Shown here one piece after another: positions 1 through 64,000 of a stretch of DNA of 64,000 bases. Both the position numbers and the translations under genes were made by a program. The notes under the pieces are model-generated. The model was not told the origin of the DNA. It was given only the letters and a program-made list of their open reading frames with translations, and searched no databases. Within the stretch, counting starts at the first letter, position 1. Each line of letters opens with the position of its first letter. This stretch comes from a virus: positions 8,020-72,019 of IMG/VR virus record IMGVR_UViG_3300022602_000075. One strand, 5' to 3'.

Positions 1-1564
1 TTCTATCATAACCGCTATTTGCCATGTTTTGCCGCTCTGATAATTCTTGATCGTATTTAAGCAATCGTTTTTTTAATTTATGTTTTTGAAAATGCTGGCG
101 ACTATAGATTTTCACATAGTCAAGCGTATAACGATATCCGGGCTTAGTTGTTCCTGTGTGCGTAAATCCTAATTTGGTGTATACATTTCCAGTAGCGTAA
201 GAGCGGTCGGCATAGGACAATACACTATTTGGATTTTGTGTTGAGATAAAATATTTAAATAATTTGCTGGCCCCTCCCACTACAGTATGCCCCAAAATAG
301 TTGAAAACCTTAGCAATTCCCACTGCGCTTTATTTCCAAATCTGCACCTTCCAAAACTCATCGCACTCATTAATTTTGAATTTGAATCAAAAAGTCCGAT
401 ATTTACTGTATTTCCTCCGCAATTGCCTTGCAAATGAGTAGCGTCAAAAAAGTCATTTGCTGTTTTTCTTTCTATAACCTTAACAGTAGTATCTCTCGCA
501 AAGACTCGCGCTGCTATCCCCATCTTCACACTCAGCAAGGATTCAATTATTGGACGTTTATCATTCCAATCATGCTCCCAGATGTGCAACAATTGTATAG
601 ATTGGTTACTACAGTCAATAGTTTTTTGTACATGATACTCCTTCCCACGACCCCGTGACTCGCTATGCCAATACGTACCGTTACACTCTATTGCCAAGTT
701 TAATTTAGGTAAATATATGTCTAATTGACGGTTAGTAAGGACCGACCAATCTGATTGTATGATATCTTCTGAAGAGTAAGTAGATTTGACATAATCTACG
801 ACTGATTGTTCAAAGTAATTTGTCTTGAACGTTGGTAAAACTAACCCTAATTCGTTAACTTTACTATATATTGGGTAACGTGATATCCCATACCTAGAGG
901 CTAGCTCAGACACCGGCGCTGTCATTATTTCTGTTTTAAAAATTTCATCGTCGGTCATAAACAACAATGCTTCGGGAGAATAATGATTTTTTATCCAAGT
1001 TTCTGCTTGTTTGGTTCTGATAGTTTTTACCTTAGCAGGGTTATCAACGCCGTACTTATCCACGAATGCCTGCTTCATCCTTGCTTTCCCCGTTGCTGAC
1101 TGAGTAGGATATGCAGCACCAAAAGTAATGTTATTGGCATCAGTTACTCTATTGGTAAATTCTTCCGTTTTGCTGTAATGATCTACTCCATACCTTTTAC
1201 GAGAAGTATTTTTAATTTTATCACTCCAATCGGCTTCTTGTGAATGCCACTCAGGCAATCCCTTGCTAACTCTATCTAGTTTTTTTGTCGCAACGGTGTA
1301 TTTTGCTGTACACTTTTTGCTGCAATACTGACGATACCTTCGCAAGTCGTCATGCCAAGAAAGACTATTCCCACATTCACATGTGGGAATATCACAGCAG
1401 TTTTTTTCTGCATGGAATAATATTTGTCTAGGCTTAACTGATTTGATTTTATCACTGACTGTGCAATAGATATCGCTAAAATTAGAATTTAACAAATCAT
1501 TATATAGCAATCTCTTTTGCAACTTAAATGCGATTATCTCATCTGTGATTGTATTGCCCGACAT
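1..1564 (-). CDS. Hef-like free-standing homing endonuclease (3'-truncated by the window edge; absent from the ORF track)
   Basis: Hand translation from ATG 1564 gives MSGNTITDEII.., a Cys cluster (CECG..YCSKKC), YGVD repeats, the nuclease motif LDIYLPKLNLAIECNGTYWH and a C-terminal WELLRF/GGASKLFKYF/SYADRS region. Both ends read in the same frame. Confidence 0.8.
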   Translation of the reverse strand, partial: MSGNTITDEIIAFKLQKRLLYNDLLNSNFSDIYCTVSDKIKSVKPRQILFHAEKNCCDIPTCECGNSLSWHDDLRRYRQYCSKKCTAKYTVATKKLDRVSKGLPEWHSQEADWSDKIKNTSRKRYGVDHYSKTEEFTNRVTDANNITFGAAYPTQSATGKARMKQAFVDKYGVDNPAKVKTIRTKQAETWIKNHYSPEALLFMTDDEIFKTEIMTAPVSELASRYGISRYPIYSKVNELGLVLPTFKTNYFEQSVVDYVKSTYSSEDIIQSDWSVLTNRQLDIYLPKLNLAIECNGTYWHSESRGRGKEYHVQKTIDCSNQSIQLLHIWEHDWNDKRPIIESLLSVKMGIAARVFARDTTVKVIERKTANDFFDATHLQGNCGGNTVNIGLFDSNSKLMSAMSFGRCRFGNKAQWELLRFSTILGHTVVGGASKLFKYFISTQNPNSVLSYADRSYATGNVYTKLGFTHTGTTKPGYRYTLDYVKIYSRQHFQKHKLKKRLLKYDQELSERQNMANSGYDR

Positions 1565-1578
1565 TATATTCTCTCTGT

Positions 1579-2469
1579 TTATTCATCAGAGGAAATCTTC
1601 ATATCGCGCATTTGCCTAGTGAAACTTGGAGTTAAGTTATTCATTTCAAGAATGTCATCGCGTATATTTTGATTTCTCTTTTCTGTATTTAGCACACGAC
1701 AGAAAGAATTGGTGATAGCCGCTGTGTAATAAGCAAATGGATTAGAAGACCTGGCTTCATTGAATCTTAACCCAACATAAGTTAATTGCAGAATGGCTGA
1801 GTTACGCATTTCATCGTTGTAAGTGTAACCTCTCCAGTTAAATTTCATTGCGTACTTTTCGCAAAGCATGATATACATACGGGCTAACTTATCGGTGATC
1901 TGTCCGTGATCTTTAGAGAACTCTCCAGTCTTTACGCCGCCCCGCCAATGAGATTTACCTACGCAGTATGGATCGCCGTTTTCGTCAATTTTAAAATGCT
2001 GAAATGGTGGGAAGTTTACTTTGACATGAACCATGTCATCTACTGCATCTTTAGTGCTTGGATCTTCCAAATCATCAAATAGATTTTCTTCACTATCTTC
2101 AAATTCAAAAATATCTTTGGCTGTTTTCTTTTTGACTACTTTTCTGGGCTGCTTAGCAGCAACAGGTACATGATCCCAAGTCATTACTCGGAAAATCAAA
2201 TCAGTAGTAGGGATATCTTTGTGGGTTAGTTTTTCGTCTTTACCTACAGAAAGCCTAGTAGCCCTAAGTTCTTTGGCTTCTTTGATCTTACTAGCCTTGC
2301 ACATTGCTTTTAGTGCAGAGTCTAGATTGTCGCTAGAAGTATCTATGATTAGGTCATAGACGTTGTATTCTTGTTTGGTAAAGCAGCAATATGAAGTTTT
2401 GCTGGCGTGAATTTCTTTTAAAATGTCTTTATTGTTTAGATAATTGACAGGTTTCTTTGCTATAGACAT
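1579..2469 (-). CDS. gp55: T4 gp55-like sigma factor for late transcription
   Basis: Motifs NYLNNKDIL, NWRGYTYNDEM and NPFAYYTAAITNSF. Start moved to ATG 2469 because an AAGGA SD precedes it. Confidence 0.88.
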   Translation of the reverse strand: MSIAKKPVNYLNNKDILKEIHASKTSYCCFTKQEYNVYDLIIDTSSDNLDSALKAMCKASKIKEAKELRATRLSVGKDEKLTHKDIPTTDLIFRVMTWDHVPVAAKQPRKVVKKKTAKDIFEFEDSEENLFDDLEDPSTKDAVDDMVHVKVNFPPFQHFKIDENGDPYCVGKSHWRGGVKTGEFSKDHGQITDKLARMYIMLCEKYAMKFNWRGYTYNDEMRNSAILQLTYVGLRFNEARSSNPFAYYTAAITNSFCRVLNTEKRNQNIRDDILEMNNLTPSFTRQMRDMKISSDE

Positions 2470-2495
2470 AATTTCCTTGTTATTGTGATAAAACA

Positions 2496-2524
2496 ATATT
2501 ACACGACATGTTGGATAATGTCAA
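2496..2524 (-). promoter_or_regulatory. sigma70-type promoter for the late sigma gene
   Basis: TTGACA-N17-TAATAT on the minus strand. Confidence 0.7.
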
Positions 2525-2608
2525 TAAGTTATTGATTAAATTGGGGGTTTTTTGAACGATAAATATACGAAGACAGTCTATTTATGTCTGGAAAAAGAGA
2601 ACTAACAT

Positions 2609-3979
2609 ATGGCAACAGGGTCGGCTACAAAAACTACTAATAGCGGTTGGACAGTAACAACAGTTTATGATACAGCCACATCACAAGGGGTAATGACTTT
2701 TACTGGGCCAAATGGAGAAGTCGTTACTTATACTTCCGGTGCTGGTCAGGGCACCATCGAAAGTGCCTTTCAGGCTGCAGGAATACCGATACCTAATGGA
2801 CTTGCCCTTACAGGATTGTCTACGCTTACGGCTGCTAGATTTTATGCAAACCAGGCAGCACAAGCCGGGGCATCCGAATCAGCGGCTACCCCGGTTTCGC
2901 CTGTTGCAGACACTACAGCAAATGCAGCACAGACAACCGCGGTAACTGATTCAGGCGCAAACGCCACTCCAACCCAAGGAACGACACCAGAAACTCCGCC
3001 GGCTGACACGCTACAAGAAGTGCAGGTAACGGCACAACCTGTTCCAACTCAAGGAACAGAACCTCTTCCCGTACCGTCTGGTGATTTAGGAGAAATTGTT
3101 GTAACAGCACCCCGAGATACAGGTGAAGACACTGATAGTTCTTCCGATTCAGAAAGTGACGGAATTAGCGGAGATGAACTTAGCGCCCAAGAACAGGCTG
3201 CACTACAAGAGGCTACTAATTTTGCATTAGGTAGAGATTGGAGAGTAAGATTAGCATTGGCTCCGGGATCTAATTATCTTTACAACGCTAACCCTCCAGG
3301 AATATTGGGCCCCTTAAAAGCCACACAAGGTGTTATATTTCCGTACACTCCAGATATTCAGGTTGCGTATACAAGCAACTACGAATCGCTTGCCCTTACG
3401 CACAGTAACTACAAGATATTTCAATACCAAAGCAGCGGAGTAGATCAGGTAACAATCTCATGTCCATTTACTGCTCAAGATACTAGCGAAGCACTTTATC
3501 TTTTAGCAGTAATACATTTTTTCAGAACTGCAACAAAGATGTTTTATGGTCAAGATCAAGATCCTGTTTCAGGTCTACCCCCTCCTTTGTGCTATCTGTA
3601 CGGTTTAGGAGCATTTCAATTTGACAATCACCCGCTAGTAATTAGCAACTTTACTTATTCTCTACCCAACGAAGTAGACTATATAAGAGTAAGTACAAAC
3701 ACTGTTCAACCTGGTGTAGGAACTACTGGTAGTAATTTTCCTACTAGTTTACCTGAACTAATACAACAAACTCGTTTAGGAAGTATAGCACCGGGGGGCA
3801 CGGTACAACCTGTTGATTTTGGGATACCTAGTACCGGAACTGTTCCTGCTACTTATGTACCAACTATGATGACCATGTCAATTACTTGCTACCCAATCGT
3901 AAGCAGAAATGACATTAGTAATAACTTTAGCGTTAAGAAATATGCAACCGGTGAACTGACAACTAGAGGATTTTGGTAA
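2609..3979 (+). CDS. Baseplate/tail-tube-initiator-like protein with a long low-complexity N-terminal region
   Basis: C-terminal domain (FPYTPDIQV..THSNY..GLPPPLCYL..LPNEVDYI) resembles tube-fold baseplate proteins; first gene of the baseplate operon. Confidence 0.6.
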   Translation: MATGSATKTTNSGWTVTTVYDTATSQGVMTFTGPNGEVVTYTSGAGQGTIESAFQAAGIPIPNGLALTGLSTLTAARFYANQAAQAGASESAATPVSPVADTTANAAQTTAVTDSGANATPTQGTTPETPPADTLQEVQVTAQPVPTQGTEPLPVPSGDLGEIVVTAPRDTGEDTDSSSDSESDGISGDELSAQEQAALQEATNFALGRDWRVRLALAPGSNYLYNANPPGILGPLKATQGVIFPYTPDIQVAYTSNYESLALTHSNYKIFQYQSSGVDQVTISCPFTAQDTSEALYLLAVIHFFRTATKMFYGQDQDPVSGLPPPLCYLYGLGAFQFDNHPLVISNFTYSLPNEVDYIRVSTNTVQPGVGTTGSNFPTSLPELIQQTRLGSIAPGGTVQPVDFGIPSTGTVPATYVPTMMTMSITCYPIVSRNDISNNFSVKKYATGELTTRGFW

Positions 3980-4293
3980 TGTCGAATCAAGCAATATATC
4001 CTGCTTCAAGCAGTTATTACAGCACTGATATTTTTAACAACAAGTTTTTGGATATCATGCAGTATCGTCCAATACCTAGTTTAAATTCGGACATTTATTA
4101 TATTATACCCCCTGTATATCAGTATAGACCTGATTTACTAGCATATGACTTATATCAAGATCCTCGTTTGTGGTGGGTCTTTGCACAACGAAATCCAAAC
4201 AGACTAGGGCCTGATCCTTATTTTAATTTCGTAGCCGGGCTAGGAATATACGTGCCACAATTGGCAACTTTAAAACAGACTTTAGGTATCTAA
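3973..4293 (+). CDS. gp53-like (LysM-like) baseplate wedge protein
   Basis: YRPDLLAYDLYQDPRLWWVFAQRN motif and position in the cluster. Confidence 0.75.
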   Translation: MVMSNQAIYPASSSYYSTDIFNNKFLDIMQYRPIPSLNSDIYYIIPPVYQYRPDLLAYDLYQDPRLWWVFAQRNPNRLGPDPYFNFVAGLGIYVPQLATLKQTLGI

Positions 4294-4296
4294 TTC

Positions 4297-7200
4297 GTGA
4301 CTACTGTTACTAATCCAATGACGACCACCATTGATTTAGGTGAAGGTAAGACAGCCTATGTTACTACCGAACTTGATCCCAATACTGGTTCATACACAAC
4401 TACTGTAAATATCCCTGCATTTGGAGTTAGTTATCAAGGAACTCCCCAAAGTGTAATGAACCAACTGTCAAACTTGAATAATCAATTAGTTGAGAATAAT
4501 GAAATCGAACCCAGCGGTGATGTAAACATTAACCTATCAACGGTAGTTCCTCAAGCAATAACAAGTCAACAATTTAATATTGGAAAATTAGTCAACGCTC
4601 CCAATACTGACGCTGCTACCCCTGTACCCGCTCCTGATATTCCAACTACAACGGGAAATTATAGTACTTCAACTACTACGACTACAACGACTACCGCGCA
4701 TACAGGTGGCGGCTCTGTTATAACTTCAGTCAATCCTGACGGCACTATAACAAAAACTGTAGTGCCTGGTCAAAACAGCACAGTTACAACAACTACAACA
4801 GAGAGTGCTAATCCCGATTCATCTCCGCAACCTCTGCCAGCAGTAAACACGCCCGCACAGCAAGTAGCACCCGGATTGCAAACAACTCAAGAAAACACAC
4901 CACAAATAACGGGCAGTGCTGATGAAGATCGTAATGCACAAAACGCTGCTGCTTCTAATCAACAATCGGGAGTGGTAGTTAATAATTCAGGGAATAATCC
5001 TTCAACAAGCCCGGCTAGTGCAACATCTGCTAGTAGTCCCGGGGCTACTACACAATCAACTTCATCCAGTGGTGCAGTTGGTGGATTAAATGCACCGGGT
5101 GCTAGAGTAGAAAACCCATTATCTAGTTTGGCTAGTTATAATTATATAATCAGTTTATATACTATGTCTCCTGCAGCCCACGATGCTTGGGTACAATCGG
5201 GCAAAAAAGACCCCGCTGCATTGGGCGGAGCACAAATGGGACAAGTAGCAAATGGTGTGTACCTAATATGTCAAAGCGGTGGAATTAACAACACTACTAC
5301 GCAGCGCGCACCGGGATTTGAACTAGATTACTATATTGATAATTTAAAATGCACTAGTCTTATCAATGCCAAAGCATCGGGCGGTGATTACTTCAATATA
5401 GAATTCTCTTTTACTATCACAGAACCATATGGATTTTCTTTTATAACAAATCTAAGAAAAGCACAGTCTATATTATATAATTCACCGCAAACTACCGCAT
5501 CAGGATCATCAAGCACAAATGCTGCTGGGCCACCTGCAAATCCTCTTAAAGGAATGTATATTTTAGGCATTAAATTTTTAGGATGGAATTTAGATGGTAG
5601 CCAGGCTACGGGACAAGAGCAATTTACAGGTGGAACGCTAGATGAAAATGGCACACAAAATGGGTTGTTTCAACAGTATTACGATATTCAAATAACCGGT
5701 TGCACATTTAAACTAGACGGCAGACCTGTAGTTTATAATATTACCGCAGTTCCCCTGAACACAGGTGCAGGATTAGGAACAAAGAGGGCTACGATAGATA
5801 CACCAATCAGTATTGAAGGTGGTACTGTAGATAGCGCATTTAACGGACCAACTGGCATAATAACTCAAATGAACAATAACGAAGCTAACCTGGTAAAAAC
5901 TGGTAAAGCGCAATATGCAAACACATATGAATTAACTTATTTAGGGCCAGACGTAGATTTGATAAAAAATGCAACCATAGTATCAGCCGCTGACGTAGAC
6001 AAATACAAATGGGCTAACGCAGATGTGAAAAAGCCCAGTGATTCAAATGACGCTACCGCACAAAAGTCCCCACCTAACAATACTACTAGAACAGTATCGA
6101 TTGGTGCCGGCACCAATATATCTGCCGCCATAGGTAGTATTATAAAACAAAGTTCTTATTTGACTAGTGCATTAAATGCTGTTTATACAACTAGTCTTGA
6201 GCCTACCAGTCAAGGTAGTCCTGAAGCACAGACTAACGATAAACCTAAAAAAATTGCTTGGTACAACTTATCTGTAGAAACTACACAGGCTAAATGGGAT
6301 ATTACTAGAGGAGACTGGGTATATCATATAAGTTATGTTATAACGACATATGATACTCCTTCTATTCAAACACCTTATGCTAGTGATGCTGGAGAATATC
6401 TAGGCCCGTACAAGAGATATGACTATTGGTTTACTGGACAAAATAAAGAAGTTATGGGATTGAGTTTTAACTATGATACTTCTTACTTTTTAGGTACTCA
6501 AGACGCTTCTACGACACCTAACAATTCGGCTTCACAAAACAACAACGCACCTTACGCACCTAATAAACCGGCTGGTGGAAGCAATCAGGCTAGACTTGGA
6601 TTAGGTATGATAGCACAGAATTCATATACAACATATTTGTACGATCCCCAAGCATATCAGAGCGTACAAATGAAAATAATGGGAGATCCAGATTATCTAG
6701 TAACTTTGTCTCCACCCCCGCCAAATGCGGCAGAAGTTTATAATAAATTCTACGGTCCCGGAAAAACAATAAATCCAAAAAGCAGTCAGTGTTTCATAGA
6801 AGTTAACTTCTTAGAAGCAACAGACTACGATAATAACACTGGTGTGTTAAATCTAAACGATCAAATATTCTTTGGATTAGGCTCTCCTAGTTCAGGAGTT
6901 ACCCCTAAAGGAATCATATTCATGGTAATACAAGTTGACAACGATTTTGTAGGCGGTAAGTTCACACAAACAATTACAATGAATGGCACGCCTTGGCCTA
7001 ACATATCAAATCAGCCTAATCCTAATATACCTAGACCAGGCACTGCTCCTAGTAATTCCGGGAACACTAGCAGTTCTGGCACAAGCACTGGATCAGGCCC
7101 TACACCCGGTAACAATAACGCAACTGCACAATATACCGGATTACGAGGATCGGCGTATACTCCCGACGAAGCAGCGAATGCTGCGGCTTGGGCAGCAGCA

Positions 7201-7392
7201 ACTAAAGCAGAATATTTGGCAAGTTTAAAAGCAGGCTCTGGTAACGGAAGCACCACACCTACACCAAAGACTACCCCAACCGGGCCTCAAGGTCAACAAG
7301 TGGCAGACGGAGACGCAAATCCAAATCCAGGTGGAACAACTACTGCATCAGGACAGCCTGCAGTCCCGCAATATATAAATTCAAGAGCATAA
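4297..7392 (+). CDS. Putative baseplate hub protein with Thr/Ser/Pro-rich termini
   Basis: Lies between gp53-like and gp5-like genes; motifs NPLSSLASYNY, FTITEPYG, IMGDPDYL, GGKFTQTI. Confidence 0.6.
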   Translation: MTTVTNPMTTTIDLGEGKTAYVTTELDPNTGSYTTTVNIPAFGVSYQGTPQSVMNQLSNLNNQLVENNEIEPSGDVNINLSTVVPQAITSQQFNIGKLVNAPNTDAATPVPAPDIPTTTGNYSTSTTTTTTTTAHTGGGSVITSVNPDGTITKTVVPGQNSTVTTTTTESANPDSSPQPLPAVNTPAQQVAPGLQTTQENTPQITGSADEDRNAQNAAASNQQSGVVVNNSGNNPSTSPASATSASSPGATTQSTSSSGAVGGLNAPGARVENPLSSLASYNYIISLYTMSPAAHDAWVQSGKKDPAALGGAQMGQVANGVYLICQSGGINNTTTQRAPGFELDYYIDNLKCTSLINAKASGGDYFNIEFSFTITEPYGFSFITNLRKAQSILYNSPQTTASGSSSTNAAGPPANPLKGMYILGIKFLGWNLDGSQATGQEQFTGGTLDENGTQNGLFQQYYDIQITGCTFKLDGRPVVYNITAVPLNTGAGLGTKRATIDTPISIEGGTVDSAFNGPTGIITQMNNNEANLVKTGKAQYANTYELTYLGPDVDLIKNATIVSAADVDKYKWANADVKKPSDSNDATAQKSPPNNTTRTVSIGAGTNISAAIGSIIKQSSYLTSALNAVYTTSLEPTSQGSPEAQTNDKPKKIAWYNLSVETTQAKWDITRGDWVYHISYVITTYDTPSIQTPYASDAGEYLGPYKRYDYWFTGQNKEVMGLSFNYDTSYFLGTQDASTTPNNSASQNNNAPYAPNKPAGGSNQARLGLGMIAQNSYTTYLYDPQAYQSVQMKIMGDPDYLVTLSPPPPNAAEVYNKFYGPGKTINPKSSQCFIEVNFLEATDYDNNTGVLNLNDQIFFGLGSPSSGVTPKGIIFMVIQVDNDFVGGKFTQTITMNGTPWPNISNQPNPNIPRPGTAPSNSGNTSSSGTSTGSGPTPGNNNATAQYTGLRGSAYTPDEAANAAAWAAATKAEYLASLKAGSGNGSTTPTPKTTPTGPQGQQVADGDANPNPGGTTTASGQPAVPQYINSRA

Positions 7393-7393
7393 T

Positions 7394-8905
7394 ATGTTAG
7401 ACAATACCTCCAATCCCAGAAGCATACCTAAAGCATACAAGATAGACTCAGGAGGTGCTGCAACAGTACCTGTACCTGTATTTGCAGTAGTAAAAGATAA
7501 CATTGATCCAACTCGTTCAGGAAGAATTCGTGTTTACATTTCTGGTATCACAGTAAAGCCACCTGAAGATCCTAGCAGTTGGACTACTGTATCTTTTTTA
7601 AGTCCTTATTTTGGTAGTGTACAAGGTGACTCTAATAACACAGGTTACGGCACGTTTAAAGGCAACCCAAGTTCTTATGGCATGTGGATGGCTCCGCCTG
7701 ATATAGGTTCTACAGTACTGTGCATTTTTGCTAATGGTGATCTTAACTATGGATTTTATGTAGGAGCAGTCCCTAACGCTGACGCCTTACAAATGATTCC
7801 TGCAATTGGAGCAGTTGATAATGTAGTTCCTAATCAAGGTGAAGCGCAAAGTTATGGTGGAGCAACTAGACTGCCTGTAACTAATATAAATTCTAACAAC
7901 ACAAACTTAGCAGATAGTCCAGATTTTTTAAGCGCACCTAAACCAGTTCATAGTTATTCAGCAGCAGTTATGTTTCAACAGGGCGTGCTTAGAGATCCAG
8001 TTAGAGGTCCTATATCATCTAGTGCGAATAGAGAAACTCCTAGTAGAGTAGGTTGGGGAGTTAGCACTCCAGGAAGACCTATATACCAAGGTGGTTATGA
8101 TGATACTTCTGTTGCTGCAAATTTAGATGCTAGTAAAGGTGAAAAACTACAAGTAGTTTCTCGCCGAGGTGGCCATACAATCGTAATGGATGATGGTGAC
8201 TTGATTGGTAGAGATCAACTTATCAGAATAAGAACTGCTTTAGGTCATCAAATTACAATGAGTGATGACGGACAGACTTTATTGATACTTCACTCAAATG
8301 GTCAATCATATATTGAATTAGGTAAAGAAGGCACAGTCGATATCTACTCTACTAATTCATTTAATGTAAGAACACAAGGTGATCTTAATTTACACGCAGA
8401 CAATAATATTAATATTCATGCTATGAAAACGCTTAATATACAAGCAAAGGCTATGAATCTTAATTCTGAAACTACATATAATCAGCGAGTGGGTTCTGAT
8501 TACGCAGTAAGCGCGGCAGGCAAATTTACTGTATTAGCAGGTGGAGCATTAAGTATAGGAGCAGGTGGCGATGGATCATTTGCTGCTGGCGGGATAGCAT
8601 ATATCAACGGCAGCAAAGTAAATTTAAACACTGGACAAACAGGAACTCAACCTCAAGCAGTCAAGCCTATACCTATAGTAGCACAGACAGACACGCTACA
8701 CGATGCAACAAAGGGTTTCATAGCAGCACCTGCAAAATTACTGACTATCGTTTCACGCGCTCCTGCTCATATGCCTTGGGCTAATGCAGGTCAGGGTGTA
8801 AATGTAAAGGTTAAATTAAGCGCATCAAGTCAGTTGCCCTCTGCTCCCTCTACAGCATTAAATAATGTTAATAATACTGCCTCTTCAAATGGTACTGGAG
8901 TATAA
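7394..8905 (+). CDS. gp5/VgrG-like baseplate spike protein
   Basis: OB-fold N-terminus (VKDNIDPTRSGRIRVYI..PPDIGSTVL) followed by beta-helix-like repeats (GHTIVMDD, GHQITMSDD). Confidence 0.8.
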   Translation: MLDNTSNPRSIPKAYKIDSGGAATVPVPVFAVVKDNIDPTRSGRIRVYISGITVKPPEDPSSWTTVSFLSPYFGSVQGDSNNTGYGTFKGNPSSYGMWMAPPDIGSTVLCIFANGDLNYGFYVGAVPNADALQMIPAIGAVDNVVPNQGEAQSYGGATRLPVTNINSNNTNLADSPDFLSAPKPVHSYSAAVMFQQGVLRDPVRGPISSSANRETPSRVGWGVSTPGRPIYQGGYDDTSVAANLDASKGEKLQVVSRRGGHTIVMDDGDLIGRDQLIRIRTALGHQITMSDDGQTLLILHSNGQSYIELGKEGTVDIYSTNSFNVRTQGDLNLHADNNINIHAMKTLNIQAKAMNLNSETTYNQRVGSDYAVSAAGKFTVLAGGALSIGAGGDGSFAAGGIAYINGSKVNLNTGQTGTQPQAVKPIPIVAQTDTLHDATKGFIAAPAKLLTIVSRAPAHMPWANAGQGVNVKVKLSASSQLPSAPSTALNNVNNTASSNGTGV

Positions 8906-11338
8906 ATGGCTGACGACTCATCAACTGAAACTAACACCGCAGAAACAGGTGCAGTAATACCTGCAGTAGACCTTACATCACTGCCGGTTACTGCTCCCGT
9001 TATAGCGTCTCAACCAGATACGCCACCGGTTAGTGATTCAATTGATAAGACTGCAACAAGCGCACTATTGGGAACAATGCAACAAACGGTCGCAACTGAC
9101 CCTAATCTTGCGCTAGCAGCATCAACTGGTTCTACAGTAGTGAATGACGAGAATGGAGTACCCCAACTAGTCATAGGACAATATGGACAAACCCCTGATC
9201 AACTTGAAGCAGCGGGAATACTCAAGCCCGGATCAGCGCAATTAGTTAACTCAGCAATTGCCAGCGGGATAGATGTAGACACAGCCATGCCTCCAAATCT
9301 ATTTACCGGGGAACAAGGTATTACTAGTTTAGATTCTTACATCAATAATCCTACAGCCCAAGCATCGGTGTCAGTAACATCGCTACAACAATCACAAACA
9401 CAACTAACAGATGCCGGCTTAATTACTGGACAAGAAGATTCTTCACAAATATCAGGAGTAGTATTGTCGGGAGCAACCGTAGGAGTTCCTGAAACGCTCG
9501 ACGCTATTAACTATGTTAATTCTCAAACTCCAAACATAGAGCCTGACCCAAGTGTACTTACACAAATATCACCCGGGGGTTACGGTGTTAATTCATCGTC
9601 TCCTTTGTCATCAGTGGGAGGATCAATCAACAGTTTTGCTTCTAAAGGAGTATCCAGTATCTCAGCGCGATTGAGTGGATCTACTGGGTCATTTGCAGGG
9701 AGCATATCAGGATCATTTAATTCGTTATCGGGCGGATCTATATCTGCATCATTTGGATCTATCTCTGGGGTATCGGGTAGAATAATGGGGACCATCAGTA
9801 AAGGTAACTTTGCGGCTGGTGCAGGCTCACTGTCAGTTGGATCATTAAGCGGGTTAAGTTTATCACTTAGCGCACTATCAAATGTACCAAGTTTATCTAG
9901 TTTGACTGTATCAGTTAGGGGAGCATCCGCATCGGCATTTTATGCAATAGCAGCAAGTTTTAGACCTCTACAACCAGGTGTACCTCAAAATCTAACAGTA
10001 TTAGCAAAACAGGCCGCAGCAAGAACAGCGGGCGCAGCAAGCATAGGTGGATCACTATCGCTATCTAATGGATTGAAGAGTTTAACTGGTTCTATATCGG
10101 GATCATTGTCAGGTAGTATAGGGGGCGTATCAGGATCTATTTCTTTGTCAGGTGGATTAAGCAGTATAGGTGGCTCTATTTCTGGTGCAGTAAGTGGTAT
10201 AAGTGGCTCTATTTCTGGCGCAGTAGGTGGAATATCGGGAAGCATTGGAGGATTAGCAACTAGTTCCTCACTAGCAGCAGTAGGTGCAGCAACTTCAGCG
10301 ATAAGTGGTACTCTTGCAATACAAGGTATTATAGGTGGCAACTCATCTAAATCATCTAGGTCTGCACCAGGTTCACTATCTGGTACTGGAATAAGTGGAT
10401 TTATACAGGCATCAACAGTGCAAAGTGTTAATAACTTAAGACCTACTGTAGGAGGATATGCTAGTACTAGTTCTTTAGTAAACAGTGCTGGTTCAGGTTC
10501 TACAGGTCTATACCAAGCAGCATTATCAGTAAGTTCGGGAGCATTGCATGTTTCGGCAGCAGCAATGGCTAGCGGTGTTAATAATTTACCCGGGGGCGCG
10601 GGCAGTATTTCCTCTGTAGTTAACAACTCTTCTAAGTCATTAATGTCAGTTCCTGGACTAAGTTCTATTTCAAATTTGGCTAAAAAAGCCTCTGCAAGTT
10701 TGCTCAATAATATAATACCAAGTAATCCATTTTCTACTTCAAATTTGGGAAGTAGTCTTTCAGGTGGCTTAGGAGGGGTAGAATCTATAACAAGCGGCAG
10801 TGCCTTAGTTGATGCTGCAAATTTAGGAACTCCTGACTTAAATGCTGATCTACCAGATTTACCTGATATAGACGCAGCATCCGGAGATTTATCAAGTCTA
10901 GCAACTACTGGACTGTCTGCAGGAGACGCCGCTCAACTAGAAGCCTCTGTGTCTGCACTTGGTACAGGTGGGCCATCGCCGGTTAAAATGCCTACAGTCG
11001 CTATGAATACCGTCGATAGATCGGATCTTGTTGCAGGAATAAACGATCAACTAGGTGATCCTGGAATTCCTGCTCCAAATTTCTTAGACGATGTATCACC
11101 TGTTGCAATTGACGAACTAGACCAAGTACAGCAGCAAGAAGCCAATGCAACACAAGCAGTAGATCAAATTGATGCGTACAATATTCAAGTACAAGCAGCA
11201 TATCAGTCTTATTATTTGGCTCTACAAAACTACCCACAGGGTGATCCCAGAATCGAACAAGCGCATCAAGCGTATCTATCACTGCAAAATTCTCCAGAAC
11301 TAGCCCAGTTGTACAAACAGGCTAATATAAATGTTTAA
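8906..11338 (+). CDS. Ser/Gly-rich virion structural protein of unknown function
   Basis: 810-aa ORF abutting gp5 and gp25 genes, with many GSISG-type repeats. Confidence 0.55.
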   Translation: MADDSSTETNTAETGAVIPAVDLTSLPVTAPVIASQPDTPPVSDSIDKTATSALLGTMQQTVATDPNLALAASTGSTVVNDENGVPQLVIGQYGQTPDQLEAAGILKPGSAQLVNSAIASGIDVDTAMPPNLFTGEQGITSLDSYINNPTAQASVSVTSLQQSQTQLTDAGLITGQEDSSQISGVVLSGATVGVPETLDAINYVNSQTPNIEPDPSVLTQISPGGYGVNSSSPLSSVGGSINSFASKGVSSISARLSGSTGSFAGSISGSFNSLSGGSISASFGSISGVSGRIMGTISKGNFAAGAGSLSVGSLSGLSLSLSALSNVPSLSSLTVSVRGASASAFYAIAASFRPLQPGVPQNLTVLAKQAAARTAGAASIGGSLSLSNGLKSLTGSISGSLSGSIGGVSGSISLSGGLSSIGGSISGAVSGISGSISGAVGGISGSIGGLATSSSLAAVGAATSAISGTLAIQGIIGGNSSKSSRSAPGSLSGTGISGFIQASTVQSVNNLRPTVGGYASTSSLVNSAGSGSTGLYQAALSVSSGALHVSAAAMASGVNNLPGGAGSISSVVNNSSKSLMSVPGLSSISNLAKKASASLLNNIIPSNPFSTSNLGSSLSGGLGGVESITSGSALVDAANLGTPDLNADLPDLPDIDAASGDLSSLATTGLSAGDAAQLEASVSALGTGGPSPVKMPTVAMNTVDRSDLVAGINDQLGDPGIPAPNFLDDVSPVAIDELDQVQQQEANATQAVDQIDAYNIQVQAAYQSYYLALQNYPQGDPRIEQAHQAYLSLQNSPELAQLYKQANINV

Positions 11339-11349
11339 TAAATAATACT

Positions 11350-11799
11350 ATGCCTACATACATTGGATTTTCAACGATACAAGCCAACCAACCCAGAAGC
11401 ACTAATGCTAACTCTGGCAACAATGGTGGCCCGGGTAATCTAGTAAAGCCAATTTCTTACGGTAATAAGTTTAAAATAGTAGATGAACAATTGGTTTTGC
11501 GAGATTTCTTAAACGCTCTTAACATACCGTTAGGTCAAAAAGTAGGACAACCTCAGTATGGGACAACGATTTGGTCGTTTGTGTTTGAACCAAACACATC
11601 AGATACGCAATATCAATTAGAAAATGAAATCAGAAGAATAGCAGGGTTAGATCCTAGAATTCAGTTGGGCTATGTGAAAGCATTTCCTAAACTAAACGGA
11701 ATACTTTTAGAAGTACAAATGGCTGTAAATCCATTCAACAACCCATCAGTAATAAGCATTTTCTTTAACCCGGCTAATAACTCAGCAGTATTGCAGTAA
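11350..11799 (+). CDS. gp25: gp25-like baseplate wedge/sheath initiator
   Basis: GQKVGQPQYGTTIWSFVFEP..DPRI motif; lies upstream of gp6. Confidence 0.85.
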   Translation: MPTYIGFSTIQANQPRSTNANSGNNGGPGNLVKPISYGNKFKIVDEQLVLRDFLNALNIPLGQKVGQPQYGTTIWSFVFEPNTSDTQYQLENEIRRIAGLDPRIQLGYVKAFPKLNGILLEVQMAVNPFNNPSVISIFFNPANNSAVLQ

Positions 11800-11851
11800 C
11801 CTTTAAAAGTCGTAGTTTTTGTACTGATAAATAATAAAAACGGTATAAATT

Positions 11852-14800
11852 ATGGCTGTAACAAGTAATAGACAATCTAATCTTTTTGGTATTAACTATT
11901 GGCAACAAGTGTACCAAACCTACGCCGGTGCTGACTTCACCAGCTATAACTACGAAACTCTAAGAAAGAGTTTTATTGACTACCTAAAGATTTACTATCC
12001 TGAAACTTTCAATGACTATATTGAGAGTTCGGAATTTATTGCGTTACTTGATGTTATGGCATTCATGGGTCAAGGTTTAGCGTTTAGAAACGATTTGAAT
12101 GCCCGTGAAAACTTCATAGACACAGCAGAGCGTAGAGACTCAGTTATCAAACTAGCCAACCTAGTAAGTTACACTGCTAAACGCAATCTAGCGGGTCAAG
12201 GGTTCTTGAAAGTAGTTAGCATACAAACTACACAAAACATTACAGATATTAATGGCATCAACTTAAGCAATATTCCTATTTTATGGAACGATCCTGCAAA
12301 CCCAAGTTGGCAAGAACAGTTCAATACAATCATCAATGCTTGCTTGATTAATACGCAGTTTGTAGGTAGACCCGGAAACTCACAAGATATATTGGGCGTA
12401 ACAACTAGTGAGTACGCTATCAGCATTCCTCCTAATAGTCTACCTATAGTACCATTCAACGCTACTATAAATGGCAACACAACTAACTTTGAGTTAACTA
12501 GCATGACCAGCGTAGGTGAAAATTATTTGTATGAAATTCCACCTGCCCCATCTGGTAAATTCAATATCTTATACAGAAACGATCAATTGGGATACGGTAG
12601 CCCAAATACAGGCTGGTTCTTTTATTTCAAGCAAGGGTCACTACAAAATTTCCCATTTACTTTAGCGCAGCAAATTGCTAATCAGGTTATTAATATTGGG
12701 AATATTCAGGGTGTAAACAACACAGATACTTGGTTATACCAAATAAGCACAAATAATGCTTCTCCCGCACTTTGGACTCAAGTAGAAAATGTTTATGCAA
12801 ACGCTTACTTGCAAGCAGTAGCAGAAGGCTCACAGCGAGCCATATTCTCTGTAAGTTCTGGTTTTAACGACACCGTAAGTTATGTATTTGGAGATGGAGT
12901 ATTTTCAGAAATTCCTGTAGGTAATTTTACAGCATATGTTCGTGCTGGAAACGCACTGTCATACACAATTTATCCTAGCGACATGCAAGGTTTAACAGTA
13001 GCATTCAGTTATGTTACCCGAGTAGGAACACTAGAAACTCTTACATTTAGTTTAGAACTGCAAGAAACTGTTTCAAACGCACAGGCCAGAGAAACAATTG
13101 GTGATATCAAGCAACGCGCCCCTGCAGGTTACTACACACAAAACAGAATGGTAAACGGACAAGACTATAATAACTTCCCATACTCGTACTATAGTTCTAT
13201 TATCAAGTCTCAGGCTATCAATCGTAGTTCTATTGGCATTTCTAAGAACATAGACTTGTTAGATTCGACTGGTAAATACTCAAGCACTAATTCATTTGGT
13301 GATGACGGAGCACTATATCAAGATGCCACTCCGGGATTTTTAACCCTAACTATCAATTCTAATAGTGATATTATTGTATTCTTGACTTCTACATTATCTT
13401 CGGCTCTAGCAGACAACAGAGCAAATCAATACTACGTACAATATTACACCAGATATTCAATCAACTCTACTACTGCGCCTAGTACAATTCTTTGGCAGAC
13501 CAGTTCAGTTGACACAAGCAGCGAATCTGGTTATTTCTACTATGTAAGCGGCGATCAAAATATTCCAGTGCAATTAGGAGTATACGCTACAAATAATTTA
13601 CAGTATGTAACACAGGGTGCGCTTTGCTATTTCACTGCTCCAACTGGTTACTATTTTGATTCATCAAACAGGTTAGTAGCAGGAGTACCTAAACCAACCG
13701 ATGTTACAGGATTTTGGACTACTGTACTCAATGTAATAGGTGATGGTTCTAATAACGGAGTAGGTAGTTTTTCAAATGGAACAGGTCCTGTAGTCTTAAA
13801 TGGTTATGTACCTAGCACTGCGATCTTGACTACTGTGATTCCAGTATTCAGTAATTCGCTACCAACGGACATCATACAACAAGCAACTATCAAATTGCAA
13901 TTACAATTGAGTTTTAGTTTAGTATTCAATAACTCTATTGCAATTAACCAAGATCGTTGGTCAATTAGTTATTACGGTGATCCTAAAGCATTTGTAAATT
14001 TTGCAGCAACAGGAACTACGGGTGCAAACATTTATACAGTCACATATAATCAATTAACTTATTACTTTGGTAGTGTAGCAGATACAAGATTTGCTCCACC
14101 TAGCAACACACTTGTTTATGATCCGTTCTCAGGAAAAACTTTGCAAGACTTTATCAATATACTACCAGTCAATACTCTTCCTAACTCATCGTATCCTTTG
14201 AGTGTTCCTGTGAAGATTAATATCGTAGGACAAACTACAGAACCTGACGGTTACACAGACGATTTCCAAGTTGAAGTTTCTGCCACTGACGTAAATGATG
14301 CTCAACTTATATTGAATCCTGACTTCTTTAATTTTGTAACAGGTTACCAACAAGGTGGACAGAATTTTGGCATCTATGTTTTCTTTGAAAAGATTGTAGA
14401 CGCATTCAATTTAACAAGACACCAAATTGTCCCATCTTCTAGCGTAATCTATCAATATCCTACATCTACTCAAATAGAGTTAGTAAAATACGACTATCCA
14501 GTAGGACAGTTATTCTTTGCATACAATGAAGTCAACTCTTCTGGTGGGGTAGGTAATTTTTACACTACCGCGCAGAATCCATTAGTTACTACGCCAGATT
14601 ACTCACTAGTGTTGCAAACCAAATACTCAGTAGAAACGGGTAGACAGGGATTAAGTTTTCAATACAGACACAATTCTAATAACACTACAAGAATTGATCC
14701 AACTACAACAAATATCATTGATTTGTATATCGTAACACAAAGTTACTACACACAATATCAAAACTATATTCAAGACACAACTGGTACAATACCTGAACCA

Positions 14801-15268
14801 GAAATGCCGACTATCGATGAATTAAATCAGTCTTATGGTCAGTTACAAGATTATAAGATGGTCAGCGATAGTCTTATACCTAATAGCGTAGTATTCAAGC
14901 CACTGTTTGGTCCTAAAGCAGATCCAGCACTTCAAGCCACTATTAAAATCGTTCCTGTTGCAGGAGTAAGCGCAAGTAATAGTGAGATTATAAGTGCAGT
15001 ACTTACAGCAATGAACGAATATTTTAACATAAATAATTGGAACTTCGGTGATACTTTCTATTTCTCTGAACTAGCAGCATATCTACATACTAATGTTGGT
15101 CAATATGTAAGTTCTGCGGTACTAGTTGCTAATGATCCAAATCAACCGTTTGGATCATTATATGAAATTCAATGTGCTCCGTATGAGATATTCGTTAATG
15201 CGGCTACAGCGAATAACATTGTTGTGATACCTGCATTGACACCGGCAGAACTACAAATAGCGTTATAG
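11852..15268 (+). CDS. gp6: gp6-like baseplate wedge subunit
   Basis: Motifs FNDYIESSE, RENFIDTAERRDSVIKLA, FGDGVFSEIP, QNRMVNGQDY. Confidence 0.85.
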   Translation: MAVTSNRQSNLFGINYWQQVYQTYAGADFTSYNYETLRKSFIDYLKIYYPETFNDYIESSEFIALLDVMAFMGQGLAFRNDLNARENFIDTAERRDSVIKLANLVSYTAKRNLAGQGFLKVVSIQTTQNITDINGINLSNIPILWNDPANPSWQEQFNTIINACLINTQFVGRPGNSQDILGVTTSEYAISIPPNSLPIVPFNATINGNTTNFELTSMTSVGENYLYEIPPAPSGKFNILYRNDQLGYGSPNTGWFFYFKQGSLQNFPFTLAQQIANQVINIGNIQGVNNTDTWLYQISTNNASPALWTQVENVYANAYLQAVAEGSQRAIFSVSSGFNDTVSYVFGDGVFSEIPVGNFTAYVRAGNALSYTIYPSDMQGLTVAFSYVTRVGTLETLTFSLELQETVSNAQARETIGDIKQRAPAGYYTQNRMVNGQDYNNFPYSYYSSIIKSQAINRSSIGISKNIDLLDSTGKYSSTNSFGDDGALYQDATPGFLTLTINSNSDIIVFLTSTLSSALADNRANQYYVQYYTRYSINSTTAPSTILWQTSSVDTSSESGYFYYVSGDQNIPVQLGVYATNNLQYVTQGALCYFTAPTGYYFDSSNRLVAGVPKPTDVTGFWTTVLNVIGDGSNNGVGSFSNGTGPVVLNGYVPSTAILTTVIPVFSNSLPTDIIQQATIKLQLQLSFSLVFNNSIAINQDRWSISYYGDPKAFVNFAATGTTGANIYTVTYNQLTYYFGSVADTRFAPPSNTLVYDPFSGKTLQDFINILPVNTLPNSSYPLSVPVKINIVGQTTEPDGYTDDFQVEVSATDVNDAQLILNPDFFNFVTGYQQGGQNFGIYVFFEKIVDAFNLTRHQIVPSSSVIYQYPTSTQIELVKYDYPVGQLFFAYNEVNSSGGVGNFYTTAQNPLVTTPDYSLVLQTKYSVETGRQGLSFQYRHNSNNTTRIDPTTTNIIDLYIVTQSYYTQYQNYIQDTTGTIPEPEMPTIDELNQSYGQLQDYKMVSDSLIPNSVVFKPLFGPKADPALQATIKIVPVAGVSASNSEIISAVLTAMNEYFNINNWNFGDTFYFSELAAYLHTNVGQYVSSAVLVANDPNQPFGSLYEIQCAPYEIFVNAATANNIVVIPALTPAELQIAL

Positions 15269-15279
15269 GTTTAAAATAA

Positions 15280-18200
15280 ATGGCCAAAGTAATTAGAACA
15301 TTAGATTTCTTACCTGAGATATTTCAGACACCCTCAAACCAACAGTTCTTGAGTGCAACTCTTGACCAACTAGTAAATCCACCTGATTTACAAAAATTAC
15401 AAGGTTTCGTAGGTAACAGATTTGGTTACGGTGTTAACGCCAATGACTATTATGTTACTGAACCAGATGCTACTAGAACAAACTATCAATTAGATCCGGG
15501 CGTTGTATTCACTAAGCCAGGCACTTCAACTGCCACAGACTTTATTAGTTATCCTGGAATCTTGAATGCTATCAATGCAGCAGGTGGCTTAGCCAATAAC
15601 AATAGCAGATTGTTTAATTCACAATTCTATTCTTGGGATTCATTTACTAATTTAGATCCTCTAATCAATTTTAATCAGTACTATTGGTTGCCTGAAGGGC
15701 CACCGGCAGTTACAGTAGCAGCAGCAACAGTATTCTCAGCTGAAGATTATGTAGTAACTGCTGAGGCTAATGGATATAATATTTCAGTTCTAGGTTCGGA
15801 TACGGGCAGTATTAATCCTACTATTACACTGTTGCGCGGCGGCGTATACAACTTTTATGTAAATCAATCTACTCAATTTTGGATTCAAGGTCTTCCTGGC
15901 GTACAGGGAATTGATCCAACAAATCCAAATCAAAGCGTTCGTCAAATATATGGCGTAGGCAACAATGGTGCGGAAACAGGCATAGTAACATTTACAGTTC
16001 CGCCAGCAAACGCACAACAACAATATATTCTTCCTGGAAACAACTTAGTAAGTCTAGTAAGTAATATCCCTTACGAGAATTTGAACGGACAACTAGTATC
16101 AACTATTAAAAACATAGACGGTGTAACATCATTGAATGGCATGACCGTGATGTTCTATGATACTGGTACTCCAGTAAACACCAACTTCTATAAAATTGCT
16201 TATGTGGGAGATCCTAATAATCCTACTATTAGTTTATCTGTAGTTAGTGCTATACCAGTCAATCAAAACATCAATGTAGTATATGGAAACACATATGGTG
16301 GATTGACTTTCTATTTGGATAATTCTAACAACATAGAACAACTACCGTATATTTCAGCCCCGCTAGACACACTCTATTACCAAGACGGCAGTGATCCTAC
16401 AAGAGTAGGAATGATAAGACTTATTGAGAGTAATGTTACTAATCAATTAGATATAAACACTCAAGTATTAGGCCAAAAGAACTTCACATCAACAAATGGT
16501 GTAGTATTTACAAATGGCTTAAAAGTACAGTTTAATGGAGACGTAGTACCTTCAAGTTACTTAACTGGGCAATATTATGTACAGGGTGTGGGTACGGCTA
16601 TTGAATTACTTCCTGTAAGCGATTTCATAGTATCAGAGCCATTTACAGGTGACGTTCTTACACCTTGGGATTCTACTAATTGGGATATAGGCAATTTTTC
16701 TGACACACTGTACATACCTACATACCCTGATTATATCACAATTGCTAGAAATTCTATCAACCGAAACCCATGGTCGCGCAGTAATCGTTGGTTTCATATT
16801 GACGTAATCAATGCTACTGCACAGTATAATAATGATCCATCTATTGCTACTACATTTGCTAGACAAGATAACAAGGCGGCTAGACCGATCATCGAGTTTT
16901 ATCCAAATCTAGAACTATTCAACTATGGTTCAGTTGGTGTAAGTGCAGTTGATTTTATTGATTTTAGAACAACTGACTGCTTAAATCTTGTCGCCGGTCA
17001 ACCTGTTTATTATCCAGACGTTGATGTGTACACTGCATATAACGCAAATGTCTTTAATCCCCCTGTACCTACTGTAGGATTCACAACACCTTCACCAATG
17101 GGTAGCATCAATGTTGCAAATATGCGAGCAGTAGCAATCAGCCCAACTGGTGTATATGTTGCAGTTGGTTATGGAACTGCTAATTCTGCTCTTTACTCTG
17201 TATCGACAGATGGTATCAATTGGACTACGCCAGCATCAATGAATGGAGTTGTTGTTCCTGCCGCCAGTATGAATTCAGTAACAGTTAATTCTGCTGGGCT
17301 TTTTGTCGCTGTGGGAGGGGCAGGTTATCCTTACTACGCTACATCAACAGATGGCATTAATTGGACTACTCCTGCGCTGATGAACGGTAGTTCTGTTTAT
17401 ACTCAAATGCGCTCGGTTACTGTTAATTCGTCTGGTTTATTTGTTGCGGTTGGCAGTGACGGAAGTACTTATCCGTTGTATGCTACATCCACAGATGGTA
17501 CTAATTGGACTACTCCTGCTATAATGAACGGCAGCACTAGTTTCGCTGCAATGCAAGCAGTTACTGTAAACTCTTCAGGATTATTTGTTGCTGTCGGTTA
17601 TGATGGCAACCAATACCCAGTTTACGCTACATCAGTAGATGGTAGCACTTGGACTACACCTACACCGATGAATGGTACTACTAATCCGGTTCGGATGCTA
17701 GCGGTCACTGTTAATTCATCTGGGTTATTTGTTGCTATTGGAACTGATATTAATACCGGTTATCCAGTTTATTCTACTTCAACAACTGGTAGTAATTGGA
17801 TTACTCCTGTAGCAATGACTGGTTCTGCTAGCGGCATAAGAATGACTGCTGTTTCAACGAACTATTACGGTTTATTTGTCGCTGTTGGGTACGACCAAAA
17901 CACAGTTGATGGCGTAGCGTACAGACCAGTTTACTCAACTTCGTTAGATGGAAGTACGTGGACTGCACCTGCTTTCATGAATAATAGTATCGATCCTGCT
18001 AATATTTATGGAGTTGCTGTAGACACAATCGGTGGATTTGTTGCTGTGGGAGACTCGGGTGTTAGCGGAGTAGTATCTAAGTCGGTAATTCAATTGCCTT
18101 CTACTTCTACTACTGTAACTGTACCAGTGGCTTCAGTTACTGGCACCCTAGAAGTAGGCATGTATATAAACGATTCTCAGAATATATTGCCACCAAATAC

Positions 18201-21200
18201 ACAAATTACTAGTATTACTAATCACTCAGGGGTACTATACATTGAAGTATCTTGGCCAAATCCTACAGTACTGTCAGGAATAATCGGGGTATCACTTGTA
18301 GCCGATCCTAGCAGTAATACTAATTACGCTTTATTCCCTGGCGCTAGAGTTATATTTGCAGCCGATCCTGCTCAAAAAGCAAAAATATTTGTTGTAAACT
18401 TCTCTACAGTTACACAAGGATCACCTCCTGTTATTACATTAGCAGAAGCACCAGATGGTCAAATAGTAGCAGGTAATGTAGCAGCAGTAATCAGAGGATA
18501 TAATAATCAAGGTTATAGTTTCTGGTACAACGGTACTGCTTGGGTACAGGCACAACAAAAGATTACCAACAATCAAGCACCATTATTTGATGTGTTTGAC
18601 TCAAATGGTATAAGTTTTGGAAATCCTGCATATTATGTTGGTACTTCATTCAAAGGATCACGTTTATTCTCTTACGCTATAGGTACTGGGCTTGCTGATA
18701 AGGTATTAGGATTCCCGCTAAGTTATAGTTCAGTAAACAATATTGGCGACATTAGTTTTGACGTATCATTCAATTCAGATACTTTTACATATGTCAACAG
18801 TTCTTCTCCTGTTACTGAAAACGTAAACACTGGATTTGTTTATAACACAAATAGTTTAACTGACCACACTAGATTACTGGGTTGGCAAACAGCAGTAGGA
18901 CCTAGCGTACAGTATCAGGTATTTGAATTTAACTATGTAAGAAATTATGTAGTACCTAACAACGCATTCTTGTTAGATGTTGCACCAGTTGCTTCTGATG
19001 TAGAGCCTTGGCCAGTCTTAGAAGTTTACGTAAACAATGTATTGCAACCATCTACTAACTACACTGTAACCACAACTAGTGATTCTACTACTGTAGTAAT
19101 CAATATTCCAAATCAGATAACAAACACACTTGTTCAGATTTTAGTGTTAAGTGATCAAGTAAGCAAATATGCGTTCTATCAGATTCCGATCAATCTAAGC
19201 AACAACCCATTCAACACAGATATTACTGTAACTAATGTAGGTGATATTAGACGACAATACGCAAGCATATTTAATAACTGCCCAAACACAACAGGACACG
19301 TATTTGGCTCTAACAATTATAGAGACTTGGGTAATTTAGTACCATACGGTAATGTTATTATACAGAATAGCGCATCTCTAGCATTACCTGCTACATTCTT
19401 GCGTAATCTAGATTTCAATATTTTTGATGCGCTAGCATACAATAGCAAAAAGTATGTTGAATACAAGAACCTAATCGTATACACAGTAAATAGTTACCCA
19501 TTCGACCAGCGTTATGATCCAGCATATGTATTGAACACTGCTATTGATCTTATCACTGCGGCTAAAGACAGTTCTCAATCATTCTTCTGGAGTGATATGA
19601 TTCCTGCCAAAGCCCCGTACGCATCAAATGCTTATACTTTCAAAAGCAACTTAGACAGAACAGTTTATCCTTTAACACAAACTTATAATTTCAAAACAGC
19701 AAATTATAATGGTGTTTTAGTATACTTGTCTAGAACTATTAGCGGATTAACTATAACTAAGCAGCTAGTAATTAATCAAGATTATACAGTAAGTGCTACT
19801 GCACCTTCGCTAGAAATTACTATTCAATTGCTAGCAGGTGACGTTGTAACTATCAACGAATACAATCAAACTTATGGAAGTTATGTACCAAACACTCCAA
19901 CTAAGTTAGGATTGTATCCTGCTTTCATACCTGAAGTAGTTTTAGATACTGGTTATCAGCAACCAACTTACTTCATCAAGGGTCACGACGGTTCTTACAA
20001 CAAACTGTACGGCGATTATATTCCTGAAACAGATACGCTTGTTGACTTTAGAGACCAAGCACTGCTTGAGTTTGAAAAGAGAGTGTATAACAATCTTAAG
20101 TTAAGCAACACTATTCCAATTCAAGCATATGAAGTTACACCGGGCTTCTTTAGAACAACTGACTATTCATACGATGAATGGTTAGAAATTTACACACCTG
20201 GATTCTTGAATTGGGTAGGACAAAACAAACTAGACTACAAGCAACAGTACTATAATTCTTACAACCAGTATACTTGGAACTATAAGAAGACTACTAACAA
20301 AGTAGACAATAGCGTTATCGACATTGGTTACTGGAGAGGCGTGTATAGTTATTTCTACGACACAACTACTCCCAACACTACACCGTGGGAAATGTTAGGT
20401 TATAAGAACGAACCAAGTTGGTGGACTGACAGATATGGTCCAGCACCATACACCAGCAATAACTTAGTTCTTTGGGGAGATTTAGCAGCAGGCTTAGACT
20501 GGAATAACGGAAATCCTGTTGTAATACCTAAAGCAGTTCGTAATGGATTGTTAAAAGTGTTGCCTGTAGACAGTCAGGGTAATTTAATATCACCATTCCA
20601 AAGTGTAGTGGCTAATTACTATACTCCATCATTTGAAGCAAACTGGGTAGTTGGTGACGACGGCCCAGTAGAATTCAGTTACAGACGCAGTAGCAGTTGG
20701 CCTTTCGACTTAATGCGTATTCTAGCACTCACTAAACCAGCAGAATTCTTTAATTTAGGCGCTTGGGTAGACAACTACAAATACAGCGAAGAGTTCAACC
20801 AGTACTTAGTTGGTGGCAGAAGTCACTTAGTACCTAACGAAATTCCAGTATATGGTTCGGGCACACCTGTAACAAGTTATATTAACTGGGTAGTTGACTA
20901 CAGAAAGCAGTACGGTGTTGACGCTACTACAACAATCACTACGTTGATAAACAACTTAGATGTAAGATTAGTATACCGTTTAGCAGGATTCAGCGATCAA
21001 AACTTGTTGAATTTCTATATTCAAAGCACTAATCCAAATAGCAATAACTCTTCATTGCTAATACCAAATGAAAGTTATCAAGTGTTATTATACAGCAACC
21101 CACCATACAGCGTGTTGCAGTACTCAAGCGTAATCGTTCAAATCACTAATCAAGGTCAGTATGCCGTATTTGGTAATTCACAGAATTCGGCGTATTTTTC

Positions 21201-24200
21201 AACTCTAGTACCTAAAAACGATGGGCAGACTAGTACTACAAAAGTAGATTCACTTTCAGTAACAGTACCTAGAAACTTTACATCGACCGAAGAAATGGTG
21301 CCATATGGTACTATATTCCAAACTCCGCAAGCAGTTGCAATATTCTTAGCCAGTTATGGTGCTTACTTAGAAGCGAATGGTGCAACATACGAATATCAAC
21401 TTGGTGCCCTACCAATTAATTGGAATCAAATGATTTCAGAATTCTTGTACTGGGTACAAATTGGTTGGCAGCCGGGCGCAATCACTACACTAAATCCTGC
21501 TGCTTATGAACTTACAATCAATAGAGAAAATCAGATCGTACAGCCACTAAGCGTACAAGGTGCAAACTTTGTATTAAATCAAAACTTGTATCCAATCAAG
21601 AATGCTGACTTATCAATTATCAGAAATGGTACACAGTTTAGCGTTACTCCTCTAAATCAGGGTGACACTATTAGTTATGGACAATTCAACTTGAGTAATT
21701 TTGAAAACGCTTGCGTATTCAACAATACTACAATGTTTGGCGACACTATTTGCGATTTAGTAACTGGCTTAAGACAAAACAGATTATACTTGAGAGGGGC
21801 TAAAACTGCAAGTTGGAATGGTACATACACTGCGTCGGGCTTCATTATCAATCAAAATAATGTGGTACAATGGGATCCGGCAGCCAAGTACACTAAAGGA
21901 CAAATTGTAAAATACAAAAATCAATACTGGGTCGCTCAAGATATTATACAACCAAGCGAAACATTCCAACAAAAGTATTGGTTGCTATCAAACTACAACA
22001 TGATACAAACAGGTTTGTTGCCTAACTCTAGCACTAACTCGCTAGACAGTACATATTACTACAGCAATGAACAGTCTGCACTCAATACAGACACTAACTT
22101 ATTGTGTTACTCATTGATTGGATACAGACAGCGCGATTATGCTGCTATTGCTGATCTAACAGATGTAACACAAGTCAATGTTTATCAGAATTTGATCAAG
22201 ACTAAGGGAAGCACTAATGCGGTTAGCGCATTTAAGGGCGCAACTTTACCTCACGGCGGCATAGATTATAACGTATACGAAAACTGGGCTATTTTGTCTA
22301 GCAATTTTGGCGGCGTGTTAAACAATAACTTTGTTCAGTTTAAACTTAACGCAGCAGAATTAAGTGGTAACCCCTTCATTGTGGGTTTAACTGACGGAGT
22401 ATCTACTACTGGAGTAGAACAAGAAGTACCTCTTTACTCTTTATACAACTACAATTACAGTTCACCTCCAACCAGCCCTAATGTATTACCTACTATAAGC
22501 CAATATGTTCCATCTACATTATTCCCTGATGCTGGATATGTGAACTTCAACGACGTTAAAATGTCGTCTTACTTCTATTCTCAATTGCCTACTGCCGTAA
22601 ATCAACAAGGAGTAATTATACCTCTTACAAGTTTCTACGTAGGTGATTATGTTTGGTTAGCCAATTACTTAAATCAATGGAATGTGTATACTCCAATTTC
22701 ACTTGGTCAAGTTGTTGCTGTAACAAACAATTTAAATAATACTTGCACTGTAACATTCTCACAGATGCACAATTTAAAACAATATGATTTGATCGCCATA
22801 ACAAACTTTAATAGTGCAGTAAACGGATACTATACGGTTAATAATGTTGTTGACAATTATCAGATTACTATATTGTTGTCGTTAACTTCAAGTTCTCGTC
22901 AATTAATTGGTCAAGGCGTAGGTATGTATCTGTCCCCGCAGCGTGTAACTACACCTTCGCAAATCACAAATCTTCCTTTAGATTCTTCTGAGTTTGTTAA
23001 GAACACAGTTTGGGTAGATACTAATAATGACGGTGGATGGGCAGTTTACCAAAAGAACATCAACTATCAGTTAGAAGAAGAAATCACTCAACCGCTCAAT
23101 GATAGTTTGTCGTTTGGTAGTTCTGTAGTTTACAACAGTAACTTAGGTGGCTACTTAATTGGTGACCCTAATTTAGGAAACGTATACAGATATGATCTTA
23201 ACCAGGGCACGGGCGGATATGACTTATTCCAAACATTAACTCATGCTGCATCGTTTGGTTCTTCTATGGTAAACGAAGGATCAATTTATGTAATATCACA
23301 ACCTACAGGTACTCCAACTGTTTATATCTATACTATCAACAATTCGGTACTATCAGATCAACTAATTTCATACCAGGCAGGAATCACTGCGCCTAGCGGC
23401 GTAACTAATTGGGGTAGCGCATTAGCATTATCCGGTGATACTAATTGGTTGTATATCTCAGACACCGGTCATAATAAAGTTTATGTTTACAATAAGCAAA
23501 ATATATTGTTAACTGCTGGCAGTTTTGTGACAGGTGAAACGTACACTATCAACAGCATTGGTACTACAGACTTTACTGCTGTAGGTGCAATCGAAAATAA
23601 AGTAGGAATTACATTTATCGCAACAGGTGCTGGATCAGGTACAGGCACAGCAACTCAATCTACATATAAATCTTCAGCAATCATCGATGCTACTGGATTC
23701 TTGACCACTGGTGATAACTTTGGATACTCAATCGCAACTGATTACTACGGTGATACTGTTGTGATCGGTGCACCAGATGTTGACTACAGCACTGATTATC
23801 AAAACTGGGGTTCTGCGTATGTATATGAAAGAAGTGTGCAGAATTTCATAGCACCATACACATATCCTCTTAACTCAAATCCTGCACCATCTTTCCAATT
23901 AGCATGGTCTCCGTCAGCAGTACAAGTAAGCGTTAATAGTGTTGCAGTTCAAGCAAGCGAATACTCTATTTCAGGATCTACTTTAACATACACCGGTTCT
24001 TTGACCGCGGGAGATATCATCAATGTAAGCGGAAATGTATTCACTAAAGTACAAACACTTACTACACAAAACAATCCTCAAGTAGGAGTGCAGTTTGGTC
24101 TATCAGTAGATACAACTGCTCATGCAGGTGAGATTATTGTCGGTGCCCCATTCGAATTAACACAGCAATTAGTAGAAGGTGCAGTATACAGATTTACTAA

Positions 24201-27200
24201 CGGTGGTGCAGAGTACGGTCAAGTATATGGCACATCACCAGTAGCAACTACTGCTACTCGCACAATACTGATTAATGGCTTTGCTGCAACTATACCTTCT
24301 GGTGCTAATGCAGCAGTAGCAGCAAACACTATTAATCAAACTAATATTATCAACATTACTGCTAGTGCAACTAGCGACAATAAACTAGTTATTAGTTTAA
24401 CCAATCCTGCTTTAGCACAGGCTAATGAAAAATTACTAGTGACGGCACTAAACAGTTCAGCATTGACTGAATTAGGAGTTAATACATACACTCAAACACA
24501 AGTTGTGCTATGCCCACATACAGAAGGGCCAACACAATTTGGTACTGTAGTCAAGTTCAATGAGTCGGGATCATTTGTAGCCAGTGCACCAGTTGGCACT
24601 AGATATGAAGATACGACATTTGATGTTGTAGATTATCCTGATCAGGATACAATCTTTGACAACAATACTACACAATTTATTGAGTCGTTCCCAAATGCTG
24701 GCGCAGTTTACATGTTTGATTATTTGGGTAACTACAACGAAACTCTACAAAATCCTGGATCATTTGTATATGCTCAAAGTGTAAATGCACCAAATCTAAC
24801 ATACGGTCCTCAGCCGCGTTACGGCACTGCTATTGACTTTGTTAGCAATCGAGTTGTAGTTGGCACACCAAATATGTACAATTATGACATTAGTGCAACT
24901 ACACTAACAGCCGGAGTAACATATACTATTGTATTCGTAGGAACAACAGACTTTACTGCAATTGGTGCTGTTTCGAACACGGTTGGTGTTACATTCGTTG
25001 CTACAGGGCCGGCTTCTGGTTCAGGATTTGCTACTGACGGTGATTTAGTAAGTTATGGTCAAGTAATTTCTTACACTAATTCTGTTGGTCAACAAGACTG
25101 GGAAGTTTACAGACAAACTGCACCAATTGTTGATACTGCAAGAATTGGGTACATGCAGATTTTCAGCGCACAAACTAATAACACATTAGTAAACTTAGAC
25201 TACTTTGATCCATTGCAGGACAAGTTATTAGGTGCAGTAGCAGAAAACATTGATGTTATTTCAAACAATGATCCTGCAAGTTACAATAATGGAAATGTAA
25301 CTCAACGTGCATTAGTTTGGGGTAAAGAACATTTAGGCAATATTTGGTTTAATACTTCTAATGTTAGATTCGTAAACTATCACCAAGATGATGTAGTATA
25401 TAACAGTAAGTATTGGGGTGCGGTATTCCCTGGTAGTGATGTTGCAGTATATACTTGGGTAGCAAGCAATAACCCACCTGCAAACTATCAGGGCCCGGGC
25501 ACACCATATAACACTAACCTATACACGATAGAAACTATATTAAATGCCTCACAATCAGCAGTACCTGTTTATTACTTCTGGGTAAGAAACACTAGTATTA
25601 TCTTTAGTGAACAAGGAAAGACTCTATCTGACACCGTGCTGCAATCATATATCAGCAGTCCTCAAAACTCAGGTATAAGTTACATTTCTCCAATACTACC
25701 TAATGTATTCTCAGTGTATAATTCACAGCAGTACTTGAACGGTAATGATAGTGTGCTGAATGTGGGTTATGCTACTGGTGTGACTAACGATCAATATCAC
25801 ACTGAATACTCACTCATTAGAGAAAATTATCCTGATGACTTCTTGCCAGGTTTACCAACTCTAGCAAATCCTACCCCAACATTACTATATCAAAAATTAT
25901 TGTATAGTTTGTCAGGCGTAGACGGAATAGGTCAAGTAGTACCAGATCCGTTCTTGCCAGTAGCAGTGCAATCTGGTGTTGCAGCACGACCAAGACAAAG
26001 TTTCTTCTTAGACAGATTCATAGCACTTCAAAATTACATTGAATTTGCAAACAATGTAATGAGCAAGTATCCTATCACTGAAATCAGAGAAAATGCTACT
26101 TACTTGTATGCTAAAGGTCCGTTCTACGACACATCTAATTATTGGGAGTTTATAAACTGGTGGGCACCTGGCTATGATAATTCTATCAGATCATCTACAG
26201 TAGTACCTTTCTACGCAGATTTGTCAACTTTAAGCGTTGCACCAGGTACTATTGTAAAAGTACAATCTAACGGTGCAGGTAAATCAGAGTGGTATATCTT
26301 AGTAGCTGGAAACGTTTGGAATCGCATAGGGTTACAAAACGGCACAATTCAATTCAAGTCTAGCCTTTGGAATTACAAGGATGCAGGATTTGGTTGGGGT
26401 AATAACTTCTTTGATACTGCGTCATTCGACACGTATCCTAGTGAAGAAACTTATTGGATAGCAAGAGCATTAACTGAACAGATTTATACTAACGAATTGT
26501 TGGCTTACAGAAATAATAGTTTGATCTTATTGTTCCAGTATATTCAAAGCGAATCTGTATCTTCGCAAAACTATCTTACTTGGTTGAACAAGACTTCATT
26601 AGTAGATGTTTCACACAACATCAGACAATTGCTTCCTTATGAAAACTATCAGTCTGACAATCAAGATTTCTTAGCTGGATACTTAGGAGAAGCATTACCT
26701 TACCACGTATTCATTAAAGAGTTTACATATGTATACACTGGTTCTAACACATGGGCCGGTAATGTAATCGACTTTGATTTACCAGCACAATATAACACTA
26801 CAATTGATCAGTTTGTATCACCTCAATTGGTATACAGTAATCCTGATAATGTTTATACATACTCACCAACGAGTCTAATTTGGCAGCAACCTGAGTACTA
26901 TCAGTGGTTTACTAATTATGGAATTAGTCTGACAGGTGAAACCAACTACTTGATCGGTGAAATAACTGCTTATTTGGGATTAGGATCTTCGGTTATTGCA
27001 GTAACAAATGCTTCAGGATTCCCATTAAATGGTGTAATCATGATTGGTGAAGAAAAGATTGCATACTCTACTGTAAACCGTGCAAATAATACTTTAACCA
27101 ACTTAGTAAGAGGTTACGGTGGTACTACTGTTAGCGTTCACTTCCCTGGCGAAAACATTTATATTGACTTGCCAGCAGTTCTAGTATTGAACGGTGGCAG

Positions 27201-30200
27201 AGGGTACACTAATCCACCTAAAGTAACTGCTTATATTGATACTTCAATTTATCCAGCACCTTCAGTACCTGCTCAATTAGAAGCAGTTATGAGTTTAGAC
27301 TCGGTAGTTTCAGTAAATGTTATCGATCCAGGTAATGGATATGCAGTACTCCCACAAATCATTATAGATTACGCTGAGCAAATTGTATTTGCAAGCACAA
27401 ATGTAAATGTACTGTTTAGTACTATTCAGATTCCTACACCTCTCTTACAAACTGGAGACTTAGTAAAATACGAAATGTCTCCAAACGGACAGGCTATTGG
27501 TGGAGTTGAAAACAACCAATGGTACTACATAAACGTACTACAAAGCGCGCCTGCTGTTGTTGTAGCACTTTACACAACTTACTTAGATGCAGTAAGTGAT
27601 ACGAACAGAGTATTCTTCTATAATCAAGGCTCGGGAACTGGTCATACTCTGAATTTAGGCGCAAAAGCATCTGCTGTTTCTACAGCCGCGCCAATCAGAG
27701 AAAACAATATAACATTGAAGTTTGACAGAACTAGTTATAATTCTCAAGTATCAGAATGGACTCCTAATGCATTTTATGGTGCGTTCTTTACTGGGGATGC
27801 ATTAAGTCAGTTACAAACTTCAAGTTCTACGCTGCCATTAAGTAGCACTCAGCCTGATATCAATTCTATATTAACTAGCGCACAAGGCTGTGTATTTGAA
27901 ATCGTAGACACTGGGAACATTCAGCAAGTTGAATGGTCTTCTTTTGTACGCACTGTGTCTGAAACTATAGCCTCAACAAATGCAATTAGATTAATTCTAA
28001 GCAGCAGTACGCTAGAAAATGCTTCAGGTTCTACAGTTGGCATGGTTGAAGGAATGCCGGTACAGTTTAACGGTTTTGTTGGTTCAAGCGGTATTGTACC
28101 AAACACTGTGTACTATGTGAAAGAAGTATTAAGTCTTACAGACTTTACTATTTCAGCAACTTCAGGCGGCAGCACGCTTTCATTGAGCAATCAAGTAATA
28201 ACTGGTGCTGGATTAAATTGCTTAGTTGCACAAGTAACTAATACTGCAACACTGACTATGAACTATCCTGGCATAAGAACTGCTACTTCGGTCACTGCTA
28301 ACAGTATTGCAAAACGTGGTTACATAACTGTACCGTTGAATTCAATTGGTACAGGTGGCACAAAGGGTATGTATTCTGGATTACCTGTATTCTTTGTAGG
28401 GAATGTATTTGGCGGAGTAGTAGCAAATCAAGCATACTATGTCACTACGGTACTAGATAAGCAAAATTTCACAATTTCCACTAGCGCAGACCCATACACG
28501 GTACAAGTAGAAGCAACTAATAGCAGTACCAATTATGTAACTTTGAATAGTACAACTGGACTTTCAGTTAATGATCCTATTGTTATTAACGAAATGGTTG
28601 TTGAAGGGCAAGCAGCAACTAGTTTTGGTAACATCGTTCCTTCTACAATTTACTATGTAAGTCAAATAATCGATGGTTTTAACATAACGATTTCTACTGA
28701 TTATAATGGTAGTACATTTGTGCTGTCTACAGTTTCATCCACTACTACAGTTACTGCTGGTTCTTTTGTAACAGGAGTTACTTATACTATTCTAGATTTA
28801 GGAACTACTGATTTTACTTTGATTGGTGCAGCATCTAATACTATTGGAGTAGTATTTGTCGCAACAGGAGCAGGAACTGGTACAGGTACTGCAACTTGCC
28901 GTTCTTTTGCAACTCTAGTAAGTCAAGCAAATACTGCACTTCTGACTACTTCTATTGGTGACATGACAATCAACTTGTCGCTACCAGTAAGTCCCGGACA
29001 AGTTAATGGTCAGTTGTTTACATTATACAAAACATCACAAGAATATTACCCAATTACATATACAGTTTCTAACGAATTAACTGGCTCAATTGTTGCAACT
29101 ATTGCAGGGGTTAATTATGCTGCTATATCTGCTACATATGGCACAGCAAATTTCTATGTAAACATGCCATTAAGAGTAAGTCACAATATTGGTAACTTGG
29201 TAACAGCAACTACTTACTATGTGACTAGCATTGGTGCAATAACAGTAGAAGTAACAGCAACTGCATCTTCTACAAATAGACTTACTTGCAACGATACTTC
29301 TGTACTCTACGCTAACATGCCAATCGTCTTTAGTGGTACAGGGTTAGGTGGAATCACAATTAGTCAAACATATTATGTAAAAACAATAATAGATTCAACA
29401 CACTTTACTATAAGCACTACACCGAGCGGTACTGTATTAACTCTTACCAGTGACACTGGTTCTATGACAGGCACTGGAGATGCGTATATAACACTATCGA
29501 CTTCGTTGGGAGGTGGCAACGTTTCGTTATCAAGTGACTATGGCCCAGTTACATATACACAGACACCTGTCACTCTGCCTGATATAGCAGTTAATTACTT
29601 AGTAGGTGGCTACTCTGTAACTATCGTAGCCGGGGGGCAAGGAATGGCTACAACTAATGTACTAACAGTAAGCGGTACTGAAGTAGGTGGCGTATCCCCT
29701 GCCAATGACGTTACTATTGAAGTGAATGGAGTAGATAGTCAAGGATCTATAGTAAGTTTAACAGTCACGGGAACAGTACCTGCTGATTCACAAAGCAAGT
29801 ATTACTTAAAAGTAACAGGAACAAATACATTTGAAGTGTATGCTGATCCGTTAATGGCAGTACCTGTAACAGGAATTGGATTCCCATACACGGGAGTAAA
29901 ATCAACTACTGCAACTACAGTTACTGCTTCCAATGACAGAGTTACTGTAGCAGATTCTACAATATTTGCAGTAAATGATTCAGTAGTATTCACTGGAGAA
30001 GTTTTCACTACAGATATTGTATTGGGTCAGACTTATTATATTAAGGCAAAACCAACATCAACTACTGTAACTATTTCTACTCTGCCTGGGGGTACTACAT
30101 TAGATATAACTGCAAATGCATCTGGTTCTATGACTATGGCTGCTTTGGGTTCGTTTGCGTTCTTGTATGAACCATTCTATTTTAACCCAAGCATTGTTAA

Positions 30201-33200
30201 GTTCAGCAATCAACTGTATCGCTGCATAGTTAGCAATAATGATTCAGAATTTGTTTATGGCAAGTGGGAACTATTAGATTCGGGTGATCGTAGAATCAAC
30301 GCACTAGACAGAATTGTTGGATACTATAAGCCTACAGTCAATATGCCTAGTTTCACGTACCATGAGACTTCACCGCTTCAGCCAGGAGTTTCAAGTGTTG
30401 ACTTCTCACAATTATTGACTGGTACTACTTACCCTAACAGCACATACTTAGGTAATCCGTTCCAACCATCGCAACAGTTACCGCTGAATGTAAAACTGCA
30501 AGATCAACCATTTATTGCAACTCTGCCAGCAGTATATGATGTACAAGGCTCAGCATTTACTTCAGGATTCGGCCCAGAAGAACTAGTACCTGGTATTGTA
30601 TCTGACAATCTATCTATGATAGTTAATACGCTACCGGGTAGTAATTGGGATCCTGCTCAATATGCACATGACGGTTATAATGTAGTATCTCTACAATTTA
30701 CACCTGCTTATTCAACCCAAACTGTTTACAGTTTTGATAGAGCAGTTCAAGTGCCCGCACAAGTAGCAGTATTTGTGATTAATGGTTCTACTCAATTGTC
30801 TACTAGCATCTATAATAGCATAGATTATACTGTTGATTGGGTAAACAGTACTGTAATATTGAATAGTCCTCTAGCAGCATCTAATACTCTAAGAATAGAT
30901 GTGTACGAAGTAGGCAATGGATACCAATTAGTCAAGTCAAGTACTAAGCGTGACCCTATTATACTAGATCCAGTTACTGGATTCAATGGAATTCCATTAG
31001 ATTGCAACTATGCCGGTAATATCAATAACGGCAACGGAATAGTAAGACCGGGTACGGCACCTATACAAACCAATGCTACTGCTACTATAAGCGCAACAAA
31101 TTCTATTGTAGTAGACAATGTATCAAGTTTCATATTAAACAGTCCAATTACATTCCAAGGTAGCACTTTTGGAAACATTGTAGCAGGTACTACTTATTAT
31201 GTAAAAACAATCAGCACTGTAACAGACAGTATTACGGTGTCTACAACATATGATATTTCAACCGGTATAGCAGGATCTACATTCCACTTAAGTGACGCGG
31301 TGGGTAGTATGGTCTGCATCATCGAAACTGGCAACGGAGTATTCTGGAGTCCTCCAGTCGTATATCACAATGGTAATAAACTAGTTTTGGGAACTATAAA
31401 TTTTGCGATTTCAACTTCAGCAAGCACAGGATACATAACATGTAACTCTACTTCTGGATTAATAGCAAACACACCTATTAAGTTTAGCAATACAATGTTT
31501 GGTGGCGTAACTCCACAAACAACTTATTACATTTCTCATATTTTGGATTCTTATAAATTTAGTATATCTGCTACTCCTGGTGGAGCACCATTAACATTGA
31601 CCGATGCAGTTGGTGGAGCATCGTTTATTACAAACGACTATGCTGCTGCGCTTTCGGCAGACGGTTTTACAGCCAAATTAGTGTTTGCTTCACTTTATGA
31701 TCCTTCAGTAGATTATATTACCTATACACTGTTTGGAGAAACAGTTCCTCAATATAGCTATACTATACCTGAAACTCAAGTCTTTTCAAATATCACAGGA
31801 TCTTCATTTACTTTAACTAATTATGTAGTTGAAGATAATCCTACTAACGCTATAGTAGAAGTAAATGGCGTAAGACAAACGGCTGCACAGTACACTATCA
31901 GCAGTTTATCAAACACCATAACATTCAATACTCCTCCACCGATCGGAAGTACAGTTGCAGTAACATCATATAACTTGACTGATAATCAATACTTTAATAC
32001 TCAATATGGTATTAGTGGTTCTTCTCTGTCTGCATCTACTACAGTTATAGTATCTGCTACAACAAACACAGTATCAACTTATGACCAAAACGGCACAGTT
32101 GGATATGACACTCAATTGTACGCAGAAAATCTAAACACGCTAACACTAGATACTGGATATAACACTTCAGTGTTCACAATAGGTCAAGTGATTGTGTTCT
32201 CTGCTCCAACTATCGGCGGTATAGTAGCCGGTAAAAACTATTACATAGCACAAATAATAGATTCTTCTACGTTTACTATTTCGGAACTATTAGGTGGCGC
32301 ACCAATTGCGGTAACTACTGCTACGGGAACAATGACTGGAAATCTAAACGGCATCACAGTAGCCGCGATTACTAATATCAGTAATGTCATATCAGATCCT
32401 CTTGCTACTACAACAGTAACTGGAACATCTTCTATAACTAACTTGATTACTTGTGCTTCAACTACTAACTTTGCTTTAAATCAAACTGTGCAGTTTGAGG
32501 CTAGTGTTATTTCCGCTACATCAATTGTTATAGGGGCAACATATAGAATTGAATCATTAGGTACAACTGATTTTACAACTATAGGTGCTGCTACAAATGC
32601 GGTTGGGGTAATCTTTATTGCTACAGGAGTGGGTACTGGTACAGGCACTGCACTATTGGCTACATTTGGCAACATAGATTTGTTGGGCCAAGTGTACTTT
32701 GTAAAAACTAAAGACAGTTCTACAACATTCTCTATTTCGGATCAAGCAGGTAACACAATTACATTAGGTACTGATTCCGGTTCGATAAAAGCAATAGTCG
32801 GTGGACAACCTACTATTAGAATAACAACTGGCGTACTTAATACTTTTGAAGACAATACTCTTGTTAGAATTGATGGAACATTGGGTTCTACACAATTAAA
32901 TAACCAGACGTTCTACGCTAAAGTAATTACAACTACTCAGTTTGACATTTACTCACAACCATACAGTCCTGCGTTTGGGGCTATTAACTCTCCAGTTACT
33001 AATGTATCTACTTGGCTTGGCGGTGGATATGCATGGAGAGATGGGCTATTCACTATAATTGATACCAAAGCAACTGCGACCGCACCGAATGGACTAATCA
33101 CTGTTAATTCGACTACAGAGTTAATATTGGGTACCCCAGTATACTTCACTGTTTCGGGAACAGCACTTGGTTCAACCATTATGGGAGGATTAATCGCAGG

Positions 33201-34128
33201 CAGAGAGTACTTTGTAAATCAAATTGTTCCTGGAACTGGTTTCTATGTCACCGAAACTAGAGGTGGCAACAATCTAGCACTTACTTCTGATACAGGTGGT
33301 GTCAACGTAACACAATGGCAACAAACTAATGTTGACCGTCTATGGGTAACAGTAAATGGGTATCGAGTTCCTTCTTCATCACTGCGTTTGAATCCAGGAA
33401 ATGATCTAAGCATACTAGCAAGTATTAATCCAGGTGACGAAGTAATTATTACTAGTATGGTGCCTTCGGCTACCCCAAATCAAATGACTTACTACATGAA
33501 TGTAAATCAACTTGGGGTACCGGTAGTTTACAATGCTAACATGTCTAAAACTTGGTTAGTACGTGGATTAGAAAGTTTAGATACAGTAATTTACGTCAAC
33601 GATGTATCACAAATTACAGAAACTATTGTCCAAAACAATATTGCACCTGCACCAGTTGGAGGAGTAATCAGTATAGGATTGAATGTAGACAAGAGAACAC
33701 TAACTAGCGTAACAGTTTACAACAACACAACTGGTCAAACTGTTCCAAGTAGCGCATATAGCGTTCAAATAGTTGACGCATCTCCTACTCTGCTAATAAC
33801 AGGGGGAGTCACTACAGGAAACTACTTGACGATAACTTCAATTCAGGGTAACTTAATCTATATTAACGGAGAACAAATTGTATTTGGAGTAGTAGATTTT
33901 GCCACTAACACACTTACCCAATTGCAACGTGGAGCAAATGGCACTGCTACACAGACATTAATCGCTCCGTATACTCCTGTACTAGGATTGCTGCCCGGCG
34001 ATCGATTATCTGATACTTACTATAATCAAACTTGGAATCCAATCCCAGGAATCTACAATCTTACTGAGGGCGACCCGCTACAGATAGCAGATACTGCCCC
34101 TGCTACTTTCTTAAATACGGGGAAATAA
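15280..34128 (+). CDS. Giant (6282 aa) baseplate wedge/virion structural protein with inserted adhesin-like repeats
   Basis: Follows gp6; N-terminal RTLDFLPEIFQT; contains Asp-box propeller blades, FG-GAP-like repeats and repeated beta modules. Confidence 0.75.
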   Translation: MAKVIRTLDFLPEIFQTPSNQQFLSATLDQLVNPPDLQKLQGFVGNRFGYGVNANDYYVTEPDATRTNYQLDPGVVFTKPGTSTATDFISYPGILNAINAAGGLANNNSRLFNSQFYSWDSFTNLDPLINFNQYYWLPEGPPAVTVAAATVFSAEDYVVTAEANGYNISVLGSDTGSINPTITLLRGGVYNFYVNQSTQFWIQGLPGVQGIDPTNPNQSVRQIYGVGNNGAETGIVTFTVPPANAQQQYILPGNNLVSLVSNIPYENLNGQLVSTIKNIDGVTSLNGMTVMFYDTGTPVNTNFYKIAYVGDPNNPTISLSVVSAIPVNQNINVVYGNTYGGLTFYLDNSNNIEQLPYISAPLDTLYYQDGSDPTRVGMIRLIESNVTNQLDINTQVLGQKNFTSTNGVVFTNGLKVQFNGDVVPSSYLTGQYYVQGVGTAIELLPVSDFIVSEPFTGDVLTPWDSTNWDIGNFSDTLYIPTYPDYITIARNSINRNPWSRSNRWFHIDVINATAQYNNDPSIATTFARQDNKAARPIIEFYPNLELFNYGSVGVSAVDFIDFRTTDCLNLVAGQPVYYPDVDVYTAYNANVFNPPVPTVGFTTPSPMGSINVANMRAVAISPTGVYVAVGYGTANSALYSVSTDGINWTTPASMNGVVVPAASMNSVTVNSAGLFVAVGGAGYPYYATSTDGINWTTPALMNGSSVYTQMRSVTVNSSGLFVAVGSDGSTYPLYATSTDGTNWTTPAIMNGSTSFAAMQAVTVNSSGLFVAVGYDGNQYPVYATSVDGSTWTTPTPMNGTTNPVRMLAVTVNSSGLFVAIGTDINTGYPVYSTSTTGSNWITPVAMTGSASGIRMTAVSTNYYGLFVAVGYDQNTVDGVAYRPVYSTSLDGSTWTAPAFMNNSIDPANIYGVAVDTIGGFVAVGDSGVSGVVSKSVIQLPSTSTTVTVPVASVTGTLEVGMYINDSQNILPPNTQITSITNHSGVLYIEVSWPNPTVLSGIIGVSLVADPSSNTNYALFPGARVIFAADPAQKAKIFVVNFSTVTQGSPPVITLAEAPDGQIVAGNVAAVIRGYNNQGYSFWYNGTAWVQAQQKITNNQAPLFDVFDSNGISFGNPAYYVGTSFKGSRLFSYAIGTGLADKVLGFPLSYSSVNNIGDISFDVSFNSDTFTYVNSSSPVTENVNTGFVYNTNSLTDHTRLLGWQTAVGPSVQYQVFEFNYVRNYVVPNNAFLLDVAPVASDVEPWPVLEVYVNNVLQPSTNYTVTTTSDSTTVVINIPNQITNTLVQILVLSDQVSKYAFYQIPINLSNNPFNTDITVTNVGDIRRQYASIFNNCPNTTGHVFGSNNYRDLGNLVPYGNVIIQNSASLALPATFLRNLDFNIFDALAYNSKKYVEYKNLIVYTVNSYPFDQRYDPAYVLNTAIDLITAAKDSSQSFFWSDMIPAKAPYASNAYTFKSNLDRTVYPLTQTYNFKTANYNGVLVYLSRTISGLTITKQLVINQDYTVSATAPSLEITIQLLAGDVVTINEYNQTYGSYVPNTPTKLGLYPAFIPEVVLDTGYQQPTYFIKGHDGSYNKLYGDYIPETDTLVDFRDQALLEFEKRVYNNLKLSNTIPIQAYEVTPGFFRTTDYSYDEWLEIYTPGFLNWVGQNKLDYKQQYYNSYNQYTWNYKKTTNKVDNSVIDIGYWRGVYSYFYDTTTPNTTPWEMLGYKNEPSWWTDRYGPAPYTSNNLVLWGDLAAGLDWNNGNPVVIPKAVRNGLLKVLPVDSQGNLISPFQSVVANYYTPSFEANWVVGDDGPVEFSYRRSSSWPFDLMRILALTKPAEFFNLGAWVDNYKYSEEFNQYLVGGRSHLVPNEIPVYGSGTPVTSYINWVVDYRKQYGVDATTTITTLINNLDVRLVYRLAGFSDQNLLNFYIQSTNPNSNNSSLLIPNESYQVLLYSNPPYSVLQYSSVIVQITNQGQYAVFGNSQNSAYFSTLVPKNDGQTSTTKVDSLSVTVPRNFTSTEEMVPYGTIFQTPQAVAIFLASYGAYLEANGATYEYQLGALPINWNQMISEFLYWVQIGWQPGAITTLNPAAYELTINRENQIVQPLSVQGANFVLNQNLYPIKNADLSIIRNGTQFSVTPLNQGDTISYGQFNLSNFENACVFNNTTMFGDTICDLVTGLRQNRLYLRGAKTASWNGTYTASGFIINQNNVVQWDPAAKYTKGQIVKYKNQYWVAQDIIQPSETFQQKYWLLSNYNMIQTGLLPNSSTNSLDSTYYYSNEQSALNTDTNLLCYSLIGYRQRDYAAIADLTDVTQVNVYQNLIKTKGSTNAVSAFKGATLPHGGIDYNVYENWAILSSNFGGVLNNNFVQFKLNAAELSGNPFIVGLTDGVSTTGVEQEVPLYSLYNYNYSSPPTSPNVLPTISQYVPSTLFPDAGYVNFNDVKMSSYFYSQLPTAVNQQGVIIPLTSFYVGDYVWLANYLNQWNVYTPISLGQVVAVTNNLNNTCTVTFSQMHNLKQYDLIAITNFNSAVNGYYTVNNVVDNYQITILLSLTSSSRQLIGQGVGMYLSPQRVTTPSQITNLPLDSSEFVKNTVWVDTNNDGGWAVYQKNINYQLEEEITQPLNDSLSFGSSVVYNSNLGGYLIGDPNLGNVYRYDLNQGTGGYDLFQTLTHAASFGSSMVNEGSIYVISQPTGTPTVYIYTINNSVLSDQLISYQAGITAPSGVTNWGSALALSGDTNWLYISDTGHNKVYVYNKQNILLTAGSFVTGETYTINSIGTTDFTAVGAIENKVGITFIATGAGSGTGTATQSTYKSSAIIDATGFLTTGDNFGYSIATDYYGDTVVIGAPDVDYSTDYQNWGSAYVYERSVQNFIAPYTYPLNSNPAPSFQLAWSPSAVQVSVNSVAVQASEYSISGSTLTYTGSLTAGDIINVSGNVFTKVQTLTTQNNPQVGVQFGLSVDTTAHAGEIIVGAPFELTQQLVEGAVYRFTNGGAEYGQVYGTSPVATTATRTILINGFAATIPSGANAAVAANTINQTNIINITASATSDNKLVISLTNPALAQANEKLLVTALNSSALTELGVNTYTQTQVVLCPHTEGPTQFGTVVKFNESGSFVASAPVGTRYEDTTFDVVDYPDQDTIFDNNTTQFIESFPNAGAVYMFDYLGNYNETLQNPGSFVYAQSVNAPNLTYGPQPRYGTAIDFVSNRVVVGTPNMYNYDISATTLTAGVTYTIVFVGTTDFTAIGAVSNTVGVTFVATGPASGSGFATDGDLVSYGQVISYTNSVGQQDWEVYRQTAPIVDTARIGYMQIFSAQTNNTLVNLDYFDPLQDKLLGAVAENIDVISNNDPASYNNGNVTQRALVWGKEHLGNIWFNTSNVRFVNYHQDDVVYNSKYWGAVFPGSDVAVYTWVASNNPPANYQGPGTPYNTNLYTIETILNASQSAVPVYYFWVRNTSIIFSEQGKTLSDTVLQSYISSPQNSGISYISPILPNVFSVYNSQQYLNGNDSVLNVGYATGVTNDQYHTEYSLIRENYPDDFLPGLPTLANPTPTLLYQKLLYSLSGVDGIGQVVPDPFLPVAVQSGVAARPRQSFFLDRFIALQNYIEFANNVMSKYPITEIRENATYLYAKGPFYDTSNYWEFINWWAPGYDNSIRSSTVVPFYADLSTLSVAPGTIVKVQSNGAGKSEWYILVAGNVWNRIGLQNGTIQFKSSLWNYKDAGFGWGNNFFDTASFDTYPSEETYWIARALTEQIYTNELLAYRNNSLILLFQYIQSESVSSQNYLTWLNKTSLVDVSHNIRQLLPYENYQSDNQDFLAGYLGEALPYHVFIKEFTYVYTGSNTWAGNVIDFDLPAQYNTTIDQFVSPQLVYSNPDNVYTYSPTSLIWQQPEYYQWFTNYGISLTGETNYLIGEITAYLGLGSSVIAVTNASGFPLNGVIMIGEEKIAYSTVNRANNTLTNLVRGYGGTTVSVHFPGENIYIDLPAVLVLNGGRGYTNPPKVTAYIDTSIYPAPSVPAQLEAVMSLDSVVSVNVIDPGNGYAVLPQIIIDYAEQIVFASTNVNVLFSTIQIPTPLLQTGDLVKYEMSPNGQAIGGVENNQWYYINVLQSAPAVVVALYTTYLDAVSDTNRVFFYNQGSGTGHTLNLGAKASAVSTAAPIRENNITLKFDRTSYNSQVSEWTPNAFYGAFFTGDALSQLQTSSSTLPLSSTQPDINSILTSAQGCVFEIVDTGNIQQVEWSSFVRTVSETIASTNAIRLILSSSTLENASGSTVGMVEGMPVQFNGFVGSSGIVPNTVYYVKEVLSLTDFTISATSGGSTLSLSNQVITGAGLNCLVAQVTNTATLTMNYPGIRTATSVTANSIAKRGYITVPLNSIGTGGTKGMYSGLPVFFVGNVFGGVVANQAYYVTTVLDKQNFTISTSADPYTVQVEATNSSTNYVTLNSTTGLSVNDPIVINEMVVEGQAATSFGNIVPSTIYYVSQIIDGFNITISTDYNGSTFVLSTVSSTTTVTAGSFVTGVTYTILDLGTTDFTLIGAASNTIGVVFVATGAGTGTGTATCRSFATLVSQANTALLTTSIGDMTINLSLPVSPGQVNGQLFTLYKTSQEYYPITYTVSNELTGSIVATIAGVNYAAISATYGTANFYVNMPLRVSHNIGNLVTATTYYVTSIGAITVEVTATASSTNRLTCNDTSVLYANMPIVFSGTGLGGITISQTYYVKTIIDSTHFTISTTPSGTVLTLTSDTGSMTGTGDAYITLSTSLGGGNVSLSSDYGPVTYTQTPVTLPDIAVNYLVGGYSVTIVAGGQGMATTNVLTVSGTEVGGVSPANDVTIEVNGVDSQGSIVSLTVTGTVPADSQSKYYLKVTGTNTFEVYADPLMAVPVTGIGFPYTGVKSTTATTVTASNDRVTVADSTIFAVNDSVVFTGEVFTTDIVLGQTYYIKAKPTSTTVTISTLPGGTTLDITANASGSMTMAALGSFAFLYEPFYFNPSIVKFSNQLYRCIVSNNDSEFVYGKWELLDSGDRRINALDRIVGYYKPTVNMPSFTYHETSPLQPGVSSVDFSQLLTGTTYPNSTYLGNPFQPSQQLPLNVKLQDQPFIATLPAVYDVQGSAFTSGFGPEELVPGIVSDNLSMIVNTLPGSNWDPAQYAHDGYNVVSLQFTPAYSTQTVYSFDRAVQVPAQVAVFVINGSTQLSTSIYNSIDYTVDWVNSTVILNSPLAASNTLRIDVYEVGNGYQLVKSSTKRDPIILDPVTGFNGIPLDCNYAGNINNGNGIVRPGTAPIQTNATATISATNSIVVDNVSSFILNSPITFQGSTFGNIVAGTTYYVKTISTVTDSITVSTTYDISTGIAGSTFHLSDAVGSMVCIIETGNGVFWSPPVVYHNGNKLVLGTINFAISTSASTGYITCNSTSGLIANTPIKFSNTMFGGVTPQTTYYISHILDSYKFSISATPGGAPLTLTDAVGGASFITNDYAAALSADGFTAKLVFASLYDPSVDYITYTLFGETVPQYSYTIPETQVFSNITGSSFTLTNYVVEDNPTNAIVEVNGVRQTAAQYTISSLSNTITFNTPPPIGSTVAVTSYNLTDNQYFNTQYGISGSSLSASTTVIVSATTNTVSTYDQNGTVGYDTQLYAENLNTLTLDTGYNTSVFTIGQVIVFSAPTIGGIVAGKNYYIAQIIDSSTFTISELLGGAPIAVTTATGTMTGNLNGITVAAITNISNVISDPLATTTVTGTSSITNLITCASTTNFALNQTVQFEASVISATSIVIGATYRIESLGTTDFTTIGAATNAVGVIFIATGVGTGTGTALLATFGNIDLLGQVYFVKTKDSSTTFSISDQAGNTITLGTDSGSIKAIVGGQPTIRITTGVLNTFEDNTLVRIDGTLGSTQLNNQTFYAKVITTTQFDIYSQPYSPAFGAINSPVTNVSTWLGGGYAWRDGLFTIIDTKATATAPNGLITVNSTTELILGTPVYFTVSGTALGSTIMGGLIAGREYFVNQIVPGTGFYVTETRGGNNLALTSDTGGVNVTQWQQTNVDRLWVTVNGYRVPSSSLRLNPGNDLSILASINPGDEVIITSMVPSATPNQMTYYMNVNQLGVPVVYNANMSKTWLVRGLESLDTVIYVNDVSQITETIVQNNIAPAPVGGVISIGLNVDKRTLTSVTVYNNTTGQTVPSSAYSVQIVDASPTLLITGGVTTGNYLTITSIQGNLIYINGEQIVFGVVDFATNTLTQLQRGANGTATQTLIAPYTPVLGLLPGDRLSDTYYNQTWNPIPGIYNLTEGDPLQIADTAPATFLNTGK
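17122..18060 (+). repeat. Seven tandem ~45-50-aa Asp-box (BNR-like) beta-propeller blades
   Basis: Repeated VTVNSSGLFVAVG...YATSxDGxxWTTP..MNG, also visible at DNA level. Confidence 0.8.
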
Positions 34129-34146
34129 GTAATGATAAATAATTCT

Positions 34147-34299
34147 ATGAACTCGGATAATTCAAAACCTATGAACTTACAGGCAACCACACCCCAAAGA
34201 AAGCCCAATGAATTGGGAACATTGCAATTTTCGTCGCATGTTAAGATCACTGATCCTAACACAAGAGAAGTTTTGGTAGATAAGAGGGGTGACAACTAA
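34147..34299 (+). CDS. 50-aa late microprotein (below the ORF-track cutoff)
   Basis: TAAATA 5 nt before ATG; MNSDNSKP..HVKITDPNTREVLVDKRGDN*; its stop abuts the next ATG. Confidence 0.65.
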   Translation: MNSDNSKPMNLQATTPQRKPNELGTLQFSSHVKITDPNTREVLVDKRGDN

Positions 34300-34300
34300 A

Positions 34301-34927
34301 ATGTCTATTATTAACTTAGCCTATAAAGTAGAAGGTTTTCTAAAGATTTATGACCCAAATAATGGGGAAATCTTTGTAGACAAAAAGAATGCTATCAACT
34401 ATGAAAACATGTCCATAGCCATTGCTAATACTCTTAGTGCCCGCGGTTATGGAGAAATTTACGAAATGGCGTTTGGTAATGGTGCTGCTTCAGTAGACAA
34501 TACTGGTGTTATTACTTATTTGCCGCCAAACGTTACGGGTCAGAACGCGGCCCTGTATAACCAAACTTATTCAAAGATCGTAGATGATAACAGTGTTTTC
34601 AACTTAGATCCTACTAGAAACAAAATGACAGTGTATCACACTGCGGGTACAGTATATACTGACATTTTGGTGCAATGTTTGCTTGATTACGGCGAACCTG
34701 CAGGACAAAATGCATTCGACAACAGCACACAAACAGATTCTTCATACGTGTTCGATGAATTAGGATTACTGTCCAATAATGGTACAGATTCTAACGGAAA
34801 TGTTTTTACAAGTTTGTTAACTCATGTTGTTTTTCACCCTGTACAGAAGTCTCTGAACAGACAGATACAGATTGACTACACAGTTAGAATACAATCGTTG
34901 ACCAACTTGATTACAACCAGTTCTTAA
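34301..34927 (+). CDS. Virion structural protein (baseplate/fibre associated)
   Basis: FDELGLL..LLTHVVFHPVQKSLNR motif; ATG 34301 preferred over the upstream GTG. Confidence 0.65.
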   Translation: MSIINLAYKVEGFLKIYDPNNGEIFVDKKNAINYENMSIAIANTLSARGYGEIYEMAFGNGAASVDNTGVITYLPPNVTGQNAALYNQTYSKIVDDNSVFNLDPTRNKMTVYHTAGTVYTDILVQCLLDYGEPAGQNAFDNSTQTDSSYVFDELGLLSNNGTDSNGNVFTSLLTHVVFHPVQKSLNRQIQIDYTVRIQSLTNLITTSS

Positions 34928-34958
34928 CAGATAAATAAAAAGCGGAGCCACTGCAACT

Positions 34959-37118
34959 ATGTCATATACAATACTTTTAACTAATGGTACAGTACTTACA
35001 ACTATTCCAGACGGTACTATTAATACTACCAGCACATCGCTAGGATTACCCGGCAGAAACTATGCAGGGTATGGTCAGCCAATCGACGAAAACTTTGTGT
35101 GGCTCACTGAAAACTTTGCAAACACTGCTCCACCGGCTAATCCGCTAGCGGGACAGTTATGGTATAACACTAATAATCAAACGCTGTATGTTTGCCCTAT
35201 TCAAGGAACTACTAGTGCATCAAGTTGGCTAGCACTAACATCAACTTCAAGCGGTGGCACCACAACATTTGGAAATGTAACTGTAAACGGAAACATTCAA
35301 GCAAACAATGCAACTGTTACTAATTCTATCTCAGCAAATGCTATTACTGTAAATTTTGCTACGGTATCTTCAAATTTAGTTGCAGGTAACGCGAACATTA
35401 CAACTGCTAATGTAGGTACATTATACACTAATGCAATTAGTTCAGGTTCTCAATCAACTGCAGGTACTCTGACTGGCGTTTGGACTGCTAATGGTTCAGG
35501 AACAGTTACTTATACTGGACCGCACACTGCTTCAGGTACTTCTTTATATGTCACTGGCGGAAATTTAGTAATCGATCCAGGTTCAAGCAGTGCAGGCATT
35601 AGATCAGATAATTATTACTATGCAAATGGTACTCCAATTCCAATTGGTGGCATATACGGAAATACTCAAGTAGCATCATTCTTGTCTACGGGTTTTGGTA
35701 GTAATACAATCACTACTTCGGGAACTATAACCGCAGGAACTCTCAGCGCAACAGGTACTGTTGTTGCTACAAATATTGGAAACATTGCTGCAATAAACTT
35801 AACTGGCAGCAGTAGCAATGTGCTGTATGGTAACGGTGTCTTTGCTCCAGCGGCCGGCGGATCAACTTATGGAGACAGCAACGTTGTTACTTTACTTGCT
35901 GCATTTGGTAGCAACACTATCGTAACTACGGGTAATATTACTGGCGGTAACTTTATAGGAAATGGTAAGGCACTTACAGGTATTACAAGTGCAGGCACTG
36001 CCGGCGCAGTGAGCATGACTCCTCAAAGCACAGGTACTTACTATCTGCCATTTATTTCAGGTACAACATCAGGAAATTATGCACTGAACGGGAACGCTAA
36101 TTTCTCGGCTAACTTAGCAAATGGATATATCACTGCTACTGGATTTGTAGGTAACGGCGCAGCACTAACTGGAGTTGCAGCCTCGTTCCCTATCACAAAC
36201 GGCACTTCGAATATTGCAGCACCCGTAGTCAATGGCAACATTAATATAACGGCAGCAGGTAATACGACATTAGTAATTACGGGCACCGGGGCAAACATTT
36301 CCGGTACTTTAAATGCTACAGGCAATGCTAATGTGGGTAATATCGGCGCTGTCATAGGCGTATTCACTAATGTAAAGGGTGAAGGTGGTAATCTTAGCAA
36401 CATTCAGGGTAGCAATGTCATTGGCACAGTGGCTACCGCAATTAGTGCTGGTACAGTAACTACTGCTGCTCAACCAGGCATTACTTCAGTTGGTACACTA
36501 ACTTCACTCACCGTATCGGGTGCAATAACAACAAACGGAAACGCAGTAGGTTATTTGGGTATTCCTCAATCAGGTGGAGCAGGAAAGACTACTTCATACA
36601 CAACTGTATTGAGTGACTCGGGCACACAGATTTACTACACTGGCGGAAATGCAGCAACAGCGACAACTTGCTCATCCTCATCAACTACTTTGACAGTAGG
36701 AGGAACTCCACTGACCGGAACGTTTGCTCCAGGAATGCCTATCTTAATTGCATCAGGTACTGGAACATTAGCAACGGGAACAACTTATATTGTCAGCCAA
36801 CTAAGCGGAACTACTGGTGGAGCAGGTACATACCAGTTAAGCCAAGCGCCTACTGTAGCACTAGCATCGGCAACCATCTACGGCGGTCCAGTACTGACTA
36901 TTGCTGCTAACTCTTCAGTTGCATATCCAGTTGGTACAGTACTAACATTCATCAATGATGGTTCTGTTGCTAACTTGCAAGCAGGGATAACATGTGCTGA
37001 TAATCTTGTATGGCAGGCTAGTGGCGCCACCGGTACTAGATTCTTGAACCGTTATGGTATTGCTGTAGCAACTAAAGTTACGGGAACTAGATGGTTCATT
37101 ACTGGAGCATTAACTTAA
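34959..37118 (+). CDS. Tail fibre-like protein
   Basis: N-terminal GRNYAGYG..ENF..LTENFA..GQLWY module; Gly/Asn/Thr-rich shaft (AAQPGITSVGTLTSL); C-terminal fibre-tip-like segment. Confidence 0.75.
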   Translation: MSYTILLTNGTVLTTIPDGTINTTSTSLGLPGRNYAGYGQPIDENFVWLTENFANTAPPANPLAGQLWYNTNNQTLYVCPIQGTTSASSWLALTSTSSGGTTTFGNVTVNGNIQANNATVTNSISANAITVNFATVSSNLVAGNANITTANVGTLYTNAISSGSQSTAGTLTGVWTANGSGTVTYTGPHTASGTSLYVTGGNLVIDPGSSSAGIRSDNYYYANGTPIPIGGIYGNTQVASFLSTGFGSNTITTSGTITAGTLSATGTVVATNIGNIAAINLTGSSSNVLYGNGVFAPAAGGSTYGDSNVVTLLAAFGSNTIVTTGNITGGNFIGNGKALTGITSAGTAGAVSMTPQSTGTYYLPFISGTTSGNYALNGNANFSANLANGYITATGFVGNGAALTGVAASFPITNGTSNIAAPVVNGNINITAAGNTTLVITGTGANISGTLNATGNANVGNIGAVIGVFTNVKGEGGNLSNIQGSNVIGTVATAISAGTVTTAAQPGITSVGTLTSLTVSGAITTNGNAVGYLGIPQSGGAGKTTSYTTVLSDSGTQIYYTGGNAATATTCSSSSTTLTVGGTPLTGTFAPGMPILIASGTGTLATGTTYIVSQLSGTTGGAGTYQLSQAPTVALASATIYGGPVLTIAANSSVAYPVGTVLTFINDGSVANLQAGITCADNLVWQASGATGTRFLNRYGIAVATKVTGTRWFITGALT

Positions 37119-37582
37119 TGAGTGGAATACTTTCTGGAGAACTTGCTAGTCTTTCTTACAACCAAACATTTACTATTCAATGTGGGTCAGGCACTAATAC
37201 TGGGCCAAAAACTTTCACTTTCTCTATGTTCGGATGGTGCCCATTTACTTCAACTCCCGGACCTGGCGGAGTTGTACTACCAGACGCACCAATTGGTAAA
37301 TTGTTAACTGGTAACCCCGGAACTGGTACGTCCCCTATTGCTGGAATATGGGAATCGCAAAGCGATTCCAGTTTACAAGTTGACTTGAATATAGCATTCT
37401 GGGGTGTATACACCACATCAACTATAAATACGATATCAATTAACGGCACGGTAATATCAGGATCTGGTGGAGGTTTTACAGGATTGCCTAATAATACTTT
37501 TGGTATTACCCGTTGGGTATTAACCGAGTCTACAACCGTTCATCTTAATCTAGCCGGCCCAGTGACTATCATAATAACTTAG
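37118..37582 (+). CDS. Small fibre-tip/adhesin-associated protein
   Basis: ATG overlaps the fibre stop (TAATG); beta-rich sequence starting MSGILSG. Confidence 0.5.
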   Translation: MSGILSGELASLSYNQTFTIQCGSGTNTGPKTFTFSMFGWCPFTSTPGPGGVVLPDAPIGKLLTGNPGTGTSPIAGIWESQSDSSLQVDLNIAFWGVYTTSTINTISINGTVISGSGGGFTGLPNNTFGITRWVLTESTTVHLNLAGPVTIIIT

Positions 37583-37583
37583 T

Positions 37584-38063
37584 ATGTCAAAATCTATTAA
37601 ATGCTGGGAATATCCTGGCATATTGGTAATCAAAATCGATTCATCTCCGTGTAATCATAAATTTAATATGCGAGCTGGCGATATAAGCTTGGGCGCATTT
37701 TATTACGGTAAAATAACTATTGTTGATGCTGCTAGACCGGATATCATAGGACACACATTTACTGATTGGTATGATTTTACAAAGCCAGAAAATCATAGAT
37801 TCAATGAGTGGGGTCAATGGATGGTTTGCAGAGTAGAAGACGATGCAGGTTGGAGATGCTTTCACTCAGAGTGCGGTACTTACAAGGGCATTGAATTGCT
37901 AGTTGTTTCTGAAGATACGATACTTACTGATAAACCTGCTGTAATACTTGATGGCAATTTTTACGATAGTAATAAAGTATATGAAGCAATGGACTATGTT
38001 GAGCATTCTAACCAACTATCGGGTACAGGGAGGTTAGTTATTTTTCATGAACAACCTGTTTGA
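37584..38063 (+). CDS. Hypothetical protein
   Basis: 159-aa ORF tightly packed within the operon. Confidence 0.55.
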   Translation: MSKSIKCWEYPGILVIKIDSSPCNHKFNMRAGDISLGAFYYGKITIVDAARPDIIGHTFTDWYDFTKPENHRFNEWGQWMVCRVEDDAGWRCFHSECGTYKGIELLVVSEDTILTDKPAVILDGNFYDSNKVYEAMDYVEHSNQLSGTGRLVIFHEQPV

Positions 38064-38712
38064 TAAAGTATATTGTGTTAGTTTACCTGAAAGTCAAGAT
38101 AGATGGAATAAGTTTATTGTAGAATATAAAAATGCCACAGGCTCAAATGATGTAACAAAAATGTGGGCTATACCTCCCGCCCCAGAAATAATCAAAGATA
38201 ATGCCGACTTAGTTCTTTTTAATTATCCAGCTAGAACAATGATAGGTTGCACACTATCACATATCAAAGTGCTTTCAGATGCACTGTTTCATGGATATGA
38301 AAGCATACTTGTCTTAGAAGACGATGCTTTTTTATTGCCTGAATCTGTTGAAACAGTTGCAGCAGCACTTAAAGAGATACCAAACGATTGGGGGATTTTG
38401 TATTTAGGTGGCCACCCAACTGGGCCATTAATAAAAGTTACTGAACGCATAGCAAAACCCACGTCTCTATTTTGGAGTTCTTGGGGATACGCTATTCGTA
38501 GAGATGCTATGCACAAAGTTATTCACAAGTGTTTAGACATGATTTCACACACATCCTACGACGGTATTTTAGGTAAGCAAGCTGAAGCTATACAACGATA
38601 TGTGATGTGTCCTCCAGTTTTGTCCGTACACGCTGGACATAGTACCATTACAAACAGTGAGAGCGATTTAGCAGAACTTGCTAAACCCGATTGGGTTAAG
38701 TTCTCGCCATGA
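38047..38712 (+). CDS. Glycosyltransferase family 25-like
   Basis: Motifs VYCVSL..DRW, GCTLSH, LVLEDDA, WGILYLG. Confidence 0.85.
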   Translation: MNNLFDKVYCVSLPESQDRWNKFIVEYKNATGSNDVTKMWAIPPAPEIIKDNADLVLFNYPARTMIGCTLSHIKVLSDALFHGYESILVLEDDAFLLPESVETVAAALKEIPNDWGILYLGGHPTGPLIKVTERIAKPTSLFWSSWGYAIRRDAMHKVIHKCLDMISHTSYDGILGKQAEAIQRYVMCPPVLSVHAGHSTITNSESDLAELAKPDWVKFSP

Positions 38713-39314
38713 ATATTGTAGTATGCTCAGATGGTAGATGCGGTAGTCTGTGGTTAACGTTTGCAATCGCACATAAATTAAAACGTTCTTTTGGATGGCT
38801 GGATGAAGGACTGTGCGAGAATACAGTTCACATGACTCATGTTTTTGAACTTATTGAAAGTTTTGATGGTTTGGTAATACACTCTACTAGAAGAAATGCT
38901 CTAGATCATTTTATCGCTACAGTTTTTTATGATCGGGTAATGTGCAAAGATGAAGAATGGGTAAACTTTTCTAATTCGATAGGAATATGGAGTCATATCC
39001 ATGACGATGAAAAGCGAAAGCCAATTCTAACTAAAAAATTCAAAGAAATGGTAGAACGAACTCGCATAAGAGTGTATAGAAAAGAGTTTGAAGATTTCAT
39101 GCAAGCTAGAAATAAGAATAAACAATTTATAAACGCTTACGGTGGACTAAAGCATACTATTTACTATGAAGACTTGTTTGATGGGATTACGATTCCTGAA
39201 TTAAGTATAGGGACAATTAGTTTTGAGCAAAAGGGTATATTTACCAAACTGCCGTATGATAAAACAGATATAGTGACTAACTACAAAGAGATAGAAGAAT
39301 GGTTCATAAATTAA
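38709..39314 (+). CDS. Sulfotransferase-like protein (Stf0-like)
   Basis: N-terminal GRCGSLWL (PAPS-loop-like), central RRNALD, and IYYEDL. Confidence 0.6.
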   Translation: MNIVVCSDGRCGSLWLTFAIAHKLKRSFGWLDEGLCENTVHMTHVFELIESFDGLVIHSTRRNALDHFIATVFYDRVMCKDEEWVNFSNSIGIWSHIHDDEKRKPILTKKFKEMVERTRIRVYRKEFEDFMQARNKNKQFINAYGGLKHTIYYEDLFDGITIPELSIGTISFEQKGIFTKLPYDKTDIVTNYKEIEEWFIN

Positions 39315-39378
39315 CATTATCCGTTTTAGTTGAACCAGACTGTAATAAATGATATAAGAGTATCTTATAAATATTGTT

Positions 39379-39537
39379 ATGAAACAGAAAAAGATACTCC
39401 GTGAAATTTACGCAGCTTGTCTTACGCATAATACCACTCGCCTTTATGAATTGCAATTAGAAGAGTTTAAAAAAATCTTCAAACGCAAACAAGAAGGCAA
39501 GTCGGTCTCCAAACCCAAGTATACAGTGGTACGATAG
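39379..39537 (+). CDS. 52-aa basic late microprotein
   Basis: TATAAATA 5 nt before ATG; MKQKKILREIYAAC..KPKYTVVR*. Confidence 0.6.
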   Translation: MKQKKILREIYAACLTHNTTRLYELQLEEFKKIFKRKQEGKSVSKPKYTVVR

Positions 39538-39556
39538 ATAAGTAATTTTAATGGTA

Positions 39557-47612: not shown

Positions 47613-48022
47613 TGCTAATTGGCACTAGTCTGGGAGGTTGCCTCCAATCTATCATGTGCGGCGAAGTGTCCAAGGATGACGTTTTGGTTATCATTACGAG
47701 GACTAGCGCAAAAGATTTGGGAGAACTTATTCAGGTAGTTACCTCTTACCATAAAGAAGGTAACGCTTGGGCTTCAATCAAAACAAACTATAGCAGACTG
47801 CAAGAATTCGAATTGAGCAAGGTAATTGATTTGTTATGGGAGTTATACCATGCCGGTAAAATCCATCAACCTGCTTTGTTTATGGAACACAGTGGTTTTG
47901 TACACCCAGAACTTACCCGCGAACAGTTGTGGCTAGAAGTGGCGCCCGTGCCAACTACTCAGCATCCTACTGTAATCGATGCGTATAGCAAGTACAAGAT
48001 GCTTGCTACTTTAATGAAATGA
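47609..48022 (+). CDS. Hypothetical protein
   Basis: ATGA overlap with the upstream gene; 137 aa. Confidence 0.6.
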   Translation: MMLIGTSLGGCLQSIMCGEVSKDDVLVIITRTSAKDLGELIQVVTSYHKEGNAWASIKTNYSRLQEFELSKVIDLLWELYHAGKIHQPALFMEHSGFVHPELTREQLWLEVAPVPTTQHPTVIDAYSKYKMLATLMK

Positions 48023-48264
48023 TAGAAATCGACTATAACACTTGGTTCACTAATCGTGAACTTAAAGAAAAGCCCGTACACTTTGTACAGGCTTCCGCCC
48101 ACGCTACGTTAGAAAGAGTGATTTGGGTACATGAAAATCTACGGGGTAGATTTTGCATACACAGAAAAGAACCTCCCCGGCTAGATTCATACTTCAACAT
48201 AGTTGAAGTAATTTCCTTTGAAGATCCCGCAGAAGCCATGTTCTTTGACTTGCGTTGGTCCTAA
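48019..48264 (+). CDS. Hypothetical phage protein
   Basis: ATGA overlap; C-terminal FEDPAEAMFFDLRW. Confidence 0.6.
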   Translation: MIEIDYNTWFTNRELKEKPVHFVQASAHATLERVIWVHENLRGRFCIHRKEPPRLDSYFNIVEVISFEDPAEAMFFDLRWS

Positions 48265-48322
48265 ATAAATATTACATCGCCGCTAAATACAATTAAATAT
48301 CTCTATATAGGAGAATATTTAT

Positions 48323-49009
48323 ATGGCGTTTACAAGACATGTAGGCAAACACGGCGATAGAAAGGTTGCAGTAGTTTTCCGCGAAGTGCCCGGCGAGCCG
48401 CATATGGCATTGGTAGTTTATACTCAACTGCTGAATCAGAACATTCACGATCCGTTGATCAATTGCATCGATAGCGATATTGGTCAGAACAGTCAGAACT
48501 TGTCTGACGCACTTAATCGTACACATACTAGAGATGGCAAGATCATTTTACAGGTATTGCACTCTGAAGGCATGTTAAAGAAAGTGCAGACCGAGCAAAT
48601 TATTATGACTCCGCAACCAAATACTACCATTAAGTTAAGCGACTTAAACAAGATGCTTGATGAAATGGAGAAGGGTGAAGCAGCAGTCAAGCGTATGGCT
48701 GAGTTAGATGCACAACGTGGAATACAAGATCCTGCCCAAGTTGCCCGTAGAATGCGCGAAGGCCGTGATGCACAAACTTCACCCTTAGTTGCTACATCCG
48801 GAGATGTTCTGGGTGATAACACACTGGCAAATAACTTACGTCAACAAGCAGCAAAGATGAACGCCGAAGCAAAGGGTTTGCTAGCAGAGGCTGATAGAAT
48901 GATGAAAGAAGCAGCACTGTTAGATCCGACACCGGCTCCAGCAGAAGAACCAGCAGTAACTACTAAGGTTACTAAAGCAAAGAAGACCAAAACTAAAGTA
49001 ACTGTATAA
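48323..49009 (+). CDS. Hypothetical late protein with a coiled-coil C-terminus
   Basis: AGGAGA SD and several upstream TAAATA motifs. Confidence 0.7.
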   Translation: MAFTRHVGKHGDRKVAVVFREVPGEPHMALVVYTQLLNQNIHDPLINCIDSDIGQNSQNLSDALNRTHTRDGKIILQVLHSEGMLKKVQTEQIIMTPQPNTTIKLSDLNKMLDEMEKGEAAVKRMAELDAQRGIQDPAQVARRMREGRDAQTSPLVATSGDVLGDNTLANNLRQQAAKMNAEAKGLLAEADRMMKEAALLDPTPAPAEEPAVTTKVTKAKKTKTKVTV

Positions 49010-49010
49010 A

Positions 49011-49307
49011 ATGTCTCCGGACTTCATTAAAAAATGGGAACATATATTAGCAGACGTTGAGAAGCAGAAAATTCCTGTGGAGTTTATTAAGAAATTAGTT
49101 ATTAAACTCCGCGGGAAGCGTCAACAAACTATTAATATCAAGAAGTTCTTAGAACAGGGTCTAGATCCCTCACAGATCGAAGAGGCTGTTTCTAGAAAAC
49201 TTCATGAACTGGATGAAATGATTGTTGGTGTAGAATTTGTGCTTAACGTAGAAACTATTGCTAATGTAGTTCAACCCGAAACCGACAAACTATTAAATAA
49301 ACTTTAA
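49011..49307 (+). CDS. Hypothetical protein
   Basis: 98-aa ORF abutting the upstream gene. Confidence 0.6.
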   Translation: MSPDFIKKWEHILADVEKQKIPVEFIKKLVIKLRGKRQQTINIKKFLEQGLDPSQIEEAVSRKLHELDEMIVGVEFVLNVETIANVVQPETDKLLNKL

Positions 49308-49582
49308 TTAGTAGGTGGATGCAAAGCAGCGTAATTGACTTTTTGCTGCTCATACCATGATTGCCAAGCATCTACCGTAGCAGCGCACACATAGTATCTA
49401 GAATAATTTAAAGAAACTGTATTCAGCAGATCACTCATAGTTACCTTGCTACCATCTATCTCAGCAAGGTCAGGGCATTTAGTAATAACATCTTTGGGCG
49501 GGTCAGGGAATTCATATTTTATAACAGGTCCACAATTACAACCTCCTAACAAGAATAATAGCGGTATTAGAATTTTTTTCAT
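49304..49582 (-). CDS. Rz1-like outer-membrane spanin (lipoprotein)
   Basis: Signal peptide II MKKILIPLLFLLGGC, Pro-rich mature N-terminus, additional Cys residues. Confidence 0.8.
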   Translation of the reverse strand: MKKILIPLLFLLGGCNCGPVIKYEFPDPPKDVITKCPDLAEIDGSKVTMSDLLNTVSLNYSRYYVCAATVDAWQSWYEQQKVNYAALHPPTN

Positions 49583-50025
49583 TTTTCTGCCTTATCTGGA
49601 TTTGTGGCTGCATGATTTAATATGTCAATAACATCAGTGCTTGGTTTGCAGTCCTTATCTAATTTATCCTTATCTGTTTTTATCTTAGTTTGAATTCCAA
49701 CTAACGAATCATGAATATCTTGTAGTTGTTCTTGATAATCTGCGCTAACTTGCTTGATAATCTTACCTGAGTTAGTTTCAATGTTGTTTATGTCTTGTTG
49801 TATCTTTTGCATTTTGGCTACCCATTCAGTGTTAACAGCCAATCCGCCTTCAAGATACAAAGATAAAAATATGATTGAGATACCTAAAACTTTGAACTGT
49901 ACTCTATATAGAGTAACAAATGGTACAACATTTAAGAAAAACCCTACGCTTCCTAACACTAGTCCAAAAAGGAATAATATGTGTATAAAATAGAATGACA
50001 GATGTGAGTATAGCCATATGAGCAT
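49579..50025 (-). CDS. Rz-like inner-membrane spanin
   Basis: N-terminal TM helices, periplasmic coiled coil, C-terminal Cys; 4-bp overlap with the lipoprotein gene; start at ATG 5 nt after TAAATA. Confidence 0.75.
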   Translation of the reverse strand: MLIWLYSHLSFYFIHILFLFGLVLGSVGFFLNVVPFVTLYRVQFKVLGISIIFLSLYLEGGLAVNTEWVAKMQKIQQDINNIETNSGKIIKQVSADYQEQLQDIHDSLVGIQTKIKTDKDKLDKDCKPSTDVIDILNHAATNPDKAEK

Positions 50026-50074
50026 ACTAGTATTTATTCCTGAAGATAAATACTTGATACAGGATAAAACCATC

Positions 50075-50614
50075 ATGACTATAGTAAACTATGAAATTAT
50101 TAATGTAGGTGCAGCACCGAACGACGGTCAGGGCGACCCGTTACGAACCGCGTTTGAAAAGATTAATAATAACTTTGCTATCACTTTCAATACTGGTATA
50201 TTCAATACCGCTAAAGTTGTTACTTATGGTAATAGTTCACAGACTATCTTTAGTTGGCCAGCAAATAATTTCACCCAGGCTACTTTTCAGATCAACTCGA
50301 CTGATACTACGGCTAATACTCAGAGCGTTACGATTAACGCTACGATCAGTCCAGATTTGTCCACAATCAGATTCACAGCCCAAAACACACTATTTTTGGG
50401 AACTCCGCTTACTAACTATGATATGAGTATAGACTTGACTGGTAACATTTTGTTGAATGTTGACCCGCAGTCGTTTGTGACTGGACAATTAAATCATATT
50501 GTACAGTATCAAGTAATTCCAGCAGTAGCCAATGTTAACCTGTTCTTGGTACCCAATCAGACCAACAATGTTGCACTTGCTACTAACAATCCTAATCAGA
50601 TATTGGTGACCTGA
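50075..50614 (+). CDS. Structural protein with a T4 gp9/gp10-like N-terminal motif
   Basis: INVGAAPNDGQGDPLRTAFEKINNNF; AGGA SD before ATG 50075. Confidence 0.7.
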   Translation: MTIVNYEIINVGAAPNDGQGDPLRTAFEKINNNFAITFNTGIFNTAKVVTYGNSSQTIFSWPANNFTQATFQINSTDTTANTQSVTINATISPDLSTIRFTAQNTLFLGTPLTNYDMSIDLTGNILLNVDPQSFVTGQLNHIVQYQVIPAVANVNLFLVPNQTNNVALATNNPNQILVT

Positions 50615-51423
50615 TGCGATCCAGCGATTTTATATATGAGTCAGGCTGGCGTAAACCTATTAGCCCAAAAGACCAAGAAAGGATCAATAAGCGTCGAGCC
50701 AAAGAATACAATCAACCTGGACAACCTGATACTAGGCCTACTAATACAAAAAAAGCAGAAAGATCCATAGAACATCTAAAGAAAATTGATGAAGAAGTAA
50801 GTGAAAGTGCTAAAAAGAAAATAGCTGCCGCGCTGTTAGGTGTAGGACTATTAGGTACACCGTCTAAGATAGATCAGCAACATCCACCATTAGCCAAATC
50901 GCTCGTATCTAAAGCGGTAAGTGGATTGAACAAAATAGAACAAGGTATAAAAGATGCAGCAGAAGAAGCAGGGATCACTGGTCATGAAGTAGCACAAATA
51001 TTAGCTCAAACTGCACAAGAGACTGGAGATTTTGTTCACATGCGAGAAACCGGTACTAGAGCCTATTTTCTGAAAAAATACTGGTACAATAAAGATGTTC
51101 GACGCCGATTGGGGAACAAGACTCCGCAAGATGCACTAAATTTTATAGGTAGAGGGTTTGTACACTTAACTGGTCGAGCAAACTATGATAGAATGGGTGA
51201 CAAATTAGGCATAGATTTAGTAAACAATCCTGAATTAGCAGAAAGACCTGATATAGCAATGAAGATATTATTACGCTATTTCAAAGATAGAGTTGAACCT
51301 AATGTAACAGACTTTACGGATACAAATGCGGTAACTGACCAAATTAATAAGCATGATAAACCTGAAGCCAGACAGAACCGTGAAAATAAATACCAAAAGT
51401 ATAAAGACATACTAGGGTTATAA
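50614..51423 (+). CDS. GH19 (chitinase/lysozyme-like) peptidoglycan hydrolase with an N-terminal extension
   Basis: LAQTAQETGDF..E, GRGFVHLTGRANY, DLVNNPELA, VTDQIN. Confidence 0.85.
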   Translation: MRSSDFIYESGWRKPISPKDQERINKRRAKEYNQPGQPDTRPTNTKKAERSIEHLKKIDEEVSESAKKKIAAALLGVGLLGTPSKIDQQHPPLAKSLVSKAVSGLNKIEQGIKDAAEEAGITGHEVAQILAQTAQETGDFVHMRETGTRAYFLKKYWYNKDVRRRLGNKTPQDALNFIGRGFVHLTGRANYDRMGDKLGIDLVNNPELAERPDIAMKILLRYFKDRVEPNVTDFTDTNAVTDQINKHDKPEARQNRENKYQKYKDILGL

Positions 51424-51436
51424 GATAAATAATACT

Positions 51437-51820
51437 ATGAGAGCAAGAGAATTCATCAGCGAAGGTACGAAAGGGGATGCACCTGCAAATGGTGATGATT
51501 TTGCAGAAGAGCATATGGCAGCAAGCCCGGGTGCAATCAGTATGCCTGATATCAGTGATAATAAATCTTCCGGCAGCCCATATAAAGGTTGGCGATTTGG
51601 TATTGCAATGGCTGGTGCTCCGCATTTCCCGACTCCCCCGGTTGGACCAATGGCGGGTGATCCTCTACTAACTTGTTATACAGATGTGGACATGGAAATC
51701 ATTCAATCCGCTAGAGACTATATTGGTGCGGGTAGAATAAACAAACTAAATCGTCAAACCAGTCACGAAATTAAGAGTGTACATAAAGTAAGTCCTATAA
51801 AGGGATTCAAAGGTTATTAA
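51437..51820 (+). CDS. Probable internal head protein
   Basis: N-terminal MRAREFISE resembles a capsid-targeting peptide; late promoter upstream. Confidence 0.55.
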   Translation: MRAREFISEGTKGDAPANGDDFAEEHMAASPGAISMPDISDNKSSGSPYKGWRFGIAMAGAPHFPTPPVGPMAGDPLLTCYTDVDMEIIQSARDYIGAGRINKLNRQTSHEIKSVHKVSPIKGFKGY

Positions 51821-51876
51821 AAAATAAATATCATCATTTTTAAGAATAAGTAGTTGCATACAACTACAGGATTTTT

Positions 51877-52587
51877 ATGCAAAACATGATTGATATTAAC
51901 CAAACTCTAGACTTGGTAAAATTAAAATTTTACAACGAATGGCTGTACACTGCTCACATCTATGATGAAGGTGATGGGCAACTTCATCAATCAATCACTA
52001 AAGAGGTGGTTAATAAGTACATAGATCCTTTGAATTTACCTAAAGATGCTACGATACTAGATATAGGAGCAGGTCCTGGATACTTTTTAGATGAAATGAA
52101 AGAACGGGGATATACAAACTTGACTGGCATAGGGTTGAGTCCCGGTGATAACAAGATATGCAGAGACAAAGGACACAAGATTAAAGAATATGACATGTCA
52201 TTCTTACCTCAGAAAGATGGATATTATGACGAGAGCGTAGATTTTATATTTCTTCGTCATTGCTTAGAACATAGTCCATATCCTATTTTTACTCTTATGG
52301 AATACAATCGTGTGTTGAAACAGGGATCTAAGATGTACATTGAAGTTCCACAACCTGACTGTGAACGAAACCATGAACTTAACATCAATCATTATAGCAT
52401 TTTGGGTGCTAAGCAATTAAGTGCTCTTCTAACACGTACTGGCTTCAACGTAGATCGTTTTCTTGACTTTCAGTTTACTGCTTTTTTACCCAAAGATATC
52501 AAAAATCCGGAAGGGGAAAAGTTAGAAGTTATCGAAAAGTATTTTTGCATAGTTGTTACTAAGGCTCGCCCGTTAGACATTAAATGA
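51877..52587 (+). CDS. Class I SAM-dependent methyltransferase
   Basis: ILDIGAGPG, VDFIFLRHCLEH, RVLKQG. Confidence 0.85.
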   Translation: MQNMIDINQTLDLVKLKFYNEWLYTAHIYDEGDGQLHQSITKEVVNKYIDPLNLPKDATILDIGAGPGYFLDEMKERGYTNLTGIGLSPGDNKICRDKGHKIKEYDMSFLPQKDGYYDESVDFIFLRHCLEHSPYPIFTLMEYNRVLKQGSKMYIEVPQPDCERNHELNINHYSILGAKQLSALLTRTGFNVDRFLDFQFTAFLPKDIKNPEGEKLEVIEKYFCIVVTKARPLDIK

Positions 52588-52632
52588 TGCCTAGATGACT
52601 AAATAGTATTACTATATTATAGGAATACTAAG

Positions 52633-53178
52633 ATGGCATCATATGTGTACACAGCGAATTCGTCACCAAACGCATCTGCTAATATTCAAACAGACAAGGT
52701 AAGAATTGCAACAACTAGTTCCCCGATCCAGCTTGTTGCAAGTTACCCAAATGTTGCAGGTACAGGCACGGTTACTTGCGCGACCACTTCTCACACAATA
52801 ACTGGTTCAAGCACCACTTTTACTACGCAATTGAATACAGGTTACTGGATTGGTAACGCTACTGGCGCAACAGTAGGTATCGTACAAAGTGTAGCGAACA
52901 ATACAAGTGTCACACTTACTGCTAATGCAGCAGTAGCCATTACAGGTGCTGGATATACAATCAATCCATTTGGTGTTCCGTATCTAGTAGCAACCGCAAA
53001 TAGCACAATCATTCCTGCAAACTCAGTCAATAATAGTTTTATCGTAGGACAAGGAAACATTATATCTTATTTAAATGTTTCTGGTGCGACAGCAGCACCT
53101 TTCTCAATCACTGAATTGGGCGCAAATCATCCAAACACTGGTACAACTGGAGTATTACCTCCACCGGCAATCGCATAA
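52633..53178 (+). CDS. Virion structural/decoration-like protein
   Basis: Thr/Ala/Asn-rich beta sequence; TAAATA and AGGA upstream. Confidence 0.55.
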   Translation: MASYVYTANSSPNASANIQTDKVRIATTSSPIQLVASYPNVAGTGTVTCATTSHTITGSSTTFTTQLNTGYWIGNATGATVGIVQSVANNTSVTLTANAAVAITGAGYTINPFGVPYLVATANSTIIPANSVNNSFIVGQGNIISYLNVSGATAAPFSITELGANHPNTGTTGVLPPPAIA

Positions 53179-53235
53179 TTGACCTACTAAAGATTTAGTT
53201 TCTAAGAAGTAGCATCTCAGTTACTAAATACTTAT

Positions 53236-56055
53236 ATGAGTAACAAGTCAGGGCAAGGGGCACTAATCAAAAGCCCCTACGAAAAAACACACTTTGAAAC
53301 ACCTCAACAACTAGATGAGTTTGTAAAGTGCTGCGACCCTGATACCGGTTATCTTTATTTCATGGACAATTTTTTCTTCATACAACATCCTACTAAGGGT
53401 GGTATGAACTATCATCCATGGGATTATCAAAAACGTTTAATACACACATATCACAATTACAGATATAGTATATCGCTCATGCCCAGACAGTCTGGTAAGT
53501 GTTTTGGAATAAATACTACAGTTAAAATAAAAAATATTCACACCGGTAAGGTTGAAGAAATAACTATAGGAAAATTTTATGAACGATTTAGTAACTTGTC
53601 TAATTTGCTCAACAGAGATGAAGGAATTGCACTCTCATCTATTCAGAAAACACAATATGACAGTGACCAAATACAAAGAAGTCTATCCGAATGCACCAAC
53701 TCGGTGCCAGCAGTTACTGGAAGCACAATCAAAAAGGGTATCGGGTTCTGGAAATCCTGCATACCAACATGGAGGGAAACTTTCTCCGTTTTCTCCAAAA
53801 TTTATTCACGGGGATATATCGGAGCGAACTCAAATCAAAGCCGAACAGTCCCGAAAAGAAAATCAATCACATACTACTACTCTTGCATATTGGATGAAAG
53901 TTACGAATCAAGACGAAGAACAAGCGATTCGTATGCTGACAGATCGGCAAACTACTTTTTCTTTGAAGAAATGCTTAGAAAAATACGGGAAAGCCAATGG
54001 GTTGTTAAGATGGCAAGAACGGCAGCAAAAGTGGTCAAAGAATTTCAAAAAACAAAACTATTCAAATGTCTCACAAAAACTATTCCATTTAATAATGGAA
54101 CATTATGCGTCAGATCAAGTATATTTTGCGACCTTGGAACGGTCGGATATGTTAGACTACCAAAACAAGGAATATCGGCTTTTATTGGATTCAGGCAAGA
54201 CTGTTCTACCGGATTTCATCAATATAGCAACGAGAAAAATTATAGAATTCGACGGGATTTATTGGCATGGGCAACATATGGCGAACCCGCAACGGGAACT
54301 AGAAAGAGAACAGCAGATTATTCAAAGTGGATACCAGTTACTAAGAGTTGCCGAGGAAAGATACAAGAAAGATCCTCAACAAGTGCTTCAAGAATGTCTG
54401 AACTTTCTGAATCAGTAGAAAGAAAATTTATAGAGTCATACGAAATAACCGATTATGAAATAACCACTGACACAGGATGGAAACCAATAACACACCTCCA
54501 TCGTACTATTCCGTACAATGTTTGGGAAATTAAAACTGTAACAGGATTAATTTTGCAATGCGCCGACACTCATATTTTGTTTGATGGCTCAATGAATCAA
54601 GTTTTTGCAAAAGACTTAACTATTGGTTCGCATATTCATACTGTTAACGGAATAGAAAAAATTAAACATATTAGAGAAACAAATAATATTGAAAATATGT
54701 TCGATTTAACTATTAGAGATGAAAATCACAGATTTTATTCAAATGGTATTTTAAGTCATAATTCTACAAGTGCTGCCGGATACTTGTTGTGGTACGCCAT
54801 GTTCAACCCGGACTCTACAATTCTGATAGCAGCGCACAAGTACACTGGCGCTCAGGAAATCATGCAGCGTATTAGATATGCTTATGAAAACTGCCCTAAC
54901 CACATTAAAGCAGGGGTGACAACTTATAACAAAGGCAGTTTAGACTTTGAAAACGGTAGTCGTATTGTTTCGGCAACAACTACCGAAAACACAGGTCGTG
55001 GTATGTCTATTACGCTTCTTTACTTAGACGAGTTCGCATTCGTAAGACCTACTATTGCTGAACAATTCTGGACTTCTATTACACCTACACTATCAACTGG
55101 TGGTAAAGCAATCATTACTTCTACACCAAATAGCGATGAAGATCAATTTGCTCTTATTTGGAAGGGTGCTAATAAAACAGAAGACGAATATGGTAACGTA
55201 ACAGAAGTTGGCGTAAACGGCTTCAAAGCATACCGTTCACACTGGTCTGAACAGCCCGGCAGAGACGAAAAATGGGCTGAAGAAATTAGATCACAATTGG
55301 GACAAGATCGCTTCAACCGTGAAATGGAATGCGAATTTATCATCGCCGATGAAACACTGATCAATCCAAACACTCTAATTATGCTAGAGGGAACAGAACC
55401 TTCTAATAGAATGGGTCAAGTTAGATGGTATAAAGAGCCAACCAAAGGAAATTTATATGTAGTAGGGCTAGACCCAAGTTTAGGTACAGGTGGAGATCCT
55501 GCTGCTATAGAGATTTTTGAAGCAAACACTACGACGCAAATTGGTGAATGGAAGCATAACAAGACTAACATTCCCAGTCAAGTTAAGTTGCTAGCAGAAA
55601 TAAACAGATATATTGTAGAAAAGACTAACGAACCAAACAATCTATATTATTCACTAGAAAACAACTCTATAGGTGAAGCTGCGATAGTTTCTCTGAACGA
55701 GTACGGTGAAGCCAATATTCCCGGGATATTCATTAGCGAACCGGGCAAAAAGCGCAGGGGTTTTAACACCACACACAAGAACAAATTAGCCGCATGCGCT
55801 AAGTTTAAAACTCTGCTAGAAAGCAAGAAGTTAAAAGTTTATAGTCGCAGTCTGATATCTGAATTAAAGACTTTTGTGGCTTCAGGTGGCAGTTATGCCG
55901 CTAAAGTAGGCGACACAGACGATCTTATTATGGCTACACTCCTAGTCGTTAGAATTTTACAGCAGTTGGGCGATTATCACGTAGATTTGGAAACTCAAAT
56001 GCGAGACCACGACGAGTTCGTGGCACCCATGCCCTTCTTTGCCGTGCTAGGTTAA
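53236..56055 (+). CDS. terL: Large terminase subunit (gp17-like) containing an intein
   Basis: Walker A PRQSGK|ST interrupted by the intein; LYLDEFAF, ITSTPN, nuclease motifs GLDPS and DDLIMA. Confidence 0.95.
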   Translation: MSNKSGQGALIKSPYEKTHFETPQQLDEFVKCCDPDTGYLYFMDNFFFIQHPTKGGMNYHPWDYQKRLIHTYHNYRYSISLMPRQSGKCFGINTTVKIKNIHTGKVEEITIGKFYERFSNLSNLLNRDEGIALSSIQKTQYDSDQIQRSLSECTNSVPAVTGSTIKKGIGFWKSCIPTWRETFSVFSKIYSRGYIGANSNQSRTVPKRKSITYYYSCILDESYESRRRTSDSYADRSANYFFFEEMLRKIRESQWVVKMARTAAKVVKEFQKTKLFKCLTKTIPFNNGTLCVRSSIFCDLGTVGYVRLPKQGISAFIGFRQDCSTGFHQYSNEKNYRIRRDLLAWATYGEPATGTRKRTADYSKWIPVTKSCRGKIQERSSTSASRMSELSESVERKFIESYEITDYEITTDTGWKPITHLHRTIPYNVWEIKTVTGLILQCADTHILFDGSMNQVFAKDLTIGSHIHTVNGIEKIKHIRETNNIENMFDLTIRDENHRFYSNGILSHNSTSAAGYLLWYAMFNPDSTILIAAHKYTGAQEIMQRIRYAYENCPNHIKAGVTTYNKGSLDFENGSRIVSATTTENTGRGMSITLLYLDEFAFVRPTIAEQFWTSITPTLSTGGKAIITSTPNSDEDQFALIWKGANKTEDEYGNVTEVGVNGFKAYRSHWSEQPGRDEKWAEEIRSQLGQDRFNREMECEFIIADETLINPNTLIMLEGTEPSNRMGQVRWYKEPTKGNLYVVGLDPSLGTGGDPAAIEIFEANTTTQIGEWKHNKTNIPSQVKLLAEINRYIVEKTNEPNNLYYSLENNSIGEAAIVSLNEYGEANIPGIFISEPGKKRRGFNTTHKNKLAACAKFKTLLESKKLKVYSRSLISELKTFVASGGSYAAKVGDTDDLIMATLLVVRILQQLGDYHVDLETQMRDHDEFVAPMPFFAVLG
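53500..54762 (+). mobile_element. 421-aa intein in the terminase Walker A motif
   Basis: Starts CFGINTTV, block B CADTH, ends FYSNGILSHN followed by Ser+1. Confidence 0.92.
53579..54418 (+). CDS. Zn-finger plus Vsr/DUF559-like endonuclease nested in the +1 frame of the intein
   Basis: CLIC..HLFRKH and PDF..KIIEFDGIYWHG..GYQLLRVAE; AGGA 7 nt before the ATG and TAAATA at 53510. Confidence 0.88.
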   Translation: MNDLVTCLICSTEMKELHSHLFRKHNMTVTKYKEVYPNAPTRCQQLLEAQSKRVSGSGNPAYQHGGKLSPFSPKFIHGDISERTQIKAEQSRKENQSHTTTLAYWMKVTNQDEEQAIRMLTDRQTTFSLKKCLEKYGKANGLLRWQERQQKWSKNFKKQNYSNVSQKLFHLIMEHYASDQVYFATLERSDMLDYQNKEYRLLLDSGKTVLPDFINIATRKIIEFDGIYWHGQHMANPQRELEREQQIIQSGYQLLRVAEERYKKDPQQVLQECLNFLNQ

Positions 56056-56076
56056 CAAATTGGACTAAATATTACT

Positions 56077-58854
56077 ATGGCAATCAATCAAGAATCCTTC
56101 AACGCTGGACTTTATGACCTCTTGAAAACTAGAGGCTATGACCCTACTCCTATCGACTCAAAAGGTCAAAACATCCCCGTACCGCAAGATGCTGATGTTT
56201 TTAAGTTTGACTTTAAGAAAGGTACAAACAACGGTAATGACAAAGATTACGGTCCTGTTTGGGCTACTATTGACAACGCATCTAACTTAATTCTTTACTA
56301 CGATGACGATATTGCAGATAGCGGTACTGAGAATACTTCAGGCACACAATTCAGCGACAGTTGGCCCAGCCTCTTAAAAGTTTTAAAAAGATGGGCTATG
56401 CGAAGACAATTGGGTTTTGAATTAAAAAACAGAGACCACTTAGGAAGTGACATGGCACAACGTGAACGAGTAAAAAAGAAAGAAGCATTGGGTGAAGGAT
56501 ATCACTCGATGGGTAAGAAATCAAGTTACAATGATTCAGTTCCTGAAGTAAAAATTGTCATTCAACATACTCGTCAAATACAAGAAGGCGAAAAGCGTTA
56601 CTATAACGTTGAAAGAATTTTTGTTGAAAACATCAATGGTGAAAGATTTGCACTTCCAACTCGCCGCCCTGGTATTGCTAAAGTATATGCCAGACATGTA
56701 GCAGAAGGTGGCACACCTTACGATGAGCGCGGCAAGCACATTACTGCGTTAGTAGAAGAATACACTAAGATGGCTGGATTTGTTCGCGCTACTAAGGGTA
56801 AACAATTCAATGAATCTGCACAAAGACTAGTCAATGAAGGTGTCAATCACTATAGATCATTGCGCGAAACTCTAAGCAAGATGATTGGCCAACGTGGATA
56901 CAATACTTACTTTGAAAGTTGGACTCCTACCCTTATGGAAACAGAGGGCGACGAGACTAACATCAATGAACTATTTGTAAAAGAAACACTAGATCCTCGC
57001 ATTGAAAGTGCAATGCCTATTCTTAGAAAGTTGAGCAAGAATATCAAAGAAGTCACAGAAGTAAAAGAATTAGAAGAATGGGCAAATACACTAGTTGACG
57101 AAGCCTCTGATTTAAAGTCTATTCCCGAATCAAGTAATGCAGATGTTGATTCATTGAGAAAAATGGTTGATTTTGTTCTATCTAAGATAAACAAGCGTTT
57201 GCACGGTAAAGTTACCGAATCAGAAGATGAGAATGAAGAACCTGAATTAAGATCCGTCATGCTTTCTAAAAATGCATTGCAGGATATAAAAGATTATCTA
57301 GACCAATTTAAAACTAATCCAATGCGTCAGGAAGATGAAGGGAAAGTTGCTCAGTCTATGATGATTTTAGATAAACTAACAGATGATCCACGATTGTTAG
57401 CGGCTTTGGAAGTGATAGGTGTGCCACGAAAATTATTAATGGATTTAGTAGAAAAAGCGCAATTGTTATTAGGTGTCAGTGATAGCAACGAATTGCACGA
57501 AACTACCGAGATTTCAGAAGGTGCAATGAGCGAAAGATTTACAGATTTGTACGGCGATGAATTTGATCCAGCCGATTTAGATAATGACGAACATAGAGAA
57601 TTTTGCAAAAAGCACTTTGGTTTGAAACCTAAAGAATTTCTTAAAACATATGGAATGACAAAAGATGATGCTGAAACATCTTGGATATTCCCTAATAAAT
57701 TAAACGAAGTAAATGAGGCAGATAATATGAATAACATGGATGATATGGATTTCTTTGATGAAGATGACTACTCACCTGAAAGCGTTAAATGGTATATGAG
57801 TATCATTGATGAGTTATTTGATAAAAGTAACGAATACCTGAAGCCAAGCCGCAAAGAACGTGTTAAAAATATAGTTAGAAATCAAATTGTCCATATTGAT
57901 GATAGTAAATTTGATGAACAAAAGTTCGAACAAGCATACAAGCAGGCTTTATCTTTTTATAGGCCCGGCATTTCAGAAGGTAAAGAAGGTATTTGGCAAG
58001 AAGTTGTCAGTGCATTAGCAGCAGGATTTCCAGACTTAGATCCTACTGACAGTTTAAAGCCAGTTATGAAGAAGCACAAAATGTCTTATCAAGCCTTAGA
58101 TGATCTGGCTAGAGAACATGATTACAGGGGCATCGATGACTTTATAGATGAACTTAGTCAACAGTATGGCCGAGACACCCAGATAGAAGAAAGTAGATGG
58201 ACTTATGGCTGCGGGAAAAAAATAACAGTATTTGTTCCTAAAGGATACGGCTACAAAGAAGTTACAAGACCATGTGGTAGTACTGCATATGACGGAAGCG
58301 TAAATCAATGCGAGAGATGTGCCAGAGATCCAAACAAAGATCCAGGTATGACACCAGAGTATGGTGACATTGAGCATATGGATGATCGTGACTATGACAA
58401 TGATCTTGAAGAAGGATTAGACCGTAACCAAAGACGCGCAGGACAATTAGGTCCAACTGACAAAGTAGGCAAGAATGAAAAGAAATTGCGCGGCAAACTA
58501 GTTGGTAACGAAAGTAGAGAATTTGACGAAGAATTGTTACGAGAAGAAATGTCACGTACAGGTAAGAAATGGCTTGGTGCTGCTTTAGCACTTTATGGGG
58601 CATCAGGGCTATTAAACTACTTTGCTAGTAATTCAACATACAAGCACGATCCACAACTTCAACAATTGGTTCAATTATATGCTAAAGCAGAGAAAGCTCA
58701 TGACGAAAAGAAAATGGAAGAATACAAACGAAGAATTGAAGATCAAAAAGCACGTTTAGATGCAGGTAAGGGCCCAGTTCGTGATAAGTACGGCGATCCA
58801 AAAGAAGTCGTTCCAGAAGAGTTACAAAGAATCAAAAAACTATCGGGATTGTAA
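56077..58854 (+). CDS. Large acidic prohead-core/internal head protein with modular inserts
   Basis: Many I/L/V-x-E sites, C-terminal ELQRIKKLSGL, late promoter upstream. Confidence 0.6.
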   Translation: MAINQESFNAGLYDLLKTRGYDPTPIDSKGQNIPVPQDADVFKFDFKKGTNNGNDKDYGPVWATIDNASNLILYYDDDIADSGTENTSGTQFSDSWPSLLKVLKRWAMRRQLGFELKNRDHLGSDMAQRERVKKKEALGEGYHSMGKKSSYNDSVPEVKIVIQHTRQIQEGEKRYYNVERIFVENINGERFALPTRRPGIAKVYARHVAEGGTPYDERGKHITALVEEYTKMAGFVRATKGKQFNESAQRLVNEGVNHYRSLRETLSKMIGQRGYNTYFESWTPTLMETEGDETNINELFVKETLDPRIESAMPILRKLSKNIKEVTEVKELEEWANTLVDEASDLKSIPESSNADVDSLRKMVDFVLSKINKRLHGKVTESEDENEEPELRSVMLSKNALQDIKDYLDQFKTNPMRQEDEGKVAQSMMILDKLTDDPRLLAALEVIGVPRKLLMDLVEKAQLLLGVSDSNELHETTEISEGAMSERFTDLYGDEFDPADLDNDEHREFCKKHFGLKPKEFLKTYGMTKDDAETSWIFPNKLNEVNEADNMNNMDDMDFFDEDDYSPESVKWYMSIIDELFDKSNEYLKPSRKERVKNIVRNQIVHIDDSKFDEQKFEQAYKQALSFYRPGISEGKEGIWQEVVSALAAGFPDLDPTDSLKPVMKKHKMSYQALDDLAREHDYRGIDDFIDELSQQYGRDTQIEESRWTYGCGKKITVFVPKGYGYKEVTRPCGSTAYDGSVNQCERCARDPNKDPGMTPEYGDIEHMDDRDYDNDLEEGLDRNQRRAGQLGPTDKVGKNEKKLRGKLVGNESREFDEELLREEMSRTGKKWLGAALALYGASGLLNYFASNSTYKHDPQLQQLVQLYAKAEKAHDEKKMEEYKRRIEDQKARLDAGKGPVRDKYGDPKEVVPEELQRIKKLSGL

Positions 58855-58855
58855 A

Positions 58856-59653
58856 ATGTCTATATCTGAAGAAATAAAAAAACTTGCTGAAACGCTATCA
58901 CATATTGAAGAAGGTGATAGCGTTTCTCCGATGCATGGAACATTGGCCGATTTAGTCAATATTGTTCGAGGAAGAGATCATACTTATAAAGGAACCCAGG
59001 GTTGGGGATCTAAATTTGGCTTGATTAATCAGCATAAAGAAGGTGAAAATGGTATAATTGTTTTTGCTGATAGTGGTTTAGGACAAATTTGGATTAAGGT
59101 GCCCCAGAAGAATATTGACCGAGCTAAGGCCGGCGCCAAAACTAAAAAACCTGATCTTTCTACACTAATACCACTAGACGGGGTAGAAGTAAAGTATACA
59201 GACGATGAACAAAATATTAATTGGCATGGTAGCGCACAGAATTTTATTCCGCTGTTCAACAAGGGTAAATTCCCTCCGCCATTAGTAGCAGCACCCAAAG
59301 ATGAAAGTCAGCATTACTATCAAGGATCAAGTTGGGACAAAGCAGGAACACTTGAGCGCACTTCTCTACCTGAACCAGAACCTGATACTAAATCGCTATA
59401 TCGTCCCGGTATCAGTTCGGATGAAGTTGTTGATATGATGAAAAAATCAGGACAAGATGCCGATCAAAAAGTAAAGCAAATTAACAGAGATTTAGAGCGA
59501 GATATAAAAGCTCTAGATGAACCCGATTTCAAGGACAAAAAGGCTAAGCCTCCAGGAATAGGACCTGCTAACGATGATGTATACGAATCACTTGCAGAAC
59601 AAATTAAAGCACTTACCAATACATTGGCTAAGTTAGAAAAAAACAAAGATTAA
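58856..59653 (+). CDS. Probable internal head protein
   Basis: MSISEEIKKLAETLSHIEE start; a similar helix recurs at the C-terminus (SLAEQIKALTNTLAKLE). Confidence 0.5.
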   Translation: MSISEEIKKLAETLSHIEEGDSVSPMHGTLADLVNIVRGRDHTYKGTQGWGSKFGLINQHKEGENGIIVFADSGLGQIWIKVPQKNIDRAKAGAKTKKPDLSTLIPLDGVEVKYTDDEQNINWHGSAQNFIPLFNKGKFPPPLVAAPKDESQHYYQGSSWDKAGTLERTSLPEPEPDTKSLYRPGISSDEVVDMMKKSGQDADQKVKQINRDLERDIKALDEPDFKDKKAKPPGIGPANDDVYESLAEQIKALTNTLAKLEKNKD

Positions 59654-59677
59654 AAATCTGTTTTCCCTTAAAGGCGA

Positions 59678-59714
59678 TAAATACTATTGACAGATCAATT
59701 GATTAGCGTATAAT
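59678..59714 (+). promoter_or_regulatory. Tandem late and sigma70 promoters for ssb
   Basis: TAAATA at 59678; TTGACA-N16-TATAAT at 59687-59714. Confidence 0.65.
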
Positions 59715-59797
59715 CATTGATGTGTTAGTTGTCTCCGACAGCAAAACATAAAGCACAGTATAAAGCTCAACATTTACACATTTAAGGAGAAAAACAA

Positions 59798-60760
59798 ATG
59801 GCAAATTTAGCAGAACTACGCGCCCGTATCGCGGCACAAGATAGTAAGTCCCAGAACAGAGGGTCTAACTCACAATCAGATAATGCAATCTATCCACACT
59901 GGAATATCGATGAAGGTGCTACAGCAACTATTCGATTCCTTGCAGACGCTGATTCAACTAATGACTTCTTTTGGGTAGAACGTCAAGTAATCAAACTTCC
60001 CTTCAATGGTGTCAAGGGAAATCCTTCAGCAAAGCAGATCACAGTTCAAGTTCCGTGCATGGAAATGTATGGCGAGAACTGCCCTATTCTTGCAGAAGTT
60101 CGTCCTTGGTATAAGGATGAATCACTCAAGGATATGGCTAACAAGTATTGGAAGAAGCGCACTTATATCTATCAGGGTTTTGTTCGCGGTAATCCACTTG
60201 GTAACGATAAGACTCCAGCGAATCCAATTCGTCGCTTTGCAATCACTTCCCAGATTCAGACTATTATTCGCGCATCTCTAATGGATCCCGAAATTGATAA
60301 TATTCCAACTCATGAAGTTCATGGGCTTGATTTCAATATTCGTAAGACTCCAGGTAAGGGTGGATTCTCTGAGTACACAACTTCTAGTTGGGCACGCAAA
60401 GAGTCTCCATTGACTGAAGCAGAGCAGGCTGCTATTCAAGCGCATGGCTTGTTCAATCTTAAGGATTTCTTGCCCAAGAAGCCCAGCGAAGCAGAGCAGC
60501 GCATCATTAAGGAAATGTTCGAGGCTAGTGTTGATGGTCGTCCATATGATCCCGACAAGTGGGGCGTATATTATCGTCCATTCGGAGTAGATGCTCCCTC
60601 AAGCGCATCTAATCATACACCTGCTGCTCAGGTAACTGATGACGAAGAAGAAGCCCCTGCCCCAGTAGTGGCTCCGGTAGTTGTTCCACCAAAGGCTACC
60701 TCAAGCGATAAGGCTCAAGACATTCTAGCGCAAATTCGTGCTAGACAGAAAACAGTCTAA
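59798..60760 (+). CDS. gp32: T4 gp32-like single-stranded DNA-binding protein
   Basis: ATIRFLADAD, PCMEMYGENCPI, GLDFNIRK, EYTTSSW; strong SD TAAGGAG. Confidence 0.9.
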   Translation: MANLAELRARIAAQDSKSQNRGSNSQSDNAIYPHWNIDEGATATIRFLADADSTNDFFWVERQVIKLPFNGVKGNPSAKQITVQVPCMEMYGENCPILAEVRPWYKDESLKDMANKYWKKRTYIYQGFVRGNPLGNDKTPANPIRRFAITSQIQTIIRASLMDPEIDNIPTHEVHGLDFNIRKTPGKGGFSEYTTSSWARKESPLTEAEQAAIQAHGLFNLKDFLPKKPSEAEQRIIKEMFEASVDGRPYDPDKWGVYYRPFGVDAPSSASNHTPAAQVTDDEEEAPAPVVAPVVVPPKATSSDKAQDILAQIRARQKTV

Positions 60761-60767
60761 GGTCTTG

Positions 60768-60795
60768 GGGAGAGGATAAAACCTCTCCCTTCTTT
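60768..60795 (+). terminator. Intrinsic terminator
   Basis: GGGAGAGG-ATAAAA-CCTCTCCC followed by TTCTTT. Confidence 0.75.
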
Positions 60796-60811
60796 AATGA
60801 GGGAACCTACC

Positions 60812-61039
60812 ATGACACTACCAGATGAAAGATATAGAGCCATTAAACAAGGCAAAAAGTTACTAGAAGAACTGTGTGATCCAGGCAAGACACCTCGCGT
60901 ACCTTCATTGGTCAGAGATCGTGCCCGTGGTGCTTTAAGGCATTACCCTAGTGATTATGAACTTGAACAGATTGCAGAGAACTGTCCTGAACTTCTTGAC
61001 AGGGAACCTTTTTCTGTTAAAATAAAGAAAGCAAGATAG
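60812..61039 (+). CDS. Small phage hypothetical protein
   Basis: MTLPDERYRA..TPRVP..RARGALRHYP; GAGG SD before ATG 60812. Confidence 0.65.
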   Translation: MTLPDERYRAIKQGKKLLEELCDPGKTPRVPSLVRDRARGALRHYPSDYELEQIAENCPELLDREPFSVKIKKAR

Positions 61040-61050
61040 AGGAGAATGCT

Positions 61051-62121
61051 TTGACTAAACCATTTGATCCAAGTAAATTTAGAAAGGACATTACTAAGGC
61101 TATTGACGGTCTTAGTATTGGGTTCAACGATCCAACAGATTGGATCTCTACCGGAAATTATGCATTGAATTACCTTATCAGTGGAGACTTTAAGAAAGGT
61201 GTACCACTTGGTAAGGTAACTGTATTTGCAGGTGAATCAGGTGCGGGCAAGAGTTATATCTGCTCGGGCAACTTGATTAGACACGCACAAGAACAGGGCA
61301 TCTTTGTGGTGCTTGTTGATTCGGAAAACGCACTAGATGAAAACTGGTTGCTAGCACTAGGCGTCGATACTTCAGAAGAAAAAATGCTAAAACTGAATAT
61401 GGCAATGATTGATGACGTTGCTAAAACTATTAGCGACTTTATGAAAGATTACAAGTCTACATATGAGAAGACTGAGCCCGAAGAAAGGCCCAAAGTTTTG
61501 TTCATTATTGACAGTCTAGGTATGTTGCTAACTCCTACAGACGTTAATCAGTTTGAAGCGGGTGAAATGAAAGGTGATATGGGACGCAAGCCCAAAGCAC
61601 TTACTTCACTTGTTCGTAACTGTGTAAACATGTTTGGTAGTTGGAACGTAGGATTAGTTGCCACTAATCACACATACGCATCACAAGATATGTTTGACCC
61701 AGACGATAAGATTTCTGGCGGTCAAGGCTTTATCTATGCGTCAAGCATTGTAGTTGCAATGAAGAAACTGAAACTTAAAGAAGATGAAGACGGAAATAAA
61801 GTTAGCGAAGTATTAGGTATTCGCGCAGCATGTAAGGTAATGAAAACTCGCTATGCTAAGCCGTTTGAATCTGTGCAAATCAAGATTCCATATGAAACTG
61901 GTATGAATCCACACTCGGGTCTTGTAGACTTGTTTGAAAACAATGAACTATTAAAGAAAGAAGGAAACAGTCTTGTTTATACTGCTGATGATGGCACTAT
62001 TATCAAGAAGTTTCGTAAGGGTTGGGAACGTAACGATGATGGCTGCTTAAATACTGTGATGGCCGAATTCCAGAATTCTAATCAGAAAAAGATAAGTAAT
62101 GTAAATTCTGAGGAGGTATAA
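61051..62121 (+). CDS. uvsX: UvsX/RecA-like recombinase
   Basis: ISTGNYALN, Walker A GESGAGKS, IIDSLG, TNHTY, SGGQG. Confidence 0.93.
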   Translation: MTKPFDPSKFRKDITKAIDGLSIGFNDPTDWISTGNYALNYLISGDFKKGVPLGKVTVFAGESGAGKSYICSGNLIRHAQEQGIFVVLVDSENALDENWLLALGVDTSEEKMLKLNMAMIDDVAKTISDFMKDYKSTYEKTEPEERPKVLFIIDSLGMLLTPTDVNQFEAGEMKGDMGRKPKALTSLVRNCVNMFGSWNVGLVATNHTYASQDMFDPDDKISGGQGFIYASSIVVAMKKLKLKEDEDGNKVSEVLGIRAACKVMKTRYAKPFESVQIKIPYETGMNPHSGLVDLFENNELLKKEGNSLVYTADDGTIIKKFRKGWERNDDGCLNTVMAEFQNSNQKKISNVNSEEV

Positions 62122-62123
62122 GA

Positions 62124-62387
62124 ATGAGCATTGAACTCATAGCCGATGTATGGGCATTACTTAAAGAAAATATCGATTACGGAACTCGTCGCTCATCAGC
62201 AGATGATCTTATCAATTTGCTGATTGATCATGACTTTAGTCCTGCTGAAGTTAAGGAAGCGTTTAGACGCGATCCTGAAATTTTGGCTGCACTTAAAGAC
62301 TACAACGAGTTGCACCAAGATAATGAAGAAGAGTACGAAGACGAGGAAGAGTACGAAGATGAAGACGAAGATGAAGACAATTGGTGA
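62124..62387 (+). CDS. Hypothetical protein with an acidic tail
   Basis: GGAGG SD; EEEYEDEEEYEDEDEDE C-terminus. Confidence 0.7.
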   Translation: MSIELIADVWALLKENIDYGTRRSSADDLINLLIDHDFSPAEVKEAFRRDPEILAALKDYNELHQDNEEEYEDEEEYEDEDEDEDNW

Positions 62388-62388
62388 T

Positions 62389-63018
62389 ATGCTAGACAGC
62401 AGAAAGGACTTTGAATCAACTTGGTTAGCCGAATCCCCTGAAGGATTCAGCAATACCGAGATGATTGATATGTTATATTATAATATCAACGATGCTCTTA
62501 AGCATGGACTTGAAAAGATAGACTTGGGTGACAAATATTACAAAATAGAAGGATCTCAAACGCTATATTACTGGTATGAATCACAGGGAGAAATACAACT
62601 AGCGGCTGAATTTAGCGTAAAACCACAAGCACTTGTAGTCAACGCTATTGGCAAGTTGCACAAGAAAGTTCCTCCCTATGCCACAGATTTATACAACAAA
62701 GTACTAGATGACCGAAAAAATATCACTGGCTCACTCAATAATATACGCTTACTAAGTGATAAAACAATGAGCGACTCTGGGTTAGAGATATGGAAAAAGT
62801 TGTTGAAACTTGGACATAAAATTTCTGTATATGATTCTTCTAATCCCGGGTCATCTTTTGTTCAGATAAAAGACGAAGATGATTTATTAAAGTTTTTTAA
62901 ACACGATGATACAGATTTCAGGCGTTGGCAATATGTATTATCCGAAACAGCAGCATATGTAGAAACTAGAGCATTTTTTAATACTAGGCGAATGAGAGAA
63001 TTAGCAGGCACATTGTGA
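62389..63018 (+). CDS. Hypothetical protein
   Basis: ATG directly after the upstream stop; ends RMRELAGTL. Confidence 0.6.
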   Translation: MLDSRKDFESTWLAESPEGFSNTEMIDMLYYNINDALKHGLEKIDLGDKYYKIEGSQTLYYWYESQGEIQLAAEFSVKPQALVVNAIGKLHKKVPPYATDLYNKVLDDRKNITGSLNNIRLLSDKTMSDSGLEIWKKLLKLGHKISVYDSSNPGSSFVQIKDEDDLLKFFKHDDTDFRRWQYVLSETAAYVETRAFFNTRRMRELAGTL

Positions 63019-63470
63019 ATTGGTATTCAAAGGTCACAGTTGATTTAGCAGCAATACCTGACTTCATATCACACTATGAGGCAGAGTTACTAAAGGCTAA
63101 GTATGATGTAAGTATAAAAGGCAAGGTTGAAAAAAACCTTGCCGATTTACCCGGCATCACAGAATTTCGATTTAATCAACTTCAAGAAATTGAGGCTGTG
63201 TTAAACTATCTCAATATTCAATTGCGTAAGATCAGACGCAAACACTTTCAAAAATACTTAGAAGCATACAACCGAGCATTGTCTAGCCGTGATGCAGAAA
63301 AATATGTTGACGGTGAAGATGAAGTTATCGATTTTGAAACGGTGATCAATGATGTAGCACTACTGCGAAATAAATGGTTAGGTGTACTTAAAGGAATAGA
63401 AAGTAAGAATTTCATGTTGGGCCACGTAGTTCGTTTAAGAACAGCCGGCATGGAAGATGTTTCGCTTTAA
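63015..63470 (+). CDS. uvsY: UvsY-like recombination mediator
   Basis: RALSSRDAEKYVDGE and VRLRTAGMED motifs; near uvsX. Confidence 0.85.
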   Translation: MNWYSKVTVDLAAIPDFISHYEAELLKAKYDVSIKGKVEKNLADLPGITEFRFNQLQEIEAVLNYLNIQLRKIRRKHFQKYLEAYNRALSSRDAEKYVDGEDEVIDFETVINDVALLRNKWLGVLKGIESKNFMLGHVVRLRTAGMEDVSL

Positions 63471-63491
63471 TAAATACTTGAGAGGTGCTAA

Positions 63492-63755
63492 TTGATGGAT
63501 AAGCAGACTAGTATCAACTATTTGGTCTACCAGCTTGAAAGCCTTTTTACCAACGTACTTGTCGCCAATTACCCAAATCACCGCGGTACTGGGTATACAC
63601 AAATAACTTTCACTCATGATAAAATACCCGGAATCATAAAGTTTTTCAACCCCGAATTCATAAAAGTCAATACAAACAATGACTTATACAAGATTTATGA
63701 TTCTGTGTCTCAAGTTGTCGAAGAACTAAAAGGCTTGACTTTAACCCATAACTAG
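63492..63755 (+). CDS. Hypothetical protein
   Basis: GAGG SD and TAAATA upstream. Confidence 0.5.
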   Translation: MMDKQTSINYLVYQLESLFTNVLVANYPNHRGTGYTQITFTHDKIPGIIKFFNPEFIKVNTNNDLYKIYDSVSQVVEELKGLTLTHN

Positions 63756-63763
63756 TCTAGAAT
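63735..63763 (+). promoter_or_regulatory. sigma70-type early promoter
   Basis: TTGACT-N17-TAGAAT. Confidence 0.6.
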
Positions 63764-63793
63764 ACATTCTAACAAGTTGACGGAGCGAGACAA

Positions 63794-63997
63794 ATGGGAT
63801 ATCGTGTACTTTCGGATCGTGAGAGCAAGTGGAAGCCCCGCAAGGGCCTCGAGGGTCCGTACTTTTACCCCTCGGGCGCGGTTCTCTACTACGATCCCCG
63901 CGCGGGCCAGTACTGGGACCCAACTACTGACTTTTACGTTGATAATCAAGAAGTTGCGTTCCTCAAGCAGCAAATCTTTGATATCGTAAGTCGTTGA
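63794..63997 (+). CDS. Small phage hypothetical protein (early)
   Basis: GGAG SD; PRKGLEGP..LYYDPRAGQYWDPTTDFYV. Confidence 0.65.
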   Translation: MGYRVLSDRESKWKPRKGLEGPYFYPSGAVLYYDPRAGQYWDPTTDFYVDNQEVAFLKQQIFDIVSR

Positions 63998-64000
63998 TTT

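Follow-up and report, generated by a model that had tools for sequence, protein, structure and literature searches.

The large terminase subunit gene (terL) of a freshwater phage probably contains a cis-splicing class-1 mini-intein in its Walker-A codons, and inside this intein, in the +1 frame, lies a homing-endonuclease gene (HEG) of the free-standing type. The locus belongs to a 64,000-nucleotide stretch of IMG/VR record IMGVR_UViG_3300022602_000075 (the window) and is, to judge from its relatives, the uncut counterpart of the known fractured terminase genes. Its features are listed in Table 1.

The terL open reading frame (53236..56055, plus strand) comprises 939 codons without a stop. The intein extends from Cys89 (53500) to Asn509 (54762), 421 residues in all (53500..54762), and separates the Walker-A residues RQSGK upstream from STSAAG downstream. 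Its termini are those of class-1 inteins, with Cys89 following GK and the SHN end preceding Ser510, and they recur in all dual loci, i.e. those in which a full-length HEG overlaps a stop-free terL (host) frame. Block B, TxxH in class-1 inteins, is represented by CADTH, of which C354, A355, D356 and H358 are invariant among 30 sequences. The HINT fold is indicated by the AlphaFold2 model, in which residues 1–32 and 307–421 have pLDDT values of 93–96 and 91–96, respectively, and by PDB sequence matches of the C-terminal segment to the gp41-1 intein and to the nearest solved structure, that of VidaL (6vgv; E = 1e-6), another atypically split intein. The two well predicted segments correspond to the two pieces of atypically split TerL inteins, a short N-fragment and a long C-fragment. 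A Pfam search with the whole 939-residue protein returned only Terminase_6N, Terminase_6C and a stretch of Intein_splicing, the last at the C-terminal end only and below its curated cutoff (20.3 versus 35.8 bits); residues 117–395 gave zero matches. The essential Walker-A insertion site and the conservation of the intein suggest that it is active in splicing. Other architectures were considered and rejected: a group I/II intron with a HEG (the host frame is open throughout, and a comparison of 53200..55000 with Rfam at E ≤ 1 gave no intron family and nothing relevant), a canonical bifunctional intein (the +1-frame nuclease precedes block B instead of lying in frame between blocks B and F) and a fractured gene of two separate ORFs (there is a single 939-residue ORF with 0 stops). 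The original prediction, made from the letters of the window, of a terL frame stop-free through a 421-residue intein, with a non-canonical insert after about 27 intein residues and before CADTH, holds in all its coordinates.

Table 1. Features of the terL locus in the window (., no strand assigned)
Feature	Position	Strand	Basis
terL N-extein, 88 codons, ends RQSGK (Walker-A)	53236..53499	+	ORF; PHROG terminase large subunit, E = 4e-111
Intein N-terminal segment, 28 codons (CFGINT...ITIGKFYE)	53500..53583	+	Cys1 after GK; conserved in all dual loci
AATAAATA, T4-late-promoter-like, 71 nt upstream of nuclease ATG, in block-A codons (I-N-T); putative	53508..53515	+	Motif
Shine–Dalgarno-like TAGGAAA, 7 nt before nuclease ATG, within intein codons I-G-K	53567..53573	+	Motif
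Homing-endonuclease ORF, 279 aa, +1 frame; Ros/MucR-type zinc finger and Vsr-like/EDxHD core	53579..54418	+	Pfam, PDB profiles, fold
terL-frame read-through (linker), 270 codons, no stop, no Pfam domain, no confident fold	53584..54393	+	Stop counts, codon rule, pLDDT
Intein C-terminal segment, 123 codons (MSELSESVERKF...CADTH...SHN)	54394..54762	+	pLDDT, PDB sequence matches
terL C-extein (Ser+1 on; ATPase remainder and nuclease domain)	54763..56055	+	Pfam Terminase_6N, Terminase_6C
Tract identical to L002 apart from the deletion; mobile unit and short co-converted extein flanks	53497..54797	.	Alignment
687 nt (229 codons) missing from related alleles, in frame in both ORFs	53692..54378	.	Alignment with L001 and L002

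The nuclease ORF opens with an ATG within codon 27 of the intein (TIGKF-Y-E), ahead of block B. Two Pfam families match it above their cutoffs, ROS_MUCR at residues 2–42 (29.5 bits; cutoff 25.4) and DUF559 at residues 211–277 (30.3 bits; cutoff 20.6), and PDB profile searches returned 3r3p (E = 1.7e-4), in a match that spans IIEFDGxYWH, and 2jsp (E = 1.9e-3). For the AlphaFold2 model of the nuclease (pLDDT 81.5), the best Foldseek match is I-Bth0305I (3r3p; probability 1.00, TM score 0.67 on the target), and Vsr (1vsr) and Ros follow among the structural and profile matches. The residues of a Vsr-type catalytic core, E223, D225 and H230, are invariant among 30 sequences, and the window nuclease retains all 31 invariant columns of this family alignment. 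Pfam, 3r3p and Foldseek thus confirm the original reading of the ORF as a zinc finger joined to a Vsr/DUF559-like nuclease. I-Bth0305I is reportedly an EDxHD homing endonuclease whose gene lies in a recA group I intron, described by Taylor et al. in 2011. The window nuclease resembles it in the profile and fold of its core but lies in intein-coding sequence and carries the N-terminal Ros-type zinc finger. Cleavage and homing activity are predicted for it, the likely footprints of homing being an identical intein in diverged exteins and cassette exchange.

Across the nuclease ORF the terL frame contains 0 stops, the third frame 21 and the reverse frames 12–22. When the nuclease codons were permuted synonymously, a mean of 15.6 terL-frame stops resulted, with a minimum of 5 and none of 20,000 permutations stop-free, and the longest off-frame open run in 16 other long plus-strand ORFs of the window is 97 codons, versus 282 in terL. 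That about 280 stop-free off-frame codons would hardly arise by chance, as had been supposed, is thereby borne out. The openness results from a strict codon rule, in that T never occupies the third position of a HEG codon before codons starting with AA, AG or GA (0 of 79 sites, versus 72 of 199 elsewhere). In all 10 dual loci analysed such T residues number 0, versus 31–64 in each of 15 non-dual homologs; 0 of 2,000 permutations were stop-free in each dual locus, where 14–23 stops were expected, and the depletion of stops is seen in 10 of 10.

The search yielded 87 nuclease homologs. Of the 86 rows of homolog loci, 13 combine a full-length HEG with a host frame free of stops; 68 rows have 21–109 stops, and the last 5, likewise with 0 stops, hold remnants or a partial copy. 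Among 80 metagenome loci, 6 have 0 stops, two of these being new and full length. Once duplicates are removed, 91 distinct full-length HEGs remain, of which 12 are dual-coded; around the other 79, terL is fractured at the same site, with 17–109 host-frame stops in split relatives. Common to the 12, whose HEGs are 39–97% identical, is the two-frame geometry: the host frame is always terL with GK-C...SHN-S/T, the HEG ATG lies in F-Y-E and the HEG stop in V-E-R-K-F. Loci with just a few host-frame stops occur neither among the 86 homolog rows nor among the 80 metagenome loci. The dual loci, which occur in aquatic, AT-rich phages (33–40% GC), cluster in the phylogeny (one change on the best tree) and therefore do not represent 12 independent origins; the tree is unrooted and gives no order of dual and split forms. 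Overlap geometry and frame are kept in 23 of 26 scorable split relatives nearest the dual clade, versus 7 of 31 in the other clade. Independent stages of decay are found in contiguous and split lineages alike.

Most related terL loci carry the same nuclease family between split-intein halves, in line with the original prediction, and the N-proximal insertion site does coincide with the break point of atypical TerL split inteins. The prediction had also singled out ATG 54394 as a start for a split C-part. This ATG lies inside the last codons of the nuclease, 25 nt within the HEG end, and split relatives begin their C-terminal intein ORF at the equivalent point (for example MHKLSETVERKFI in L003). 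The description of the locus as an unsplit intermediate did not fare as well: the architecture is stable and maintained by selection in 12 distinct loci, and few-stop loci are absent from both sets of loci. One alternative takes this ATG at face value, with terL made in two pieces, an N-part from 53236 and a C-part from 54394, which would join by trans-splicing and leave the open frame irrelevant. The match to the start in split relatives and the evident viability of 79 of 91 loci that are truly split speak for it. Stops would however accumulate as in those relatives, whereas the 12 distinct dual loci have none, and T before AA, AG or GA codons would not be banned completely; moreover, the Met at the C-part start is missing in dual loci L014, L050, L012, L021 and L052. 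We regard this alternative as unlikely.

The distribution of substitutions distinguishes the two frames. Between L007 and L009, differences at HEG codon positions 1, 2 and 3 amount to 3%, 2% and 12%, and amino-acid identity is 96% in the HEG frame versus 86% in the host frame; for distant dual-locus pairs these identities are about 50% and about 28% (host-frame range 16–36%), and the HEG frame is the more conserved in 45 of 45 pairs. Substitutions are concentrated at third positions of HEG codons and, in the host frame, lie mainly at first positions. At the sequence level this shows purifying selection on the HEG frame, the terL frame being just kept open, with its sequence not conserved. It is difficult to reconcile with a decaying, untranslated +1 ORF in which only the terL/intein frame functions, even though HEG deletion remnants do exist in the related contiguous inteins L001, L002, L186 and L237 and would fit a homing cycle whose nuclease degenerates after fixation. 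The ORF in the window is intact, with 279 residues and every invariant column, its Shine–Dalgarno motif and ATG are conserved, and intein and HEG have spread horizontally in recent times; a relic is very unlikely.

Equally improbable in our view is that the linker has a function of its own, as a domain regulating splicing or packaging, for instance; the locus would then be a true case of two-protein dual coding. Its frame is open in all dual loci, and AlphaFold2 places some helices in it (residues 89–104, 144–184 and 246–255). Its low identity between distant pairs and the changes mainly at its first codon position argue against a function, as do the want of a Pfam match, a pLDDT of 27–46 over intein residues 33–306 (weak evidence of disorder, since the loop alignment is shallow, with only 9 sequences spanning this region) and natural in-frame deletions that take out 229 codons in alleles persisting in several samples. 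The same low identity, Pfam result and pLDDT support the original description of the intein frame here as a junk linker without motifs.

Comparison with related contigs reveals the mobility of the element. All 576 of 576 shared intein bases are identical between the window and L002, whose exteins are 77–89% identical to those of the window (N-extein 76.9% at the nucleotide level, last difference at 53496; C-extein 81–89%, first difference at 54798). The X5 contig, from a run of an independent study, spans 53356..54797 with zero indels, differs from the window at 24 positions in 53403–53496 and at one in intein and HEG, and diverges after 54797. That two compensating frameshifts in assembly or sequencing mask an in-frame nuclease domain or a stop can practically be dismissed: the sequence is not an assembly slip, X5 being free of indels, the two-frame geometry recurs in 12 distinct loci over the whole range of HEG identity, and nothing was found in favour of an artefact, the related contig L122 alone showing frameshifts and an N and looking error-laden. 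Contigs from runs X7 and X16 jump from 53690 to 54378; that of X16, the one RNA-library contig compared, carries this deletion allele and could reflect DNA carry-over. L001 and L010 are 94–97% identical in their intein backbone and carry different nuclease cassettes, and a contig from run X3 joins an L009-type intein N-part to a window-type HEG beyond the deletion junction; HEG cassettes are thus swapped in one and the same backbone. The element also occurs elsewhere: 15 runs, two of which may be the source sample, contain half or more of the sampled words. Intein-less terL at RQSGK/ST, the target originally proposed, stands as one possibility; since cassettes swap between inteins, HEG-less inteins may be targets too.

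Candidate expression signals for the nuclease lie in conserved intein codons. The octamer AATAAATA resembles the T4 late-promoter consensus. In 7 of 10 dual loci, (T/A)ATAAATA stands at −71. Of 11 dual loci, 10 use GGA for the Gly within the Shine–Dalgarno-like motif, a codon that makes up only 11–51% of Gly codons elsewhere in the same genes; L088 has a weaker motif (GGC). No RNA structure regulating the nuclease start was found (z = 0.39). Dassa et al. (2009; PMC2677866) describe putative T4 late promoters ahead of nuclease genes of this kind.

The same work defines fractured genes, in which a free-standing Vsr-like or GIY-YIG HEG lies between split-intein halves and overlaps the C-part by 6–69 bp at its 3′ end; among them is a gp17-like terminase locus whose break falls at an 'unusual point' and whose C-part has 122 residues (PMC2677866). 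The window shares with these the phage large terminase, the break after motif N1, a C-part of similar length (123 codons) and a Vsr-like nuclease on the same strand whose 3′ end overlaps the C-part start, here by 25 nt. It differs in being stop-free and unfractured, with the nuclease ORF wholly within the open host frame; the model set out in the text of that paper is one of fracture or in-frame insertion, not of out-of-frame overlap. AceL-TerL, GOS-TerL and Cat-TerL, as reviewed in PMC11766414, have N-fragments of 25–37 and C-fragments of 104–115 residues; the corresponding window parts, in the same host protein, measure 28 and 114–123 residues. Those inteins are two-piece and trans-splicing, unlike the contiguous window intein, and the likeness to AceL-TerL is one of description, not of alignment. 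Inteins of actinobacteriophages, often in terL, with the endonuclease in a separate frame have been described by Gosselin, Arsenault and Gogarten (bioRxiv 10.1101/2025.01.02.630785), who propose invasion by a free-standing HEG and report evidence of continued horizontal transfer; the cases set out there, in the 'HEN region', are antisense LAGLIDADG, antisense VSR-like and same-strand frame-3 EndoVII-like. Like them, the window has a contiguous intein overlapped in another frame by an intact endonuclease ORF, and a match to 3R3P is common to the window nuclease and their VSR-like enzyme. Unlike those cases, it has, at the N-proximal position of the atypical split, a same-strand +1 Vsr/EDxHD nuclease bearing a Ros zinc finger, in AT-rich aquatic phages, a host frame whose openness demonstrably needs selection, and direct homologs in split form. 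The novelty implied by the original prediction is therefore reduced: the kind was known from this preprint, and the variant is new with respect to the cases in it. The ShiLan type (Arsenault et al., 2025; PMC11855218), a phage DNA methylase into which an HNH gene has inserted out of frame, likewise has an endonuclease ORF in an alternative frame of a stop-free insertion, but no intein, so that the peptide stays in the host protein, whereas the window intein should remove its read-through peptide.

We propose that the HEG lodged in the intein loop after about 28 intein residues. terL would be translated straight through it, giving a 939-residue precursor whose intein has a disordered loop of about 270 residues, and the two well folded intein parts would associate and splice in cis, restoring the GK-ST junction of the Walker-A motif. 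The HEG would be translated separately from the Shine–Dalgarno motif and ATG in the conserved codons T-I-G-x-F-Y-E, possibly after transcription from the late-promoter-like element in block A. In co-infecting phages, the nuclease may then cut terL alleles devoid of the HEG or of the intein, and the element would be copied in during repair. Against this scheme, an insert of about 270 residues in an essential protein could slow folding or splicing. One nonsense change in the terL frame would yield the fractured, atypically split form of most relatives. Tentatively, and as the less probable side of the question, the dual-coded contiguous form may be ancestral: a HEG would have parasitised a terL mini-intein and been recoded, and split inteins of the AceL/GOS-TerL type would have arisen repeatedly by nonsense mutations, with stops piling up later. 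This order is consistent with the asymmetry between the single mutation that splits the gene and the at least 17 stops that must vanish to rejoin it, with the better retention of geometry in the split relatives nearest the dual clade and with the independent decay stages. If it is true, the locus represents a living pre-split state and a third route by which a nuclease comes to ride on an intein, besides in-frame domains and fractured genes, and the cassette moving between inteins is a parasite of a parasite.

Among AT-rich phage genes with two frames open on the same strand, the locus is one of the longest and cleanest examples, and a simple, checkable codon rule explains it through selection on 'silent' sites over 840 nt. 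It links fractured genes and atypically split TerL inteins with the newly described inteins that harbour out-of-frame nucleases. One nuclease family at one terL site occurs in contiguous, remnant, split and nuclease-free forms, so that natural sequences can now be used to test how atypical split inteins arose. If, as implied, the intein still splices in cis with some 270 disordered residues inserted where the atypical inteins are split, this would be of practical interest for intein engineering. Mobility would operate here at two nested levels, that of intein and HEG into terL and that of the HEG cassette between inteins.

In the window, terL is a single ORF, assigned to the T4-type large terminases by both PHROGs and Pfam, which is interrupted at the protein level by an element that, judged by its sequence, bears the marks of a class-1 intein: Cys as the first residue, CADTH (block B) inside and SHN at the end, followed by Ser. 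The homing-endonuclease ORF (HEG), present in one copy in its record, lies inside this element in another frame. Its product comprises a Ros/MucR zinc finger (amino acids 2–42) and a DUF559/Vsr-like core (amino acids 211–277), both above the Pfam cutoffs. A PDB profile search with 30 members of the HEG family retrieved I-Bth0305I (3r3p, E 1.7e-4) and also Ros (2jsp), and in Foldseek the AlphaFold2 model of the HEG (pLDDT 81.5) matched 3r3p best and E. coli Vsr next. In the AlphaFold2 model of the intein, pLDDT is 91–96 for residues 1–32 and 307–421 and 27–46 for residues 33–306, the insert being covered by just nine aligned sequences; confidence returns at precisely the terminal codon of the HEG. 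As originally noted, the intein frame has no recognisable motif across the insert, and no Pfam domain was found in TerL residues 117–395. An intron in the insert was rejected, as Rfam on 53200..55000 (E ≤ 1) gave two irrelevant weak matches only, and so was an RNA fold masking the HEG start, the region 53530..53630 (z 0.39) folding no better than shuffles.

Coordinates of features in the window
Feature	Coordinates	Strand	Remarks
Single long ORF	15280..34128	+	6,282 aa; giant for a phage record
Opposite-strand ORFs	44030..45148	−/+	359 aa (−) and 366 aa (+), overlapping almost fully
Opposite-strand ORFs	45200..46516	−/+	289 aa (−) and 431 aa (+), overlapping almost fully
SAM-dependent methyltransferase	51877..52584	+	Pfam Methyltransf_23, E 7e-19; just upstream of terL
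181-aa ORF	52633..53178		directly before terL
terL	53236..56055		939 aa
Intein	53500..54762	+	421 aa; between Walker-A residues RQSGK and ST
HEG ORF	53579..54418	+	279 aa; +1 frame
Deletion in related intein copies	53692..54378		687 nt; in frame for both ORFs

The double openness of this region exceeds chance and is strongly non-random. Across the HEG ORF the terL frame holds no stop, the third frame 21 and the reverse frames 12–22. When the synonymous codons of the HEG were permuted 20,000 times, with its protein and codon usage preserved, the terL frame acquired a mean of 15.6 stops and a minimum of 5, with no stop-free case, which bears out the prediction that about 280 stop-free off-frame codons are very unlikely by chance. 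The longest off-frame open run is 282 codons in the terL frame; 16 further long ORFs elsewhere in the window reach no more than 97. A terL-frame stop can arise only from a HEG codon ending in T before a codon starting with AA, AG or GA; the window HEG has T at 0 of 79 such places and at 72 of 199 elsewhere. This rule is kept in all ten of the dual loci tested (a full-length HEG overlapped by a stop-free terL, or host, frame) and is broken 31–64 times in each of 15 non-dual homologs (15/15); in each of ten dual loci, 0 of 2,000 permutations were stop-free. A GC-rich origin, with openness by chance, is not supported: L052, which with L093 is a deep dual locus of 55–56% GC, expects about 14.6 stops, and 0 of 2,000 permutations reach zero. 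The nucleases of these two loci have N-terminal extensions of about 30–60 residues, and the first in-frame nuclease ATG of L093 falls within the N-part (the N-terminal ~28 codons of the intein), where the overlap may reach the splicing domain.

Substitutions between dual loci cluster at the third codon position of the HEG, which is the first position of the host frame. L007 and L009 differ at 3%, 2% and 12% of HEG positions 1, 2 and 3, respectively, and are 96% identical in the nuclease versus 86% in the host frame; for the window and L014 these identities are 62% and 31%, and in all 45 dual-locus pairs conservation is higher in the nuclease frame. The substitution pattern and pairwise identities show ordinary purifying selection on the nuclease and a host frame constrained only against stops. 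This reading also fits the absence of a Pfam domain at TerL 117–395, the low pLDDT of residues 33–306 and the resumption of the fold at the HEG end.

A large protein database holds 87 HEG homologs. Genomic contexts were gathered by three alignment-based collection scans, which were required because a single-protein locus search and an exact-pattern scan reached near-identical relatives only. Of the 86 rows in the viral set, 13 combine a full-length HEG with zero host-frame stops, five more also lack stops but hold remnants or a partial copy, and the other 68 have 21–109 stops. Six of the 80 metagenome loci have zero stops, comprising three duplicates, one error-laden partial locus and two new ones (L088 and L093). 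Once duplicates and partial matches (76 rows) had been removed, 91 distinct full-length nucleases remained, of which 12 are dual-coded; dual-locus nucleases are between 62% and about 40% identical to that of the window. The host frame is terL in every dual locus, and the intein begins with C after GK and ends with SHN before S/T. The HEG starts at an ATG within the T-I-G-x-F-Y-E codons of the intein (…ATAGGAGAATTTTATG…) and stops within V-E-R-K-F.

In nearly all fetched loci the HEG is placed between the N-extein (the upstream terL flank) with the short N-part and the long C-part (the C-terminal 123 codons of the intein) with the C-extein, which ties the nuclease family to this one site, that of the terL intein. 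The majority of HEG loci are truly fractured, and most related terL loci have the nuclease between split-intein halves, exactly the arrangement that had been cited for fractured genes. An intein-centred census of 80 loci yielded nine contiguous with a full nuclease, three contiguous with nuclease remnants (L171, the same as L002; L198, the same as L001; and L186, an independent deletion), one contiguous with a decayed remnant (L237), 49 split with a nuclease, ten split with no nuclease match and eight with the N-part absent from the fetched stretch. In L185, one of the ten, the nuclease is wholly gone (~2470..2530); the N-part ORF stops a few codons past TIGEFY and the C-part ORF begins at the relatives' nuclease-start ATG in the +1 frame, so that the two halves overlap. 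L003 is the classic fractured form, with N-extein and N-part running to a stop, then the nuclease, then a C-part opening 'MHKLSETVERKFI…'. Its terL is fractured again at 5381..6793 by another split intein, the halves of which flank a GIY-YIG endonuclease gene (5492..6493), and an additional terminase-like ORF lies upstream (2836..3432). A second intein further along terL also occurs in L001 (~1335..1775), L010, L012/L013, L052 and L065. In L001 and L010 this second intein is contiguous; it resembles the first in its short-N/long-C shape and, weakly, in sequence (22–29% to the window C-part).

Sequence identities indicate that intein and nuclease move as a unit. Between the window and L002, a related locus with a nuclease remnant, identity is 76.9% in the N-extein and 81–89% in the C-extein, and all 576 shared intein bases are identical, the identical tract being 53497..54797. 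A contig from run X5, an independent study, spans 53356..54797 with zero indels; it has 24 differences in 53403–53496, one in the 1,263-nt intein plus HEG, and is diverged again past 54797. The nuclease cassette also moves alone. L001 and L010 have a common terL and intein backbone (94–97% nucleotide identity); the full nuclease of L010 is a distinct one (52% identity to the window nuclease), and the remnant in L001 matches the window nuclease at 100% identity. A contig from run X3 joins an L009-type intein N-part to a window-type nuclease extending beyond the deletion junction. Decay is seen as well: the 687-nt deletion has the same junction in L001, L002 and contigs from runs X7 and X16. X7 carries the deletion allele and the full form; X16, an RNA run, has the deletion allele only, in one 177-nt contig that is no evidence of transcription. 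The deletion remnant (53579..53691 plus 54379..54418) is an intact 50-codon +1 ORF with the zinc-finger half and the last 13 residues, identical in two phage backbones (L001/L002). Several samples contain it; it may be no more than neutral debris, or may have been kept as a small DNA-binding protein or as an immunity allele.

In an unrooted tree of the 91 nucleases, a single state change accounts for the 12 dual forms, which have weak support (13) for their monophyly and fall within a 41-row clade with support 92. Overlap geometry and frame in the split members of this clade are the same in 23, different in three and unknown in three; in the other clade (50 rows) most members are out of frame and have spacers (seven same, 24 different, 19 unknown). 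Because the tree is unrooted, gain and loss of the dual state are indistinguishable. Mechanistically, one mutation splits the gene, whereas rejoining needs the loss of at least 17 stops against AT pressure, and for this reason 'dual first' is favoured, although unproved, within the 41-row clade. Neither the viral nor the metagenome set contained an allele with few host-frame stops, full-length HEGs carrying 0 or at least 17. L188 and L199, short HEG-less gaps with 1–2 stops that were considered as early split forms, are deletion products, and L122, a metagenome locus considered as a frame-switching intermediate, is error-laden (one N and several frameshifts across terL) and was excluded from the tree. 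The original structural reading, a contiguous intein with a nuclease in a separate frame, holds; its designation as an intermediate is unproved.

Alongside the observed anatomy, selection pattern and transfer footprints, we propose that ribosomes would translate terL straight across the nuclease gene, that the N-terminal 28–32 and C-terminal ~115 residues of the intein, as modelled, would fold together around a long disordered loop, and that cis-splicing by the folded parts would restore the Walker-A motif. The nuclease would be translated separately from its own SD and ATG and may cut naive alleles during co-infection. The Gly codon within the SD-like motif is GGA in 10 of 11 dual loci, and a late-promoter-like (T/A)ATAAATA stands at −71 in seven of ten.

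The source record (72 kb, CheckV completeness 21%), the sequence of which occurs in many freshwater metagenomes, may derive from a large, possibly jumbo, phage, since the best GenBank matches of terL are jumbo phages (C-extein only). Blastn with terL gave 33 records, each covering 4–14% of the query inside the C-extein (67–76% identity), with no intein or HEG match and no close named relative among them. In L002, terL is closely preceded by the end of a 1,189-aa protein rich in repeats (…ANVSG…; 3572 vs 3658), where the window has the 181-aa ORF, and the terL neighbourhoods therefore differ between the two phages. The opposite-strand ORF pairs at 44030..45148 and 45200..46516 sit in a locally GC-richer stretch (~50%); they may code on both strands, or the overlap may be due to chance, the DNA being GC-rich or repetitive.

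Dassa et al. (2009; PMC2677866) describe fractured genes, among them a gp17-like terminase of freshwater origin that is interrupted at an 'unusual point' and has a C-part of 122 residues, and model their origin as fracture or in-frame insertion; the terminase locus, as presented there, is the split form of the window element. The N-fragments of AceL-TerL, GOS-TerL and Cat-TerL are listed as 25–37 aa in a review (PMC11766414), and Arsenault et al. (2025; PMC11855218) report an out-of-frame HNH in a methylase, with no intein. Actinophage inteins with nucleases in another frame (an antisense LAGLIDADG, an antisense VSR-like and a same-strand frame-3 EndoVII-like) are described in a preprint (Gosselin, Arsenault & Gogarten, 2025; bioRxiv 10.1101/2025.01.02.630785), which states that VSR-like nucleases are otherwise known with split inteins only. 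A literature search of open-access main texts turned up no earlier account of a Vsr-like nuclease nested, on the same strand and in the +1 frame, within a contiguous terL intein at the atypical split site, and none of the codon rule. Inteins with an out-of-frame nuclease are already known from the 2025 preprint, and the added interest of the window element is its direct tie to the atypically split TerL inteins.
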